A DNA stretch of 64,000 nucleotides from the NCBI GenBank assembly GCA_964526695.1, contig CAZGJA010000091.1:82036-146035 (forward strand), in the 5' to 3' direction. The notes under the pieces are model-generated. The model searched no databases. It saw only the letters and a list, made by a program, of their open reading frames with translations, and was not told where the DNA came from. The position numbers and the translations under genes are program-made. This DNA comes from an uncultured Phycisphaeraceae bacterium (GTDB lineage Bacteria > Planctomycetota > Phycisphaerae > UBA1845). Shown here piece by piece: positions 1-64,000 of this stretch (its first letter is position 1; every line of letters begins with the position of its first letter).

Positions 1-1145
1 TGGTCCTTGCCGATGAGCCGATAGCTGGTGACTGTCTTGAAGTCCGAGACGTTGCGGACGGCGCAGATGTTCCGCCAGGTGCGTTCGACGGAGAAGAAGC
101 CTTCGAGCAGGAACTTGTTCGACACGTTCGACAGGATCCCACCGATGTCGATGGTCGAGAACGCCGCCTGGATGTCGTGACCGAATGCCGCGCGGAGCAC
201 GCCGCGGCTATCGCGGAAGTTGCGCCCGGTGTAGCCGTTGGCCCATGCGGCCTCCAGCAGCAATTCCTGCAATCCAATTCCGCCACGGAACCGGCGGGAC
301 GCCGCATCGAGCGTCTTCTCCTCAAACAACTCTTCCGGCCTGGTCACCTTGCCGGTAAGCAAGCACGCGGCTTCGAGAACCTGGCCGCCGACGGCATTGT
401 CAATGACGTGGATCGCCGGCGCCTTGGGGCGCGACGCGCGGAGGACCTCCAGCTCGCATTTGTCCGTCGTCCAGCCTTCGGTGATGGCCTTCTCTTCAAG
501 GTCCGCGTGGCGCCCGGCGCAGATCCGGCGGATCGCGCCAATGCGCTGGGTCTCGGTCACCGCCTGAGCGCGCAATTCCGTGACCGGATTGACGGTCGGG
601 CCGGCATCCTTGCCGTTCCCGACCGTCGGCTCCGCATGCGTCGGCTCTGCCGTCTCCAGCGTCTGCGTGCCCTGAGCGTCATTCGTCTCGTCCATAACTT
701 CACTCTCCTCCGCTTGCTGCGCCGCGATAGCTATGGTGGTGTTGCCGTCGGCGCCGAGGTCCACGAAGCTGATCTCGCCCAGCACCGCCCGGCGCGCGAC
801 ATAGAGCGGGCCTTTGAAGGTCCTGCCGTTGACGGTGACAGACTTTCCGGCGCGGATGAACTCGGCCTGCGCGACCTGCGCGCCGATCGACGCCTGCCAC
901 GGGAAGCCGCGCTTGCCGCTGGCCACGACCTCGCGGGCCACGCCCGTGTCGCGCGATACGATGCCCTCGGCGATGAGTCTTCCGGCTTCCACGACGATGC
1001 GCTCGGTGTGCCCGACGCCGGCGTACATGCTGTGACCGAAGCGCACGGGCCGGCGCTGCGAGGGGATGGACAATCCTTCGAGATCGACCACGACGGGGAA
1101 GCGCCAGCCGTCCACGCGCATGGGCTCCCCCGTGTAAGCAATCAT
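1..1145 (-). CDS. Phage prohead protease fused to HK97-family major capsid protein. The gene is partial and runs off the window start.
   Basis: An unlisted minus-strand frame is open from ATG at 1145..1143 down to position 1. Its translation begins MIAYTGEPMRVDGWRFPVVVDLEGL...RFGHSMYAGVGH (HK97/S78 prohead-protease-like). It continues into ...GGILSNVSNKFLLEGFF...VRNVSDFKTVTSYRLIGKD, which is HK97 major-capsid-like. It lies directly downstream of the portal gene. Confidence 0.55.
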   Translation of the reverse strand, partial: MIAYTGEPMRVDGWRFPVVVDLEGLSIPSQRRPVRFGHSMYAGVGHTERIVVEAGRLIAEGIVSRDTGVAREVVASGKRGFPWQASIGAQVAQAEFIRAGKSVTVNGRTFKGPLYVARRAVLGEISFVDLGADGNTTIAIAAQQAEESEVMDETNDAQGTQTLETAEPTHAEPTVGNGKDAGPTVNPVTELRAQAVTETQRIGAIRRICAGRHADLEEKAITEGWTTDKCELEVLRASRPKAPAIHVIDNAVGGQVLEAACLLTGKVTRPEELFEEKTLDAASRRFRGGIGLQELLLEAAWANGYTGRNFRDSRGVLRAAFGHDIQAAFSTIDIGGILSNVSNKFLLEGFFSVERTWRNICAVRNVSDFKTVTSYRLIGKD

Positions 1146-1254
1146 GGAGAAGCGCGGGACCGCCTCGACACCGCCCTCGCCTGCGAGCGCCTCCAGCGTG
1201 ATGCTGTCGGCGCGGCAGCGCAGCTCCAGTCGATCAGGAATCGGTTCGCTGACT

Positions 1255-2805
1255 TCACGCGGCTTGTCGCGCGTCGGCGTCTTCCGTGACATCGCCTTCG
1301 TCCTCCGTGTCGTGGTTTGTCTCATCTTCCGTCGCTGGGCCCGTTGCCTGTTGCCTACTGCCTGTTGCCTGATCCAGTCCCAACTCGCGCATCAGCGCGA
1401 CCTCGCGCGCCCGCTGGCGCAGCTCGCTCTCCCAATCGAGTCCCGACTTGGCGAATTCTGCGGCCAGCGTCGTGGTGTTGCTGGCCAGCCGCGTGGCCTG
1501 CGCGTTGGCTTCCTTCTGCGGATCGACGTGCTCCAGCCCGTCCCAGAACCACTGGTGCGGGAACTCGAAGTCGAGCGTGCGGACGGATTGCGGCAGGTAA
1601 CCCTCGATCAAAACCGCCTCGTCGATCCACGCTTTGAGCACGCGGTCGAGAACGGCGTCACCGAGGTGCGCCTGATCGATGCGGATGGCCTTGAAGAACG
1701 CCTGGTGATCCAGGCGCCCGGAGGCGTAGTTGTAGCCCGAGGAATTGCCCGCGGCGATGTTGAACGGCATGTTCAGGCAGCGGGCGATCTCGTTGATCAC
1801 CTCGTGCTTGAAGTCGCCGTACATCGTGGTGGGCTGCTCGGCCTTGACCTGGCCGATCTTCCAGCCGTACGGCATGGTCATCCACGTGCCGCGGTCCATC
1901 TCCACCTGGTCCATCGGCTCGACGTTGGAAATCTCGGCATCCGCGGGCGCGTCGGTGTAGATCACGCCGCTGGGCAGCGCCGCCTGCTCGGCCGATCCGA
2001 GCACGGCCAGCGTGTATCTCCGCAGCATGGCGAACAGCGACAGCGAGCTGGTGATCTCGGGAATGCCGCGGGATTGGCCCGGGCGTTCCGCGCGGAACAG
2101 GTGGATCAATGCCGCGGCGGGCAGTATTTCGTACTCAAAGCTCCCGAATCGAGTCATGTGAACCTCGCCGGGATGCTTCTTGAGCACGTAGTACACGAGC
2201 GGATTGCCGAATTCGTCATACACGATGCCGTCCACGGCATGGGCGTGATTGCGTGCCGGGGACCAAGGCGTCGTGACCTGATCCGCTTCGATGAGTTTTA
2301 GATCAAGTTGAACCGGGGCTTCCAGACGTGGATTGGTGGACAACAGAATGAAGCACTCACCCGTCTCGCACTGTGCGACGCGCATCGTATGGAGCTTGCT
2401 TGCAAGACCCACGGCCTTCGCCCATCGCGAAAACTCTTTCTCGATGACGCGGTTGGCCTCGGGGTCATCCGTAAGCATCTGGAGCCGCGGTCCGGTACCG
2501 ACGACGTAATTGGCCAGCGTCAGCACGATGCCCTTGGCGTAGGAATTGTTCGCGACCTCGTAGCGCGCGCGGCTCCGCAGGATACGACGCACTTCCGGAT
2601 TCGCCGCGGCATCGGCCGAAAGGTTGTCGGCGTTCGCCCAGTGTCGCCGATTCTCCGGAGTCGTTTGCGCCGCGTCGTACTTCCCGCGGACGACGAGCGG
2701 TCGATACCGCGGACCGGGAGCGCTCGCGGTCAATCGCCTGCCGAGTTGTCGCAGCCACTTGAACATCGAAATGCGTCGCACAGGGTTCTGCTTGTCTCTG
2801 GCCAA
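1255..2805 (-). CDS. Phage portal protein, lambda gpB family
   Basis: 516-aa ORF. The motifs ANADNLSADAAANPEVRRILRSRARYEVANNSYAKGIV and the GTGPRLQ region are characteristic of lambda-family portals. It sits between the gpW-like gene and the protease-capsid gene. Confidence 0.8.
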   Translation of the reverse strand: MARDKQNPVRRISMFKWLRQLGRRLTASAPGPRYRPLVVRGKYDAAQTTPENRRHWANADNLSADAAANPEVRRILRSRARYEVANNSYAKGIVLTLANYVVGTGPRLQMLTDDPEANRVIEKEFSRWAKAVGLASKLHTMRVAQCETGECFILLSTNPRLEAPVQLDLKLIEADQVTTPWSPARNHAHAVDGIVYDEFGNPLVYYVLKKHPGEVHMTRFGSFEYEILPAAALIHLFRAERPGQSRGIPEITSSLSLFAMLRRYTLAVLGSAEQAALPSGVIYTDAPADAEISNVEPMDQVEMDRGTWMTMPYGWKIGQVKAEQPTTMYGDFKHEVINEIARCLNMPFNIAAGNSSGYNYASGRLDHQAFFKAIRIDQAHLGDAVLDRVLKAWIDEAVLIEGYLPQSVRTLDFEFPHQWFWDGLEHVDPQKEANAQATRLASNTTTLAAEFAKSGLDWESELRQRAREVALMRELGLDQATGSRQQATGPATEDETNHDTEDEGDVTEDADARQAA

Positions 2806-2837
2806 CCGTTAACAGCGAGCAGCCAGCAGCTCCTTTC

Positions 2838-3035
2838 CTACACCGCTCCCGGTGGAACGACCCTTGTCATCCGCACCCCCAGCCCCTTCTTCGCCGCCTC
2901 TTTCGAGGACAGGTACCGATCCGCCTCGATCTGCTCCGTCAGCGAATGCTGCTCCACGCTGCCCGAATCGCCCGAGGCCCGCTTCGGTCCCTGGGCATTT
3001 TCCTGAATGCTTTGCTGAAGATCGGTGTCCGACAT
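2838..3035 (-). CDS. gpW-like head-tail joining protein (65 aa)
   Basis: Small ORF immediately upstream of the portal on the same strand. Size and position match lambda W. The protein has clean composition, unlike the overlapping Arg-rich shadow ORFs. Confidence 0.4.
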   Translation of the reverse strand: MSDTDLQQSIQENAQGPKRASGDSGSVEQHSLTEQIEADRYLSSKEAAKKGLGVRMTRVVPPGAV

Positions 3036-3221
3036 GGCGTTGATTCCCGGCGGCGGCTACCGCCGCCCCGTTCGACCCCCGAGCAGCACCGTCATCGCAT
3101 CGAGCAGCGTCTTCATCGTCGCGATGAGTTGGCGAACGGCCCGCCGGGTGGCGCGCCAACCCGGCGGGACCAGCTCCTGCGTCCGAATCGTGATCTTGCT
3201 GACCGTCGAGTACGCCATGAT

Positions 3222-3602
3222 TCATGCGCCCTGCACGTCGCTGCAGGCCGCGGCGATCGACCACAAGCCGAACCCCGCAAACGGCAGCTCCACCGACCGC
3301 TCGGTGCCCGCGTCGTTTTCGGTCAGCGGCACGTGCTCGGCGATCACGCCCGGCAGCGCCAGGATTTCCTCCATCGTGGACAGCCCCTCGAACGGATCGA
3401 CGCCGTCGACAAAGGGCGCTGCGGCCAGGCTCAGCTTGGTGAGCCCCGTCAGCGGCGAGCCGTCGGCATCCTGCGTCGGCAGCTTTGTGCCCACGCGCAG
3501 TCGCGAGTTGGAGAGCTGCTCGATGCTCACGATCGACGGAGCGTCAGGCCCCGTCAGGTCCAATGCACTCAAGAATCCGCGTGCGATGCGTCCGTAGCCC
3601 AT
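3222..3602 (-). CDS. Hypothetical acidic phage protein (126 aa from internal ATG)
   Basis: ORF 3222..3641, with start more likely at M14 (cat at 3600..3602). Composition is protein-like. It lies upstream of the gpW-like gene. Confidence 0.3.
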   Translation of the reverse strand: MGYGRIARGFLSALDLTGPDAPSIVSIEQLSNSRLRVGTKLPTQDADGSPLTGLTKLSLAAAPFVDGVDPFEGLSTMEEILALPGVIAEHVPLTENDAGTERSVELPFAGFGLWSIAAACSDVQGA

Positions 3603-4195
3603 GGGTCCTTCCTTCCGTGAAAAAACCGTGAATTCCGCCACGCCAAGGCTTCCTGCCCGGCTGTCGAGAGCGGTTATAGACGTGGATTTCTCTGGACCAA
3701 GCCGAAACCCCGGATTTCAGAAAGATTCTTTGGATTGGGATTGCCGACGGCACCGTCGACGATTACGCGAAGGCGACGCCAAACAAAAAGGCCGCACGGG
3801 TTCATGGCCCCATGCGGCCTTGTTCGCTCGTTCGAGAGCCGGCAGGGATCAGCCGCCGACCGCTCGCCTCCGGGAAGTCACGGCGTGGTTGTCCTACCCG
3901 TTACTTACGCGAAGCAGGCACGATTTCAACGAAGATTCCACGGTTCGCGGTGATTTGTTCCACGGGTAGATACCGGGCTCCTCCTTTCGTAGGTACTTTC
4001 CCAGCTAGAATTGGGTCAGGCCCCCCGTTGAAAGCCCTACGGAACTTTCTCTTATTGCTCTTGAACGCCTGGGGAGGAGCTGTTACACTGTTGCTACGGG
4101 AGGGCGATCTTCCGGACCTCCGGCGGGCACCCGCAGCCTGAGACTCCGTGTCGAGGAGCTGTTGGGCATCCGAGGCTAATTCGAGGAGCCAACTC

Positions 4196-7100
4196 ATGTG
4201 CGCTTCTGGTCGACTCGCGATGTTCGTTCCGGCCGTCATCATCCTTGCCTCTTTCTCCAGCCGATCATCCGCCCAAGATTGCAATCTTAACGGCATTGAC
4301 GATGCCTGCGACATCTCCTGCGGGGACCAAGGCGGCCCGTGCGACGTGCCCGGCTGCGGCCTAAGCCAAGATTGCAACTCAAATGGAATTCCCGATGAGT
4401 GCGACCTCCTTGATGGAACGAGCGAAGACTGCAATCTTAACCTAGTTCCGGACGAATGCGATGTGACGGCCGATTTCCAAGGGATGTCCGATCCTGCTTC
4501 CGTTCCTCTAGGCACAACGCCGTTTTGGATCGACTCGGCCGATGTCGACGACGATCTTCGACCCGACCTAATTGCCGTACGTTCTGGAAGTCCTGGTAAG
4601 CTCATCGTTCTCAGAAACCTCGCCGATGGCTCGTTTTCTCGTTACGACTGGGATACTACAGACAATCTTGTTCGCGTTGCTGCTGGCGATATGAACGGTG
4701 ACGCTCACATCGACGTATTGACTCTCGGGACACAGCTTGCCATCCACCTCAACTATCAGAATGGAATGTTCGGCTCTCGATCCTACTACAGCGTTGGCGA
4801 CTCAGGATGGGGTGCGGTCTTGGCCGATCTTGATCGAGACCAAGACTTGGACATCGTTGTAACGGAAGCCCGCGCCGACAATCTCTACATCTTCCGAAAC
4901 GATGGTACCGGCGCATTCCCCAACCGCACCACCTACCGAGCTGGAAGGGCGGCTGACGTTTCAACGGCTGACATCGACCGAGACGGCGACATCGACATTG
5001 TCACAAGTGCAGTGGAAGTCCTGCTCAATCGGGGTGACGGTACATTCCAGGATCCACTTGCGCAAGGGACTCGCGGCAATGACCTCTTGCTGTCCGATCT
5101 GGATGGTGATGAGTATCCTGATTTAGTGATTCTTGACGGCGAAACAGATAGCTTCAAAGTACGTAGGAACAACCACGATGGAACATTCGCCGCTCCAGAA
5201 GACTATTCTGTAGGCGATTACCCTCGCCAGGTGCTTGGTACTGACATAGATAGCGATCATGATATTGATCTCTTTGTAATCGTCGGCGGATCAGAATCTT
5301 TCTCCGTGCTGCGCAATAGAGGTGACGGCGTTTTTGACTCCATCCTCACGCTCTACGCCTCCGGCGCGAGATGCGCAGTCTTGACGGACCTCGACATGGA
5401 TGCCGACTACGACTTGGCAGTCTCTGACGGGAGACGGGGCGCTGTTGCAATCTACACGAACCAAACTACACCACCGGCAAGCTTGGACTGCAATGTTAAC
5501 CGCATTCCCGACGAGTGCGACATCGACTCTGGCACCAGCGCCGATTGTAATACTAATCTCATTCCCGACGAGTGCGACATTGCGGGTGGACCAAGCCCAG
5601 ATTGCAATAGCAACGACGTTCCGGATGAATGTGATATTCAAGACGGCACTAGCAGGGACTGCAATCTCAATGGCATCCCAGACGACTGCATCAGCCTTGA
5701 GACCGACTGTAATGGCAACGGCACTCCAGATGAATGCGACGTCCTTGATGGAACAAGTGAAGACTGCAACATGAACTTGGTTCCAGATGAATGTGATGTG
5801 GCCGATGGCTTCAGTAACGATTGCAATAATAACAGAATCCCAGATGAATGTGATGTCAGTTGCGGTGCCAGTTGCGACTGCAACAGCAATCTGGTTCCCG
5901 ACGAATGTGACATTGTTGATGGGACCAGTCAGGATTGCAATGGCAATTTGCATCCCGACGAATGTGATATTGTAGATGGCACCAGTACGGATTGCGACGA
6001 CAATACAATTCCGGATGAATGCCAAGGCGTGGTTGACTGCAATGGGAATGGTATCCTGGATGCTTGCGATATCGAAACTGGGTCTAGTTCGGATTGCAAC
6101 CTGAACGGAATTCCTGACGAATGCATCGCTGAAGAGGGCGACTGCAATGGAAACAATGTGCCCGATGAATGTGATGTCCGCCCACCCCTTCCCTTCGCTG
6201 TGGGCCTATCGTTCTGGTTCCGCGCAGATTCGATCCAGGATCTTCATGATGGAGACTCTGTATCCCTGTGGAGCGATGACTCCAGGAATCACCTTGACAT
6301 AGGACAACAAGCACCTTCGCAGCGGCCGCGGTATATGCACGGTTCATTGGGAGGTTTGCCTAGCGTCCGATTCGACGGTGACGACCTGCTGTTCCGAGAG
6401 AATGTCCTTGGAAGCCTGATCACCTCTCAAAACGAGGCCACCGTCTTTTTCGTTGCGCGCCAGACAAGTAGCGACCCGCTGAATACACTTTTTGGTTGGG
6501 TTAGTTCCACAGACCGCTTCCTAGTGCATGCTACCGTGGACGATCAGATCAGCTTTCAACACGGCGACCCAAACAACGGCGGCAAGGCAGATTGGTCGCA
6601 ACCTCAAAACTGGGACGATACCATGCACATCGTCCAGCTGTGGCGCTCAGGTACCAGCGCAGAAGCGATCGTGGATGGCGTGCTCCTTGGGCCTCGCAGT
6701 ATGACTGATACTCCTCTCTTAGGGGAAGCGACTACGCTCTATCTTGGAAGTGATATCTTCTCGAACACGTTTACAGGAGACATAGGCGAGCTCATCGTTT
6801 ACAGTAGGGCTCTAACGAACGACGAGCGCTCGGACATTGCGGAATACCTTGAGGAGCGATTCTTGTCCGGACCGAACATGCAGGATTGCAACAATAATGG
6901 AATTCCTGATACATGCACATCGGAGAACGATTGCAATACGAACGGTCTCCCAGACGAGTGCGATATTTATGGCGGTACAAGCGAGGATTGCGATTCCAAT
7001 TATATTCCGGATGAATGCGAGCAGGACTGCAACGGAAACGGAATAGTGGACGAGTGCGATATCCGTGTACCGGAAATGGAGTTTGGCCATGAAGTCATGT

Positions 7101-9826
7101 TCGACATGCTCGTAAACGAGGAGTGGGCGGCGATCGATCATGCCGATTTGAACGGCGACATGCTAGACGATTTCATCGCCACGGAAGAGGGGAGCTCTGG
7201 ATCAAGCCTGTACGTCCTCTTGAATGACGGGACCGGGGGCACCTCTGCGCCGATGGGGTTTCCATTTGGGGGTACGGGTGGAGGTCGGCTCATCATCGCT
7301 ACGGGTGATTTGAATGGGGATTTCAGGACCGACATTGTTATACCGCATGGCACGAATAACGGCAGTTGCCAATTGTTTATCAACAGAGGCGTGGACGATG
7401 CAGGCATATGGCTGGGACTCGACTCTACGCAGATCAGCTCCGGGCGTCGGGAATACTTTACCTGGGTCGACATTGCTGATTTCAATGCGGATTCCAGAAT
7501 GGATCTGGCGCTGATTGATGAGAACGGCGGACATGCATGGGTCTTTCTGAACGATTTGAACGGGCTGTTCTCGGAACAGCGGGATTTTGCGGTCGGAAGC
7601 GGTGTGCCGCGCTGCCTAGCCGTGGGCGATTTTGATCATGATCAGCGCCCTGACCTAGCGGTCTCCTGGCACGAGAGCAGCAGCGGAGTCTCCGTTTTGA
7701 TTAACTTGGGAAACGACTCTTCTCAGCGCTGGTTGGGCTTCGCAGACAGGGTGAAGTACAACGTCGACCTCGCCCCCGGAATGATAATTGCCCAGGATCT
7801 GCACGGCGATGGGTGGCTCGATTTGATTACGCTTCACGGTGACCATGTTTATGTTCTGAAGAATCTCGGACTTGGTGACGGACGATTTGGTTCCCCACGC
7901 ACTTTTGGAACAGGGGGTCGGCGGTGCCTCTGGATCGGTTCCGAGGACCTAGACAGAGACGGGGACCATGATTTGGTATTTGCGGATCCGGGAGAGATAG
8001 ATCAATTCCCGTACGGGGCGCGGATTCTGTTGAACGACGGGTTGGCTTCTTTTGGCCCGAGTGAGCTCCTATCGACGAGCTATCGACCCTCCTGGGCAAC
8101 GCTTTCTGACTTCAATCACGATGGTATCCCTGATATCGCCGCGATAACGAATTACGGATCTCCAATTATCAGCTTGTTTCAGAATGAAACTGCTCCTCCC
8201 CCAACGAGCGACGACTGCAATGGCAATCACGTCCCCGACGAATGCGATATTTCGGGAGGGCCTTCGGAAGATTGCAACAGCAACGGCATACCTGACGAAT
8301 GCGACATCGCTGAAGGAACCAGTACTGACAGGAATGCCAATGGGATTCCGGACGAGTGCGAGGCCGACATCCGCGTTATCCCTATTGCCGTGACCAGTGA
8401 TCCTGCCGCAGGGTCTGAAACCCGGAGTTCAGAACCTATCGGCGCCAATAGCATCACGCGTGGGCAGCGGTACTGGATCGAGGTCTGGGCCACTGACAAG
8501 GGCGGCGACAACACCGGGCTGACCAGTGTGTATGTCGATGCCGCTTTTTGTTCGCAGACGCACGCGCTGGCCCTCTTCCACGGAACGATCTTCGATACCT
8601 TCCCCAGCGGCACCATTGTTCAGGGAGGCCTAGATGAATTTGGCGGTTCGGCATTGCCCAGCGGGGGCGGCATTGAACCCGAATGGGTCAGGGTGGGGTG
8701 GATCGAGATGCGACCGGACAATGAAACGGCTTCGTGCATGATTGAATTGCTGCCGAGTCAAACGGGGATAGGCGCGTTTGGGCGTGGGCTCATACCGTGG
8801 GAGTTTGTCGAGCTGGGTTCCTTGGACCTTGAGATCCTCGAACCGAGCATCACGTATGATCTTGATAACGACGGTACCGTGGGCGTCGGCGATCTAGGGG
8901 TCTTTGCTACTTCCTGGATGCAAACCGTACCCCCTGCCAACGCCGCGCACGACTTCGACTGCGATGGGTTCGTTGGTCCTGGTGACCTAAGCTGGTTCGC
9001 CACGGCTTGGCTCAAAGACGTTGATGATCCCACGATCCAGTATCCCCCGCCGTGCGGAGGCCCTATGCCCGATCCCCACCGGGGTGGGCCTGACGTGGCT
9101 GTTAGCTTGATTGCCCTCACCAATCCTTCAGCGAATGATTTGGTCAACACTCTGCCGGACTCGATCGGACACGTCAACATCGGGGATACCTACTTCGTCG
9201 AGCTGTGGGTCAGCGATGTGGGCGACATTAATACGGGGGTGACGTCTGCGTATCTTGATTTGCTGTACCCGAGCAGCTCGTCTACGGTGATTCAGCTCGT
9301 CCACAGCGATCTTTACAACCTCTTCGCCAGCGGCACGGTCATGGGCGACCTCTTGGACGAACTCGGAGGTTCCAGCCTTCCCGGGAACATTGGGATTGAG
9401 CCGCAATGGGCGCGGGTCGCTGTCATCGAAGTCCTCGCCACGAGCGAGAATCAGTCGGCAGAGTTCCTCACGGCCCCGAGCGACGCCGGGGTGGCCTGCT
9501 ACGGGCGCGGGCTTATTCCGTGGAGCAACATCACTCTAGGAAGTGTAAGTGTACAGCAGGGGGGAGTGGGCGTCGATTGTGGTTCTGTGGATACTTTGAA
9601 ACTGAAGTGCAAACAGAGCACGTTCAAGCTAAAGGCCGTGCTCCTCACGATTCTGCCTGAGGGTACCGTGGTTCATCTGACCCGAGACGATGTTGACACT
9701 AGAGAAGTCGTGATTGGTCGTCGTGGCAAGGGATCGACGAAGTGGAGCAACGTAGCACAGGGCGCACATACCGTCTGCATGGATGAATGCCCCAGCATCT
9801 GTGAAAGCCGTAGCTGTAATCCGTAG
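4196..9826 (+). CDS. Giant secreted multidomain surface protein (1876 aa). It has a signal peptide, two FG-GAP/VCBS beta-propeller regions, more than 30 Cys-containing EF-hand-like DCNxNGIPDECD repeats, a LamG/ConA-like jellyroll and dockerin-like repeats.
   Basis: GAGGAG RBS 8 nt before ATG at 4196. The N-terminus MCASGRLAMFVPAVIILASFSSRSSAQD is a Sec signal. FG-GAP motifs such as DLDRDQDLDIVV...IFRNDGTGAF are present. Tandem 12-mers DCNSNGIPDECD occur throughout. A LamG-like block (IVQLWRSG...GELIVYSRALTNDERSDIAEYL) is present. Dockerin-like pairs are DLDNDGTVGVGDLGVFATSW and DFDCDGFVGPGDLSWFATAW. Confidence 0.85.
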   Translation: MCASGRLAMFVPAVIILASFSSRSSAQDCNLNGIDDACDISCGDQGGPCDVPGCGLSQDCNSNGIPDECDLLDGTSEDCNLNLVPDECDVTADFQGMSDPASVPLGTTPFWIDSADVDDDLRPDLIAVRSGSPGKLIVLRNLADGSFSRYDWDTTDNLVRVAAGDMNGDAHIDVLTLGTQLAIHLNYQNGMFGSRSYYSVGDSGWGAVLADLDRDQDLDIVVTEARADNLYIFRNDGTGAFPNRTTYRAGRAADVSTADIDRDGDIDIVTSAVEVLLNRGDGTFQDPLAQGTRGNDLLLSDLDGDEYPDLVILDGETDSFKVRRNNHDGTFAAPEDYSVGDYPRQVLGTDIDSDHDIDLFVIVGGSESFSVLRNRGDGVFDSILTLYASGARCAVLTDLDMDADYDLAVSDGRRGAVAIYTNQTTPPASLDCNVNRIPDECDIDSGTSADCNTNLIPDECDIAGGPSPDCNSNDVPDECDIQDGTSRDCNLNGIPDDCISLETDCNGNGTPDECDVLDGTSEDCNMNLVPDECDVADGFSNDCNNNRIPDECDVSCGASCDCNSNLVPDECDIVDGTSQDCNGNLHPDECDIVDGTSTDCDDNTIPDECQGVVDCNGNGILDACDIETGSSSDCNLNGIPDECIAEEGDCNGNNVPDECDVRPPLPFAVGLSFWFRADSIQDLHDGDSVSLWSDDSRNHLDIGQQAPSQRPRYMHGSLGGLPSVRFDGDDLLFRENVLGSLITSQNEATVFFVARQTSSDPLNTLFGWVSSTDRFLVHATVDDQISFQHGDPNNGGKADWSQPQNWDDTMHIVQLWRSGTSAEAIVDGVLLGPRSMTDTPLLGEATTLYLGSDIFSNTFTGDIGELIVYSRALTNDERSDIAEYLEERFLSGPNMQDCNNNGIPDTCTSENDCNTNGLPDECDIYGGTSEDCDSNYIPDECEQDCNGNGIVDECDIRVPEMEFGHEVMFDMLVNEEWAAIDHADLNGDMLDDFIATEEGSSGSSLYVLLNDGTGGTSAPMGFPFGGTGGGRLIIATGDLNGDFRTDIVIPHGTNNGSCQLFINRGVDDAGIWLGLDSTQISSGRREYFTWVDIADFNADSRMDLALIDENGGHAWVFLNDLNGLFSEQRDFAVGSGVPRCLAVGDFDHDQRPDLAVSWHESSSGVSVLINLGNDSSQRWLGFADRVKYNVDLAPGMIIAQDLHGDGWLDLITLHGDHVYVLKNLGLGDGRFGSPRTFGTGGRRCLWIGSEDLDRDGDHDLVFADPGEIDQFPYGARILLNDGLASFGPSELLSTSYRPSWATLSDFNHDGIPDIAAITNYGSPIISLFQNETAPPPTSDDCNGNHVPDECDISGGPSEDCNSNGIPDECDIAEGTSTDRNANGIPDECEADIRVIPIAVTSDPAAGSETRSSEPIGANSITRGQRYWIEVWATDKGGDNTGLTSVYVDAAFCSQTHALALFHGTIFDTFPSGTIVQGGLDEFGGSALPSGGGIEPEWVRVGWIEMRPDNETASCMIELLPSQTGIGAFGRGLIPWEFVELGSLDLEILEPSITYDLDNDGTVGVGDLGVFATSWMQTVPPANAAHDFDCDGFVGPGDLSWFATAWLKDVDDPTIQYPPPCGGPMPDPHRGGPDVAVSLIALTNPSANDLVNTLPDSIGHVNIGDTYFVELWVSDVGDINTGVTSAYLDLLYPSSSSTVIQLVHSDLYNLFASGTVMGDLLDELGGSSLPGNIGIEPQWARVAVIEVLATSENQSAEFLTAPSDAGVACYGRGLIPWSNITLGSVSVQQGGVGVDCGSVDTLKLKCKQSTFKLKAVLLTILPEGTVVHLTRDDVDTREVVIGRRGKGSTKWSNVAQGAHTVCMDECPSICESRSCNP

Positions 9827-9907
9827 GTTCAGGGTGGGAGGCGTGCTTCAGGCCATTCCTGAGAATCGCCAAGGGAGTTGGCAATTGCTGGAGGCGAGCG
9901 TCTGCGT

Positions 9908-10093
9908 TCATCCTATGACGCGCTCAATCGTCGTGACTCGGCGCCCGCAGTTCCGACATTCCCTGCGCCGCACAATCCGCCCTCCCACTCCCGAACGCGT
10001 GTAGGTCACATGGAAGTGTCCGCATCCACACTTCGGGCAACGCGGCCCGCGCTCGTTCGCCTGATTCGTAACTCCTCGCAGGCCCTCTTTCAT
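9908..10093 (-). CDS. Ogr/Delta-like C4 zinc-finger protein (61 aa)
   Basis: MKEGLRGVTNQANERGPRCPKCGCGHFHVTYTRSGVGGRIVRRRECRNCGRRVTTIERV. This is a CxxC-x22-CxxC zinc ribbon resembling P2 Ogr. The ATG at 10093..10091 overlaps the terminase TGA at 10092..10090 (ATGA coupling). Confidence 0.5.
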   Translation of the reverse strand: MKEGLRGVTNQANERGPRCPKCGCGHFHVTYTRSGVGGRIVRRRECRNCGRRVTTIERVIG

Positions 10094-12429
10094 CGCTTGG
10101 CCGCCTGAAGCTCGGACAGCCTGATCCTCACCCGCGGCGCAGGCCGCGCATCCATCCCGAACAGCATCGCCCCCTCCATCGACGCCGCCACGGCGCAACC
10201 GACCAGACAATCCAGCCAGTGGTTGTCCGCGCCGTCGAGGCGCAGCTTCCATTCATCCACCGTGCGGCCGCGGCCCTCCGTTTTCACGCGGTACTCGCTG
10301 GTCAGATGCTCGGCGACCAGGCGGTGGTCATCGGGATTGCGGCCGAAGAGCGACAGGCACCCCGGGTCGCCCATCGGCACAGCCAGCCGGGCGTGGACGA
10401 AGCTCTTCCAGAAGTTCGTATCGAAGAGCGCATGCCGGACGGACCGCCGGGCAGCAACGAGCGGGATGCGCCAGTTCAGCCCCACGCGGTCGCCGCGCTT
10501 GCGCTTGTAATCGGCAAAGGGAATCGACGACGCGCCGACGTAGCGGCCGTGGCTCGGCATGATGATGCCCGCGTGCTTGCTCTGCCGGCAGAACTGATAG
10601 ACCACGTCCGACGACTGGCCCCAGTTGGCGTCGATCAAACACCGATCGATCCGTACCATCGCCCCGTCGTCGCGCCGCCATTCACGACCGACCGTTCGGT
10701 CGCACAGCCGCTCCAGTCCCGCGTAGATCGCGCCTTCCATACCCGCACGCGGCACTGCGGACGCCAGCGTGTGACGCATGTCTCGCAGCGTAAAGTAGGC
10801 CGTCTGCTGATCGGGTTCGGTGCCGTAGTCGATGACGTGCCCGGTAAAGTCGTTCTCCCACGCGGCGATAAGCCAGAACAGCGCCTTGCCCTGCACGTCG
10901 ATGAACATCGTCACGTGCGTCGCGCCGATGGGGATCTCGCCGCGGCGCAGGCCGTTGACCTTCGCGGCGATCTGATCGGCGGTGAGCAGGTCCTCGTCGG
11001 CGTGCTCCTCGGGGAGCGGTTCGTTCTGATATTCCGCCCAGAACGCCACGTCGCCGCGATCCAGGCGCAGGTTCATCGCGTGCTGAATGGCGGACAGCTC
11101 GTCGGGATGGTGCCGCTGCGGCCAGGCGATGACCGCGCCGTCGTCCATCGCCGCGCGGTTCTCCGCGTAGAACTGCGTGGCCTCACCCATGCCACGATCG
11201 GCGCGCATCCCGTCGCGCCACAGCTCCGAATACCGCGCCCACAGCGCCTCGTTGGTGGGGAACGTGTACACCATCTTCGTCCGCTCGCCCTGCCACTGCG
11301 GGTGCTTGTCTCGGTCCAGGATGCGGTCGGCCAGGTCGGAAGGGCGAACCACCGTCAATGCCATCAACCCGGCGATTTTCCGCCCCGGACCAGCCAGGCC
11401 CAGGATCGCGCCGGCCAGAATGCGCTCGCGCGCCGCGCACTGCGACGGCGACCGCGCGGATTCATCCGTCTGCGGGTCGTCAATGAGCACCAGCGACGGG
11501 CGGACGGAGGACCCGTCCACCCGTTTGTGCTTCATCCCGCGGATGCGGCCAGTGATCCCCGACACGCAAATGATCGCGCCGGACGCGCGGCTCCCGGGCA
11601 TGGTGGGCAGCACGATCTCCTTGGCCGTCCAGCCGATGTGCGTCTGCTTGCCCTGGAAGAGCTGCCCTGCGGCGCGCTGGTGGATGCCCTCCAACGCCTG
11701 GATCGGGAAGCGGACCTCGGGAAAGTCGTCCAGCAGCAGGTCATTGGACTCCAGCTCGACCTTGATCGAGTCGAGCATGTTCTCCGCGTGGTCCTCGTCG
11801 CTGCCGATGAGCGCGATGAACTCGCGGTGCCCGTAGATCAGCGACCACAGGCAGGCCGTCTCACACAGGCTCGTCTTACCGCTGCCGCGCGGCATGGCCA
11901 TTGCGAACAGCCCGCCCTCCAGCACGGCCTTTTCGATCTTGCCGATCACCTTCAGGTGATCCGGCGACCACGGCAGGTGGAACGTGAGCGGGAAGTACCG
12001 CTCGCAGAAGAAGCGGAAGTCGCGTTCGGCCCGCGCCTTCCACTGCGGGTTGGCGATCGCCGGCAGCTCGCCGATGTCGCGCCCTGACAGTGACATCTGC
12101 TCGGCGCGCGCCCGGGCGCGCTCTTTCACCGCGTCGTAGCCGACCAACCCTTCGGGCTCGGGTCGCGGCCGATGCCGCTCGAGGACCAGCCACGCGACGT
12201 AGCGCAGCAGGTCCACAATCCTCCCGTCGCCGATGCGGAATCCCGCGCGTGAACGATGGCGGTGGAGCTGGCGCTCCGAGATGACCTCACCCAGCGGCGT
12301 GGAATTGAGCAGCCGCACGAGTTCGGTCGGTTTCAACTTGCGCGGGTCAATCGGCAGAATAATGCCCTCCACGAGCCCATTCGCGATACGATACGAGCCG
12401 AGTGAAGTCTGTTGTCGAGGGCGAAACAT
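10090..12429 (-). CDS. Phage terminase large subunit, GpA family
   Basis: 779 aa. The Walker A motif is AMPRGSGKTS. There is GpA-type ATPase/nuclease architecture (LIDDPQTDE; nuclease region IDVQGKALFWLIAAWENDF). Confidence 0.9.
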   Translation of the reverse strand: MFRPRQQTSLGSYRIANGLVEGIILPIDPRKLKPTELVRLLNSTPLGEVISERQLHRHRSRAGFRIGDGRIVDLLRYVAWLVLERHRPRPEPEGLVGYDAVKERARARAEQMSLSGRDIGELPAIANPQWKARAERDFRFFCERYFPLTFHLPWSPDHLKVIGKIEKAVLEGGLFAMAMPRGSGKTSLCETACLWSLIYGHREFIALIGSDEDHAENMLDSIKVELESNDLLLDDFPEVRFPIQALEGIHQRAAGQLFQGKQTHIGWTAKEIVLPTMPGSRASGAIICVSGITGRIRGMKHKRVDGSSVRPSLVLIDDPQTDESARSPSQCAARERILAGAILGLAGPGRKIAGLMALTVVRPSDLADRILDRDKHPQWQGERTKMVYTFPTNEALWARYSELWRDGMRADRGMGEATQFYAENRAAMDDGAVIAWPQRHHPDELSAIQHAMNLRLDRGDVAFWAEYQNEPLPEEHADEDLLTADQIAAKVNGLRRGEIPIGATHVTMFIDVQGKALFWLIAAWENDFTGHVIDYGTEPDQQTAYFTLRDMRHTLASAVPRAGMEGAIYAGLERLCDRTVGREWRRDDGAMVRIDRCLIDANWGQSSDVVYQFCRQSKHAGIIMPSHGRYVGASSIPFADYKRKRGDRVGLNWRIPLVAARRSVRHALFDTNFWKSFVHARLAVPMGDPGCLSLFGRNPDDHRLVAEHLTSEYRVKTEGRGRTVDEWKLRLDGADNHWLDCLVGCAVAASMEGAMLFGMDARPAPRVRIRLSELQAAKR

Positions 12430-12829
12430 GGCTGATCAGCACATATCGAGCACTTTCGGTTGCCCGCAGTGCTTCGGTCCGGACCCCGAGGCCGCGTGGC
12501 AACACAAGCTGAAGCCTCGCAGCGAGCTGATTGATGAGTCGCACTTCGGCGTGACGCTCGGTTGCTGTCCAGCCTGCAATCAAACGTTTGTCTCGATCTT
12601 CACGGAGTTCGTCGATTGGATCGATGGCGATGATCCGCAGTATTGGGATCGCCTCCCGCTGACCGCGGCGGAAGCCGATGCGCTGGCCCTCCAAAGTGCC
12701 GCCGTGAACCTCAAGCAGATCGAGGAATTCGGTCGCGACCGCCGCCGGCTCAAGGTGGATTACCCCAAGGGCGCGCCGCGCCGGATCGCCTGGGTTACGG
12801 GCGGACTTGCGATCGTGCCCGGCCACTGA
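12428..12829 (+). CDS. Hypothetical Cys-rich small protein (133 aa)
   Basis: The ATG at 12428 overlaps the divergent terminase start (cat at 12427..12429). The sequence MADQHISSTFGCPQCFGPDPEAAWQHK...GCCPACNQTF has protein-like composition. The overlapping minus ORF 12347..12865 is Arg-rich shadow. Confidence 0.4.
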   Translation: MADQHISSTFGCPQCFGPDPEAAWQHKLKPRSELIDESHFGVTLGCCPACNQTFVSIFTEFVDWIDGDDPQYWDRLPLTAAEADALALQSAAVNLKQIEEFGRDRRRLKVDYPKGAPRRIAWVTGGLAIVPGH

Positions 12830-12854
12830 ATGCTCGTTGACGTGTTGTCGCAAC

Positions 12855-13082
12855 TTACCCGGCACGATTGACCATCTCCTTGATCAGCCACGCCGCATAG
12901 TGGACCAGGTTCATCGACCCGTCCGCATTCGTGGGCGCTCCGACGACGACGTCGGCTTCGATCATCTCGACGTCCACGCGCTCCCCGCCGACGGCCGACA
13001 GCAGCCGCGCGGCGTCGGCCAGAGGCAGCGCCGTGGGATTCAGGCCGGGCCGGAAAGTTTCAGGCGGCGAGCCGTTGGCCAT
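12855..13082 (-). CDS. Nu1-like terminase small subunit, N-terminal wHTH-like, 75 aa
   Basis: From the internal ATG (13080..13082) with GGAGGA SD: MANGSPPETFRPGLNPTALPLADAARLLSAVGGERVDVEMIEADVVVGAPTNADGSMNLVHYAAWLIKE. The pattern resembles lambda Nu1 N-terminus (LADIFG...YDSAAVIKWY). Confidence 0.35.
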   Translation of the reverse strand: MANGSPPETFRPGLNPTALPLADAARLLSAVGGERVDVEMIEADVVVGAPTNADGSMNLVHYAAWLIKEMVNRAG

Positions 13083-13238
13083 TGCAGGTCCTCCACTGAA
13101 GGGGGCGAGGTCCGCCACGGGTACGCCCACGACGCGCTGCGGGCCCACGTGGGCCGCCCTGCGCGACGCGCGGCGGCCACGGGGCCAACCCGGCGTTGCC
13201 CATCGCGCCAGGGCCGCCCGGCGCGGTGTCACGCCTTT

Positions 13239-13270
13239 GACAGTTCAACCCAAACTTTATGCGAAAATAT
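13239..13270 (+). promoter_or_regulatory. Candidate early promoter (TTGACA -35) for the plus-strand small-gene block
   Basis: ttgacagttcaacccaaactttatgcgaaaatatc lies in a locally AT-richer divergent intergenic region between the Nu1-like gene and 13369. Confidence 0.3.
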
Positions 13271-13368
13271 CTTCCGAAAAAGCGGGGAAACGCTTCCCAT
13301 CTGCGAAAACCAAGCGTAAGGACATGCATGACGCGATCGCGATGGGGCGGCGCGAATGGAGACCAAAG

Positions 13369-13560
13369 ATGACAACGCAAACGATCGAACGACTGACGCG
13401 AGGCACGCGGGTGATCAACATCACCGACGGCGAACCGGGGACGATTGAAGGCGTCTGCACCTACCGCCGAGGCGGACGGGTGTGGTCCTACGCGGTGGTG
13501 ACCACCTACGGCCGCGAGGTCTGGGACGCGAGCGAGACGCTGGTGATCGAGCAGGAGTAA
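13369..13560 (+). CDS. Small hypothetical phage protein (63 aa)
   Basis: GGAGA SD 9 nt before the ATG. The sequence MTTQTIERLTRGTRVINITDGEPG... is the first gene of the plus-strand small-gene block. Confidence 0.4.
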   Translation: MTTQTIERLTRGTRVINITDGEPGTIEGVCTYRRGGRVWSYAVVTTYGREVWDASETLVIEQE

Positions 13561-13572
13561 AGGAGAACGAAC

Positions 13573-13938
13573 ATGAAGACGACGACCGACCCGAACACGA
13601 AGACGCCGGCGAGCAACCCAGACATGAAGAATTGGGAACTGCCGCTGCTGGCCAAGGCCCGCAGGTTCTACCAGGTCACCGTGACCGAGAACGCCGGCAA
13701 CGAGCCCGCCTTCCTGCGGGCCAAGCTCGTCCAGCACGGAGCGGAGGCCGCCGACGACGCCGCGCGACGCATCCACGGGCTGATCCGAACGCTCAACGAA
13801 GCCTACGAGCGGCTGATGAACGCGGGCACGATCGATGACGCCAAGAACGCGGTGTCCTGGCTGCGGACCGATGCCTGGGACACCGTGCAGCGCGACATCG
13901 CCACGCTGGACGCGATCAGCCAGGCGCTGCGGGCTTGA
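13573..13938 (+). CDS. Hypothetical phage protein (121 aa)
   Basis: AGGAGA SD before the ATG. Helical composition. Confidence 0.55.
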   Translation: MKTTTDPNTKTPASNPDMKNWELPLLAKARRFYQVTVTENAGNEPAFLRAKLVQHGAEAADDAARRIHGLIRTLNEAYERLMNAGTIDDAKNAVSWLRTDAWDTVQRDIATLDAISQALRA

Positions 13939-13971
13939 TGAATGACACGCCGAACCCAAGGAGATCGAAAG

Positions 13972-14169
13972 ATGACCACGACCCACGCAACGACCACGAC
14001 CCGGCTCAGCCGGATGGACACGATCCGACTTCAGAAGGTGCTCAAGAGCCTCGTAGCGGCGATGGACGTGCTGCAGCGCTGCGACGACCCCGCGCTGCGC
14101 GAGGCGGCGGATGACGAACTCATGGATGTCGCGGGGCGCTTCGAGATGCTCCTCGACGAGAACCGGTAA
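13972..14169 (+). CDS. Hypothetical small phage protein (65 aa)
   Basis: AAGGAG SD before the internal ATG at 13972 (ORF track start 13942). Confidence 0.45.
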   Translation: MTTTHATTTTRLSRMDTIRLQKVLKSLVAAMDVLQRCDDPALREAADDELMDVAGRFEMLLDENR

Positions 14170-14214
14170 CACGCGCTTCCGGGCCACGCACCCGGCAAGC
14201 CAGGAGATCGAACG

Positions 14215-14442
14215 ATGAAGGCTGCCGTTGCGATTCACTATGACGCGGGTTTGGAGCGCGAAGCGCTGGCCAAGGACATGGCCGACTGGATGGCCGCGGA
14301 GTTCATTCCGTTCAAGCGCGCCCAGCGCATCGAACGCCGCATCCGCACACAGGCCCGCATGACCGGCCTCAGCGTCGAGACCATTCGTGAAGACATCCGT
14401 AGCGACGCGCGCGCCATGCTGGCCGAGGAAGGCATCGAGTAA
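14215..14442 (+). CDS. Hypothetical small phage protein (75 aa)
   Basis: CAGGAGA SD. Tightly spaced tandem small genes. Confidence 0.5.
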   Translation: MKAAVAIHYDAGLEREALAKDMADWMAAEFIPFKRAQRIERRIRTQARMTGLSVETIREDIRSDARAMLAEEGIE

Positions 14443-14469
14443 CCCCGCAACCTTGAAGGAGACCGAAAG

Positions 14470-14712
14470 ATGACCACGAACGATACCCAAAAGACCGCGA
14501 TCGAAACCTACACCGCCCGCCGCGCGGACATCGTCCGGCTGATCGACGTGCTGGAGATGGAGCTCGGCAAGTACGACGAGCGCGCCCAGGCCGAGCCGCA
14601 GCGCTGGGATTTTCCCGGCACGCTCGACTACGTCCGCACCACGCTCATCGACCTGGTCGAAGGCCTGTCGGGCATCGAGCGCGGCGAGATCGAACAATTC
14701 CTCAGCGAATGA
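14470..14712 (+). CDS. Hypothetical small phage protein (80 aa)
   Basis: GAAGGAGA SD. Confidence 0.5.
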   Translation: MTTNDTQKTAIETYTARRADIVRLIDVLEMELGKYDERAQAEPQRWDFPGTLDYVRTTLIDLVEGLSGIERGEIEQFLSE

Positions 14713-14724
14713 AAGGAGCGACCT

Positions 14725-14955
14725 ATGAAGACGATGACGTTTGAAGCGATCGAGTTCGATTCGGCCCATGAGGCCATCCAGCACTACTACGCCAGCGGCC
14801 ACGGCGACCGGGTGATCCAACTCGGCGGCAAGGCCTACCTGACCACGGAGGCGGAGGCCGAGCGCCTCGCCGCGGCGGGCGTCGAGTTCGCCTACGTCTT
14901 CGACCACGACCTGCCCGACGGGCGCAACGTGATCATGACCGTGCCGGTGAACTGA
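14725..14955 (+). CDS. Hypothetical small phage protein (76 aa)
   Basis: AAAGGAG SD. Confidence 0.5.
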   Translation: MKTMTFEAIEFDSAHEAIQHYYASGHGDRVIQLGGKAYLTTEAEAERLAAAGVEFAYVFDHDLPDGRNVIMTVPVN

Positions 14956-15036
14956 CCGCGACCCGAACGCGAGCGCCCTACGGGGCGTCAGCGCCCGGGC
15001 CGCATGGGGCGGCTCGAGGTTGAAAGGAGGAACGCG

Positions 15037-16038
15037 ATGAAGAAGAACGCGGTTCACCTGAACGGGACGTACACCGCGAAGGTGAGTGGCAAGATCGTGC
15101 GTGTCCGCATCGATGCGGAAAGCCCGTACGGGGGCTGGGACGCCACCAACCTCGGCACGCGGAAGAAGATCCGTGTGAAGAGCGCCCAGCGCCTGCGGGC
15201 CGAGGTGGGCGGCACGACGCCGCCGGCGGGCCAAGGGAACGCCCCCGTGGCGAACGTGGCGAGGGACGAGGCCAAGCCGCCCAAGGCCTACGACCCGAAC
15301 CGCTGCGCCACGAGTCGGTGCAAGGGCGAGCCGGCGCTGACGTACCTCGGCAAGCCGCTGTGCCAGAGATGCTGGGACCGACACTGCGCGGAGGAACCGG
15401 CGAGCGCGATGGTCACCGAAGGCGCGGTGCCGCTCGCGGAGGGATTGAACACGTCGCCCGTTGCGGCGGCGAATGAGGCGTCCTGGGAGCGTGCGCTGCC
15501 GGGACCGGAAGATGGGGTGAACGAGGACGACGAACACGAGGACGACAAGGATGAGGACGCCGGCAACGCGCCGGCCAACACCGGCGATGCCGGAGAACTG
15601 GACACCGAAGACATGGCCACGAAGACGAAAAACAAGAAGAGCAAGGTCCGCAAGGGCGTGACGAAGACGACTGCGGCGCGCAAGCCCAAGGTCACGGCGG
15701 ACGCCAGGACGTCGCCCGCCAAGGGCGCGAGGCCCACGAAGTCCAAGGCCCAGCGGACGACGAAGGCCGCGCCGGCCAACGGCGACGGCAAGGCCAAGCG
15801 CGTCAGCGCCATCGACGCCGCGGCGGTGATCCTCAAGGACGCGGGCACGCCGATGCGCTCGCGCGAGATCATCGAAGCCGCCGCCTCCAAAGGTCTGTGG
15901 ACCAGCCCCGCGGGCAAGACGCCGCACGCAACGCTCGACGCGGCCATGCGCCGCGAGATCAACACCAAGGGCAAGGATGCGCGGTTCACGGTCGAAGGCC
16001 GAGGCCTGTTCGGCTTCAACGCCAAGGCGGGGGCGTAG
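15037..16038 (+). CDS. DNA-binding protein with N-terminal CxxC zinc ribbon, Lys-rich histone-H1-like linker and C-terminal HARE-HTH domain
   Basis: AAAGGAGG SD before ATG 15037. The C-terminus AIDAAAVILKDAGTPMRSREIIEAAASKGLWTSPAGKTPHATLDAAMRREI...FTVEGRGLFGF matches the HARE-HTH pattern. The linker is KTKNKKSKVRKGVTKTTAARKPKV. Confidence 0.55.
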   Translation: MKKNAVHLNGTYTAKVSGKIVRVRIDAESPYGGWDATNLGTRKKIRVKSAQRLRAEVGGTTPPAGQGNAPVANVARDEAKPPKAYDPNRCATSRCKGEPALTYLGKPLCQRCWDRHCAEEPASAMVTEGAVPLAEGLNTSPVAAANEASWERALPGPEDGVNEDDEHEDDKDEDAGNAPANTGDAGELDTEDMATKTKNKKSKVRKGVTKTTAARKPKVTADARTSPAKGARPTKSKAQRTTKAAPANGDGKAKRVSAIDAAAVILKDAGTPMRSREIIEAAASKGLWTSPAGKTPHATLDAAMRREINTKGKDARFTVEGRGLFGFNAKAGA

Positions 16039-16041
16039 GTC

Positions 16042-16440
16042 ATGACGACCGCACCGATCGACAACGCGCCGCCTCGGCAACGCGTGGATGTTTTCGAGGT
16101 CCTCGACGGATGTCTGGTGCGCCGGGTCGTCCCCCGCCGCGGCGAACCGTACGAGCATCGCTGTCCGCTGGAGACCTACCGCGAACTGACGTGGGCGGCG
16201 ATCGACCTGGCCGCCGACGGCTTCACCGTCGAGACGCTGGCGGATCAGGTCCGCAGCCGACCGATCGAGGAGCACGACGACCGCGAGCCGTGGGCGTCGT
16301 ACACCAACGCCGCCGTGGCCATCGCGTTCTGGAAGGAGCGCGGGATCGTCGAAACCCGCCGCCGCCGTAACTATGTGGACGACGGGTACTTCTTCGAGGA
16401 TTCGATGATCATGTACCACGCGCTGGCCGAAGGCGCCTGA
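16042..16440 (+). CDS. Hypothetical phage protein (132 aa)
   Basis: Starts 3 nt after the previous stop. Protein-like composition. Confidence 0.5.
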   Translation: MTTAPIDNAPPRQRVDVFEVLDGCLVRRVVPRRGEPYEHRCPLETYRELTWAAIDLAADGFTVETLADQVRSRPIEEHDDREPWASYTNAAVAIAFWKERGIVETRRRRNYVDDGYFFEDSMIMYHALAEGA

Positions 16441-16561
16441 CCTCACGTACCCGCCTCCGACACCTCGGCCGACACCGGGGTGTTTCTCCGGCAACAGAGC
16501 AAAAACCAGCGAGCGCGATATACTTGAGGCGGAGCGCCTGCACCTTCGGGGGAAAAGTCGA

Positions 16562-17056
16562 ATGCGCCGGACGACGATGCACCGAATCCTGAAGTGGACT
16601 GGGACAGCGTCTTGCGCGCTTATTCTGTTGGCAACAGTCGCTTGCCTAAGATGGTATGCCGTCGGCGTTGGATTTGGCCCACCGTTCGGCATCACTTTGA
16701 GCGGTGGGGCGGTCAACGTGTATGTCGAGCATGCACACCAGCCAGGGCCTCCACCGTGGACATCCCCGGAAGGTGTGATCTTCATCCATCGAGACAGTTT
16801 CCCCGCCCGTACTGCATGGTGGCAACTTGGAGTTGTTCCGAGCTTCATGGACAATTCGCATCTGTACGTGCTCCACGTCCCACTATGGATTCTGTTTCTG
16901 TTAGCCTGCATGCCGACAATCCGCCTCTGGCGCTCCGATCGCTACCGCTCCGGGCATTGCACTCAATGCGGCTACAATCTCTTTGGCAACGTCTCTGGAT
17001 GCTGCCCCGAATGCGGCACGCCCATTACGCCACACGCTTCATCCTCCGTTGCGTGA
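16562..17056 (+). CDS. Membrane protein with C-terminal CxxCGYNL-x8-CPECG zinc ribbon
   Basis: Two hydrophobic segments followed by HCTQCGYNLFGNVSGCCPECGTPIT. This is the same motif as the chromosomal ORF 49826..50728. Confidence 0.45.
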   Translation: MRRTTMHRILKWTGTASCALILLATVACLRWYAVGVGFGPPFGITLSGGAVNVYVEHAHQPGPPPWTSPEGVIFIHRDSFPARTAWWQLGVVPSFMDNSHLYVLHVPLWILFLLACMPTIRLWRSDRYRSGHCTQCGYNLFGNVSGCCPECGTPITPHASSSVA

Positions 17057-17201
17057 ACTGCACCCCACATCCGCACCGCACTCGCACGACGACGCGACCG
17101 TGGCCACCGTGGGCCGCGATCGGCCGCGGGGTGGGCCACTGAGCCGTCCGTCGTGGACGAGGTCGTGAAGATGTCAGCGACGCGCAGGCATCCCGTAGGG
17201 T

Positions 17202-19430
17202 TCATCGCATGTTCTCCTCGCGGGGTTTCATGGAGATCGGCGAGGCGCCGGTGCGTTCCAGGACGGCGGGCTTGCCGGTGAAGCGCTGAAAGCGATCACA
17301 GATCACATCGCAGTAGAGCGGGTCGAGCTCCATCAAGAACGCCCGCCGTCCCGTCTGCTCGGCGGCGATCAGCGTGCTCCCCGAACCGCCGAAAAGGTCG
17401 AGCACGTTCTCGCCAGGCCGCGATGAATACTGCATCGCCCGCACCGAAAGTTCGGCAGGTTTCGCCGTCAAGTGTTCCATCTGCTGGGGGTTGATCTTCT
17501 TGACGTGCCAGAGGTCGGTCGCATTGTTCGGGCCGAGGTAGACGTGCGCCGCGCCCTCGCGCCAGCCGTAGAAACAATTGTGGGTTACGATGCCGTCCGC
17601 GACATAGTGCTCACCGATCGGCACGCCGAGGGAATAGACGTCTCCCGCGTGGTGTTGAACCTCGACGCTCTCGATCGGGCACCATTCGCTCCGCAACCGT
17701 GGCCTCTTGACCGGAACCAGCATCAGCCCGGGGATGAGGTTGCAGGCGCGCACCTGCATTCCCACCCGCCGCCCGAACTTGTCGCGCGTGTCGCCGATGC
17801 GGAGGATCGGATAGTGCGGGTGGCGTTGGAAGGCCGCGAGAGCCGCCAGTGCGCCCTCCTCCATGCGCCGCAGATCCAACTTCTCGTACAGGGCCGCGAT
17901 CTGGTCCGGCTGCCGCTGCTCCTTACGGGCCGGCCCGTAGCCAGGCTCCCAGTAGGTCGTCGGGATGCCGAACCGTACGGATACAGCCTGCTCTTGGACC
18001 ATCGCGTCCACATTGGACGCGTGGACGCTCAGGATCCATGCCTCCTCGGCCTTCTCCTTGGCCAGGCGCTGCTTCGGACCGAGCCCCCAGGTGGTGAGCA
18101 TCTTGGACTTGCCGACGCGCCACCAGTCCCCGCGGCGCATCAAGTAGACACACCACCAGTCCGCAAGGGCTTGGGAGAATCGTACGGTCCAGTGGTGGCC
18201 GGCCGTGCACCACGTGGCCTTCCCAGCGGCGCAGACGTTGTAGAGCAGGCCGTTGTAGACCCGGCTCGTCGCCATCACGGGTACGCCGCGTTTGGCCTGA
18301 AGGAAGTAACTGCGCGAGGCGTCAAACCCGACAACCCGGTCATGGGTCCTCATGGCCTCGATCGAGGAGTAGCCGTCAGCAGTCAAGACCTGCGTGCCGG
18401 CCGGCTGACACCACTCGTGGGCACCCATGAAATCCTTGCGCGTCAGGACCGGATGCTGCTTGTCCCAGATGATCGCCTGCGAAAAGTACAGCCCCACAGC
18501 CTTCAGCACCGGCGGGTAGTTGCCGCAGTTGGCGTAGCCGCCCCAGATGTAGAACCCGCGCCCGGGCAACAACACGCGCGCCATGTTGCCGAACCAGGCG
18601 AGGAGCATTTCGTCGAAGGCCTCGTCTGAAACGAAGTCGTTGAGCAGCGGCCGGTCCTTAGGGCGAAGCTGCGCGTGCGTGGCCTGCTTCGGTCCCTGAC
18701 GCGCCACATCGAAAGCCTGGTGATGATGCAGGCCCTTGTCGCCGCGCGCGGCATCGACGGCCTGGGTCAGATGCTGGTTCTTCATCAGAGAAAATGAACT
18801 GTTCCCTGCGGCAATCGCGTTGTTGCTGCGCGGCTCGACCTTCACGTTGTAGGGGGGGTCTGTATTTACCAAGTGGATCGGCGCGCCGTCGAGCAGCCGG
18901 TCCACGTCGGCCACGGACCCGCTATCACCACACATCAGTCTGTGCTCGCCGAGAATCCAGACGTCGCCGGGCTGGGTGACCGCTTCATCGGGCGGAGCCG
19001 GCACGTCGTCCGGATCAGTCAGACCCGCCTTGATCTCTCCGCCCATGAGCTTGGCCAGCTCGTCCTGATCGAACCCCAGCAGCGACCAGTCGATGCCGGC
19101 GCCCTGAAGGTCGGCCAGCTCAATCGGCAACAGCTCCAGATCCCACGTCGCCAGCTCGTTCGTTTTGTTGTCGGCGATGCGGTACGCGCGAATCTGCTCC
19201 GGCGTCAGATCCCGCGCGACATGCACCGGCACCTCGGTCAGCCCGAGCTTCTGCGCGGCCTTCCAGCGCGTGTGCCCGCAGATGATGACGCCTTCGCCAT
19301 CGATGACGATGGGCTGGCGGAACCCGAAGCGACGGATCGACTCTGCGACCGCGTCCACGGCGGCATCGTTGTCACGCGGGTTCTTGTCGTACGGTCTGAT
19401 CGATGAGAGCGGGCGCAGTTCTACCTGCAT
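17202..19430 (-). CDS. ParB-like nuclease domain fused to N4/N6 DNA methyltransferase, interrupted by an intein
   Basis: The start is the internal ATG at 19428..19430 (GGGAGG SD), giving MQVELRPLSSIRPYDKNPRDNDAAVDAVAESIRRFGFRQPIVI (ParB N-domain). Methyltransferase motifs are NTDPPYN, SQAIIWDK, HEW/CFYGW and LDLFGGSGST. The Hint domain lies between HEW and CFYGW. Confidence 0.85.
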   Translation of the reverse strand: MQVELRPLSSIRPYDKNPRDNDAAVDAVAESIRRFGFRQPIVIDGEGVIICGHTRWKAAQKLGLTEVPVHVARDLTPEQIRAYRIADNKTNELATWDLELLPIELADLQGAGIDWSLLGFDQDELAKLMGGEIKAGLTDPDDVPAPPDEAVTQPGDVWILGEHRLMCGDSGSVADVDRLLDGAPIHLVNTDPPYNVKVEPRSNNAIAAGNSSFSLMKNQHLTQAVDAARGDKGLHHHQAFDVARQGPKQATHAQLRPKDRPLLNDFVSDEAFDEMLLAWFGNMARVLLPGRGFYIWGGYANCGNYPPVLKAVGLYFSQAIIWDKQHPVLTRKDFMGAHEWCQPAGTQVLTADGYSSIEAMRTHDRVVGFDASRSYFLQAKRGVPVMATSRVYNGLLYNVCAAGKATWCTAGHHWTVRFSQALADWWCVYLMRRGDWWRVGKSKMLTTWGLGPKQRLAKEKAEEAWILSVHASNVDAMVQEQAVSVRFGIPTTYWEPGYGPARKEQRQPDQIAALYEKLDLRRMEEGALAALAAFQRHPHYPILRIGDTRDKFGRRVGMQVRACNLIPGLMLVPVKRPRLRSEWCPIESVEVQHHAGDVYSLGVPIGEHYVADGIVTHNCFYGWREGAAHVYLGPNNATDLWHVKKINPQQMEHLTAKPAELSVRAMQYSSRPGENVLDLFGGSGSTLIAAEQTGRRAFLMELDPLYCDVICDRFQRFTGKPAVLERTGASPISMKPREENMR
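17577..18410 (-). other. Intein (278 aa) within the methyltransferase gene
   Basis: Begins with Cys (tgt at 18408..18410) as CQPAGTQVLTADGYS. Block B is TAGHHW. Block F/G is DVYSLGVPIGEHYVADGIVTHN, followed by +1 Cys. Extein junctions reconstitute the conserved methyltransferase HEW-CFYGW region. Confidence 0.75.
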
Positions 19431-20018
19431 GTTGGACCTCCCTGTCCGGAGCGCATCATGTTCCCAACGGCCACGGTATCGCGGCCATCTGCGATTCAAC
19501 CCCAACCGGGGGAATTCCGGTTTTCCCGGAACGGCCACGGCTGGCCTCTGGGGCGTCCGTGCCGAGCCGCGTACGCACGGCCAACCCGCGGCCCGCGTCG
19601 CCCCAGGGCGGCCCGGATCGCGTCGTGGGGCCTCCTGGGCCGGCGAAGCACCCAACCAAAAGCGGACAGGGGGTTGTCCGGTCGTAACTCTTTATTCCCT
19701 CGCGTCTTATGGAAAAACCGGACAGCCGAAAGAAAGTCATTCGATAAGCAGCGCTGTTCCCGCTGGCATTTTCGCAGTATTACTTCACGAAGGAACCATT
19801 GCTTACTCGCGCACAACTCGTGCGAGAGGTTCAAGGGGAGTCGGCGACCAACTTTAGAATCGGTTCCATGCTAACGCTTGCGAGCACGTGTCTCCCGACG
19901 TGAGCCAATGACTGATGGCCCGCCAGCCCTTGGGCCGTGAGCTCCCGTTCGTGTAGAATTCCCCCTAGGCGTGGGCCCGCCGGAGGCGCCTTCGGACCGG
20001 AAGGAGGAGAGCTAACAG

Positions 20019-22346
20019 ATGGCTCGTCAACGTTGTGATCGACCAGGATTGTGGGCTTGGCTTTGGTTTGTCACTCTTGCCTTCGCGATTGACGGTTCTA
20101 GTCGCGCTTCACCATCGGATTGCTTCACCTGGGTCGAGGCCACTCCGGGTCCTCGTCCCAGACGGGAACACGCGACCGCGTTCGATACGAATCGAGAGGT
20201 TTTGGTCCTCTTCGGCGGGTGGGATGGTGACGTTAGTGGCGAGACCTGGGAGTACGACGGAACCTCCTGGGCGCTACGATCGACCACCGGGCCTTCCCCA
20301 CGGCGCTTTCACGGGATGGCCTTCGATTCCAACCGCGGCGTCACAGTACTCTTCGGTGGATCGAATGCCGCCGGCGGACGTAATAGCGAGACCTGGGAAT
20401 GGAACGGAGAGTCTTGGAGCCTCGCCTCTTCCACTGGACCTTCACCGCGCGACAAGCATGCGATGGCTTACGATTCACAACGTAGCGTAACCGTGCTAAC
20501 CGGTGGACACGACGGGGAGACGAATCGGGAAACATGGGAGTGGGACGGAGAATCGTGGATCCTCCGTGCGACCGATGGAATTGACCCCGTCCGGGAGCAT
20601 GCGATGGCTTACGATAGTCGGCGAGCTGTCGTCGTACTCTATGGAGGACGAAGCAGCGGCTATTACCAGCACACGCTTGAATGGGACGGCAGTCGATGGC
20701 ACCTCCGCACATTCGATGGGCCGAACAGTCGCGCCAATCACACGATGACTTTTGACCAGGAACGAGGAGTTACTGTCCTCTTTGGTGGAGAGGTGCAAAG
20801 CAGGCGACTAGGTGATACTTGGGAATGGGACGGCGAGACCTGGCGACGAGTGGCCGAAGAAGGTCCAACACCTCGGCGATCGGCTTCAATGTCTTACGAC
20901 TCCGCGCGCCGACAATGCCTGTTATTTGGTGGTTTTGACGGAAACGACTCCGGAGAAACTTGGGCGTGGCGCGGTGAGCAATGGTCCCTCGATCATTCCT
21001 CGGGTCCACCGTCCCGTTATGGCGCTGCAATTGCCTATGACGAGTCTGCTGAGGTATCCGTTTTGATGGGTGGCGGTACGGCCACCCGGGTGCTTTCCGA
21101 CACTTGGGTCTGGAACGGCGTGGTCTGGAGACAAGCAGTCCAGAACGGACCCTTCGAACGCATATACCCCGAGATGGCGTATGACTCTTGGCGCTCCCGT
21201 GTTGTCCTATTCGGCGGGCGTGATGGGTCCTCACAGGACAAAGCTGAAACGTGGGAATGGGACAATTCGGAGTGGACATTTCGGACAACGTCCGGACCGT
21301 CGGCGCGCTACGATCACGCGATGGCGTTCGACAATCGTCGAAGAGTGACGGTGTTGTTCGGCGGCAACGTTGGCGGTCGTGAAACATGGGAGTGGGATGG
21401 GAATGATTGGTTGCGTGTGGCTACAACAGGTCCATCAGCGCGCCGTGGTCATGCCATGGCCTTTGATGAGCGTCGAGCTGTGACTGTCCTGTATGGAGGG
21501 AACTTCAGCTCACGAGAAACGTGGGAATGGAATGGCAGTCAATGGCATCTGGCCTCCAGCAGCGGACCGACCCCGCGTATCGATCACACGATGGCCTATG
21601 ATCGTGACCGCGAGGTCGTGATGCTCTTCGGCGGAAATGACGGGGGATTCGACAACGAGACGTGGGAATGGGATGGAGAAGTCTGGCGGCGACGAACAGG
21701 GCCCAGTCCGGACGGCAGACGCAGTCCGATCATGGCCTACGACTCCGGCCGTCGTCATCTCGTCCTCTACGGCGGGCTCAAAGAGTCCGGGGACACGGCA
21801 GGTGATACCTGGGAATCGAGTAGCCTTGCCGGGCCCGAGTTTCAGGAACATCCCGTTGATGTGCAGAGCGATCCCGGAGATGATGTCGTGCTGAAGGGAT
21901 CGGCTTTCGGCGCTGAAGATTATCGGTGGACAAAAAATGGAGTCGACGTCGTTGATGGCGATCGCATCATCGGATCCAGAACGCCGATTCTGACGCTTCT
22001 CAATGTCGAGCCAGGTGACGGAGGTCGCTACGCTCTTCGCGCGTCAAATGAATGCGATACGTCGACCAGCCACGACGCTCTCGTATGGGTCGGCGACGTA
22101 GCCTGCGAAGACATCCATCGCCTTTCGGCCAGATGTCATCGCGAGAAAGTTGTCGTCACGGTTTTTCTAAATTCTCTCGCCTTTGACGGCCAGTCGGTCG
22201 TTGTCGCAGCGGGTGAGTTCAAACGCACGCTGCAGATCATAGGCAACAGGGCGCGCGGAAAGTTAAAGAATCCAGAAACGTTCGACTCCATTTCAATCTA
22301 CACCCCTGCCGACTGTGGGATTGAAACAACAGTCGATTGTGAGTGA
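20019..22346 (+). CDS. Secreted Kelch-repeat beta-propeller protein with C-terminal Ig-like domain (775 aa)
   Basis: GGAAGGAGGAG SD. The signal peptide is MARQRCDRPGLWAWLWFVTLAFAIDGSSRA. There are at least 12 repeats of the form FGG...ETWEWDG..W. The Ig-like segment is VLKGSAFGAEDYRWTKNG...GRYALRASNECDTS. Confidence 0.8.
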   Translation: MARQRCDRPGLWAWLWFVTLAFAIDGSSRASPSDCFTWVEATPGPRPRREHATAFDTNREVLVLFGGWDGDVSGETWEYDGTSWALRSTTGPSPRRFHGMAFDSNRGVTVLFGGSNAAGGRNSETWEWNGESWSLASSTGPSPRDKHAMAYDSQRSVTVLTGGHDGETNRETWEWDGESWILRATDGIDPVREHAMAYDSRRAVVVLYGGRSSGYYQHTLEWDGSRWHLRTFDGPNSRANHTMTFDQERGVTVLFGGEVQSRRLGDTWEWDGETWRRVAEEGPTPRRSASMSYDSARRQCLLFGGFDGNDSGETWAWRGEQWSLDHSSGPPSRYGAAIAYDESAEVSVLMGGGTATRVLSDTWVWNGVVWRQAVQNGPFERIYPEMAYDSWRSRVVLFGGRDGSSQDKAETWEWDNSEWTFRTTSGPSARYDHAMAFDNRRRVTVLFGGNVGGRETWEWDGNDWLRVATTGPSARRGHAMAFDERRAVTVLYGGNFSSRETWEWNGSQWHLASSSGPTPRIDHTMAYDRDREVVMLFGGNDGGFDNETWEWDGEVWRRRTGPSPDGRRSPIMAYDSGRRHLVLYGGLKESGDTAGDTWESSSLAGPEFQEHPVDVQSDPGDDVVLKGSAFGAEDYRWTKNGVDVVDGDRIIGSRTPILTLLNVEPGDGGRYALRASNECDTSTSHDALVWVGDVACEDIHRLSARCHREKVVVTVFLNSLAFDGQSVVVAAGEFKRTLQIIGNRARGKLKNPETFDSISIYTPADCGIETTVDCE

Positions 22347-22794
22347 AACCCGAGCATCAATAAGGACTATTTACCCAAGCTCCCTTCTCGCCTGCTGGTT
22401 TGTCTCCCTAATGCCGGCTTGCACAGCGGGAATTCCCAGCGGAGGGCGATCGGCTCAAGCGGCGCCCAGGAGCGCGCGGCGGCTTCAATGGCCGCGCCGG
22501 GTTCTTCGTTCTCGTCGCAGCCCATCGGCAGGAAGCGGTAGAACGCATCCAGCACGACCAGGGCGAACGGGCCCGGCTCGATGGACTCGAAGCAGGCGCG
22601 CAGCGAGACGGCGCGTCCCCACCCCCCAGCGCCAGCACCCGACCGTCGCGGTCAACCCGTTTTGCCACCGCGCATCGTGACCACTCAAGCCGATTCCCCC
22701 GCCAGGCCAACCGACTTCTTTCCCTTCCTTCCCGCCTTCACCCCACCCCATTGTGTGCGCGCGTGAGCAGACGCATAGGCGCGTGCGAGGGGTG

Positions 22795-22880
22795 GGAGAA
22801 AGAGAGAAAGAAGAAGAGAAGTAGTAGTATTTATATATATTTTCATGCATTCTTCTTTCACTGTTCCTTCACCTTCCTTC
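22795..22880. promoter_or_regulatory. AT-rich purine/pyrimidine mirror-palindrome island in the convergent intergenic space next to the primase 3' end
   Basis: gagaaagagagaaagaagaagagaag-tagtagtatttatatatattttcatgcatt-cttctttcactgttccttcaccttccttcc. The GA-rich arm is complementary to the TC-rich arm around an AT-rich core. The surrounding DNA is about 68% GC. Confidence 0.5.
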
Positions 22881-25292
22881 CACGCCTTCGCTCTCCAGCC
22901 GGTACAGCGTGCGGGGCCGCCCCTCGGTCGCCAGGGCGTCGATCGCCACGTCGCCGCGCTGGACGAGCGTCTCGATCAGCTCGCGGAAGCTCTTGGCGTC
23001 AATCTTCATGCGTTTGAGCAGTACGTGGTGCGGGAGGGTCCGGTCCGGGGCATCCCGCAGCTTCTTGAGCAGCCGCAGGCAATGGGCATGGAACGGGTTG
23101 TCGGCCACGTGGCCGGCGGCCTGGTACAGCATCCGCCGGACCTGATGGGTGACCAGCCGTGAGGCCCAGCGGGCGGCCTGCGCGCCGATGCGCGGCTCGC
23201 GGTGGTTCTCACTGACGGCGTAGACCAGGGCGAGCTTGCGGGCCTGCTCGCTGACGCGACCCCAAACCGTGGTGCTAACGGCGTCCTGGGCGGACTGGGC
23301 CCTGTTGTACTCGGCGTCAGCTTCCTCACGGGTTTCGGCAAGCAACCGTCGCGCGTCCTCCGAATGCTCGACGACGGCCGGCGATGGATGAGATTCCGCC
23401 AGATTCCCGGCGCCGGCCCGGAACTCCGCCCACCATTTCGCGGTATCGAGGATGCGCGAGGGCAGCTCGCGGATCGACGATTCCTGACCGCGGCGCTGCT
23501 GACCGGCCTCCAGGATGAGCATGCGGGCGAAGAAGCCGTTGGTCAGCATCCGCTCGGAGAGGGCCTCGTAATAGTGGTTGGGGATGGCCGTACCGAAGAG
23601 GACCAGGCACGGCTGGTCGATGACGCCGGGGTAGTCCTTGCCGGCCTTGCGGCGCATGGGGTAGACGCTGTTCGATGAGGAATACAGCGTCAGCAGCGTG
23701 CTCATCATGGTCTCGTAGCGGGCGTCGCGGGCCTTGTTGATCGACTGCAGGATGCCGTCGATCTCGTCGGTCTGCACGAGCATGGCCGGATCGGCGAACA
23801 GCGCGTCCTGGACGGCCTCGCCCGAGGCCATGCGCTCGCCGAGGCATCGTGTACAGCCCACGGCGTTGAGGATCTGTGTGTTGACTTTCCGCGGCGCATC
23901 CTTGCCGGCCGAGGAATGGGCCAGGGCCAGGACGTAGATGTTGGTCCGATTGTCGCCGGGGTCGCGCACCTTGCGCCCGGCCAGGAACGCCTGCAGCGCC
24001 AGCGCGCCGCCGAACGCCAGGGCTTGATTCGGGTACGGGGCGCTCTCTAGGCAGTAGTCCATCACCTCGCCGATGAAGCCGGGAATCCGCAGAAGCTCGT
24101 TGGGAATCGGCCCGGGATCGGGAGGCTGGATGTCTCCGGGGCCGGCCGGCGCATCGCGCGGTCGGACGCTGAAGCTGGACAGATCTACGTCACCGGAGTC
24201 GACGGGCGGCGGCTCCCAGCCCGGGTCCAGCGCTTTCCGAAGATCATGCCACGTGTACGCCTGCCCGCGGCTGTGCTTGTTGCAGTAGGCCAGCTTGCCG
24301 TTGTTGCCAATAAGAACGGCGATGTCGGAGCCGCCCGTGGAGACGATCTCGGGATCGATCGGGCAGCGTTCGAGTAGAAGCAGCGTCTTGTTTCCGTTGC
24401 GGCGCTCGCCCTTGACAGCCACGCCGCGTCCTTCGAGCCAGGCCCGCACGCCTGCGGGAGTGCAATCGAAACGAGCAGCGTCACTGGCGGGCACGACCGA
24501 GGCCCGTGGTGCGTCGGCGTGGACCCTTGCGGTTTCGGCTACGGTTCGTAGCAGATCTTCAGGCACGACAGCGAGCGTGCCGGGAATGTCGATGAATTCG
24601 GATCGCCGATGCGGACGGTCCTCAAGGCCGGCGACACCGCGCAGCTCATCCCCCTTGCGCGCCGTGGTTCCGACGATCTTGACGATCCGCGCCGCGTTAT
24701 GAACGGAACGATCGACTGCCACATGGCCGTCGCTGAAGCGATCGGCGAGCGCCGCCAGGATGGCCTTCACCAGGCCGCCGTCATCGGCAGGAAGGTTGAT
24801 GCGATAAAGAAGGTGAAAGCCGTTCCCCGACATCACCTGGAGGGGATCGGGCCAACCGATCGATCGCAGGTGGTCTGAGACGCAGCGGGCGCGCTCGTGC
24901 GCCTGCGCCAACTCAGCTTCCGTGGAGCTGATGCCGGCGGGCCGGACCGGGTCCACGTCGATGAGCAGCCAGCGCCGCAGGACGACGTCCTTGTCCGAGG
25001 TGGTCTCGCGGACCCTGGACTTTATACGGTTCGCGGCGCGAGCCAACAGCGCCGGGGCGACGGGGCTCATCGTCACGTACATACCCGGCGCGATCCTCGA
25101 CTGATCCAATTCGGCAATCGCGGCGACGGCTGCATCCAGGGTTTCGTGAGTGAAATACCCACTGCACGTAACGGCGTAGCGCGCATCCTTGCGTTCGCGG
25201 CATTCCGGCGCGCGAACCTCGAACACGTCCCCCGGCTGAAACAGCAGGGAGAGGAAGGCGCGGATCGCAGAGGTATCCCCGGAGTGCTTCAT
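22869..25292 (-). CDS. Phage replication primase-polymerase (Prim-Pol N-domain) with DUF3987-like helicase-associated C-domain
   Basis: LLIDVD and VMSGNGFHLLYRIN motifs are present. The large C-terminal region contains a P-loop-like segment. ATGA overlap with the upstream helicase. Confidence 0.75.
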   Translation of the reverse strand: MKHSGDTSAIRAFLSLLFQPGDVFEVRAPECRERKDARYAVTCSGYFTHETLDAAVAAIAELDQSRIAPGMYVTMSPVAPALLARAANRIKSRVRETTSDKDVVLRRWLLIDVDPVRPAGISSTEAELAQAHERARCVSDHLRSIGWPDPLQVMSGNGFHLLYRINLPADDGGLVKAILAALADRFSDGHVAVDRSVHNAARIVKIVGTTARKGDELRGVAGLEDRPHRRSEFIDIPGTLAVVPEDLLRTVAETARVHADAPRASVVPASDAARFDCTPAGVRAWLEGRGVAVKGERRNGNKTLLLLERCPIDPEIVSTGGSDIAVLIGNNGKLAYCNKHSRGQAYTWHDLRKALDPGWEPPPVDSGDVDLSSFSVRPRDAPAGPGDIQPPDPGPIPNELLRIPGFIGEVMDYCLESAPYPNQALAFGGALALQAFLAGRKVRDPGDNRTNIYVLALAHSSAGKDAPRKVNTQILNAVGCTRCLGERMASGEAVQDALFADPAMLVQTDEIDGILQSINKARDARYETMMSTLLTLYSSSNSVYPMRRKAGKDYPGVIDQPCLVLFGTAIPNHYYEALSERMLTNGFFARMLILEAGQQRRGQESSIRELPSRILDTAKWWAEFRAGAGNLAESHPSPAVVEHSEDARRLLAETREEADAEYNRAQSAQDAVSTTVWGRVSEQARKLALVYAVSENHREPRIGAQAARWASRLVTHQVRRMLYQAAGHVADNPFHAHCLRLLKKLRDAPDRTLPHHVLLKRMKIDAKSFRELIETLVQRGDVAIDALATEGRPRTLYRLESEGVEGR

Positions 25293-26968
25293 CAGAATGG
25301 ACAGTCGTCCGGACGGACGGACGCCGGTGCTGGAACTTGTTCCTCCTCCGAATCCGGGCGAGGGGGTTTCTCGCCCAACCGATAGGCCACAACGTGGTCG
25401 AACTTCTCGCCGGGCTTATGCTCGACGGTCACGCTGAGCGTGAGCGCCACGGCACCGGCATGCGAGAAATCGACGGCGTCCTGGGCGGTTGCGGGTATCG
25501 GGTCGGGCGACCGAGCGCGCCACCAATGCTCGGCCTTCTGGCGCGCGAAGCCTTCGTGCTCGAAACACACCCATTCGCTGACGTACTCATTGAACCCGAC
25601 GCGGTAGTCCACGCGCATCGTCCGCGGCGCATCCGTCGGCGCGCCGCGCTTTGTGTGGACGCTGTAGAACACATCAGTGACTTCGTGCTCGGTGCGCGTA
25701 ATCTGGTCGGAGAGGATGCCTTCGGAAGACGCGGTGGATGCGTGCTTCTCGCGCTCGCGCGGTGGGAACGCGTGCCCGCACGCCGGACAGGTTGTGTAGC
25801 CCGCGGCGATCAGCTCGAGACATTGGGGGCATTCCTTGGCTGGGGCATCGCCGTTGCCGCTGTAATTAGATTCGGTGACGCGCATCGCATCGACGGGCCC
25901 GTGACGCAGGACGTTTCCGCCGAAGTCAAGGACCAGGGCATCGGTTTTGCCCGGGTGCAACCGGAACCCACGCCCAACCATCTGGTAGAAGAGACCCGGC
26001 GACATCGTCGGACGCACCAGCGCCACGCAGTCGATGTTTGGCGCGTCGAACCCCGTCGTCAGCACGTTGACGTTGCACAAGTACTTCAGCTCGCCGCCGC
26101 GGAATCGCTTCAGCGTCACATCACGTTCGAACGGTAACGTCTCGCCGCAAACAAACCCGCACTCCAGGCCGTGACGCTCACCCAATACGCGGCAGATATG
26201 CTCGCCGTGGCGCACGCCGCTGGCGAAAATCAGCACGGACCTGCGGTCCTGCGTGTGCTCGATGATCTCGCGGCAGGCGCCCAGGACGAGGTTGTCGTCG
26301 TCCATGAGCTGCTCGACCTCATTGGCCATGAACTCGCCGGCGCGGACGTGGAGCCGGTCGGTGTCGGGCTTGAGGCTGCCGGCCTTGGTGCGCAGCGGGC
26401 ACAGGTAGCCCTGTACGATGAGCTCGCGGACGCTGATCTCGTAACAGATGTGGTTAAGGACGTTGTCCGGCGCGCAGATGGTGCCGGACTTCATGCGGAA
26501 CGGTGTCGCCGTCAGGCCGACCACACGCACGTTGGGGTTGATGACCTTCAGATCCGCCAGCAGCGTGCGATACATTCCTTCGCCATCGGGCGCAATGAGA
26601 TGGGCCTCGTCGACGAGGATCAGGTCGACAGGCCCGACGTCGCAGGACTTCTCGTACACGGACTGAATGCCAGCGATGGTGACCGCGTAGCCTAGATCCC
26701 GGCGCTTCAGCCCCGCAGAATAGATGCCCAAGGGCAGATCGGGCGCGGTGGCGCGCAGCTTCTCCTCGGCCTGCTCCAGCAGCTCCTTCACGTGCGCCAG
26801 GATAAGCACCCGCCCGTTCCAGACCTGCACCGCGTCGCGGCAGATCGTAGCCATCACCGGCGTCTTGCCGCCGGCGGTGGGGATGACGACGCAGGGGTTG
26901 TCGTCGCGCTCGCGCAGGTGCGCGTACACCGCATCGACAGCCTCACGTTGATAGGGTCGGAGGATCAA
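25292..26968 (-). CDS. DEAH-box SF2 helicase with C-terminal zinc ribbon
   Basis: Helicase motifs YQREAV, PTAGGKT, DEAH, TATP and QMVGRGFR. Zinc ribbon CPQCLELIAAGYTTCPACGH. Confidence 0.85.
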   Translation of the reverse strand: MILRPYQREAVDAVYAHLRERDDNPCVVIPTAGGKTPVMATICRDAVQVWNGRVLILAHVKELLEQAEEKLRATAPDLPLGIYSAGLKRRDLGYAVTIAGIQSVYEKSCDVGPVDLILVDEAHLIAPDGEGMYRTLLADLKVINPNVRVVGLTATPFRMKSGTICAPDNVLNHICYEISVRELIVQGYLCPLRTKAGSLKPDTDRLHVRAGEFMANEVEQLMDDDNLVLGACREIIEHTQDRRSVLIFASGVRHGEHICRVLGERHGLECGFVCGETLPFERDVTLKRFRGGELKYLCNVNVLTTGFDAPNIDCVALVRPTMSPGLFYQMVGRGFRLHPGKTDALVLDFGGNVLRHGPVDAMRVTESNYSGNGDAPAKECPQCLELIAAGYTTCPACGHAFPPREREKHASTASSEGILSDQITRTEHEVTDVFYSVHTKRGAPTDAPRTMRVDYRVGFNEYVSEWVCFEHEGFARQKAEHWWRARSPDPIPATAQDAVDFSHAGAVALTLSVTVEHKPGEKFDHVVAYRLGEKPPRPDSEEEQVPAPASVRPDDCPF

Positions 26969-26973
26969 GTACG

Positions 26974-27684
26974 ATGCTCCGGCGGTGTCCTGCGATGAGT
27001 CAGTTGCCCGATGACATTTCGTATGAGCGATGGGTCGAGCACGTGTTCAATCACCCGGTTCTTGACCCGGCGTGGTACTTCCACCTCGATAGTGAACACG
27101 AAGAAGAGTGGGATTCGAAGGCCGATCCGGCCCGAACCCTGGCCCACCTGACGTGTCTGTTCCGGCAGCCGGCGTTTCTGATCAGACGGTTTTCGTGCGC
27201 GCAGATCGACCAGGGGCTCGGGTATCTGGTCTCCCCATCCTGCTCGAGCCACATGTTCTCGCTGTTGGAGACCTCGATCCCGTGGGAAGAACGTCGCGAA
27301 TGCATCGAGGCTATGCACACGCTCTATTCGGAGCTGATGGCCCCCACGTACGGCGATGTCCTGGGGCACCTGGAAAACTCGACGACGCCAGAGTTGCCTC
27401 ACAACGCCTGCTACATGTGGTGGGATGTTATTCCGTTGTATGGGGGCATGAAGCACGCCGATCGGGACCAGATCAAGGATGCGGTCCTGCACGTGTTCTC
27501 CAAAACACTCAAGCTCACTTCGGAGGCCTGTTTGGAAAGCGTTCTTCACGGCTTGAGTCACTGGCGTATGTATGCACCCGATCTAACCGAACCGATTGTG
27601 CGGACGTTTCTCAAGTCGCGGCCAGCGATCTCCGCGGCTTTGCGTCGCTATGCGAAGCATGCTGCGATGGGACTTGTTCAATAG
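26974..27684 (+). CDS. Hypothetical W/Y/H-rich protein (236 aa), divergent from the replication operon
   Basis: GGAGGA SD 10 nt before ATG 26974. Non-shadow composition (YMWWDVIPLYGGMKHADRDQ). No recognisable family. Confidence 0.4.
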   Translation: MLRRCPAMSQLPDDISYERWVEHVFNHPVLDPAWYFHLDSEHEEEWDSKADPARTLAHLTCLFRQPAFLIRRFSCAQIDQGLGYLVSPSCSSHMFSLLETSIPWEERRECIEAMHTLYSELMAPTYGDVLGHLENSTTPELPHNACYMWWDVIPLYGGMKHADRDQIKDAVLHVFSKTLKLTSEACLESVLHGLSHWRMYAPDLTEPIVRTFLKSRPAISAALRRYAKHAAMGLVQ

Positions 27685-28003
27685 CGCCGGAATCCGCAGT
27701 AAAAAGAGGGTTCGCTGGTAAACCAGCCGGTACTGGCTGATCCTCGTTCGCGTGCTTCCGCAGCCGCTCCGGCACCAGCAGGCTCAGGAGCTCCTCGCGC
27801 GTGCCCATGTGCCGCAGCAACCGCTTGCCCGCGTTGCGCAGCGCGACCTCCACGTCATTGAAGACATCCATCGCCTGCTGATCGTGTACCCGCTCGCTGC
27901 GCGTGGCCGGCCGCTTCTCGAACCAGTCAGCGACGACCACGTAGCGCAGCGCCGCGCCGATCAGCTCATTCGCAAGCACGTTGGGATCGACAGGCTGGTG
28001 CAT
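27611..28003 (-). CDS. Hypothetical phage protein (130 aa)
   Basis: Taken from the internal ATG (28001..28003) of ORF 27611..28384. Upstream of that ATG the frame is Arg-rich and overlaps rusA. Confidence 0.3.
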   Translation of the reverse strand: MHQPVDPNVLANELIGAALRYVVVADWFEKRPATRSERVHDQQAMDVFNDVEVALRNAGKRLLRHMGTREELLSLLVPERLRKHANEDQPVPAGLPANPLFTADSGAIEQVPSQHASHSDAKPRRSLAAT

Positions 28004-28347
28004 GGCATGACTTCGAGACTTACATCCACTCGCCCGCCCGACGCCACCTCGCCGCGTTCGACGAGCAGCCGATCGATCTGCTCGTCCGTGACGAACACCC
28101 CGGCGTGCTGCAGGGCGTCCAGCACCGCCTTCAAACGGTTGTCGATGTCGAACTTGCGCCCATCTGGCGGATGAAGAACAAGCCGAACATCGAGCCGGCC
28201 GCCAAGCGGCGGGGCGCGGTAGCCGACGAGGGCACGGGTAACCGCCTCGCGGTACGCGCGACCCTCGCGGCTCAGCAGCATCCGACCGCGCCACGTCCGC
28301 CAATAGTGGTTCACGCTCGGCGGCCAGGGCAGCGCCAGTTCGATCAT
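27961..28347 (-). CDS. rusA: RusA-family Holliday junction resolvase
   Basis: LPWPPSVNHYWR...DIDNRLKAVLDALQHAGVFVTDEQI is the RusA signature. Confidence 0.75.
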   Translation of the reverse strand: MIELALPWPPSVNHYWRTWRGRMLLSREGRAYREAVTRALVGYRAPPLGGRLDVRLVLHPPDGRKFDIDNRLKAVLDALQHAGVFVTDEQIDRLLVERGEVASGGRVDVSLEVMPCTSLSIPTCLRMS

Positions 28348-28410
28348 CCGTAATCTCCATTGAGCATCCGTGCTCGCAGTCCACTTGCGCTGCCCCGGCG
28401 CACCGATCGA

Positions 28411-28866
28411 CTACCGCTGCCAGGGCGCTTTCCCGTTGGTGGAAGCGAACACCGGCTTGGGCGCGGCCGCGTCCTTGCGTTCGTAGCCGGTGATGACGTT
28501 GGCCATCTCGCCGGTGTCCTTGCGCTTCTTGAGCCCGAGCGCGATGACCAGCGGGATGTTGTGCAGCTCGATGCTGTCCTTGGGCGCCAGGATCCCCACG
28601 GCGCGGCAGATCGCCGACAACTCGCTGCGCGCGATCCTCACCGTGGTGGCGTTGGCGTTGTCCAGGTTAAGCCGCGTCCACACCACGCGGCCCTTGTTGT
28701 CGCCTTCCAGTATCTGGAGCGTGAGCTGGAGGTACTGCGCGCCCCCGGTCTTGGTGGGCTTCATCTGGCTCTCGGTGATCACCGCCAGGTACTTGCCCGC
28801 GGGAATCGGCGGGAATGAGAAGTTCGGGTCGACTTCTTGAGCGTTGAATCCATTCAGGTTCGGCAT
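28411..28866 (-). CDS. DUF669-like phage ssDNA-binding protein
   Basis: MPNLNGFNAQEVDPNFSFPPIPAGKYLAVITESQMKPTKTGGAQYLQLTLQILEGDNKGRVVWTRLNL is the DUF669 pattern. DUF669 is typically adjacent to Sak4. Confidence 0.55.
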   Translation of the reverse strand: MPNLNGFNAQEVDPNFSFPPIPAGKYLAVITESQMKPTKTGGAQYLQLTLQILEGDNKGRVVWTRLNLDNANATTVRIARSELSAICRAVGILAPKDSIELHNIPLVIALGLKKRKDTGEMANVITGYERKDAAAPKPVFASTNGKAPWQR

Positions 28867-28869
28867 GGG

Positions 28870-29652
28870 TTACTCTCCTTGCGTTTGCGGGTCTTCAGTC
28901 GTTGTGGCCGGCACTTCACCGCGCACATACGCGGCGAAGATGCGGTAATCCAATGGAATCTCGTCGGGCAGGCCGAGGCGGTTCTTCGCCACGTGCGCCG
29001 GGCGCTCCGTCGTGCGGAGGATGCGCTCGCCCTGGCCGATGCCCTGGACGCGCAGGCGATCGAACGCTTCCTTCGTGGTCTTGGTGTGGACCTTGTACGT
29101 GGCGAAGAGCACCTCGTCGCACCACTGCTGGACCAGCGCTGAGGCCAGCTTCTGGAGACGCGGGCTATAGCGGTCGTAGGTGTCGGTCTCGGGATTGGCG
29201 AACTTCTCGATCTGGGCATGCGCCAGCAGGACGATCGTCATCCCCCGCTCGTTGCGCAGGGCGTCGAAGCCCTGAAGGATCTCGCGCCACTGGGTGAGCG
29301 CGAACACGTAGCTCTTCCCGTAGGGGATCTCCTCCATGCTCTTGACGCCGTGGGCCTCGCAGACGTCGACCCAGATGAGCCGCTCGAGCCAGTCGAGGCT
29401 GTCGACGACGAGCGTGCGAAAGGTGTGCTCTCGCGTGAACAGTTCACCGAGCGCCGCCAGGACGTCGCGGTAACGCAGCGCGAGAGGGAAGCGCTGACAA
29501 TCGATGTGCGCCAGGCCATCTTCGGTCTGGATGAAGATCGGGGCTTCGGCCATCGAGCCGAAGGTCGATTTTCCAATGCCTTGTGTTCCATACAGCAGCA
29601 CGCGCCGCGGCGCCACCACCTTTCCGCTTTGAACCTGATCCATCAAACTCAT
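28870..29652 (-). CDS. Sak4-like RecA-fold ATPase (AAA_24)
   Basis: Walker A LLYGTQGIGKSTF. Walker B VVDSLDWL. Phage recombination-module context. Confidence 0.7.
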   Translation of the reverse strand: MSLMDQVQSGKVVAPRRVLLYGTQGIGKSTFGSMAEAPIFIQTEDGLAHIDCQRFPLALRYRDVLAALGELFTREHTFRTLVVDSLDWLERLIWVDVCEAHGVKSMEEIPYGKSYVFALTQWREILQGFDALRNERGMTIVLLAHAQIEKFANPETDTYDRYSPRLQKLASALVQQWCDEVLFATYKVHTKTTKEAFDRLRVQGIGQGERILRTTERPAHVAKNRLGLPDEIPLDYRIFAAYVRGEVPATTTEDPQTQGE

Positions 29653-29758
29653 GCTCTTGCCTCCTTCTGATTACCCTGTGAATCCGGGCCCGAAGCCGAC
29701 GGGGTCCCGTCCCGTCCATGGGACACCGACGCTTAAGCCGCCCGCTTCGGGCCCGGAG

Positions 29759-30592
29759 TCACAGGCGCTCGATCAACCTCAGCCCCTCGAACCGCGTGAA
29801 CCAGTTGCCTGTCTCGCGGCAGACCTTCAGATCGCGCAGGGCGTGTTCGTTTTCGAGCTGCGCCTCATCCAGCGCGCGCGGCGCGAGTTGCCAGACGCCG
29901 CCGCGGAAGGGCTCGCGCTTCTCGATGGCCACGATGTGCGCCGGGAGGATGCGCCCGCTGACCCGCGCAACGAGCACGCGGTAGAACGCGACCTGGTGGA
30001 CGTAGCCGAAGGCGCGGATCGCCGCCTCAAACGTGTCGATCTCGTCGCAGGTCTTGAGGTCCACGATCCCCCGGCCGGGAACGGGATTGACCCAGTCGAT
30101 CCGCGCCTGGCAGCGATGCCCGGCGTATTCGCAGCGCACCACGCCCTCCGCGACACCCTCGGAAAACAGTTCCCTGGCGAAGAGATGCTCGCGCACCGCC
30201 GCGGCCATCTGCTCGACCAGCGCCGCCTGCGCATCGCTGAGCACGGGCTTGCTCTGCTTCCCGGCCCATGCGGCAAACGCATTGCTGTTCGATCGGAAGG
30301 GCTTGCCCGTCTTGGCGTTGACGGGTCCGCCGAAGGCGAACTCGCGCTCGTAGCGCTGCCGGCCTTCGAGAATGAGCGTGTGTCCCGCGCGCCCCACGAG
30401 GTAGAACGAGGCGTCGCGTTTGCCGACCAAGCCCAGCTCCATGCGGTGGTAGAGCCGCGGGCAGAGACGAAAGTCCCGCAGCGCATGGGACGTCACGTGG
30501 TCCTTCGCCCTGGCGTGGTAGACCTCCGCCGGCTCGCGAAGGAGGAAGCGCAGGTCGAGTCGGCTCGCGTCCCCTTGAAGCGTGGTGCTCAT
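29759..30592 (-). CDS. PD-(D/E)XK family nuclease (phage exonuclease/Cas4-like)
   Basis: Taken from the internal ATG 30590..30592 (GGAGG SD). RIDWVNPVPGRGIVDLKTCDEID is D...DLK-type. The upstream part of the track ORF is Arg-rich shadow. Confidence 0.55.
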   Translation of the reverse strand: MSTTLQGDASRLDLRFLLREPAEVYHARAKDHVTSHALRDFRLCPRLYHRMELGLVGKRDASFYLVGRAGHTLILEGRQRYEREFAFGGPVNAKTGKPFRSNSNAFAAWAGKQSKPVLSDAQAALVEQMAAAVREHLFARELFSEGVAEGVVRCEYAGHRCQARIDWVNPVPGRGIVDLKTCDEIDTFEAAIRAFGYVHQVAFYRVLVARVSGRILPAHIVAIEKREPFRGGVWQLAPRALDEAQLENEHALRDLKVCRETGNWFTRFEGLRLIERL

Positions 30593-30951
30593 AGACCGGC
30601 CTCCGTAAGCTCCCGCTCGGCGACGTCGTGCGGAGCGAGGCGCTGGCGCAGCGCGTGGGTGTCGATCCGCAGGGGTGGCGCCTCCCGGCGTCGGTTCTGC
30701 TCGACGACAAACTCCGCAATCCACGGGCGACTGGTGTAGAAGCGCCGCCCGATCGACACGTAGCGCAGCTTCACCGTGCCGTGAGCCACGCCCTTGCTGC
30801 ACCAGCGCCAGATCACCGGTCGCGAGGGGCGCTTCCCGCGATGGTTCTTGGGAAAGAGCTTGGCAGCGCTGTCGAGGTCGATAAGGTCTTCCACGGGGGG
30901 GTCGATGGAAAGCCCCGTGTCCAGACCCGGTTCTCGTTGATGAACACTCAT
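30589..30951 (-). CDS. HTH_17/excisionase-like DNA-binding protein
   Basis: LIDLDSAAKLFPKNHRGKRPSRPVIWRWCSKGVAHGTVKLRYVSIGRRFYTSRPWIAEFV is a MerR/Xis-like wHTH. ATGA overlap with the nuclease gene. Confidence 0.5.
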   Translation of the reverse strand: MSVHQREPGLDTGLSIDPPVEDLIDLDSAAKLFPKNHRGKRPSRPVIWRWCSKGVAHGTVKLRYVSIGRRFYTSRPWIAEFVVEQNRRREAPPLRIDTHALRQRLAPHDVAERELTEAGL

Positions 30952-31169
30952 GTTCTCGCACCTGCCTTTTTTCCACGCCTGCGGGCCTCATCGTCCGAGG
31001 TCCGCGAACCCCGGTCCCTCTACCCAAGGGCGTGGTGGTGCATGGGTGGTGCACTCGGTGGTGCAGGCGACGCTCAAACCACGGGCTTTTCTCCGGGGAA
31101 AACCACAATGGAGTGGTGCACGAGTGGTGCATTCGGTGGTGCATGCACCACTTTTGCACCACCTTGGGG
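30952..31169. promoter_or_regulatory. Iteron/operator-like array: 6 direct plus 2 inverted copies of GTGGTGCA
   Basis: ggtggtgcatg, ggtggtgcac, ggtggtgcag (31033..31064). gagtggtgcac, gagtggtgcat, ggtggtgcatg (31112..31143). Inverted tgcaccac copies at 31144..31162. The array lies between the HTH regulator gene end and the xis-like/nuclease operon start. Confidence 0.6.
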
Positions 31170-31742
31170 TCAGGCACCGGTGTCGTCCGGTTCCTCGAGA
31201 GAAGGGTAAGGGCGGGATCGACTCGCAGGCCGCTCCCGAACAGCCATTCGTCGGGCCCGCTGGATTTCCGCCCAGCGACCGACGGTGGTGTGGTGCACGC
31301 CCAAGGCCTCGGCGATCTGCCGGTTGGACCATTCGGGATGATCGCGCACGAGGATGATCGCCCGGCTGACCAACACGGCCTTCGGTTCACGCTTGCAGGG
31401 CGAATGGCGCTGCGCACGCGGCGGAGGGGCCTGGTCAGGATCCAGGCAGATCGTGGACGGGATCTCGGTGACGCCCTGAGCCCGGTGTTGGCGGTATTCC
31501 GCCTCGGGGATCAGCCGGGGACGGCCCTCCTGGTCGACGACGGGGACGAAAGGCAACTCGCCGCTCAACACCGCACGAAGGGTATTCGCGGCTGCCGAAT
31601 CAGGGCTGGAAACGACGATGGAAGCGTCGGCCGATGGCCGCGGGTCCGGCGTAGGCTGCGTCGATCCGCGCGCATAGTCGCTGGGGTTCATGATCGTGCT
31701 TGACCGTTGGCCGCAGCGCGCCTCCCTGCGTCGCGATTCCAT
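31170..31742 (-). CDS. HTH-containing phage regulatory protein
   Basis: AIILVRDHPEWSNRQIAEALGVHHTTVGRWAEIQR is a helix-turn-helix. The start is uncertain (ATG 31742 or 31691). Confidence 0.45.
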   Translation of the reverse strand: MESRRREARCGQRSSTIMNPSDYARGSTQPTPDPRPSADASIVVSSPDSAAANTLRAVLSGELPFVPVVDQEGRPRLIPEAEYRQHRAQGVTEIPSTICLDPDQAPPPRAQRHSPCKREPKAVLVSRAIILVRDHPEWSNRQIAEALGVHHTTVGRWAEIQRARRMAVRERPASRSRPYPSLEEPDDTGA

Positions 31743-31854
31743 GCCCCACTGCGGCGGATCAAGACTCCGGCGGGGAACGAGCGATTGCCCATTCGTCTTA
31801 TGTTAGGTTAGCGTTCGGGCGGATCGGAATCAAGCGCTTTTCAAAGTCATTTCA

Positions 31855-33087
31855 TCATCCGATAACTGTGGCGATCTGCTGGGCCTTTTCCATGTCGCGC
31901 TCAGCGTAGACCGCCTCGGTGACCAGGGCGCTGCTGTGGCCCAGGAGAATCTGCGCGGCCTCCAGGCCGTACTTTTTCCGAATGTCAGTGGCGTAGTTGT
32001 GCCTCAGCTGGTGGGGGTGCCAATGAGGCACACCAGCCTTGGTGCATCCGTAGTCGATGGCGCGGCGGTAGTTCGCTGTGTCGTAGCCGGCCCCCGGAGA
32101 CCGTCTCGGCTCAGTCTTGCAATTCGTGCCAGGGCGATTACCGCAGGAAAGTGGAGTCTTACGGGCTGCGTGGCGGCTCGTTCGGTGCCAGTCCACAGCC
32201 TCGCAAGGACTGAATATGAAAGAGTCGGTTGCCTTTCCGGCGAGGAATCGTTTGATAATCCCCTGCGCCTTGGGACCCAGATAGATCGTGCGTTGCTTGC
32301 CGTGGTAGGAAGTTTTGTGCTCGCGCGGCTCATACAACCACACCTTGCCTGACATGTTGATATCGCAAGGACGGATCCTGCAAACTTCTCCGGACCGCAT
32401 CCCGGTCAACAGCTGAAGGTTTATCATGGCAGCCACTGGAGGCGCCACGACTTTGCGCACCGCAACGACGTGATTCAGGTCGGCAGGGAGGACTCTTCGT
32501 CCCTCGCGGACATCGGTGGAACCGCGCCGCAAAGGCTCAAGAGTTCTCAGCGATTGATAGACGGTGACCGGCAGGAACTCGCGCGAAGCCGCCCACTTGA
32601 AGATCATCCGGATCCGCCCAACCATGTGATTCGTGGTGCTTCGAGACCACGCGATTCGAGGACGCTTTCCTCCTTGATCCGCGATCAGCATGCTCTGGCG
32701 CACAAGGCGCAGGGCGTTGGGTCCGAACGAGGCTGCCGGCGTTTCGCCGAACATCCTGCGTAAGAGCCGTATAGCCATCTCGAAGGCACGTTGCTCACCT
32801 GATACGTATCGCGGAACCACCTCCTCTCGAAACGCATGACACACTTGTGACACCGTCGGTCCGTGGGCCGACGAGCGATCGATCTGCGCACGAGAGAGCC
32901 GACGCCCGCGTGATTCCCACTCAGCGAGAATCCGTGCAAACTTCTCGCGGCTCTCGGCGCTGCCGAACTCGCCGAGCCAATAATCCCTGATCTTTCTTGT
33001 GTCTTGATCGAAGAGCCGCACATACGCGATGTCGCGTCCGCGGATGGAGCGGTGCCGGTACGCCGGCGGTCGTTGAAGCCTGGCCAT
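31855..33087 (-). CDS. int: Tyrosine recombinase (phage integrase)
   Basis: C-terminal catalytic signature HQLRHNYATDI...LLGHSSALVTEAVY (R..HxxR..Y). Adjacent to the tRNA-Lys 3' end. The start is taken at ATG 33085..33087. Confidence 0.85.
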   Translation of the reverse strand: MARLQRPPAYRHRSIRGRDIAYVRLFDQDTRKIRDYWLGEFGSAESREKFARILAEWESRGRRLSRAQIDRSSAHGPTVSQVCHAFREEVVPRYVSGEQRAFEMAIRLLRRMFGETPAASFGPNALRLVRQSMLIADQGGKRPRIAWSRSTTNHMVGRIRMIFKWAASREFLPVTVYQSLRTLEPLRRGSTDVREGRRVLPADLNHVVAVRKVVAPPVAAMINLQLLTGMRSGEVCRIRPCDINMSGKVWLYEPREHKTSYHGKQRTIYLGPKAQGIIKRFLAGKATDSFIFSPCEAVDWHRTSRHAARKTPLSCGNRPGTNCKTEPRRSPGAGYDTANYRRAIDYGCTKAGVPHWHPHQLRHNYATDIRKKYGLEAAQILLGHSSALVTEAVYAERDMEKAQQIATVIG

Positions 33088-33198
33088 GAGTCGAATCTCC
33101 GAAAAGGGGAGCGCGCTCCCCCAATTTTCGAGCGATTCGCCACATCGGCCTTGAAGGCAGGTTGACGCAACGTGCGTCACTGGCGTGAGTTACAACAC

Positions 33199-33271
<73 letters not shown>

Positions 33272-33366
33272 AAGGATAAGAGCGGGGCAGTTTAGCAGGG
33301 CGGGCGGCGGTTTCAAGCGCCGGCGATGGAGAAAGCAACCGTCGGATCCGTGGCACTTTTGGCGGC

Positions 33367-34859
33367 TTGACTTGTGGCAGGATGGAAGCCGTGGGGCCGG
33401 CTTGGGATGGCGGGCCCGGATGGATGCAGGTGGCTTCAGGGAGGAAGCACGTCATGCCGTCACGGACGACACGTCAGGAAGCTCGGGCGCGGATTCTCGC
33501 GACGTTTCGCGCGCCGTTGGATCGGATGATTCCGGAAGACGAGCACGTCCCGCTCAAAGGGGCGACCTTTGCCGATTTCGAGGATCAGGCGGAGGCGTTG
33601 GCGCAGGCGGCGTTGCCGGTGGTTCTGGAGGAACGTGCGGCGCTGGAGCCCAGCGCCGAGGTGCGGGCCGGGGGTTCTGTCCGCACGGCGGTTCGCCGCG
33701 GACGTACTTGAGGAAGCAAGCGACGCAACCGGAGAGGCGCTCGCTTCACGGTCCGGTGGTGCTGCCCCATCAGCAGGCCCGGTGCCGCGCGTGCGGCGGC
33801 TCTTTTTCCCCCTCAGGTTCGTGACTGGGGATTGCCGGCGGAAGTTCTCCTGACGCCTCGCGCGGCGCGGCGGGTGGCCCGGGAAGGTTCGCTGCACACG
33901 TTCGATCAGGCGGCGTTGGCGCTCAAAGAGGATTGGGGGACGCACCTGGACGGCAAGCAGATTCAGCGTGGGTCGGAAGCGATGGGCCGCAGGGTGTTGC
34001 GGCAGCGCGAGCAGGAAGGGCGTGCGTACGAGCAGGGCTGCCGACCGGCCTCACCGCCGAACGCGCTGGCGCTGCGGGTGATCGGGATGGACGGCGGTCG
34101 CGTGCAAACCCGTGAAAAACAAGGTGAAAACGGCAGTCGCGGGCGCGAGGACAAGGTGTGCGCCGTCACGTCGTATCTGCCTGGGGACGGAACGCCGGAG
34201 CATCCGCCGGCGCCGCTGGTGACCCCGTACGTCGCCACGATGGAGAAGACGGAGGCCTTCGGCCGGATGGTGCACGTCGAAGCGGAACGACGGGGGATGC
34301 GGCAAACCGGCACGGTGCGGGTGATGGGCGATGGCGGCAACTGGATCGATCCGCTCAGCGATCGGGAGCGTCTGCACGATCGACGCCTCGTGGACTATGA
34401 CCATGCCGTGGAACATCTCCATGAAGCGGCGCGGGCGGCGCTGGGCAAGAACACGCCGCAGGCGTCGACGTGGGCGGAGCACCAGGAAGACGCGCTGCGG
34501 AACGGGCGGCTGGACTCCGTGATCACGAGCTTGAAGGCGCACGCGGAACGACTCGGCCCGCCGCAATCCGGCGACTCCCCGAGCACCCGCGCCGCGTGCT
34601 GGCGGGCAACGTCGGTTACTTCCAAACCCATCGGCACCCCATGGATTACCCGACGTTCCAGAACGAGGGTTGGCCGATCGGGTCAGGCGTCACCGAATCG
34701 GCGGTCAAACTGCTCACCAAACGCGTGAAGCGGACCGAGCAGTACTGGAATGTGCCGGGCGCGGAGGCCACCCTCGCCCTTCGCGCCCTCTGGCTCTCGA
34801 TGGACGGTCGTTGGGAAAGGTACTGGAATACCCGACCCGCATACCCCAAGGCCGCCTGA
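33367..34859 (+). pseudogene. ISKra4-family transposase remnant (an in-frame stop plus a frameshift)
   Basis: Three consecutive ORF pieces (33367..33711 and 33832..34728 in the same frame, 34470..34859 shifted by one). The last carries YFQTHRHPMDYPTFQNEGWPIGSGVTESAVKLLTKRVKRTEQYWN...LALRALWLS, which is ISKra4-like C-terminal. Confidence 0.5.
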
Positions 34860-35288
34860 ACTGTCACGGACCCCGAATAGCTGGGCTATTCTCGGCTGCC
34901 CCTCCGGGGCACAGAACCTCCCGACGATTGCCCTGCACCCTCGTAATATCATGCCATTCCAAAACCCGGCAACCGGAGACTCGGTTCAACGCTTTGGCAA
35001 GGCGGATTGGACCGCGTCTGCGCGAGGGGGGACGGTTGCCATGCCCGACTTTCGTTTCCACCACGGCCTGCTTGGGCGCGGGTCTGCATCCGCGGACTGG
35101 TCGCCCGCGCAGGGGATCGCACGCCTCAGAGGTGAATCGCGGTCCGACGTGCTCGCCACGGCCTGTTCCCGCCTGCGCGGGAACGACAAAGTACGCCAGA
35201 CCGTGCCATACTGATAAGAGGCCAGAAAGAGGCTGCCCTGCGGATACCCCGGCGCCATGCGAAACCCCGTTGGCGGAAGGGCGCGCCT

Positions 35289-35300
35289 TTTGCTATAATG
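35289..35300 (+). promoter_or_regulatory. Extended -10 promoter (TGcTATAAT) upstream of the carboxypeptidase
   Basis: tgctataat at 35291..35299, about 120 nt upstream of ATG 35418. Confidence 0.35.
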
Positions 35301-35417
35301 CGGTGGTTTCTCGCCAAAGGCATCGACCCGGTCGCCGGCCAGGGGGACATGCGTCGCGACGAGCGGCGCGGTATCGGCGTCCGGTTTCGGCATACCTGCC
35401 AGAAGGGAGTGGTCGTG

Positions 35418-37760
35418 ATGTTCCGTGGACAGCGAATCATGATGGGGCTCGTGTCGGCGCTGCTGCTGGGGGCGGCGCTAAGTCCGGCGTTAGCGGACCG
35501 GCTGACGTATGAAGGGCACAAGTGGGTGCGGGTGGATTTGAGCGATCCGGCCGAGTGGGGGCGCTTTGCCTCCCTGACCGGCGGGACGTGGACGACGATG
35601 GAATGCCACCCGCCGTCCTCGGCCGCTCCGCTCGATGTCGAAGTCTCGCCCGCCGAGCTTGCACAGCTCGACCAGTGGGGCTTCCGCTACGACGTGGTGG
35701 TCGGCGATCTGGGCCCGCTCGTGGCGGAGAACTACGAGCAACACGCCGCGTCGGCGTTCTTCGACGATTATCGCCCGTTGGATCAGGTCATCGCCCAGAT
35801 GAACACGCTGGCGGCGACGTACCCCGGCTTCGTGTCGGTGGTGGACGTGGGCAACACCATCGAGAATCGCGACATCTTCGCCATGAGAATCACCAGCCCC
35901 GGCGGACCGCCGAACAAGCCCATCATTTTCTACCACGGCGGACAGCACGCGCGCGAGTGGATCAACATCCCCGTGCCCATGTACGTCGCCGACTGGCTGC
36001 TGCGCAACTACGGGATCGACAGCCAGGCCACGCGCCTGCTGGACAACGTCGAGTGGCTCATCGTGCCGTGCATGAACCCCGACGGATATGCGTACACGTG
36101 GTCGAGCGACCGCATGTGGCGCAAGAACCGGCGCAACAACGGCGGGGGGTCGTTCGGCGTGGACCTCAACCGCAACTGGGGGCACGGGTGGGGCGGCGAG
36201 GGCAGCAGCAGCGACCCGAGCAGCGAAATCTATCGCGGCCCCAGCGCGTTCTCCGAGCCGGAAACGCAGGCCATGCGCGATGTCGTGCTGAATAACTCTC
36301 GCGTTCGCGCCTACTTGGACTACCACAGTTACTCGCAGCTCGTCATGTACCCGTGGGGCTACACCAGCGCGCGGTGCCCGGACGACGCCGAGTTCAACGA
36401 CCTGACCGGGCAGATGTCGTCGCTGATCCGCGGCGTGCACGGCATGAACTATGTGTTCGGTCCCATCTATTCGACGATCTACCCGGCGTCGGGCGTGTCG
36501 GTGGATTGGGTGTACGGGGCGAACCTCGCACAACGTAAGATCATGGCGCTTACCATCGAGCTGCGCGACACGGGCAACTATGGGTTTCTCCTGCCCAAGG
36601 AGCAGATCATTCCGACGTGCGAGGAGAACCTGCCCGCCGCGCTGCTTCATGCCGATTGGATCAGCCGCGCGCTGCGCGTCGCCATCCTGAACGTCCCCGA
36701 CAACGTTCCACCGGGCCAGGGCGTGAACATCGATGCGTCGGTGGAGGAACTGGGCGACACGTTCTCCGGGGACATTTCGCTGTACTACCGTTTTGGCGGG
36801 AGCGGCAACTTCACCCGGACCGGCATGGCGCCGTCCGGCGGGAATTACCGCGGCACTATCCCCGGCGGTTCGTGCGGGCAGTCGGTTCAGCTTTACGTGA
36901 CCGCCACGTCCGACGGCGGCATCGAGGTCAGCGATCCGCTTGATGCGCCGGGCTCGACGTATTCGTACAGCGTGGTTAACGAGACCATCGCGTTCGAAGA
37001 CAATTTCCAGACCGACAAGCTCTGGACGGTGCAGAATGAAAACCTCTCCGACGGCGCCTGGCAGCGCGGCGTTCCCGCCGGCGACGGCTCGCGCGGCGAC
37101 CCGACCAGCGACGGCGACGGCTCAGGCATGTGCTATCTGACCGCCAATCGCTCGGGCAACTCCGACGTGGACGGCGGCCCGACTCATCTGATATCGCCGA
37201 CGCTCGACCTCTCGGACGGGCGGGACTACTCGATCGGCTACGATCGCTGGTTCACCAACGACGACCGCGACGTTGACCGGCTTACGGTGGCCGTCTCCAA
37301 CAACAACGGCACGTCGTGGACCACCGTCGAAAGTCTCGGGCACTTCGGCGGATGGGTGTCGCACAGCTTCCGCGTGGCCGACTTCGTTGCGCCGACGGCG
37401 ACGGTGAAGGTGCGGTTCAGCGCCGTGGACAACCCGAACGACTCGGTCACGGAATCGGGCATCGATGGGTTCAAGGTGAACGCGACGGACTGCGGCGGCG
37501 GGGGGGGCATCCCCTGCACCGACATCGTCAAGCTGACCGGCAAGTGCCGTGACAACGGCGCGATCATCTCCAAGGTGGTGCTCGTCAATGAAAGCCACAG
37601 CGGGGAGACCGTGGTCATCAGCATCGACGGCGTGCCCAACGACGTGACCATCTCCGGTCGCCGGGCCAAGCTGTCGCGCTGCTGCTACAGCGGGACGCAC
37701 ACCGTGTCGCTCGACGACCCGGCCGGCTGCGTCAACCCGAGGCAGGTGGGCTGCCCGTGA
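35418..37760 (+). CDS. Secreted M14 zinc carboxypeptidase with C-terminal jellyroll/extra domains
   Basis: AGGGAG SD. The signal peptide is MFRGQRIMMGLVSALLLGAALSPALA. M14 motifs: HAREWI, NPDGY, YLDYHSYSQ, ELRD. Confidence 0.8.
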   Translation: MFRGQRIMMGLVSALLLGAALSPALADRLTYEGHKWVRVDLSDPAEWGRFASLTGGTWTTMECHPPSSAAPLDVEVSPAELAQLDQWGFRYDVVVGDLGPLVAENYEQHAASAFFDDYRPLDQVIAQMNTLAATYPGFVSVVDVGNTIENRDIFAMRITSPGGPPNKPIIFYHGGQHAREWINIPVPMYVADWLLRNYGIDSQATRLLDNVEWLIVPCMNPDGYAYTWSSDRMWRKNRRNNGGGSFGVDLNRNWGHGWGGEGSSSDPSSEIYRGPSAFSEPETQAMRDVVLNNSRVRAYLDYHSYSQLVMYPWGYTSARCPDDAEFNDLTGQMSSLIRGVHGMNYVFGPIYSTIYPASGVSVDWVYGANLAQRKIMALTIELRDTGNYGFLLPKEQIIPTCEENLPAALLHADWISRALRVAILNVPDNVPPGQGVNIDASVEELGDTFSGDISLYYRFGGSGNFTRTGMAPSGGNYRGTIPGGSCGQSVQLYVTATSDGGIEVSDPLDAPGSTYSYSVVNETIAFEDNFQTDKLWTVQNENLSDGAWQRGVPAGDGSRGDPTSDGDGSGMCYLTANRSGNSDVDGGPTHLISPTLDLSDGRDYSIGYDRWFTNDDRDVDRLTVAVSNNNGTSWTTVESLGHFGGWVSHSFRVADFVAPTATVKVRFSAVDNPNDSVTESGIDGFKVNATDCGGGGGIPCTDIVKLTGKCRDNGAIISKVVLVNESHSGETVVISIDGVPNDVTISGRRAKLSRCCYSGTHTVSLDDPAGCVNPRQVGCP

Positions 37761-37978
37761 CGAAGGCGCTCGGGCATGGCGATCTCGCTGAAGTGAAGGC
37801 CGCCCGCTGAGGCTCGAGATGCCGCGGTCGCAAGCCGGAGGCTCAAGGCCGCCGGTTGCAGGCCGGGCGTCACAGATCCGGCGTTACAGGCCGAGGAAAA
37901 ACACAACGACCCCGCGCGGCGGAAACACCCGGTGCGCGGGGTCGTGCCTTATCGGGATGGAGCGCGGCGTTGCCGCGC

Positions 37979-38335
37979 GGAGATACCCGGCGTCGCCGCA
38001 CGGACATATGCAGCGTCGCCGCACGCACATATGCTGCGTCGCCGCCCGGCCAAATCCTGCGTCGCCGCCCGGCCATGCGAGGCGGACGCTCCACCTTCGG
38101 AAACCAGCCCGAAACAAAGTGCGCACCCTTTCGCCCTCGCTTGCGCTTCGGGTTCTGAACCCGTAGCGCCAGCGAGGGATCCACCTCGGAACCCGTAGCG
38201 CCAGCGAGGGAGCCAATTCCGTACCCGATGTCGCAGCCTGATCCAGATCGCTCGCGTCGCTGGCCATGACGCCGAGACCGGACCGCGTCGGTCATGCCGG
38301 ACCGCGTCGGTCATGCCGGACCGCGGTGGCCCTGC
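37979..38335. repeat. Repeat-rich intergenic region (three different short tandem/inverted repeat sets)
   Basis: gcgtcgccgcac(g/a)(g/c)acatatgc(a/t) appears twice, then gcgtcgccgcccggcca twice. There is a 22-bp imperfect palindrome ccctcgcttgcgcttcgggttc/gaacccgtagcgccagcgaggg plus a second direct copy. There are also 19-nt tandem units ccggaccgcg(t/g)(c/t)ggtc(a/c)(t/c)g repeated 4 to 5 times. Confidence 0.7.
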
Positions 38336-38426
38336 CGGGCCGTGGCGGTCCTGCCGGGTCGCTTCGACAATGCGGACGTGGGTGTTGTACAATCCGAAGG
38401 GGGGCAACGGCTGAAGGGAACCTGAC

Positions 38427-38891
38427 ATGATCCGATTCCAAAACATCCTGCTGCCGACGGATTTCTCTCCGCTTTCGCGTCATGCCGTGCCCTTCGCACG
38501 ATCCGTCGCCGAGATGTACGGCGCCTCGCTGCACCTGATTCACGTGATGACGCCGGAGGTTCAGCCCTTTCCCGCGCCGGACATCGGCATGGGCGTGCTG
38601 GCATTGCCGCCGGACGAGGGGCTGGCGCGAAAAGCCCTGGATGATTTCGCGGCGGAGACGCTGGCGGGGTGCACCCTGAAGATCGTCAAGGAAGCTTGTG
38701 TCGGCTCGCCCGTCTCCGAGATCACGCGATATGCGTGCCGGCAGCACATCGACCTGATCGTCATCGGCACTCACGCGCGCGGCGTCGTCACGCGCATCTT
38801 CCTCGGCTCCGTCAGCAAGGCCGTCATGGAACACGCGCCGTGCGCCGTGCTGATGGTTCCGATGAGGGCCTCGGAAGACAGCGCGGGCTGA
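38427..38891 (+). CDS. Universal stress protein UspA family
   Basis: ILLPTDFS...HLIHV...DLIVIGTHARG...GSVS..V...APCAVLMV is typical of Usp. Confidence 0.8.
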   Translation: MIRFQNILLPTDFSPLSRHAVPFARSVAEMYGASLHLIHVMTPEVQPFPAPDIGMGVLALPPDEGLARKALDDFAAETLAGCTLKIVKEACVGSPVSEITRYACRQHIDLIVIGTHARGVVTRIFLGSVSKAVMEHAPCAVLMVPMRASEDSAG

Positions 38892-38994
38892 GCAGGCGCG
38901 GCCCGAAGCAGCACGGGTCTTGCCCGGAAGTCACGGGTTGGCAGCAGTGGACCCTTGGATTGCGCGGATGCGCTGTCGTTGTGCTTGGCGCCAC

Positions 38995-39025
38995 GGCCTG
39001 GCGAGTACGCCAGACCGTGCCACCC
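38995..39025. repeat. REP-like dispersed palindromic element copy
   Basis: ggcctggcgagtacgccagaccgtgccaccc is the reverse complement of 57921..57955. Related copies are at 35190..35209 and in the 39661..39905 array. Confidence 0.7.
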
Positions 39026-39055
39026 AGGCGCCGCCGGGCTCCGCCCCTTCTCTGC

Positions 39056-39556
39056 TCAGCCCTTCGCCGTCTTCAGCCCCATGACGCGCGCGCTGGGCGA
39101 TGCGATTCGCACCTGCTTCTGCGGTCCGACGATCTTGGCCACTTCTTCCGGCGACTTGCCGGCGTCCTCGGCGACGTGGCGCGCCTGCGGCTCGGAGACT
39201 TCCTCGACGACGAGCGTGCCGCGCACGCTGGCTTGAAGCCCGACGGCCTCCATCGGAATGAGCCGCCCCTCAATCGGGCAGGTGAACCGCACGAACAGCG
39301 TCTGACCGTCCTTCTCGCCGGCCAGCGCCATCCAGCATCCGCGCATCTTGCACACCTCGGCCACCTTTCCGGTGACTTGGATGGTCTTGTCCTTGTAGGC
39401 GTCCGGATGCGCGAGCACGGTGGCGACGCTCAGCTCATCGCCCGCCGCGGACTGAAACGGCTCCCCGAAATCCACATGGTTCGCCGACCCGGCGCACCCG
39501 GCGAACAGCATGGCCGACATTCCCACGACGCTGGCAATCAACGCTCGACAAATCAC
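39056..39556 (-). CDS. DUF4920-like lipoprotein
   Basis: GTG start at 39554..39556 with AAGGAG SD. The lipoprotein signal is MICRALIASVVGMSAMLFAGC. The sequence contains VTGKVAEVCKMRGCWMALAG. Confidence 0.55.
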   Translation of the reverse strand: MICRALIASVVGMSAMLFAGCAGSANHVDFGEPFQSAAGDELSVATVLAHPDAYKDKTIQVTGKVAEVCKMRGCWMALAGEKDGQTLFVRFTCPIEGRLIPMEAVGLQASVRGTLVVEEVSEPQARHVAEDAGKSPEEVAKIVGPQKQVRIASPSARVMGLKTAKG

Positions 39557-39660
39557 GGAGTTGCTCCTTTCGAAAACCTGCGGCCCTATTCTCCATAAGA
39601 GCATAGCGGAAAGCGCAGTTTCGCCAAGTTGTCCGAGATGGCCCATGCAGAAAGCGGTTG

Positions 39661-39905
39661 GCGCGGATGGGTGGCGCGGTTGGGTGGCGCGAATGGGTGG
39701 CATGGCCTGGCGTACTCGCCTGGCGATGACGGATGACGCGCGAGCCTTCCTCCCCGCACAGGACGGTCGGGTGGCATGGCCTGGCGTACTCGCCTGGCCA
39801 TGACGGATGACGCGCGAGCCCTCCTCCCCGTATAGGACGGTCGGGTGGCATGGCCTGGCGTACTCGCCTGGCCATGTCGGAAGACGTGCAAGCCCGGTTT
39901 CCCGG
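39661..39905. repeat. Tandem array (about 2.8 x 74 nt) of REP-like units preceded by 3 x 13-nt mini-repeats
   Basis: Units at 39695..39768, 39769..39842 and 39843..about 39900 each contain gggtggcatggcctggcgtactcgcctggc. The track shadow ORFs translate it as WPGEYARPCHP. Confidence 0.8.
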
Positions 39906-39987
39906 AAAGGACGGATCCGCCGGCGCCGGCCCGCAGCGTCCTCCCCACGGACGCGTGCCGCCCGCGCCGCGCAACGGCAAGCAACGC

Positions 39988-40182
39988 TCACGGTCCGGCG
40001 GCTTCAAGAAGTTGAAACTGCACCACCGTGGCCACGGTGGCCGCGAGGTCTTCCGCGAAGGCTCGCGCCAACACGTCCGAACTGATGCACCCCGAAGCAG
40101 GCAGCAGAAGGGCGCCGACGACGAGGCGACTCAGGAGCGAACGCCGCGCGTGGAGTTTGAGCAGCCCGGTGCCTGACCTCAT
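39988..40182 (-). CDS. Small putative lipoprotein (64 aa)
   Basis: Internal ATG 40180..40182 with GGAGA SD. MRSGTGLLKLHARRSLLSRLVVGALLLPASGC has a lipobox. Confidence 0.3.
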   Translation of the reverse strand: MRSGTGLLKLHARRSLLSRLVVGALLLPASGCISSDVLARAFAEDLAATVATVVQFQLLEAAGP

Positions 40183-40425
40183 GTCGTTTTCTCCGTGGGG
40201 ATCGAGGTCGCCGCCGCCGTGATAAGCCTTCAGCCCTGCCGCCACAGGCCCCACTCCACGTAGGCAGGTGCACGCCTGCGTGCTCAAACACGAAAAAAGG
40301 CCAAGCCCGCGCGAGGCGCGAGCCGGGCCTTGAATTCAACGTATTGCAGAGACAAAGCCGTCCCCGCCGCGCCATCGGCGCGCGGACGCGCGGCATCCCG
40401 GCGTCGGGCTGGACTGCGGCGCGAC

Positions 40426-40653
40426 CTACGTCGTGGTCAGCCCGTCAGTCGTCCCACCGCTCGCTTCGTCATCAAGGCTGATGAAGAAGGCCGAGATCAA
40501 TGTGTCCGCCAGCGAACTCGTGGTGGTCTGCAGCCCGGCCAGGAGCGTGTCACGCACGGCCGGGTCGCAGCCGCTGACTTGGAACACACCGCCGCCCGCC
40601 GCGACACACGCCACCCACTTCGCCAACCGCATGCTCAAGCCGCGCCTTGCCAT
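40426..40653 (-). CDS. Small putative lipoprotein (75 aa)
   Basis: MARRGLSMRLAKWVACVAAGGGVFQVSGC has a lipobox. Weak evidence only. Confidence 0.2.
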   Translation of the reverse strand: MARRGLSMRLAKWVACVAAGGGVFQVSGCDPAVRDTLLAGLQTTTSSLADTLISAFFISLDDEASGGTTDGLTTT

Positions 40654-41099
40654 ACTCCGCTCCTTACTGTTGATCCCCAACCGCGCTCACGAGGGTCGCG
40701 CGGCGATGAACGCTCTCAAGGTTATCGAACGAATCAGCAAAAATCGAACAAGTCGAGCTTCGCTGCTTCCATCAAGGCTTCATCCGAGTTCCCGAAACCC
40801 ATGAACTTCATACCCATCGGTTTTGCGGACGTTGCAATTTAGTTCCGCACCACCTTTCCGGCAAGTCGCGGAAAACCCGCGGGCAGGTCAGGTCGCCGGC
40901 GACGGCTGGCCTTGGTCATGGGGCAGACGGATGACGCGGATCTCGGCGAGCCGGAATGCAGGATCGGCCTTGAGGCTGATTGAGCAATCGGCCTGCCCCG
41001 ACCCGCGAGCCGCAATGCCCAGGGTCACGGGCTCGCAGTTGGCAGCGATCCAGGGCCGCAATGCCCATTCAGGGTGCGGCCGGATATGATCCGGATCTT

Positions 41100-42251
41100 A
41101 TGGCCCAGCTTACGTGTCATACCGCCGGAGAGTCGCATGGTCGTGCGCTGATCGCCTTGATCGAGGGGATGCCGGCAGGGCTGCGCATCGACATCGACGG
41201 CGTGAACGCCGAACTCGCCCGGCGGCAAGGGGGTTATGGCCGCGGCGGGCGGATGAAGATCGAGCAGGACCAGGCGGAGGTTCTTTCCGGGCTGCGCGGC
41301 GGGGTCACGCTCGGCTCGCCGATCGCCGTCCAGATCGTCAACCGTGATTGTCGCATCGACACGGCGCCGCCCGTGCATCACCCCCGCCCCGGTCATGCGG
41401 ACCTGGCGGGGAGCCTGAAGTGGCTGACGACCGACTGCCGCAACGTGCTGGAGCGCGCGTCGGCGCGGGAGACTGCGGCGCGGGTGGCCGCCGGCGCCGT
41501 CGCGCGACACGTGCTGCGGGAGTTCGAAATCGACGTCGTCGGCTTTGTGGTCGCCATCGGCGACGTGCGGGCGCAAGTTGCCGAGACCCTGAGCGCAGCG
41601 GAGTTGCGAGCCTCGCGCGACGCCAACGAAGCGTACTGCCCCGACGCCGCCGCTGCTGCGGCGATGATCGAAGCGATCCACCAGGTGAAGGTCGATCAGG
41701 ACACACTCGGCGGCGTGGTGGAGGCGCGTGTGTTCAACGCCCCGCCGGGGCTGGGCAGTTGCATGAGGTGGCAGGACAAGCTCGACGGGCGGCTGATGCA
41801 GGCGGTCGGCTCGATTCAGGCGATCAAGGGCGTGGAGATCGGGGCGGGCTTTGCGGCGGCGGCGCTTCCCGGCAGTCGCGTTCATGACGAGATCGACTTC
41901 GACGCCGCGCTTCGCGGCTCGCCGTGCCTGGGCTTTGCGCGCCGATCCAATCGCGCCGGCGGCATCGAAGGCGGCATGAGCAACGGGCAACCGATCCTCG
42001 TCCGTGCGGCCATGAAGCCCATCAGCACGCTGCTCAAAGGGCTGGACAGCGTCAACCTGATCACCAAGGAGGCGCAGCGGTCGGACTACGAGCGCAGCGA
42101 CGTGTGTGCGGTCCCGGCCGCCAGCGTCGTGGTGGAAAACGTGGTCGCCTTCGAGATCGCCCGGGCATTTCTTGAGAAGTTCGGCGGGGACACGCTGACG
42201 GAGGTGCGGGCGGCTTACGACGGATTTCTCCGCGCCGCGCGCGCGATGTAA
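41100..42251 (+). CDS. aroC: Chorismate synthase
   Basis: TAGESHGRALIALIEGMPAGL and GGRSSARETAARV are AroC signatures. The start is taken at internal ATG 41100. Confidence 0.9.
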   Translation: MAQLTCHTAGESHGRALIALIEGMPAGLRIDIDGVNAELARRQGGYGRGGRMKIEQDQAEVLSGLRGGVTLGSPIAVQIVNRDCRIDTAPPVHHPRPGHADLAGSLKWLTTDCRNVLERASARETAARVAAGAVARHVLREFEIDVVGFVVAIGDVRAQVAETLSAAELRASRDANEAYCPDAAAAAAMIEAIHQVKVDQDTLGGVVEARVFNAPPGLGSCMRWQDKLDGRLMQAVGSIQAIKGVEIGAGFAAAALPGSRVHDEIDFDAALRGSPCLGFARRSNRAGGIEGGMSNGQPILVRAAMKPISTLLKGLDSVNLITKEAQRSDYERSDVCAVPAASVVVENVVAFEIARAFLEKFGGDTLTEVRAAYDGFLRAARAM

Positions 42252-42284
42252 GGACGAGTCGATCCCGCCTCCTCGCGAATCAAC

Positions 42285-43334
42285 ATGCTGGCCATCGGTC
42301 GCGTTCAACTCGCTCATCCCTTCGTTCAGGCCGCCCTCAGCGGCTACAGCGACCTGCCGATGCGTCGGATCGCCCGGCGCTGCGGGGCGTCGTACGCGCT
42401 GAACGAAGTCGTGCTCGACAAGCTGGTGCTTCAGCGCGGAAAGAAGCAGCGCGTGGTGATGGACGTGCCGGCGGACGATCACCCCGTCGGCGGGCAGCTC
42501 ATGGGCAGCGACCCGGACGTGTTCGCGCCGGCCGCGGCGGCGATGGCGCAGGCGGGATACGACGTCATCGACATCAACTTCGGCTGCCCGGTGAGCAAGG
42601 TGCTGGGGCGATGCCGGGGCGGATACATGCTTTCGCAGCCGGCGCAGGCGATCGAGATCGTGCGGCGGGTGATCGACGCGGTCGGGCGGACGCACCCCGT
42701 GACGGTCAAGATGCGCCGCGGCATGGACGACTCGCCCGAGAGCGAGCGCCACTTCTTCGCGATTCTCGACGCGGCGTTCGAACTGGGCGCATCCGCGATC
42801 ACGGTCCACGGACGCACGGTGCGGCAGAAGTACGTCGGGGCGAGCAACTGGGAGTTTCTCGCCCGCGTGAAGCGCCACGTGGGCGGGCGCACGATCCTGG
42901 GCAGCGGCGATCTGTTCGACGCCCCGGCCTGCGTTCGCATGATGCGCGAGACGGGCGTGGACGGCGTGACGATCGCGCGCGGGGGCATCGGCAATCCGTG
43001 GATTTTCGGCGAGTGCGTCGCGCTGGCGCGCGGCGAGCCGCTGCCCCCTCCGCCCTCCGTGCCCGAGCAGGGGCGCATCATCGCCGAGCACTTCCGCGAG
43101 ACCGTGGATCACGTCGGCGAGCACAAGGCCGGCCAGGTGATGCGCAAGTTCGGCATCAAGTATTCCGAGCTGCATCCCGGCGGACGGGCCGTGCGCGACG
43201 CGTTCATCCGCGCCACGACGACCGCGGAGTTCCAACGCGTGCTGGATGAGTGGTACGCGCCGGACAGGGCGTGGCCCGAGACGCGCCGGCGCGAGGGCTT
43301 CGGCGACCTGATCGCAGCGGGCGCATGCGAATAA
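42285..43334 (+). CDS. dus: tRNA-dihydrouridine synthase
   Basis: LAPMAGYSDLP-type N-terminus, INFGCPVSKV and FMN-binding TIM-barrel motifs. Confidence 0.85.
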   Translation: MLAIGRVQLAHPFVQAALSGYSDLPMRRIARRCGASYALNEVVLDKLVLQRGKKQRVVMDVPADDHPVGGQLMGSDPDVFAPAAAAMAQAGYDVIDINFGCPVSKVLGRCRGGYMLSQPAQAIEIVRRVIDAVGRTHPVTVKMRRGMDDSPESERHFFAILDAAFELGASAITVHGRTVRQKYVGASNWEFLARVKRHVGGRTILGSGDLFDAPACVRMMRETGVDGVTIARGGIGNPWIFGECVALARGEPLPPPPSVPEQGRIIAEHFRETVDHVGEHKAGQVMRKFGIKYSELHPGGRAVRDAFIRATTTAEFQRVLDEWYAPDRAWPETRRREGFGDLIAAGACE

Positions 43335-43704
43335 CCCGTGCGAGTGTGCTGCTTCCTTGAGACAGCAACGTATCCGAAACGGAGATGGCGGGCGAGGACG
43401 CCCGCCCCCCGCAAGTCAGCCCCCCAAGATTCAACGTTGTGAGCTTTGAGAGGCGGTACCCGAGCGAAGCCACCACTTCTCAAGCCCGCATCACGGACCA
43501 ACAACTCCACATCACCGACCAACAACTCCGCATCACGGACCGACGAAGCGCCGCGTTCCGCCGACCCCTCGCAAACGCAAACGACCCCTGCGGAAGCAAA
43601 TCCGCAAGGGTCGTCAGCTAATCCGTGCTGCGAACGGCACATCTCCGGGCGCTCATCGTGTCTGATGCCCCATTCGCCATTCACCATTCGGCATTCGCCA
43701 TTTC

Positions 43705-45399
<1,695 letters not shown>

Positions 45400-45423
45400 T
45401 CCGAATCGGTTTCAATGCCTGGG

Positions 45424-45639
45424 CTATCGTTTTCTTTTCGATTTCGAAAGTGCGAACTCTGCGAGTTCGTTCCAACTCAAGGGATGCCCGTACGTGTGGT
45501 CTGCCGGTACCCACTCAATCCCACCTTTGCTCGCTTTGAGCGTGCCGAATTTGTTCGACCCTTTCTTGACGGGGAAGACCACGTCCGCCTTTCCGAGCGG
45601 GCGCCCTGGAACAGTGAACTTGACTTCATGCGATGCCAC
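45424..45639 (-). CDS. Hypothetical small protein (71 aa) between groEL and groES
   Basis: Protein-like composition ([35 protein letters not shown]). Confidence 0.3.
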
Positions 45640-45735
45640 TGCGAAATTTCCTTCACTTCAGGCTTCGAGCAGGAGGGCGCTGAGTTAGCCCCGTTCACGA
45701 CCCAACCACGCCCGGCACGCCCGGCTCGTCCAAGC

Positions 45736-46008
45736 TCATCCGTCTTCCGTCAAATCCACGTCCCACTCCTCAGGTGTATAGGTGAGCAGCATGCTGATCA
45801 GCTCAACTTCCTGAGGGGCTATCTGCGCTTTACGCACGGCCTCGTCGAGGGCGTCACGCATGAGCCGCCGGCGATCGGGATAATCCAAATCGAGGAACTT
45901 GGGTGAAATCACGTGACCGCAAATCCGTCCATTGGGCAGCGTATCAAGGCGTGCCTCACCCCCAAGCGTACCGACGAGGATGGATTTCACTTTTTCCTGG
46001 AGGTGCAT
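45736..46008 (-). CDS. Hypothetical small protein (90 aa) between groEL and groES
   Basis: Protein-like composition. Overlaps the next ORF by 22 nt. Confidence 0.35.
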   Translation of the reverse strand: MHLQEKVKSILVGTLGGEARLDTLPNGRICGHVISPKFLDLDYPDRRRLMRDALDEAVRKAQIAPQEVELISMLLTYTPEEWDVDLTEDG

Positions 46009-46448
46009 ACTCTCTCGCCTCTGCTCACGACAATCTCCGCCGCGTTAAGGACCGAACGCGCATTCGCTTTCTCAGGGTCGCCGACAACGCGCCTGCCTCG
46101 AATTCTGCGCATCCGACCCGTTCGCTGGAGTTGTTTCGAGAACCTGGCGGAACCCGTAAACCGCAGATCATTTCTCCAGATCACCGCCAATTCGTTCACC
46201 GCATCCGCGACGGCGTCATCCTCGCTTCTATGGAACATTCCCAGATCCCGCGCCTGCTTCAGGTGCTCACGAAGATCATGACCCAGCTCCAGTTCACGAT
46301 GCCTGACGATCAAGCAGCGCAGCATGCTTTGGGCGGCGCGACCCGCAAGATAGATGGCGCCACGCCACCGTCCTGATTCGTAAAGCTCATTGGCTTCGTC
46401 AAGACGGCAAAGTGCGCCTTCTCGATAGTCCTGCGGGCCAAGGGACAT
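45987..46448 (-). CDS. Hypothetical protein, possibly HEPN-like (153 aa)
   Basis: Helical. AIYLAGRAAQSMLRCLIVRHRELELGHDLREHL resembles HEPN helices with an R-x5-H motif. Starts 2 nt after the groES stop. Confidence 0.35.
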   Translation of the reverse strand: MSLGPQDYREGALCRLDEANELYESGRWRGAIYLAGRAAQSMLRCLIVRHRELELGHDLREHLKQARDLGMFHRSEDDAVADAVNELAVIWRNDLRFTGSARFSKQLQRTGRMRRIRGRRVVGDPEKANARSVLNAAEIVVSRGERVCTSRKK

Positions 46449-46450
46449 CG

Positions 46451-46749
46451 CTACTTCTCAATCACCCCCAGCACGTCCGACTCGTCCATGATCAGGTACT
46501 CGTTGCCCGACATCTTGATGTCGCTGCCCGCGTAGCTGGTGAACACGACCTCGTCGTTGACCCGCAGTTGCATCGGGCTGCGCGTCCCGTCATCCAGCAG
46601 CTTGCCCGTGCCCACCGCCAGAACGATGCCGCGCTTCGGCTTCTCCTTGGCTGTGTCGGGAAGGACGATGCCCCCCGCCGTCTTCTCCTCCGCCTCCAGC
46701 CGCTTGACGATGATCTTGTCGTTGAGGGGCTTGATGTTCAGCTTGGCCA
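46451..46749 (-). CDS. groES: Co-chaperonin GroES
   Basis: GTG start 46747..46749 with AGGAGG SD. (V)AKLNIKPLNDKIIVKRLEAEEKTAGGIVLPDTAKEKP. Confidence 0.85.
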
Positions 46750-46998
46750 CGTGGTCAGTCCTCCTGCACGAAAAACCGGGGTGTCGCAAAAGTCAAAACG
46801 CACCTCTCCCATCCCTCCGCGATGCAACCCATGTGCCGCCGCCAGCGCCGTCCACGGGATGCCGATCGGAGAGCATAACTTATTTGCCAGAAACAGGATA
46901 GGGCGGGGCGTCGCGGTCGGGGCAGCGTCTATCGCCGCAGCGCCCGCTGCAATCTTGGCACAGGCGGTAGCCGTCGCGGTGCGACCTCTGACAGATTG

Positions 46999-49791
46999 TC
47001 AGCCGCCTTCAGGCCGATCTGGAAGCGGCTTCGGTGGGCCGGTCAGCTTCGCTCGAACCTCCTCCCGCAGCCACTCGATCGCCCCGCGTTCGTCGTCGCT
47101 GAATCGCCGGATGACCTCCCAGACGGGACGGGCGGCGTCCAGGTCGAGTGATCGGCTCAGGCTCGCTTCCGCGTCTTTCAGGGTTCCCGGCTCGCTCGAA
47201 GCGTCGCCGGCCTGCAGTTGGCACTCGCCCAGCAGCCGCCACGCGGAGGGGTCCGACGGGTAAAGCTGAACCACGCGCTGGGCGGCCTCCACTGCGCGGC
47301 GCAGGTGTTCCGCACGCTGCGTCCCGGTTGGCTCGGATTCAGACGTCAACCGTGAGGCCGCGGCCTGTTCGATGCGCGCGACGCGTCGTGAAATCTCCGC
47401 GCGAGAAGGATCGCGCCGCTTCGCCTCGTCCAATGCGACGCGGACTTCGCCGAACCACTCCGGCGAAACGGGCAGAGCACCGCCCACGCACAGCGACGCC
47501 AGCCATTCGCCCTGCTCCACGCACGGCGTCGGATCCCATGAGTCCAGCCGGGCCGCGTCGTCGAATCGCCCCAGCACGCGCCGCACGGCCGCCTCCACGA
47601 CATCGCGCCGCGCCGCGTCGTTGGCGAACTGCCGCGGAGGCACGCTTCGCCTCGCCAGCTCTCGCGCCTCGGCGAGAGCGCGGTTCGACTGCCCCACGAC
47701 CCATGTCTGCCACGCCGTGAAGCCGAGCAGGATCAGGATCGCCGACGTCACCAGCGAGCAAGCCACGCGGGGGAAGGGTGTTCTGTGTGCGGCTTCGTCT
47801 TGTCTCTCGGTTCGCGAACTCGGCGCCGCAGTTTCCATGGGCGTGTGCCGCATCGAAGCGGCCAGCGCATACAGCGCCAGCGCCGTCGTGGCCGACGCGG
47901 GAACGAACAGCGCGAAGTTAACGGTGTCCTGAATGACAAACGCCGCAAGCCCCGCGCAGGCGCCCGCGAACATCAGAGGTTCGGTCGCGGCGAAAGGGAC
48001 CATCGACGCACAATCCCCGGCCTTTCGTTGTGCCGATGAACTGCGTTCCACGGAAGCGCCGGGCAGAGCAACCAGCAGGAACGCGGCGATCCAAACCGGC
48101 AGCGCGACGTAGGTCTGCAGCAGCATGAACGCCCCGCTGTCGGCTCCGAGCAGCGGCAGGCGGATGCCGAAGATGACCAACGCCAGCACGAGCGATTGAA
48201 TGACGACGGTCCGTCGCGAAGGCGGATCCCGATGGGCTTCGAGCGGGAGAGCTACGCGAGTTGCTTCGGTCCCGGGGATCGAAACCCCGTCGCCCGCGCG
48301 CTCGCCACCCGCGCGCCCGCCGCCCGGACCGCCGACTCCCGCCAGCCACGCGCTTCCGCCGATCAGCAGCGTCATCAGGCCCGCCAAGCCGAGCACGCCG
48401 AAATCCGCCGCCGCCTGCACGACGAAGTTGTGCGGGCTGGCCACTTCCTCCGGGCTTTCGATCGACTTGTATTGAACGTAGTGGCGGCCGAAGTTTTCGC
48501 GCCCCACGCCGGTCCAGAGGTGATCGCGAATCATGCCCGCCGACGCCGTCCAGTATTGCCAGCGGAAGTTCAGCGACGCGCCCGGCAGCGACTTGTGATA
48601 AAGCCCGTGTCCGATCGCCGCCGCCGCGCTCATTGCCACGCCCAGCCACGCGGCCACAAACACCGCGCGCCGCCGTCGCTCCACAAAAACGCGCCATGCG
48701 GCCCATCGCCGAAGCACCGCCGCGCCGACCCATACCACCCCGACCAGAGCAAGGCTCGCCAGTGCCCCCGTGCTGCCGGTAAGGAACATCGCGAGCACGA
48801 GCATCGCAATCAGCAGGATGCTCAGCGCGCCGACCCATCCGGCCCCTTGCGAGTCGTCAGCGCTGGAGAGGACGCCCTCAGAACCCCCCACGCCAGTGGG
48901 GGGCCGACCTTCGGCAGTGTTCCGCGGCGCATTCGCGATCATGCGCTGCGGCGCATGATCCGAGCCGCGACCGTAAGGGAGCGCGCCCTGCGGCGCATGA
49001 TCCGTGCCGCGACCGTCAGGGAGCGGTTCCGACGGGTTCCGAGACACCGCTTCCTTACGGGCGCGGCTCTGATCGGGCACCGCTTCCTTGCAGGCGCGGC
49101 TCTGTTGCCGCGATCGCGCTGCGGCGCCAGCGGCTACCGCGCCCGTCAGCGCCAGTGCGACCATCGCCAGGTATCCGCCGGCCACGTTGCCGTGATAGAA
49201 GAACCCGTCCGGCTCCCCGGCGCGCAGCCGCGCCTCGTACATGCGCACGATGGCCGAGTCGAGCGGCACGCCGCGCTCCCGCCAGAACTCCGTGCGATGC
49301 TCCTCGTAAAACCGCCGCGTTTCCGGCAGCGAGAAGTAGGCCTCGTCGAGGCACTCCACCGCGTTCGCCGACGCCGAGGCGACGATCACGCCGAGCAGCA
49401 CGCGCCGCCGCCATCGCGTGGTCACTTCCTGCACCAGCGCCATCGCCAGCACCGGCAGGCACAGCCAGTCGATCGCGGCATTGACCGCCACGCGCTTCTG
49501 CTGCGCGAACGCGCACGACACGCCCGCCGCGACGACCAGCAGCAGGAATCCCCACTCCAGCCCCGTCCGCCGATACGTCCGCGTCCACGCCCGACGCGCG
49601 ATCAGCCCGGTGGCGGCCGCGAGAATCGCCAGATCCACCCCCAGCGTCCGCACCGGCATCGCCGGCAGAAGCTGCGAAACGCCGGACGAAATCACGTCCT
49701 GCGCGGAATCAAACGTCTCCCCGATCAGAGGCCGCAGACCCACCACGACGAGCAGGATCAGGAGCGGAATGCGACGGAGGATGAGGTTCAC
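46999..49791 (-). CDS. O-antigen ligase/Wzy_C-like polytopic membrane protein with C-terminal TPR region. The start is uncertain.
   Basis: Many TM helices. PHNFVVQAAADFGVLGL is an O-antigen-ligase-like loop. C-terminal TPR-like helices are present. There is an internal tandem duplication at 48950..49100. Upstream of GTG 49789..49791 the track ORF overlaps the next gene. Confidence 0.65.
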   Translation of the reverse strand: MNLILRRIPLLILLVVVGLRPLIGETFDSAQDVISSGVSQLLPAMPVRTLGVDLAILAAATGLIARRAWTRTYRRTGLEWGFLLLVVAAGVSCAFAQQKRVAVNAAIDWLCLPVLAMALVQEVTTRWRRRVLLGVIVASASANAVECLDEAYFSLPETRRFYEEHRTEFWRERGVPLDSAIVRMYEARLRAGEPDGFFYHGNVAGGYLAMVALALTGAVAAGAAARSRQQSRACKEAVPDQSRARKEAVSRNPSEPLPDGRGTDHAPQGALPYGRGSDHAPQRMIANAPRNTAEGRPPTGVGGSEGVLSSADDSQGAGWVGALSILLIAMLVLAMFLTGSTGALASLALVGVVWVGAAVLRRWAAWRVFVERRRRAVFVAAWLGVAMSAAAAIGHGLYHKSLPGASLNFRWQYWTASAGMIRDHLWTGVGRENFGRHYVQYKSIESPEEVASPHNFVVQAAADFGVLGLAGLMTLLIGGSAWLAGVGGPGGGRAGGERAGDGVSIPGTEATRVALPLEAHRDPPSRRTVVIQSLVLALVIFGIRLPLLGADSGAFMLLQTYVALPVWIAAFLLVALPGASVERSSSAQRKAGDCASMVPFAATEPLMFAGACAGLAAFVIQDTVNFALFVPASATTALALYALAASMRHTPMETAAPSSRTERQDEAAHRTPFPRVACSLVTSAILILLGFTAWQTWVVGQSNRALAEARELARRSVPPRQFANDAARRDVVEAAVRRVLGRFDDAARLDSWDPTPCVEQGEWLASLCVGGALPVSPEWFGEVRVALDEAKRRDPSRAEISRRVARIEQAAASRLTSESEPTGTQRAEHLRRAVEAAQRVVQLYPSDPSAWRLLGECQLQAGDASSEPGTLKDAEASLSRSLDLDAARPVWEVIRRFSDDERGAIEWLREEVRAKLTGPPKPLPDRPEGG

Positions 49792-49825
49792 GGGATGTGC
49801 CGGGCGCGCGGATGCGACGCGGTGC

Positions 49826-50728
49826 TTACCACCAGATGGACTTCCATGCCCAGTAGCATACCACCCACGCGACGGTCCACGCCACACGCGCCGCCCAGAA
49901 CTCCGGCGTGATCCGTCGCGAACCCCGAACCGTGGTGGCAGGCGTGATGGCGCTGCCGCATTCCGGGCAGCGCGGCGTCGTCAGACCGGTGAGGTTGTAG
50001 CCGCAGGGTCGGCAGTGCGGTGTCGTGCCTTGGCGCGGCCACTGGCGAACCATCGGCACGGCGACGGACACGATCGCGCCAAGGATGGACGCCATGCCGG
50101 CTAGCGCGTGCATCGCTGTGAGGCCCGAAACCAAAGTCGCCGTCACCCACCCCATGTCGCTTAGCACGTCGTCATAGGACTTGTCGCGGACGTCAACAAC
50201 GCGATATGAGATTCCGTCCGCCTCGTACGCCTTGGTGAGGCGCCTGACGAAATCCTCCGTGCGATATCCAAGCCCGGCCTCGATGGTTACCGGCTGGGTG
50301 CGGAGAAAGCCCGCTTCACACGTCACACGCCAGGTGAACGCGACCCGATCCGGCTCCTCGCCGTTGTATTGTTCAGAAGCGGTGTTGGCCATCCTGTAAT
50401 AGTCCGGATCACGCAGACTCGTGGAGCTGGGCCCACGTAATCCGCTCAGTCGATTGGGCTTGGCCAGGCAAGCGGGATCCTGCATCACCGACTTGATCCA
50501 GTCCCGGTATTCCTGTTCGAATTCTGTGCAGATCTGATCGGTCGTCGCGGTCAACTTGACAAAGGAGTTCAGCCTCAGCAAGCCCGCACGGGCAAGCAAC
50601 TTCGTGGTGACGAGAGCCGTCAATGCGATGGCGATGAGAACCCAGTAGCGCACCGGAGACATCTGCCTGACGCCCTCAGGGCGTTCCTCCACACGTAACT
50701 CAGGGAGCACAGGTCGATCGCCCGCCAT
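49826..50728 (-). CDS. Membrane protein with periplasmic domain and C-terminal CxxCGYNL-x8-CPECG zinc ribbon
   Basis: Start taken at internal ATG 50726..50728. TM helices are present. HCRPCGYNLTGLTTPRCPECGSAIT is a paralogous motif to 16562..17056. Confidence 0.45.
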   Translation of the reverse strand: MAGDRPVLPELRVEERPEGVRQMSPVRYWVLIAIALTALVTTKLLARAGLLRLNSFVKLTATTDQICTEFEQEYRDWIKSVMQDPACLAKPNRLSGLRGPSSTSLRDPDYYRMANTASEQYNGEEPDRVAFTWRVTCEAGFLRTQPVTIEAGLGYRTEDFVRRLTKAYEADGISYRVVDVRDKSYDDVLSDMGWVTATLVSGLTAMHALAGMASILGAIVSVAVPMVRQWPRQGTTPHCRPCGYNLTGLTTPRCPECGSAITPATTVRGSRRITPEFWAARVAWTVAWVVCYWAWKSIWW

Positions 50729-50891
50729 CTGACTGGTCTCACCCTTCAAAACGGCGTCCCGCATTCTGGGCAGCGACGCTCCGGCAGCCCTCGGAAATTG
50801 TACCCGCAACGCATGTGGTCGCATTCTAGCCGACGGCTTACGTATTCGAGGCTGCTTCTGAACCGATAATCGAACCTGCACGCCTCCAGGG

Positions 50892-52652
50892 TTGACCTCC
50901 GGCCGCGGCACGCCTAATAATCAGCAACGACAACCCCCTTTTGCATCGAGCGCGCCGGCCAGGGAAGGACGAGTGTCCGTGGGTTGGACAACGAGACTGC
51001 GCGCCGGGTGCGCGTTGCTGCTTTGCTTGACCGCGTGGGGGCTTACCAGGGCCGCCTCGCGTCAGGAGGGGTCCGCGCCACCCTCGCCGCTGGGACCGTC
51101 AGAATCCGCCGCCTGCCAGCCTGAATGGAACGCCGAGCAAGCTCAGTCGAACGCTCATCTGCCTGCACTGAACGTCGATCAGACTCCACCGAACGCCGAT
51201 CAGCCTCCATCGAATGCCCAGCAGCCCCCCTCGAGCGCCAAGGAGCCTGGGCTCAGCGACAAGAAAGCCGGCCCGGCCTCGGCGCGGCTGAACCTGCTGG
51301 TCGTCACGATCGACACGCTGCGGGCCGACCACCTCGGCTGCTACGGCTACTTCCGCGACACTTCGCCGACGATCGACGCCCTCGCGCGCGATTCCACCCT
51401 GTTTACGCGCTGCCTCGTGCCCGTGGCGCAGACGCTGCCCAGCCATCTCTCGCTGATGACCGGCGTCTATCCCCTCGAGCACGGCGTCATTTCCAACCTC
51501 GAAAAACCCGGCGGGCAGAACTACAGCTCCACGCCGCAGCTTCGCACGCTGGCCGAGTTCCTGCACGAGCAAGGCTACCGCACCGCCGGCTTCGTCAGCG
51601 CCACGCCGCTGAAGCGCGAGTCGGGCATCGCTTCAGGCTTCGATCACTTCAGTCAGCCGGACCACGCGCGACGGCTCGGCGCGGAGACGACCGAGGCCGC
51701 GCTCGAGTGGCTCGGCGAGAAACCGGCCGAACCGTTCTTCGCATGGGTTCATTACTTCGATCCGCACGCGCCGTATGACGCGCCCTCGCCGTACGATCGC
51801 CAGTTCACAACGGACGAAAAGCTTGAGGCGCACCTGACGCAGCGGCAGGTTCCGGCCCGTGTTCAGAAGCAGCGCAGCGACAAGCGCGTTGTGCCGGAGG
51901 AGGACGCGTGGGACACGCGCAAGGCCGTCAACGGTTACGACGGCGAGATCCGCTACACGGACGAGCAGGTCAGGACGCTGCTGGCGCGGCTGCGCGAGGC
52001 GGGATTGAACGAGCGGACGCTGATCGTGCTGACGGGGGACCACGGCGAGGGGCTCGGGCAGCACGGAATCGTGATGCACGACGCGATCTGGGATGAGCAG
52101 CTTCACGTGCCGCTGATCATCCACGTTCCGGGCCGCTCCGCGCAGCGCGTGACGGCGGCGATGCGTTCCATCGACATCCTGCCGACCGTGCTGGCGCTGA
52201 TGCCCGGCTTGCCCGCGGCGCCGTTCATCCAGCAGTGTCGCGGGTCCAACGCGCTGAACCGTACGGAGCCGGTCGATCTGTTCGCCCAGGAGCCGCAGGG
52301 TCGCCGCGACGCTCGCACGCTTGTTTCAGGCGAGTGGAAACTCGTCGTCGAGGACAAGGTCGCGCGGTTGTTTCACCTGCCGACGGATCCGTTCGAGCTG
52401 AAGGACGTGGCGAAAGAAAAACCGGAAGTGGCGGCGCAGCTCAAGCAGCGTCTGACGGAGCTGGTCGAGGGTCAGATAACCGCGGCGAAACGATATCTTG
52501 CGGCTCGCCCCGCGGCGCCGGGGGCGTCGGACGGAGCCAAGGATGCCAAGCGGCGCGAGGAATTGCACGGGCTGGGTTACCTCGAATCGGATGATGAAGA
52601 AGAGGCGGAGAGTGATTCGAAGAAGAAGAAACCATCTCGCGGCTCGCCTTGA
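50892..52652 (+). CDS. Sulfatase-fold (alkaline-phosphatase superfamily) enzyme lacking the FGly motif (TLPSH instead of C/SxPxR). Secreted. Lys-rich acidic tail.
   Basis: LLVVTIDTLRADHLGCYGY and QTLPSHLSLMTG. The signal peptide begins near GTG 50973 (GGAAGGA SD). The C-terminus is DDEEEAESDSKKKKPSRGSP. Confidence 0.8.
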   Translation: MTSGRGTPNNQQRQPPFASSAPAREGRVSVGWTTRLRAGCALLLCLTAWGLTRAASRQEGSAPPSPLGPSESAACQPEWNAEQAQSNAHLPALNVDQTPPNADQPPSNAQQPPSSAKEPGLSDKKAGPASARLNLLVVTIDTLRADHLGCYGYFRDTSPTIDALARDSTLFTRCLVPVAQTLPSHLSLMTGVYPLEHGVISNLEKPGGQNYSSTPQLRTLAEFLHEQGYRTAGFVSATPLKRESGIASGFDHFSQPDHARRLGAETTEAALEWLGEKPAEPFFAWVHYFDPHAPYDAPSPYDRQFTTDEKLEAHLTQRQVPARVQKQRSDKRVVPEEDAWDTRKAVNGYDGEIRYTDEQVRTLLARLREAGLNERTLIVLTGDHGEGLGQHGIVMHDAIWDEQLHVPLIIHVPGRSAQRVTAAMRSIDILPTVLALMPGLPAAPFIQQCRGSNALNRTEPVDLFAQEPQGRRDARTLVSGEWKLVVEDKVARLFHLPTDPFELKDVAKEKPEVAAQLKQRLTELVEGQITAAKRYLAARPAAPGASDGAKDAKRREELHGLGYLESDDEEEAESDSKKKKPSRGSP

Positions 52653-52675
52653 CGGGCGCTTGGTAACCCTAGGGC

Positions 52676-52694
52676 ACCGGTTTCCAACCGGTGG
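52676..52694. repeat. Conserved GC hairpin element caccggtt-tcc-aaccggtg (family of 3)
   Basis: Perfect 8-bp stem with 3-nt loop. Copies at 54215..54232 and 59400..59419. A degenerate second hairpin is at 52700..52720. Confidence 0.6.
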
Positions 52695-52695
52695 A

Positions 52696-54141
52696 GTGGG
52701 GCACGGGTTTCCATCCCGTGCATGGCAGACCCTGCGCAGCCGCACAGGCATCCTCTGCCTGGTGCTGGCTCTCCTGCCCGCCCTCTGCCAGGCACAGACG
52801 ACACCCAGCGAAAAACCGCCGCTGAACTTCCTGCTGGTGTCCATCGACACGCTCCGGGCGGATCACGTCGGCGCCTACGGCTACTTCCGCGCCACGACGC
52901 CGGCGCTCGACGCGCTGGCGAAAGAAGGCATCCTCTTCGAGCGCTGCATCAGCCCGCTGGCGCGCACCACGCCGTCCCACGCCTCGCTGCTGACCGGGCT
53001 GTACCCCATCGAACATGGGCTGATCGACAACATCACGCACGAACGCAACCTGCTCGTCCTGTCCGACGACGTGGAGACCTACGCCGAGGCCGCGCGATCC
53101 GCGGGCTACCAGACGGCCGCGTTCATCAGCGCCGCGCCGGTCAAGCGTGAGACGGGTCTGTCCGCCGGCTTCGACGTGTGGGACGAGCCGGAGGCGAGCC
53201 AGCGCCGCGCCGACGAAACCAACGAGAAACTTCTGCCCTGGCTCGCCAAGGCGAAAGACGCGCCGTTCTTCGCCTGGGTCCACTACTTCGATCCGCACAC
53301 GCCGTATCGCCCGCCCGCGCCGTTCGACGGGATGTTCAAGAGCGACGACGCGCTGCGCGCTTACATGACGGAGCGGAAGTTCGCGGACAAGGCCGAGAAG
53401 CAACACGCAGAAGGCGACATCAAGGACGCGAAGGCGTGGGACAGCGAGGAGGCCATCAACCGCTACGACGGCGAAGTCCGCTACGTGGACGATCAATTCG
53501 CCCGCGTCGTGGCCGCGCTCAAGGAGGCCGGCGTGTGGGATCGCACGGTCGTCGTACTGAAGTCGGATCACGGCGAGGGTCTGGGGCAGCACGACTGGCC
53601 CAACCACGGCGGATTCTGGCGGGAGCAGTTGCACGTGCCGCTGATCATGCGCCTTCCCGGCGTCAGCGCTCGGCGCGAGCCTGCGCCGATTTCCACCGTG
53701 GACATCCTGCCCAAACTGCTCGCCATCTGCGATCGGCTCCCGAGGGCGAAGTTCTCCGCGCAAGCGTCGAGTCTGCCGTCGGACACCGCGGGCGTCATCT
53801 ACAGTCAGACGCCCGGAAACAGCGGCTCGACGATTCGCACGCTCACGAGCGAGCGCTGGCGACTGGTCCGTCGCCCCGGCAAGGGCGAGCTGCTGTTCGA
53901 TCTGTCCGCGGACCCCTTCGAGCTGAAGGACGTGGCGTCGTTGCACAAGGAAGAAGGGGCACGCCTGCGCAAGCAGCTCGATGCGATCGTCGCGGCGCAG
54001 TCGGAGAACGCGCGGCGATTCAAGCCCGCCCGAGCGGAACCCGCCCGCCGCCAGCGCGTCGATCAGCTCAAGGAGCTGGGGTACATCGAAACGGAAGGCG
54101 AATCGCAAGAAGAGGAGGAAGCGGGAAAGAAGAAGCCTTGA
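52696..54141 (+). CDS. Second sulfatase-fold enzyme (tandem paralog, TTPSH at the nucleophile position). The start is uncertain.
   Basis: FLLVSIDTLRADHVGAYGY and RTTPSHASLLTG. Signal-like ILCLVLALLPALCQAQ. Candidate starts are GTG 52696 or ATG 52591, which overlaps the upstream gene. Acidic-Lys tail EEEEAGKKKP. Confidence 0.7.
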   Translation: MGHGFPSRAWQTLRSRTGILCLVLALLPALCQAQTTPSEKPPLNFLLVSIDTLRADHVGAYGYFRATTPALDALAKEGILFERCISPLARTTPSHASLLTGLYPIEHGLIDNITHERNLLVLSDDVETYAEAARSAGYQTAAFISAAPVKRETGLSAGFDVWDEPEASQRRADETNEKLLPWLAKAKDAPFFAWVHYFDPHTPYRPPAPFDGMFKSDDALRAYMTERKFADKAEKQHAEGDIKDAKAWDSEEAINRYDGEVRYVDDQFARVVAALKEAGVWDRTVVVLKSDHGEGLGQHDWPNHGGFWREQLHVPLIMRLPGVSARREPAPISTVDILPKLLAICDRLPRAKFSAQASSLPSDTAGVIYSQTPGNSGSTIRTLTSERWRLVRRPGKGELLFDLSADPFELKDVASLHKEEGARLRKQLDAIVAAQSENARRFKPARAEPARRQRVDQLKELGYIETEGESQEEEEAGKKKP

Positions 54142-54368
54142 GAAGTTTCTGCAACGCCGTGCGGCGCCGGCTCCCAACGGATCGCTGCAGCACAGGTTCT
54201 GAAGCGGGTGTGGCGCCGGTTTTCAACCGGTGACTGGCCCACGAGTTCTTCCACCTGTGCAAGGCAGAATCCTGGCGTTCGCTGATGCATGGAGCAGGCG
54301 GCTCACGGCGCCGTCCGATCGAATACGAATCGGAGATTCTCGCAGCTGGCGGCTTCCGGCAACACGAC

Positions 54369-57317
54369 ATGGCCACGTCCGACGACAACTCGAGCATCGA
54401 CGCCAACGCCGTCGGGGCGGACGACGCTTCTGCTCGCACCGCATTCGTCGTCTCGCGCGCAGCGGTGGGTTGCGCCTGCGCATCCGCGGTTGCGGCGGTC
54501 GTTTTCGTGGTCTCGCTCCTCGTGCTCCTGGAATGGCCCACCACGCAAAACATGCGCACCGCGGACGACCGGTTCGCGGCCATCAGCCTCCTCAGGGGCG
54601 AGCCCCTCATCACCGCCAAGGGGGAGAAGTACGGCAAGACGCCGCCCATCTACCCGGTTGCGCTGGCAGGGTTGCGCCTGCTCGGCTTTGAGTGGTGGAC
54701 GTGCGTGGGTCTGATCAATGCGCTGGCGTTCGCCGCGGGCGTGCTCGCCGTTCACGGGCTGGCGAGGCTCCTGGGCCTGCGCACCAGTCGCTGGCTTGTC
54801 CTGGCGTACCTTTGCTTCGGCCCCATCTATTACATGTTCCGTGAGGCGAGACCCGACATCATCTTCGCCGTCTGCGGGATCGGCGGCGTGGCGCTGGCGA
54901 CGGCGTATGCGCATCGACGCACCCTGCCGCTGCTGCTGGCGCTGGCGGTCATTTGCAGCCTCGCGGCGTTGAGCCGGTACATGGCGATCCTCACGCTGCT
55001 TCCGCTCGCGGGGGTGGTGATCCTGCTGGCGCGCCACGGCTCCTGGTCGCGCAAGGCCGCGCACGTGGCGCTCTTCTGCCTCATCGCGGGCGGTCCGATC
55101 GTCGGCTGGCTCATCCGCACAGAGAGAGTAACACAGCATTACACAGGCATGGACCGCTGGCGCGACCGCAAGCCGGCCGACGAAACGCTGACCACATTCG
55201 ACAACAACGTACGGTTCATGGCGCGGGCGTTCTACATCGACTTCCTGGCATGGGAGGACTTCGCGCAGCTCAACGTATTGAAGGGGACTCACGAGATCGA
55301 GCACGAAGGTGTGGTAGTTCTCATAACGTGCGCCCTGGTCTTGATCCTGGCGGGCATCGCGGTCGCTCGCCGCCGTGCCGTCCGCAACAAGCTCCGAGCG
55401 TGGCTCCTGCGATCAGGACGACCGCGAACGGCGCTGCTCATCACCGCGGCCTACATCCTGCTCTACCAGGCCATGATGCTCGTCTTGTGGACCGTCGGCA
55501 ACAACGACCCGATCGACTGCCGGTTCCTGGCGCCTTCGTACTTCCTGCTCGTCGTTCTCGGCGCAACGCTGCTGACGGTCCTCTGGCGTGCCGGGCCGGG
55601 GCTGCTGTCGCGCGGAGCGGTCGTCGCGGCCGCAGCCGGTTTCCTGACGCTCCAGACGTGGAAGACCGCCGCCACGTGGGAAATCGTCAGCGACAACTCC
55701 GCCAGCCCCTGGGTAGAGGATCCGGATCAGTTCCTGGAGGCCATGGGCAAGAAGGGAATTGAGGCTCGCATCGAAGATCGTCTCGCCGAGCGCGGACGGA
55801 CGAAAGGCATCCCGGCCAGAATGCAAAAGCGCCTTGAGAACAGGGGCAAGGTTCTCGATCCCACAGAGCAGAAGACGGATCGGGTGCAGGAACTCGCCGA
55901 GCGGATAAGGAACGACCCGACGCGAAAACAGAAGCCGCCCGAACAGGTCAAAGCCGACACGGGCAAGAATCGCGAGGCGCTCATGGCGGAGCGCCGCCGA
56001 CGGCGCGAGGCTGAAGCCGAAAAAAAACAGCGCGATAGCGCCGCTGGCGACGGGGAGCCCGATGCGATTCAGGCTGATGCCGAGGGGCAACCTGCGGAGC
56101 CGCCCACGTCGCTTCCGCCGCTGGAGTACGTCCGCCTCTCGCCGCCATCCCATTGGACGCCCTACGTCCCGGCGACACCCCTCCCAACGCTCCTCGCCGC
56201 CTTCCATCTCGGCGAAGCGCAGCGGGGCAAGGACCGGGGCTTTGTTCAAGTGTTTCAGATGGAGTCCCGTTCCAACGCCGATCCCGATCCGTTCAAGCCG
56301 TGGCTTGCGGGATTCGTGGGTGAGGAGGAGGGCGAGCGGTTTACGCCGACCAGCACGGCGCTGAGAATCCACGGCATCCCGGTGCGCATGGTGGAGCTGA
56401 CGGGCAAGTTCCGCTCGGATGATCCTGAGAATCCACAAGGCACTTGCTCGTTGATCGCGGCGGAATTCCGCCATCCCCGCGCGACGGTGGTCGTGGTGGC
56501 GCTCGGCCCTCGCAAGATCGTTGCCGACGAGCAGGACGTGATCGTGGCCTACCTGATGAGCGCCGAGAGCTTGGAACCGATCGCGCCGCCGCCGCCGCCG
56601 CCGACGGACGAAGCGTCTGCTGATGACCAGCCGGAAGATCCCTCGCCCGCTGAAACGCCGGACGGCGCTCCTTCCGTCGTGGCGCCGGTCGATGAACCCG
56701 CGGTCGAGGCGCCGCCGCCCGCCGCCGCCGCCGGGCCGGAACCGCCGGGCGCTTCGACAGATGATCCACCCGCCGATGACGGGCCCCTGAGCCGGTCGGT
56801 CACCTTTGCATTCGAGCCTCCCTGGGAAGTGTATGCCCCGAAGAACGCCGGCGACGGCTTTCGTCAGGGTTTCTTCCTTGACCCTCAGGACCGGACGCGT
56901 GCTTCGGCCAAGCTCGTGGTGACCCATATCCCCACGCATTCGCCCGATCACGCGGCGCAGATCGCCCGGTGGTTGAAGGACTTCACCGTGCTGGAAAAGC
57001 ACGTGGTGCATGATGCGCCGACGCCCGCGCGGGGGCGCATCGGCCTCCCGGTGGCGATTGTCGAAGCAGCCGGCACGTATGCGCCGCCGACGTGGGCGAC
57101 GCCCGTGCCCGACTACTTCTTGATCGGCGCCGTGATCGTCCTGCGGGATGGGATGTACACGGTCAAAGCCACGGGACCGCGGACTCAGATCGAGGCGCAG
57201 CGCGCGAAGATTCTGGCATTCATTGGGAGCGGACGCGGCGACGCCGGCGAAGGCGCCCTCATCCCGGAAGCAGTGAAACCCGCGCAGGAACCGCCGCACG
57301 ACGCGCCTCAGAAGTGA
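54369..57317 (+). CDS. GT39/GT83 (ArnT/PMT-like) membrane glycosyltransferase with about 550-aa C-terminal extension
   Basis: GEKYGKTPPIYPVALAGL with multiple TM helices is ArnT-like. The extension has a KR/E charged helix, a PPPPPP segment and an acidic Pro/Ala low-complexity region, then a globular C-domain. The start is ATG 54369 or 54285. Confidence 0.65.
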   Translation: MATSDDNSSIDANAVGADDASARTAFVVSRAAVGCACASAVAAVVFVVSLLVLLEWPTTQNMRTADDRFAAISLLRGEPLITAKGEKYGKTPPIYPVALAGLRLLGFEWWTCVGLINALAFAAGVLAVHGLARLLGLRTSRWLVLAYLCFGPIYYMFREARPDIIFAVCGIGGVALATAYAHRRTLPLLLALAVICSLAALSRYMAILTLLPLAGVVILLARHGSWSRKAAHVALFCLIAGGPIVGWLIRTERVTQHYTGMDRWRDRKPADETLTTFDNNVRFMARAFYIDFLAWEDFAQLNVLKGTHEIEHEGVVVLITCALVLILAGIAVARRRAVRNKLRAWLLRSGRPRTALLITAAYILLYQAMMLVLWTVGNNDPIDCRFLAPSYFLLVVLGATLLTVLWRAGPGLLSRGAVVAAAAGFLTLQTWKTAATWEIVSDNSASPWVEDPDQFLEAMGKKGIEARIEDRLAERGRTKGIPARMQKRLENRGKVLDPTEQKTDRVQELAERIRNDPTRKQKPPEQVKADTGKNREALMAERRRRREAEAEKKQRDSAAGDGEPDAIQADAEGQPAEPPTSLPPLEYVRLSPPSHWTPYVPATPLPTLLAAFHLGEAQRGKDRGFVQVFQMESRSNADPDPFKPWLAGFVGEEEGERFTPTSTALRIHGIPVRMVELTGKFRSDDPENPQGTCSLIAAEFRHPRATVVVVALGPRKIVADEQDVIVAYLMSAESLEPIAPPPPPPTDEASADDQPEDPSPAETPDGAPSVVAPVDEPAVEAPPPAAAAGPEPPGASTDDPPADDGPLSRSVTFAFEPPWEVYAPKNAGDGFRQGFFLDPQDRTRASAKLVVTHIPTHSPDHAAQIARWLKDFTVLEKHVVHDAPTPARGRIGLPVAIVEAAGTYAPPTWATPVPDYFLIGAVIVLRDGMYTVKATGPRTQIEAQRAKILAFIGSGRGDAGEGALIPEAVKPAQEPPHDAPQK

Positions 57318-57403
57318 ACTCCCGGCGAAGACGCAAGCCTGTCCCGCCGGGACGACCCAAAGTCGTCGGTGGACCGCGTCTCCACGCCGGTTCCCTGGCT
57401 GGA

Positions 57404-57859
57404 ATGTACCGTGTTCACCTGGTCGTCGCCCGGACTGCGTCTGTCCCCGCCGAACCCGACCCGGATTTCCGACTCGACTCCATCCTCGCCGCCGACCGTG
57501 ACGACCGCATCGGCGTTGAGATCGCACTCTGCCGCCCGGAGGGGCTGTGCGGGACGTGGGATGAGAGCGTCCAGAAGTGGCTCAAGTCGTTTTCGCCTTC
57601 GCGCGGCGAAACGTCCGTGCTCATCGCGCAGGAGGATCTGCTCATGGACGACCTGCCCGTGCTGCTGGTGGAAGTCGTCGGCGATTACCGGGCCGGCAAC
57701 GCCGATGAGCCGGAACGGGACACGGCGATGATCCTCGCGCAGATCGTCCACCCCCAGGCGACGTATCATCTTCGCGCCATGGGTCCCGCGAAGTTCGTGC
57801 TGAGCGAGCGGGAGAACATCCTGGAGTTCCTCCGCAGCCTGCGACAAACGGACCCGTGA
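57404..57859 (+). CDS. Hypothetical protein (151 aa)
   Basis: Internal ATG 57404 of ORF 57092..57859. The upstream part of the ORF is Arg-rich and overlaps the GT gene. Confidence 0.35.
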   Translation: MYRVHLVVARTASVPAEPDPDFRLDSILAADRDDRIGVEIALCRPEGLCGTWDESVQKWLKSFSPSRGETSVLIAQEDLLMDDLPVLLVEVVGDYRAGNADEPERDTAMILAQIVHPQATYHLRAMGPAKFVLSERENILEFLRSLRQTDP

Positions 57860-57920
57860 GGGTCCGTACACGCATGGCGCACGGCTCCGATTCCTCGTGG
57901 AGGTTTCCTCGCTCGCCAGC

Positions 57921-57955
57921 GGGTGGCACGGTCTGGCGTACTCGCCAGGCCGTGG
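57921..57955. repeat. REP-like dispersed palindromic element copy
   Basis: gggtggcacggtctggcgtactcgccaggccgtgg. Core hairpin ctggcg-tact-cgccag. Confidence 0.7.
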
Positions 57956-58120
57956 GGAACGAGTAGCCAACGCCGGTTCGCGCCCTACATGGGTACGCTG
58001 CTGCGGACCCGTGCCGCGCGCCGGTTCGGCCACCCTCGGAATGCGACGGCCTTGACCTCTGACGGTCCGCAGGTGCGCATCGCTTGACGCCGCCCACGCG
58101 CGCCCGGACTATGATCCCCC

Positions 58121-59191
58121 ATGCGTTACGCCCTCATCATGGCCGGTGGAGCGGGGTCGCGGCTGTGGCCTTTGAGCCGGCGGCAGCGACCCAAGCAGTG
58201 GCTGCGCCTGTTCGGCGGCAAGAGCCTGCTGCGCCAGTCCTTCGAGCGCGCCGCCGCCATCCTGCCCGTCGAGGCGATCCACGTCATCACCAGCGACGCG
58301 CTCATCGATCTCACCGCCGAGGAGCTGCCCGAGCTGCCGCGGGAAAACCTCATCGGCGAGCCGATGGGGCGCGACACCGTCAACGCCATCGGGCTGGGGG
58401 CGGCCGTTCTGGTCGAGCGCGACCCGGACGCCACCATGGCCGTGTTCACTGGCGACCACGTCATCACGCCGATCGACCGCTTCGCGCACGCGGTGCGCAG
58501 CGCCTTCGACAGCATCGGCGAGCACCCGGAGGCGCTGGTCACCTTCGGCATCCGCCCGACCAGCCCGCACACCGGCTACGGCTACATCGCCCGAGGCGAG
58601 CGTCTGCGCGAGCGCGTCTTCCGCGTTCACGAGTTCGCGGAGAAACCCAACATCGCCGTCGCCACCAAGTACGTCTCCAGCGGGCTGTACTACTGGAACA
58701 GCGGGATGTTCGCCTGGCGCGCGGACGCGATCCTCGCGCAGCTCAAGAAGCACCTGCCGCACTCGCACGACGCGCTGCGCGAGCTGGGGCGTTGCTGGAA
58801 CACGCCGCAGCGCGCGGAGAAGCTTCGCCTTCTCTACCCGACGCTGATGAAGATCTCCGTGGACTTCGCCATCATGGAGCGCGCCGACGACGTCCTCGTC
58901 GTCGAGATGGACTGCAATTGGGTGGACGTGGGCGCGTGGACGGCGCTGGAATCGCTGATGGACAGCGATCCGCTGGGCAACGTCGCGGCCTGCAAGCACG
59001 CGATCACGCTCGGCTCGCGCGGCAACATCCTCGTGTCCGAGGACGACCACCTGATCGCCACCATCGGCGTGGACGACCTCGTGATCGTACACTCGCCGGA
59101 CGCCACGCTCATCTGCACCAAGCGCGACGCGCAGGGCATCAAGGAACTCGTCGACAAGCTCCGCAAGGACTTCGAGGGCCGGTTCCTCTGA
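58121..59191 (+). CDS. manC: Mannose-1-phosphate guanylyltransferase (GDP-mannose pyrophosphorylase)
   Basis: MRYALIMAGGAGSRLWPLS...KQW is the NTP-transferase signature, followed by a left-handed beta-helix C-domain. Confidence 0.85.
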   Translation: MRYALIMAGGAGSRLWPLSRRQRPKQWLRLFGGKSLLRQSFERAAAILPVEAIHVITSDALIDLTAEELPELPRENLIGEPMGRDTVNAIGLGAAVLVERDPDATMAVFTGDHVITPIDRFAHAVRSAFDSIGEHPEALVTFGIRPTSPHTGYGYIARGERLRERVFRVHEFAEKPNIAVATKYVSSGLYYWNSGMFAWRADAILAQLKKHLPHSHDALRELGRCWNTPQRAEKLRLLYPTLMKISVDFAIMERADDVLVVEMDCNWVDVGAWTALESLMDSDPLGNVAACKHAITLGSRGNILVSEDDHLIATIGVDDLVIVHSPDATLICTKRDAQGIKELVDKLRKDFEGRFL

Positions 59192-59200
59192 TCAGGCGAA

Positions 59201-59270
59201 CGAAACGTCGAAACGTCGAAACGCCGAAACGTCGAAACGTCGAAACGCCAAAACGCCAAAACGCCAAAAG
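59201..59270. repeat. Octanucleotide tandem repeat (cgaaacgt/cgaaacgc/caaaacgc), about 8.5 units
   Basis: cgaaacgt cgaaacgt cgaaacgc cgaaacgt cgaaacgt cgaaacgc caaaacgc caaaacgc caaaag, beginning 10 nt after the manC stop. Confidence 0.8.
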
Positions 59271-59581
59271 CGGCGGCGAGGCCGCAACCCCGCACGGAGC
59301 CGCGCCCATCAGGTCAAAGACTCGCCGTGGCGAGAGGCGTGGTGCACAGGGTGGCGCCGCTCCCCTACCAACCCCTCGCAAGGAAAACATCAACTGGGGG
59401 ACCGGCTTTCCAGCCGGTCAATGGTCGGAACCGACTGACGCCCGGCTCCTCATCTTTGTAGCCGCGCGGTCGCAGACGCACAAGGTCACTGCAAACCTCA
59501 TGCCAAAGCGCAAACCCCGCGGCACGCGGCAGTTGTTCCAATTCGTCGAATTGTTTGTAATCAGTGGCCGCCCGCCTGGTC

Positions 59582-59593
59582 TTGTGGTATAAT
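59582..59593 (+). promoter_or_regulatory. Extended -10 promoter (TGgTATAAT)
   Basis: cttgtggtataat at 59581..59593. The next plus-strand gene start is 470 nt downstream at 60064. Confidence 0.35.
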
Positions 59594-60063
59594 GTTCTCA
59601 TAGTTACTGCTGTGTGCCGAATGCCGGGGGCGACATGCCGCTCGGCAGCGGGGGAACCAGCGCGGCGCGGAGGGGCGACCTTTCGCATCGCAGGGGCGAA
59701 TCCCGGTGGACCGGGACGCTGAATCAGCGCAGCGAGCCCGTCAGCTTACCTCGCAGGCGAACGCTGGAGAATCTTCATGTTTATTGCCATTCCGCGCGGG
59801 CATGGCGCCCCGCAGGCCGCTCTCACTTTTCGCCACGATCAGGCCGTGCCCGGAGGATGATCCTTCGGGCCTGAGGGTTTCGCCGCGTGCCTTGTGCCGC
59901 GCCCGGTCCGTCGTTTCTCGCGATGGAAACGTCGTCCGCGCGGAATGATGTATGCGCGCGAGCTCTTCTGCCCTGACCGTCGCTTCGCATCCTCATGCGC
60001 GTAGAATGAAGTTCACCGCGGGCATCGGCGCCGCGGATTCACCATCGCATTGGAGACCCTTCC

Positions 60064-62151
60064 ATGTTTCTTGCCAGTGTCAACAGTACGTTGATCACCG
60101 TCGGCGCGCTGCTGTTTGTTCTGACGATTCTCCTTATCACGGGCCTGGGCGGCATCCGCTTTATCCCCAACAAGCGGATCGGCATCGTCGAAAAGCTCTG
60201 GAGCGGCGCAGGGTCCGTTCAGAGCGGTCTGATCGCGCTGGAGGGCGAGGCCGGTTTTCAACCCGGCATTCTGCGCGGCGGTCTGCACTTTCTGACGCCG
60301 TTCCAGTACCGGGTGCACTCGATGCCGCTGGTGACGATCGCGCAGGGGCAGATCGGCTACGTGTTCGCGCGCGACGGAAAACCGCTGCCGCCGACGCAGA
60401 CCCTGGCGTCCAACTTCGACGTGATGGGCTTCGAGGATGTGCGCGCCTTCCTCACCGGCGGCGGGCAGCGCGGTCCGCAGCGCAACGTCCTGCGCGAAGG
60501 CACGTACGCCATCAACATCGCGCAGTTCGCCGTCGTCACGCGCGATCAGCTTTATTACCTGCCGCTGGAGCGCGACGACCACGCCGTCTTCAAAAACATG
60601 CAGTCGGAGATCTCCGCGCGGGACGGCTTCGAGCCGGTCATCATCCGCGGCAGCGACGACATGATCGGCATCGTCACGGTGCACGACGGGCCGTCGCTGC
60701 CCGCCGGCGAGCTGATCGCGCCCGTCGTCGGCGATGATCCCGCGGAAGCGGAGACGTTCCACAACAACTTCCAGGACGCGGAGAAGTTTCTGCAAGGCGG
60801 CGGCTGTCGCGGTCGGCAACTCCAGGTCATCGTGGACGGCACGTACTACCTCAACCGCCTGTTCGCCACCGTGGAAATGCTGCCGAAAACGGTGATCGAA
60901 GTCGGCAATGTCGGCGTGGTCGTTTCGTACACGGGCGAGCGCGGCGCGGACCTGTCGGGCACCGAGTACAAGCACGGCGAGCTGGTGCGCCCCGGTCAGC
61001 GCGGCGTCTGGTCCGACCCGCTCATGCCCGGCAAGTACGCGTTCAACAGTTACGCGGGCAAGGTCGTCGCCATCCCGACCACCAACTTCATCTTGAAGTG
61101 GATTCGCAACGAAGCGGGCCAGCATCGCTTCGATGAGAACCTCAGGGAAGTGTCGCTGATCACCAAGGATGCGTTTGAGCCGTCGCTGCCGCTGTCGGTC
61201 GTGGTGCACATCGACTATCGCAAGGCGCCGCTGGTGATCCAGCGTTTTGGCGACGTCAGGAAGCTCGTCGAGCAGACGCTGGACCCGATGGTCTCCGCGT
61301 ACTTCAAGAACATCGGGCAGACGCGCACGCTGATTCAGCTTCTTCAGGATCGCGCCATGATCCAGAAGCTCGCGGGCGAGGAGATGCAGGAGAAGTTCGG
61401 GCATTACAACCTCGAGCTGGAGGAAGTGCTGATCGGCACGCCGACGTCCTCCGCCGGCGACGACAAGATCGAGAACATCCTCACCCAGCTTCGCCAGCGA
61501 CAGATCGCCGAGGAGCAGGTCGAAACCTACGCCCGGCAGGAAAAGGCCGCCGTCAAGGAGCGCGAGCTGCGCGAGGCCGAAGCCAAGGCGCGGCAGCAGC
61601 AGCACCTGACGGAGAGCGAGCTGGCCATCCGCGTGCAGGAAAACCAGGGCAAGGCCGAGTACCAGCGCGCTCTGCAGCAGGCCGCGCAGATGCGGGCCAT
61701 CGCTGAAGCCGAGGGCGCTCGAATCCGCACCCTGGCGGAAGCGGACGCGGCGAAGACCCGCGTCACCGGCGAGGCCGAGGCGGACAAGACCGCGCGCATC
61801 GGCGTCGCGCAGGCGGTGGCCATCGAGGAGCAGGTCCGGGCGTACGGCGGTCCGCAGTACCAGATCACGCGGCAGGTGATGGAGCGCTTCGCCGAAGCGA
61901 TCCAGCACTCCGGCGTGGACCTTGTGCCGCGCGTGGTGATCGGCGGCTCGGGCAACGGCGACGGGAAATCCGGCGGCGTCATGGGCGGCAACGTCATGGA
62001 AGGCCTGCTCGCCATGCTGCTGTCGGAGAAGCTCGGCCTGCCATCAGCGGGCGCGACATGCGAGTCGAACCCGCTGGCGGCCAAGCTGAGGCAGGAGGTC
62101 CGCGATTCGCTAAAGAGCGACGGCGCGCCAAAGGCAACAACGAGGATCTAG
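60064..62151 (+). CDS. Flotillin-family SPFH/band-7 protein
   Basis: N-terminal TM helix, SPFH domain and a long Ala/Glu/Gln coiled coil (AEAEADKTARIGVAQAVAIEEQ). Confidence 0.85.
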   Translation: MFLASVNSTLITVGALLFVLTILLITGLGGIRFIPNKRIGIVEKLWSGAGSVQSGLIALEGEAGFQPGILRGGLHFLTPFQYRVHSMPLVTIAQGQIGYVFARDGKPLPPTQTLASNFDVMGFEDVRAFLTGGGQRGPQRNVLREGTYAINIAQFAVVTRDQLYYLPLERDDHAVFKNMQSEISARDGFEPVIIRGSDDMIGIVTVHDGPSLPAGELIAPVVGDDPAEAETFHNNFQDAEKFLQGGGCRGRQLQVIVDGTYYLNRLFATVEMLPKTVIEVGNVGVVVSYTGERGADLSGTEYKHGELVRPGQRGVWSDPLMPGKYAFNSYAGKVVAIPTTNFILKWIRNEAGQHRFDENLREVSLITKDAFEPSLPLSVVVHIDYRKAPLVIQRFGDVRKLVEQTLDPMVSAYFKNIGQTRTLIQLLQDRAMIQKLAGEEMQEKFGHYNLELEEVLIGTPTSSAGDDKIENILTQLRQRQIAEEQVETYARQEKAAVKERELREAEAKARQQQHLTESELAIRVQENQGKAEYQRALQQAAQMRAIAEAEGARIRTLAEADAAKTRVTGEAEADKTARIGVAQAVAIEEQVRAYGGPQYQITRQVMERFAEAIQHSGVDLVPRVVIGGSGNGDGKSGGVMGGNVMEGLLAMLLSEKLGLPSAGATCESNPLAAKLRQEVRDSLKSDGAPKATTRI

Positions 62152-62295
62152 AAAACCCCGGTTCCCCGCGAAGGGGACGGATGTTGGAATTGGATTTCCA
62201 TCGGTCAGTGCATCAACCCGGGACGTCCGCCGCGCGACCCGTCGCGCGGGCGGGCGTCCCCCTCGGTCAGGACGTGCCGCGCCCCTCGGGCATGA

Positions 62296-62670
62296 GTGAG
62301 CCGAAACGCCATGAGCCGATCATGTGAACAGTGCGGAGCGGACAGCCCGGACATCGCCCGGTTCTGCCGGCAGTGCGGCAAGCCACTGAGCGGCCGCATG
62401 ATCCGCTCCGCGACGCGCGTCACCGCCGTGATGGAGCAGTGGCGCCGATTGTCCACGAGCATGACGCGCAAGGAATTGCGAAAACTCCTCGGCGAGCCGC
62501 TGCGCATTGAGGCGGCTGCATCGGCGGATCCGAACGCGACCGAGACCTGGCATTATGAGTATGCGGCCATCGACGCCCCCGAGGCACGCATGGATGGCAG
62601 CGTGACCTTCTCCACCGCCGAGGCAAGAGTGCTGAGCTGGACCGAACCGGACTGGCAAAAGGCAAGCTGA
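62296..62670 (+). CDS. Hypothetical protein with N-terminal zinc ribbon (CEQCG...CRQCG)
   Basis: Protein-like composition. No family recognised. Confidence 0.4.
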   Translation: MSRNAMSRSCEQCGADSPDIARFCRQCGKPLSGRMIRSATRVTAVMEQWRRLSTSMTRKELRKLLGEPLRIEAAASADPNATETWHYEYAAIDAPEARMDGSVTFSTAEARVLSWTEPDWQKAS

Positions 62671-62875
62671 ACGGCCATCGTGCGCGCTGCAGGCAGCGAG
62701 GTTCCATGCTGCATACACGCCGCGGCGTCGATCCTGATCGCCGCAATCATCACCCCCGCGCGGGCGGGGGTCCAGTCCACCCTGCCGTACCGCTGGATTC
62801 TTGCCGCCTCGCAAACCACAGGCTGGATTCCCGCCTCGCGCGGGAACGACGAACGCTGCCGTTCGCCACAGGCTG

Positions 62876-63580
62876 TTACGGCTTGCTGTCCTTGGCTTTC
62901 TCCGCGGACGACGGCCCTTGCGCGATCAGCCCGTCAAACGAGCATGACGCGTCCGCCTTGGTCCACAGACCGATGCCGCCCGCGTCCTTGAACGTGTCGT
63001 CAACGGCTTCCAGTAGCCTTTTCCCGTCGAGGAAGCACTCGATCTTATTGGCGAGCATGACCGCCCGGACCTCATACCACTCGCCGGACTTCGTCTCCAC
63101 GTCCGCGCTCTTCAGTTGGGTTCGCTTGCCGCCCTCGACCTTGTACACGCGAAAGTTGCCTTCCAGCGGATTGACGCGGCAGACATAATAGTGGTTCTCA
63201 TCCTTGCAGCGCCAGAGCAATCCGCCGCCCTGATCCGCTTTTCCGCTGTCGGCGCGGAGCATGACGCGCAGGTCCACGTCCTTGAACGACGGTTTCTCGG
63301 CGATCAGCAGGTTGAACGTCTGGTCATCCGCGCTCGTCTCCACCTTCAGCACGTTGGGCTTGCCCGGGGCCGAAGCCTCGGCGGCAACGAGCCACTTGGC
63401 GGGCTTGTCGCCGCCGCGCGTCTGTGCAATCCGCCATCCCGCGACGGGCTTGTCAACCTCGTCCTTGTCGAAGTTCCACTCGACCCGCGACGGCGCGGGG
63501 CTGGGCTTGTCCTGTGCAACGGCCGATGCGAGCAGCACGGCGCTCAATCCAATGATGGAGAGCTTGAGATACGAGTGCAT
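62876..63580 (-). CDS. Secreted jellyroll (DUF1080/LamG-like) protein
   Basis: Internal ATG 63578..63580. The signal is MHSYLKLSIIGLSAVLLASAVAQ. LLWRCKDENHYYVCRV...GNFRVYKV is a DUF1080-like pattern. Upstream of that ATG the ORF translates the heptamer repeat. Confidence 0.55.
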   Translation of the reverse strand: MHSYLKLSIIGLSAVLLASAVAQDKPSPAPSRVEWNFDKDEVDKPVAGWRIAQTRGGDKPAKWLVAAEASAPGKPNVLKVETSADDQTFNLLIAEKPSFKDVDLRVMLRADSGKADQGGGLLWRCKDENHYYVCRVNPLEGNFRVYKVEGGKRTQLKSADVETKSGEWYEVRAVMLANKIECFLDGKRLLEAVDDTFKDAGGIGLWTKADASCSFDGLIAQGPSSAEKAKDSKP

Positions 63581-63926
63581 GAATCGACTCCTTCCCTGTG
63601 AACGAACTGATGACCCGAAACTCTGGACTTCAGCAGCGGGATTATGGTCCGCCGATCCCGTCCGCACCAGGGGGCGCTCTTGAACTTCCCTGCATTTCCG
63701 CCCCGGACGATTGTCACCGGATTCGCGGGTCGATCGTGGCGATGCTCGCGTCAACAGGCCTTGGGACCGGCGCTTCGCGGCACGCCCTCTGAGCCGAAGC
63801 CCGGCGCAGGCGCGCCGCGAGGAGGTTTCCGGCCTCAAGCGTGACTGATTTCGGTTGGAAATCGCCTTGACTTGCCGACGAGTCTGTTGTATATTATAGG
63901 GCAGAGTGGGTATCAGTGTTCGGCAC

Positions 63927-64000
63927 CACCGACCACCGACCACCGACCACCGACCACCGACCACCGACCACCGACCACCGACCACCGACCACCGACCACC
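63927..64000. repeat. Heptanucleotide tandem repeat (caccgac)n, at least 10 units, continuing past the window end
   Basis: caccgaccaccgaccaccgacc... follows the promoter-like sequence ttgtatattatagg. Confidence 0.8.

Follow-up and report, generated by a model that had tools for sequence, protein, structure and literature searches.

The region described here lies within a 64,000-nucleotide stretch of DNA (the window) from an uncultured Phycisphaeraceae bacterium and encodes two adjacent sulfatase-fold proteins (A and B), a large membrane protein of the GT-C superfamily, and flanking genes. The open reading frames picked out in an earlier sequence-only reading of this DNA are real and were correctly placed. 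In window coordinates the features are:

46999–49887, minus strand: membrane protein of the Wzy_C type (O-antigen ligase/polymerase-like), its C-terminal region with TPRs (PF04932, 1.5e-18; TPR weak)
49826–50911, minus strand: lineage-specific membrane protein bearing a zinc-ribbon motif (C-x-x-C...C-P-E-C); start probably near 50662
50979–52652, plus strand: sulfatase-fold Thr enzyme A (557 aa; PF00884, PF01663)
52696–54141, plus strand: sulfatase-fold Thr enzyme B (481 aa; signal peptide), an ancient paralog of A
54369–57317, plus strand: divergent GT-C (PMT_2/ArnT-like) membrane glycosyltransferase (PMT_2 sub-threshold; profile relatives)
56118–56594, plus strand: PsbP/Mog1-like repeat, copy 1, inside the GT-C protein (internal repeat by tblastn/blastp; alignment)
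56796–57257, plus strand: PsbP/Mog1-like repeat, copy 2 (AF2 pLDDT 78.8, pTM 0.77)
57404–57859, plus strand: PsbP-like repeat, copy 3, a remnant (alignment to the L003 ortholog)
58121–59191, plus strand: ManC-type mannose-1-phosphate guanylyltransferase without a PMI domain (PF00483 1e-39, PF22640 4e-15)

The genes for A, B and the GT-C protein constitute a conserved unit in four diverged Phycisphaerae genomes: A and B are followed by a GT-C ortholog in the same order at the loci L003, L091 and L092/L093, where the flanking genes differ and the GT-C orthologs share 38–66% identity. A and B overlap by 4–14 nt in L091 and L092. The Wzy_C and manC genes adjoin this unit only in L003, a near-identical relative (ManC 97% identical), and their adjacency is not independent evidence because that relative is so close. 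The zinc-ribbon open reading frame gave no Pfam or NCBIfam match and has no homolog in L003 or the other loci compared. These three are thus flanking genes outside the conserved cassette, and the envelope-glycan locus proposed earlier is borne out only in part. The identities then given to the outer two genes hold, the O-antigen-ligase-like protein through its Wzy_C match (the TPR matches being weak) and manC through NTP_transferase and ManC beta-helix domains. The latter is not a bifunctional ManC, since its match to TIGR01479 (bifunctional GMP/PMI; 5.6e-87, 292.5 bits, below the cut-off of 372.95) spans model positions 3–348 of 467, that is, the guanylyltransferase part only.

The longest open reading frame of the GT-C gene begins at 54285 (54285–57317, 1010 aa), and the L003 ortholog favours the start at 54369. 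Like the ArnT/PMT_2 enzymes the protein is polytopic and conserves an acidic motif (N-M-R-T-A-D-[DH]-R) past the first helix; it matches PMT_2 over the whole model at 8e-4 (20 bits, below the Pfam cut-off of 26.1). A profile search retrieved 1623 relatives, and among 71 of them sampled PF13231 occurs in 32, PF02366 in 6 and DUF2142 in 2, which places the protein in the GT-C superfamily by transitive homology. The previous description as an ArnT/GT39-like transferase therefore survives at the superfamily level and not as a specific similarity to ArnT: compared with Escherichia coli ArnT (GT83), the hhalign probability is 0.07 and the Smith-Waterman score is indistinguishable from shuffled sequences (z = -0.5). 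The rest of the protein consists of two PsbP/Mog1-like domains together with Pro-rich linkers and a segment of charged helix. ArnT and the PMT proteins are not known to carry PsbP-like domains, of which this protein and its orthologs have between one and three at the C terminus. The best Foldseek matches of the copy 2 model are cyanobacterial PsbP, MTC28, Apa, DcrB and EagT6 (TM ~0.55–0.6). Copy 3 is cut from the open reading frame by an in-frame TGA (57315–57317) and a frameshift near 57420–57460, whereas the L003 ortholog is a single intact frame of 1172 aa whose residues 1033–1172 align to the copy 3 stretch, in another frame, at 79% identity. The small ORF at 57092–57859, formerly listed as a gene of its own, is thus the decayed third PsbP-like repeat of the 1010-aa gene.

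Proteins A and B start at GTG codons (50979 and 52696, respectively) downstream of the long-ORF starts, A being identical to P0001 (557 aa) and B corresponding to the gene call P0272 (481 aa). As proposed earlier, they are sulfatase-fold paralogs, 45% identical over 451 residues, each with a match to PF00884 (A 7e-49, 167.2 bits; B 1.9e-48, 165.8 bits; Pfam gathering threshold 25 bits) and to PF01663 (A 2.6e-14, 54.0 bits; B 3.3e-18, 66.8 bits; cut-off 23). Both carry signal peptides and no membrane domain; in A the signal peptide is followed by a low-complexity linker of ~90 aa and the catalytic domain, and at the C terminus the conserved LGY precedes an acidic/KKKK tail. Public annotations describe these proteins as 'sulfatase' or 'arylsulfatase'.

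At the position of the sulfatase nucleophile A has the motif T-L-P-S-H, within AQTLPSHLSLMTG (Thr codon 51432–51434), and B has T-T-P-S-H, within ARTTPSHASLLTG (Thr codon 52966–52968). A phmmer alignment to the sulfatase SpAS1 (4UPI) places the Thr in the formylglycine (FGly) column and pairs the His with the FGE-recognition Arg, in agreement with the sequence-only reading. A scan of both mature proteins found no C/S-x-P/A-x-R/K motif elsewhere, and oxidation of Thr would yield a ketone instead of FGly (SulfAtlas, PMC5066984). With Thr at the site of the nucleophile, His for the Arg and no alternative FGly motif, formylglycine chemistry is excluded for A and B on established grounds.

An AF2 model of A (pLDDT 92.2; residues are numbered here from the codon at window position 51276) retrieved S1 sulfatases as its best Foldseek matches (E ~1e-26, TM ~0.67), and the top 50 are all S1 sulfatases or PMH. 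A and B have the two-domain S1-sulfatase fold of the PMH/choline-sulfatase type. The enzymes closest in both sequence (3e-33 to 4UPI) and structure belong to the AS/PMH clade of S1 formylglycine enzymes, which includes SpAS1 (4UPI), ArPMH (4UPH), SpAS2 (4UPL), RlPMH (2VQR), a choline sulfatase (6G5Z) and EfAS (9KOQ). A and B share with them the two-domain fold, an Asp/Asp/His first metal site with His in place of Asn as fourth ligand, Asn at nucleophile +21, an H-x-x-x-P-H element and a C-terminal helix with a G-Y end. They differ in having Thr for Cys/FGly, His for the Arg of C-x-P-x-R, Ser for LysA, His for LysB and an invariant Asp two residues ahead of HisB, and in that maturation by FGE or anSME is impossible. 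Where an FGly enzyme from this clade has D20/C61/R65/K110/H112/H220/D311/H312/K324 (PMC12421950), the family of A and B reads D/T/H/S/x/H/D/H/H. Of the characters of S1 formylglycine-dependent sulfatases (SulfAtlas S1), A and B have the two-domain alkaline-phosphatase-like fold and the Asp/Asp/His metal site and lack the FGly motif as well as the sulfate-binding LysA (Ser108 here), HisA (a variable position) and LysB (His268).

The fold and the best sequence matches, which are S1 sulfatases, and the public annotation would suit enzymes that are still sulfatases, with Thr or a metal-bound water doing the work of formylglycine. This is highly improbable given that all four cationic residues by which S1 enzymes bind the sulfate ester (Arg, LysA, HisA and LysB) are replaced throughout the family, and no FGly-independent S1 sulfatase is known. 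Even EfAS, described as a 'Mn-dependent arylsulfatase', relies on Cys61/FGly (PMC12421950).

The Thr is the signature of a large and widespread clade and not a peculiarity of this gene pair, as it is common to all 120 best homologs and to all 107 family members from ~75 genomes of Planctomycetota, Acidobacteriota, Gemmatimonadota and Myxococcota. Among these 107 sequences D13, T53, H164, D255 and H256 are invariant, and H57 (104), H159 (105), D162 (103, with 4 Glu), H263 (101) and H268 (105) nearly so; N74, the Asn 21 residues past T53, is conserved across the family too. A and B stay below the cut-off of every curated NCBIfam model, and the clade contains no characterised member. The family is large and unstudied. 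That PF00884 proteins can have Thr where Cys/Ser is usual is already in the literature (PMC5066984). Conservation of a Thr together with three Asp and six His in 94–100% of members across phyla leads us to expect an active metalloenzyme. It likewise makes it barely credible that A and B are pseudoenzymes which use the sulfatase scaffold for binding or regulation without catalysis, as in the periplasmic domain of YejM/LapC. Their similarity to YejM is weak (1e-9 to PDB chains; 51–53 bits to NF038282).

A and B themselves are ancient, non-redundant paralogs. The A clade and the clade of B orthologs have bootstrap values of 99 and 100, and the 27 clade-specific fixed differences between them cluster at the positions -1/+1 of the Thr and around His268.

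Thr nucleophiles on PF00884 domains are found in EptA, LptA and MCR-1 as well as in LtaS, OpgB and BcsG, and the likeness suggested earlier does, for EptA-type Thr enzymes, extend to single residues. In an hhalign comparison with E. coli EptA (probability 96.4%) D13 corresponds to the Zn1 Glu and D255/H256 to the Asp/His pair, while H164 matches the His of 'GSHGP' and H268 the His located 12 residues past the DH pair. The first-site ligands (an acidic residue, Thr, Asp and His) and the His residues at '..H..P' and DH+12 are accordingly shared, and in LptA the two latter His bind the second zinc (PMC5031297). The nucleophile of EptA is set four residues off Thr53 in this alignment, and so it is the alignments to sulfatases and NPPs that support equating the nucleophiles. 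Its context also differs, being T-x-P-S-H in A/B and T-x-T-A-x-S-x-P in the EptA type, and A/B have Asp for the Glu ligand, an extra C-terminal sulfatase subdomain and no N-terminal membrane domain.

Based on this ligand pattern, and on a linked GT-C enzyme that would, in the manner of ArnT, modify envelope glycolipids, A and B could be transferases of phosphoethanolamine (pEtN), glycerol-phosphate or similar groups that decorate an envelope glycan, as do EptA, LtaS, OpgB and BcsG. We regard this as unlikely, because A and B do not have the membrane domain with which EptA, LtaS and OpgB reach their lipid donors. To our knowledge, all characterised transferases of the EptA/LtaS/OpgB/BcsG type have such an N-terminal polytopic domain (five helices in the pEtN transferases), whereas A and B are soluble, have no N-terminal element beyond a cleavable signal peptide and adopt the larger two-domain S1-sulfatase fold. 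Their scores are also far below family level with both the pEtN-transferase model NF028537 (46 and 40 bits; cut-off 500) and the LtaS model NF053595 (43 and 27 bits; cut-off 970). Transfer from a lipid donor is therefore improbable, and hydrolysis, by a phosphodiesterase or phosphatase, explains A and B more economically.

The nucleophile segment of A and B is nearly that of the NPP enzymes (PF01663), which are likewise soluble, secreted phosphodiesterases: T-x-P-x-H-x-x-x-x-T-G-x-Y-P-x-x-H-G-[IV]-x-x-N. Both proteins score above the PF01663 gathering threshold and have the T-x-P-x-H segment with Asn at +21, and the N-terminal 112 residues match NPP enzymes directly (ENPP1 8e-5, Xanthomonas NPP 2e-4). 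The second half, unlike that of NPPs, is sulfatase-like, and the D-x-x-x-H plus distal His zinc site of NPPs has no clear sequence counterpart in A/B. An hhalign comparison with an NPP-type protein aligned only the DHG region (probability 51), with D162-P-H164 and H268 as second-zinc candidates.

Our preferred reading, to which we assign roughly an even chance, is that A and B act in the periplasm as secreted, metal-dependent phosphoesterases with an S1-sulfatase scaffold and trim a glycoconjugate shared with the GT-C enzyme. Cleavage of phosphate esters is the most likely chemistry because A and B have Thr and His where sulfatases need formylglycine, arginine and lysines: Thr would serve as nucleophile in place of formylglycine, and the cationic sulfate-binding residues are exchanged for His57 (Arg), Ser108 (LysA) and His268 (LysB). 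The metals, whose identity and number we infer, would occupy a conserved first site made up of Asp13, Thr53, Asp255 and His256 and a predicted second site, similar to that of pEtN transferases, formed by His164, His268 and probably Asp162, with His57, His159 and His263 possibly nearby. A metal-activated Thr alkoxide would attack the phosphate ester and the resulting phospho-Thr intermediate would be resolved by water. A common glycoconjugate substrate is proposed since A and B are ancient non-redundant paralogs, would be transcribed together and are followed by the GT-C gene with its PsbP-like domains. Their most likely task would then be to take off or trim a phosphate-linked group of a periplasmic or envelope glycoconjugate that the GT-C enzyme glycosylates.

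The proximity to the GT-C gene may instead be functionally meaningless, A and B being general secreted phosphatases or phosphodiesterases that scavenge phosphorus from organic phosphates in the manner of PhoA, PhoD, NPP and PafA. We consider this possible, though rather doubtful. It is consistent with soluble, secreted proteins and with a family that is spread very widely among phyla of soil and water, occurs in highly varied contexts and has no dominant neighbour; a survey of 106 neighbouring genes across the family revealed no dominant functional theme, glycan or other. P0010, a close homolog, stands as a lone gene amid housekeeping genes, and tandem multi-copy arrays, typical of nutrient-acquisition enzymes, occur at 17 of 77 family loci. 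Against scavenging, the A-B-GT-C order is kept despite the divergence of the GT-C proteins and the change of flanking genes, A and B have been distinct paralogs since before the lineage split, and no pst/pho genes were found among the neighbours at the loci examined. Among the loci compared, the GT-C linkage is confined to one Phycisphaerae lineage, which weighs against our preferred reading. In favour of that reading, an independently duplicated pair in the unrelated genome of L008 has as neighbours a Wzx flippase, GT2 genes and a DUF6077 membrane protein.

Only a minority of the family has the acidic stretch followed by KKKK that was previously pointed out at the ends of A and B. The conserved [LMIV]-G-Y ends 118 of 120 homologs; an acidic stretch extends past it in 38 and is combined with a basic run in only 10.

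The two sulfatase-fold genes, here called A and B, belong to a locus bounded by groES and a Band_7 gene in a window with a GC content of ~65%. A close relative, the Phycisphaerales MAG GCA_020852275.1, shares this gene order with the window and encodes a ManC that is 97% identical. The features of the locus are the following.

46451–46789, groES, left boundary of the locus
46999–49887, minus strand, Wzy_C/TPR membrane protein
49826–50911, minus strand, zinc-ribbon membrane ORF
50979–52652, plus strand, sulfatase-fold gene A
52696–54141, plus strand, sulfatase-fold gene B
54285–57317 (start at 54369 in line with the L003 ortholog), plus strand, 1010-aa membrane protein (GT-C gene), followed on the same strand by a short ORF and manC
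60064–62151, Band_7 gene, right boundary of the locus

Public gene calls start both A (557 aa, P0001) and B (481 aa, P0272) at a GTG codon, at 50979 and 52696 respectively, and both products have an N-terminal signal peptide. A scan for promoters and terminators gave a single promoter-like site (50892–50921) just 5' of A, while the intergenic stretches from A through B to the GT-C gene were free of terminators; these counts do not exceed chance. The zinc-ribbon ORF (C-R-P-C-G-Y-N-L-T-G...C-P-E-C-G) has no counterpart in L003, the otherwise syntenic locus of a very close relative in which the gap from Wzy_C to gene A is only ~460 nt, which makes it either lineage-specific or recently inserted.

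A and B are 45% identical to each other, match PF00884 (7e-49 and 2e-48, respectively) and both pass the threshold of PF01663. The nucleophile motif of A is AQ-T-L-P-S-H-LSLMTG, and B has AR-T-T-P-S-H-ASLLTG. When phmmer aligns them to SpAS1 (4UPI), an FGly enzyme, the FGly column is occupied by the Thr and the Arg of C-x-P-S-R is matched by the His, as anticipated by the sequence-only reading, which had placed Thr at the nucleophile position and His in place of the Arg recognized by FGE. No second C/S-x-P/A-x-R/K motif occurs in mature A or mature B. With Thr on the nucleophile column and no Cys/Ser-x-P-x-R motif elsewhere, formylglycine cannot be formed in either protein and the description of the sulfatase-fold pair stands.

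The motif T-x-P-[STAV]-H is present in 120/120 best database homologs, among which those with a source name come from Planctomycetota (Phycisphaerae or Planctomycetes) or bear just the label arylsulfatase. At least 570 relatives were detected in a scan with one genome per species, distributed among Planctomycetota, Acidobacteriota (Aminicenantes, Vicinamibacteria, Terriglobia), Gemmatimonadota, Myxococcota, and Eisenbacteria. Many distant members reach 650–990 aa through a TPR domain at their C-terminus, and tandem arrays are frequent among them; three or four distant members adjoin each other in L023 (9887–18452), L056 (9767–16421) and L013 (6644–12673), loci of Acidobacteriota and related phyla where array members are often fused to these long TPR domains. 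Over 107 family members (residue 1 being the codon at window position 51276) D13, T53, H164, D255 and H256 are invariant (107/107), and H159 and H268 (105/107 each), H57 (104/107), D162 (103/107, plus 4 Glu) and H263 (101/107) are nearly so. The Thr signature is a property of the whole family rather than of this locus. No NCBIfam model reaches its own cut-off for proteins of this T-x-P-[SA]-H family. Two NCBIfam leads were set aside: the "Mn-dependent arylsulfatase" EfAS, which uses Cys/FGly, and PhoY, for which the papers retrieved by the literature search concern phosphate signalling and metal/uranium resistance and none a sulfatase-fold enzyme. The general phenomenon is already known, since SulfAtlas reports a Thr at the nucleophile position in half of the PF00884 seed, which for that reason cannot count as sulfatase (PMC5066984); literature searches returned no characterized Thr enzyme of the A/B clade.

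S1 sulfatases and phosphonate monoester hydrolases, including choline sulfatase, ArPMH, SpAS1, and EfAS, account for all of the best 50 PDB matches (TM ~0.67) to the confident AlphaFold model of A (pLDDT 92.2, pTM 0.91). The scaffold is therefore of the two-domain FGly-sulfatase type, nearest to the AS/PMH clade. In this clade the fourth metal ligand is His, not Asn, and the residues probed experimentally in EfAS are D20, C61, R65, K110, H112, H220, D311, H312, and K324 (PMC12421950). Compared with EfAS, the family retains D, HisB and D/H, whereas C is replaced by T53, R by H57, K110 by S108 and K324 by H268; none of the cationic groups that grip the sulfate ester is left. When the family profile is compared with E. 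coli EptA (probability 96.4), D13 pairs with the Zn1 Glu and D255/H256 with the Asp/His; the "GSHGP" His is matched by H164, and the His located 12 residues past the DH pair by H268. The two His aligned with H164 and H268 are conserved in MCR-1, EptC, and LptA and bind the second zinc in LptA (PMC5031297). The nucleophile segment is NPP-like (T-x-P-x-H....T-G-x-Y-P-x-x-H-G, with Asn at +21) and the N-terminal 112 residues match ENPP1 and Xanthomonas NPP; an hhalign comparison of the family with an NPP-type protein, aimed at the second zinc site, aligned over the DHG region only. The most economical reading of these sequences is that A and B are Thr-nucleophile metallo-phosphoesterases built on a sulfatase scaffold, probably with two metals. 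The predicted phosphate-ester chemistry has good support from the residue pattern, and the second metal site is putative.

In the characterized PF00884 transferases with a Thr/Ser nucleophile (EptA, LtaS, OpgB, BcsG), a polytopic membrane domain precedes the catalytic part. A and B differ from them in having a signal peptide only and in scoring far under the cut-offs of those families, so that hydrolysis (as phosphodiesterase or phosphomonoesterase) is favored over transfer from a lipid donor. The earlier proposal of a phospho-transferase or phosphodiesterase is retained for phosphate-ester chemistry, which agrees with the residue pattern, while the transferase option is unlikely.

The acidic and KKKK(P) tail that had drawn attention in both proteins is a variable, low-confidence appendage (pLDDT ~50 in the A model) rather than a defining feature. 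A terminal [LMIV]-G-Y is conserved in 118/120 homologs and also in SpAS1; beyond it 38/120 homologs have an acidic stretch, and only 10/120 have a basic run after such a stretch. Helices near the C-terminus drive oligomerization in several AS/PMH-clade enzymes (PMC12421950).

The order A-ortholog, B-ortholog and homolog of the 1010-aa protein (38–66% identical) recurs in the Phycisphaerae loci L003, L091 (GCA_964648365.1), and L092/L093, with different flanking genes in each and with A and B reading frames overlapping by 4–14 nt in L091 and L092. A neighbor-joining tree separates a clade of the four A-orthologs (bootstrap 99) from a clade of the four B-orthologs (bootstrap 100), so that the duplication is older than these lineages. 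Twenty-seven positions are fixed yet different between the two clades and cluster beside the Thr and around H268, which suggests distinct specificities or a heteromer. In L008, from an unrelated genome, an independently duplicated pair adjoins GT2 genes, a Wzx flippase, and DUF6077. Pfam enrichment over 106 flanking genes in other genomes (153 families) gave no dominant context theme for the family. The GT-C gene makes a link to glycan pathways real for this one Phycisphaerae lineage; in L008 the link is suggestive, and family-wide there is none. The designation as an envelope-glycan locus draws its support from the conserved GT-C partner only. Outside the window, Wzy_C and manC neighbor the pair in the near-identical L003 alone, and even that locus lacks the zinc-ribbon ORF.

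The PMT_2 match of the 1010-aa protein is under threshold. Direct homology to E. coli ArnT was rejected (hhalign probability 0.07; Smith-Waterman z-score -0.5), and the visual resemblance to ArnT in "D-[DE]-x-R-[YF]-A-x-I-S" is therefore without statistical support. A word-indexed search with the GT-C domain found 3 proteins only, and an exhaustive profile search was needed to recover 1623 relatives; among 71 sampled, PF13231 PMT_2 was matched by 32/71, PF02366 PMT by 6/71 and DUF2142 by 2/71. These relatives identify the 1010-aa protein as a divergent GT-C glycosyltransferase, with membership via transitive matches alone. Hydropathy indicates 9 clear membrane segments and some ambiguous ones; given this ambiguous count, the C-terminal extension is assigned to one side of the membrane by inference. 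Past the membrane domain there are a conserved charged helical segment, Pro-rich linkers (PPPPPP included) and a repeated domain of ~150 aa. The model of a single repeat (pLDDT 78.8) matches PsbP, MTC28, Apa, DcrB, LpqN, and EagT6, and the repeat is assigned on this model to the PsbP/Mog1 fold, typically an extracytoplasmic binding module. One copy is present in L091 and L092, three in L003, and two plus a remnant in the window. Relative to the 1172-aa L003 ortholog the gene is truncated by an in-frame TGA (57315–57317, aligned with an Arg of L003) and a frameshift (near 57420–57460); genuine decay and an error in assembling the MAG are both possible causes. The small ORF previously listed as a separate gene is the third PsbP-like repeat, stranded by these two changes. 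In GCA_964648365.1 a second and shorter paralog of the GT-C membrane domain (P0123, 522 aa, L091 2164–3732), without a PsbP-like domain, sits 7 kb upstream of the A-B-GT-C cassette.

The chief use of these observations is in correcting the "sulfatase" annotation and in providing a natural case of an active-site switch. Thousands of environmental proteins from Planctomycetota, Acidobacteriota, and other phyla are called "sulfatase" or "arylsulfatase" though unable to form formylglycine, and since sulfatase gene counts are a common proxy for sulfated-polysaccharide degradation, the T-x-P-[SA]-H family inflates them. A broader reading, rather improbable as a whole, is that the family is an unrecognized phylum-spanning class in which an FGly scaffold reverted to a two-metal Thr phosphoesterase, and that the Phycisphaerae A/B pair and the GT-C/PsbP protein form an undescribed periplasmic system in which taking off a phosphate-linked group is coupled to the glycosylation of an envelope glycoconjugate, comparable in logic to Rhizobium, where lipid A is first dephosphorylated and then receives a sugar, or to ArnT/EptA modifications. 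For enzyme evolution, the family would be a clean natural switch from sulfate to phosphate chemistry on one scaffold of the alkaline-phosphatase superfamily, through a few replacements (Thr for Cys, His for Arg, Ser for one Lys and His for another). The A-B-GT-C cassette is a concrete entry point to the almost unknown envelope glycans of Phycisphaerae.

Other features were observed in the window. Between groEL (43705–45399) and groES, in L003 as well, lie a gene for a 153-aa HEPN-domain protein (PF05168 2e-6) and a 90-aa ORF that overlaps it (45736–46448, minus strand), which together look like a toxin-antitoxin module. A riboswitch of the ydaO type, which responds to c-di-AMP (RF00379, 61.5 bits, gathering score 38; 59605–59774, plus strand), is found ~290 nt upstream of the Band_7 gene, which encodes a 695-aa SPFH/Band_7 protein, and judging from its position may regulate it. 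The sole low-GC stretch (4148–9826, plus strand; GC 0.54 vs. ~0.65) encodes a protein of 1892 aa that combines FG-GAP/VCBS repeats with a LamG domain, and may have been horizontally acquired.
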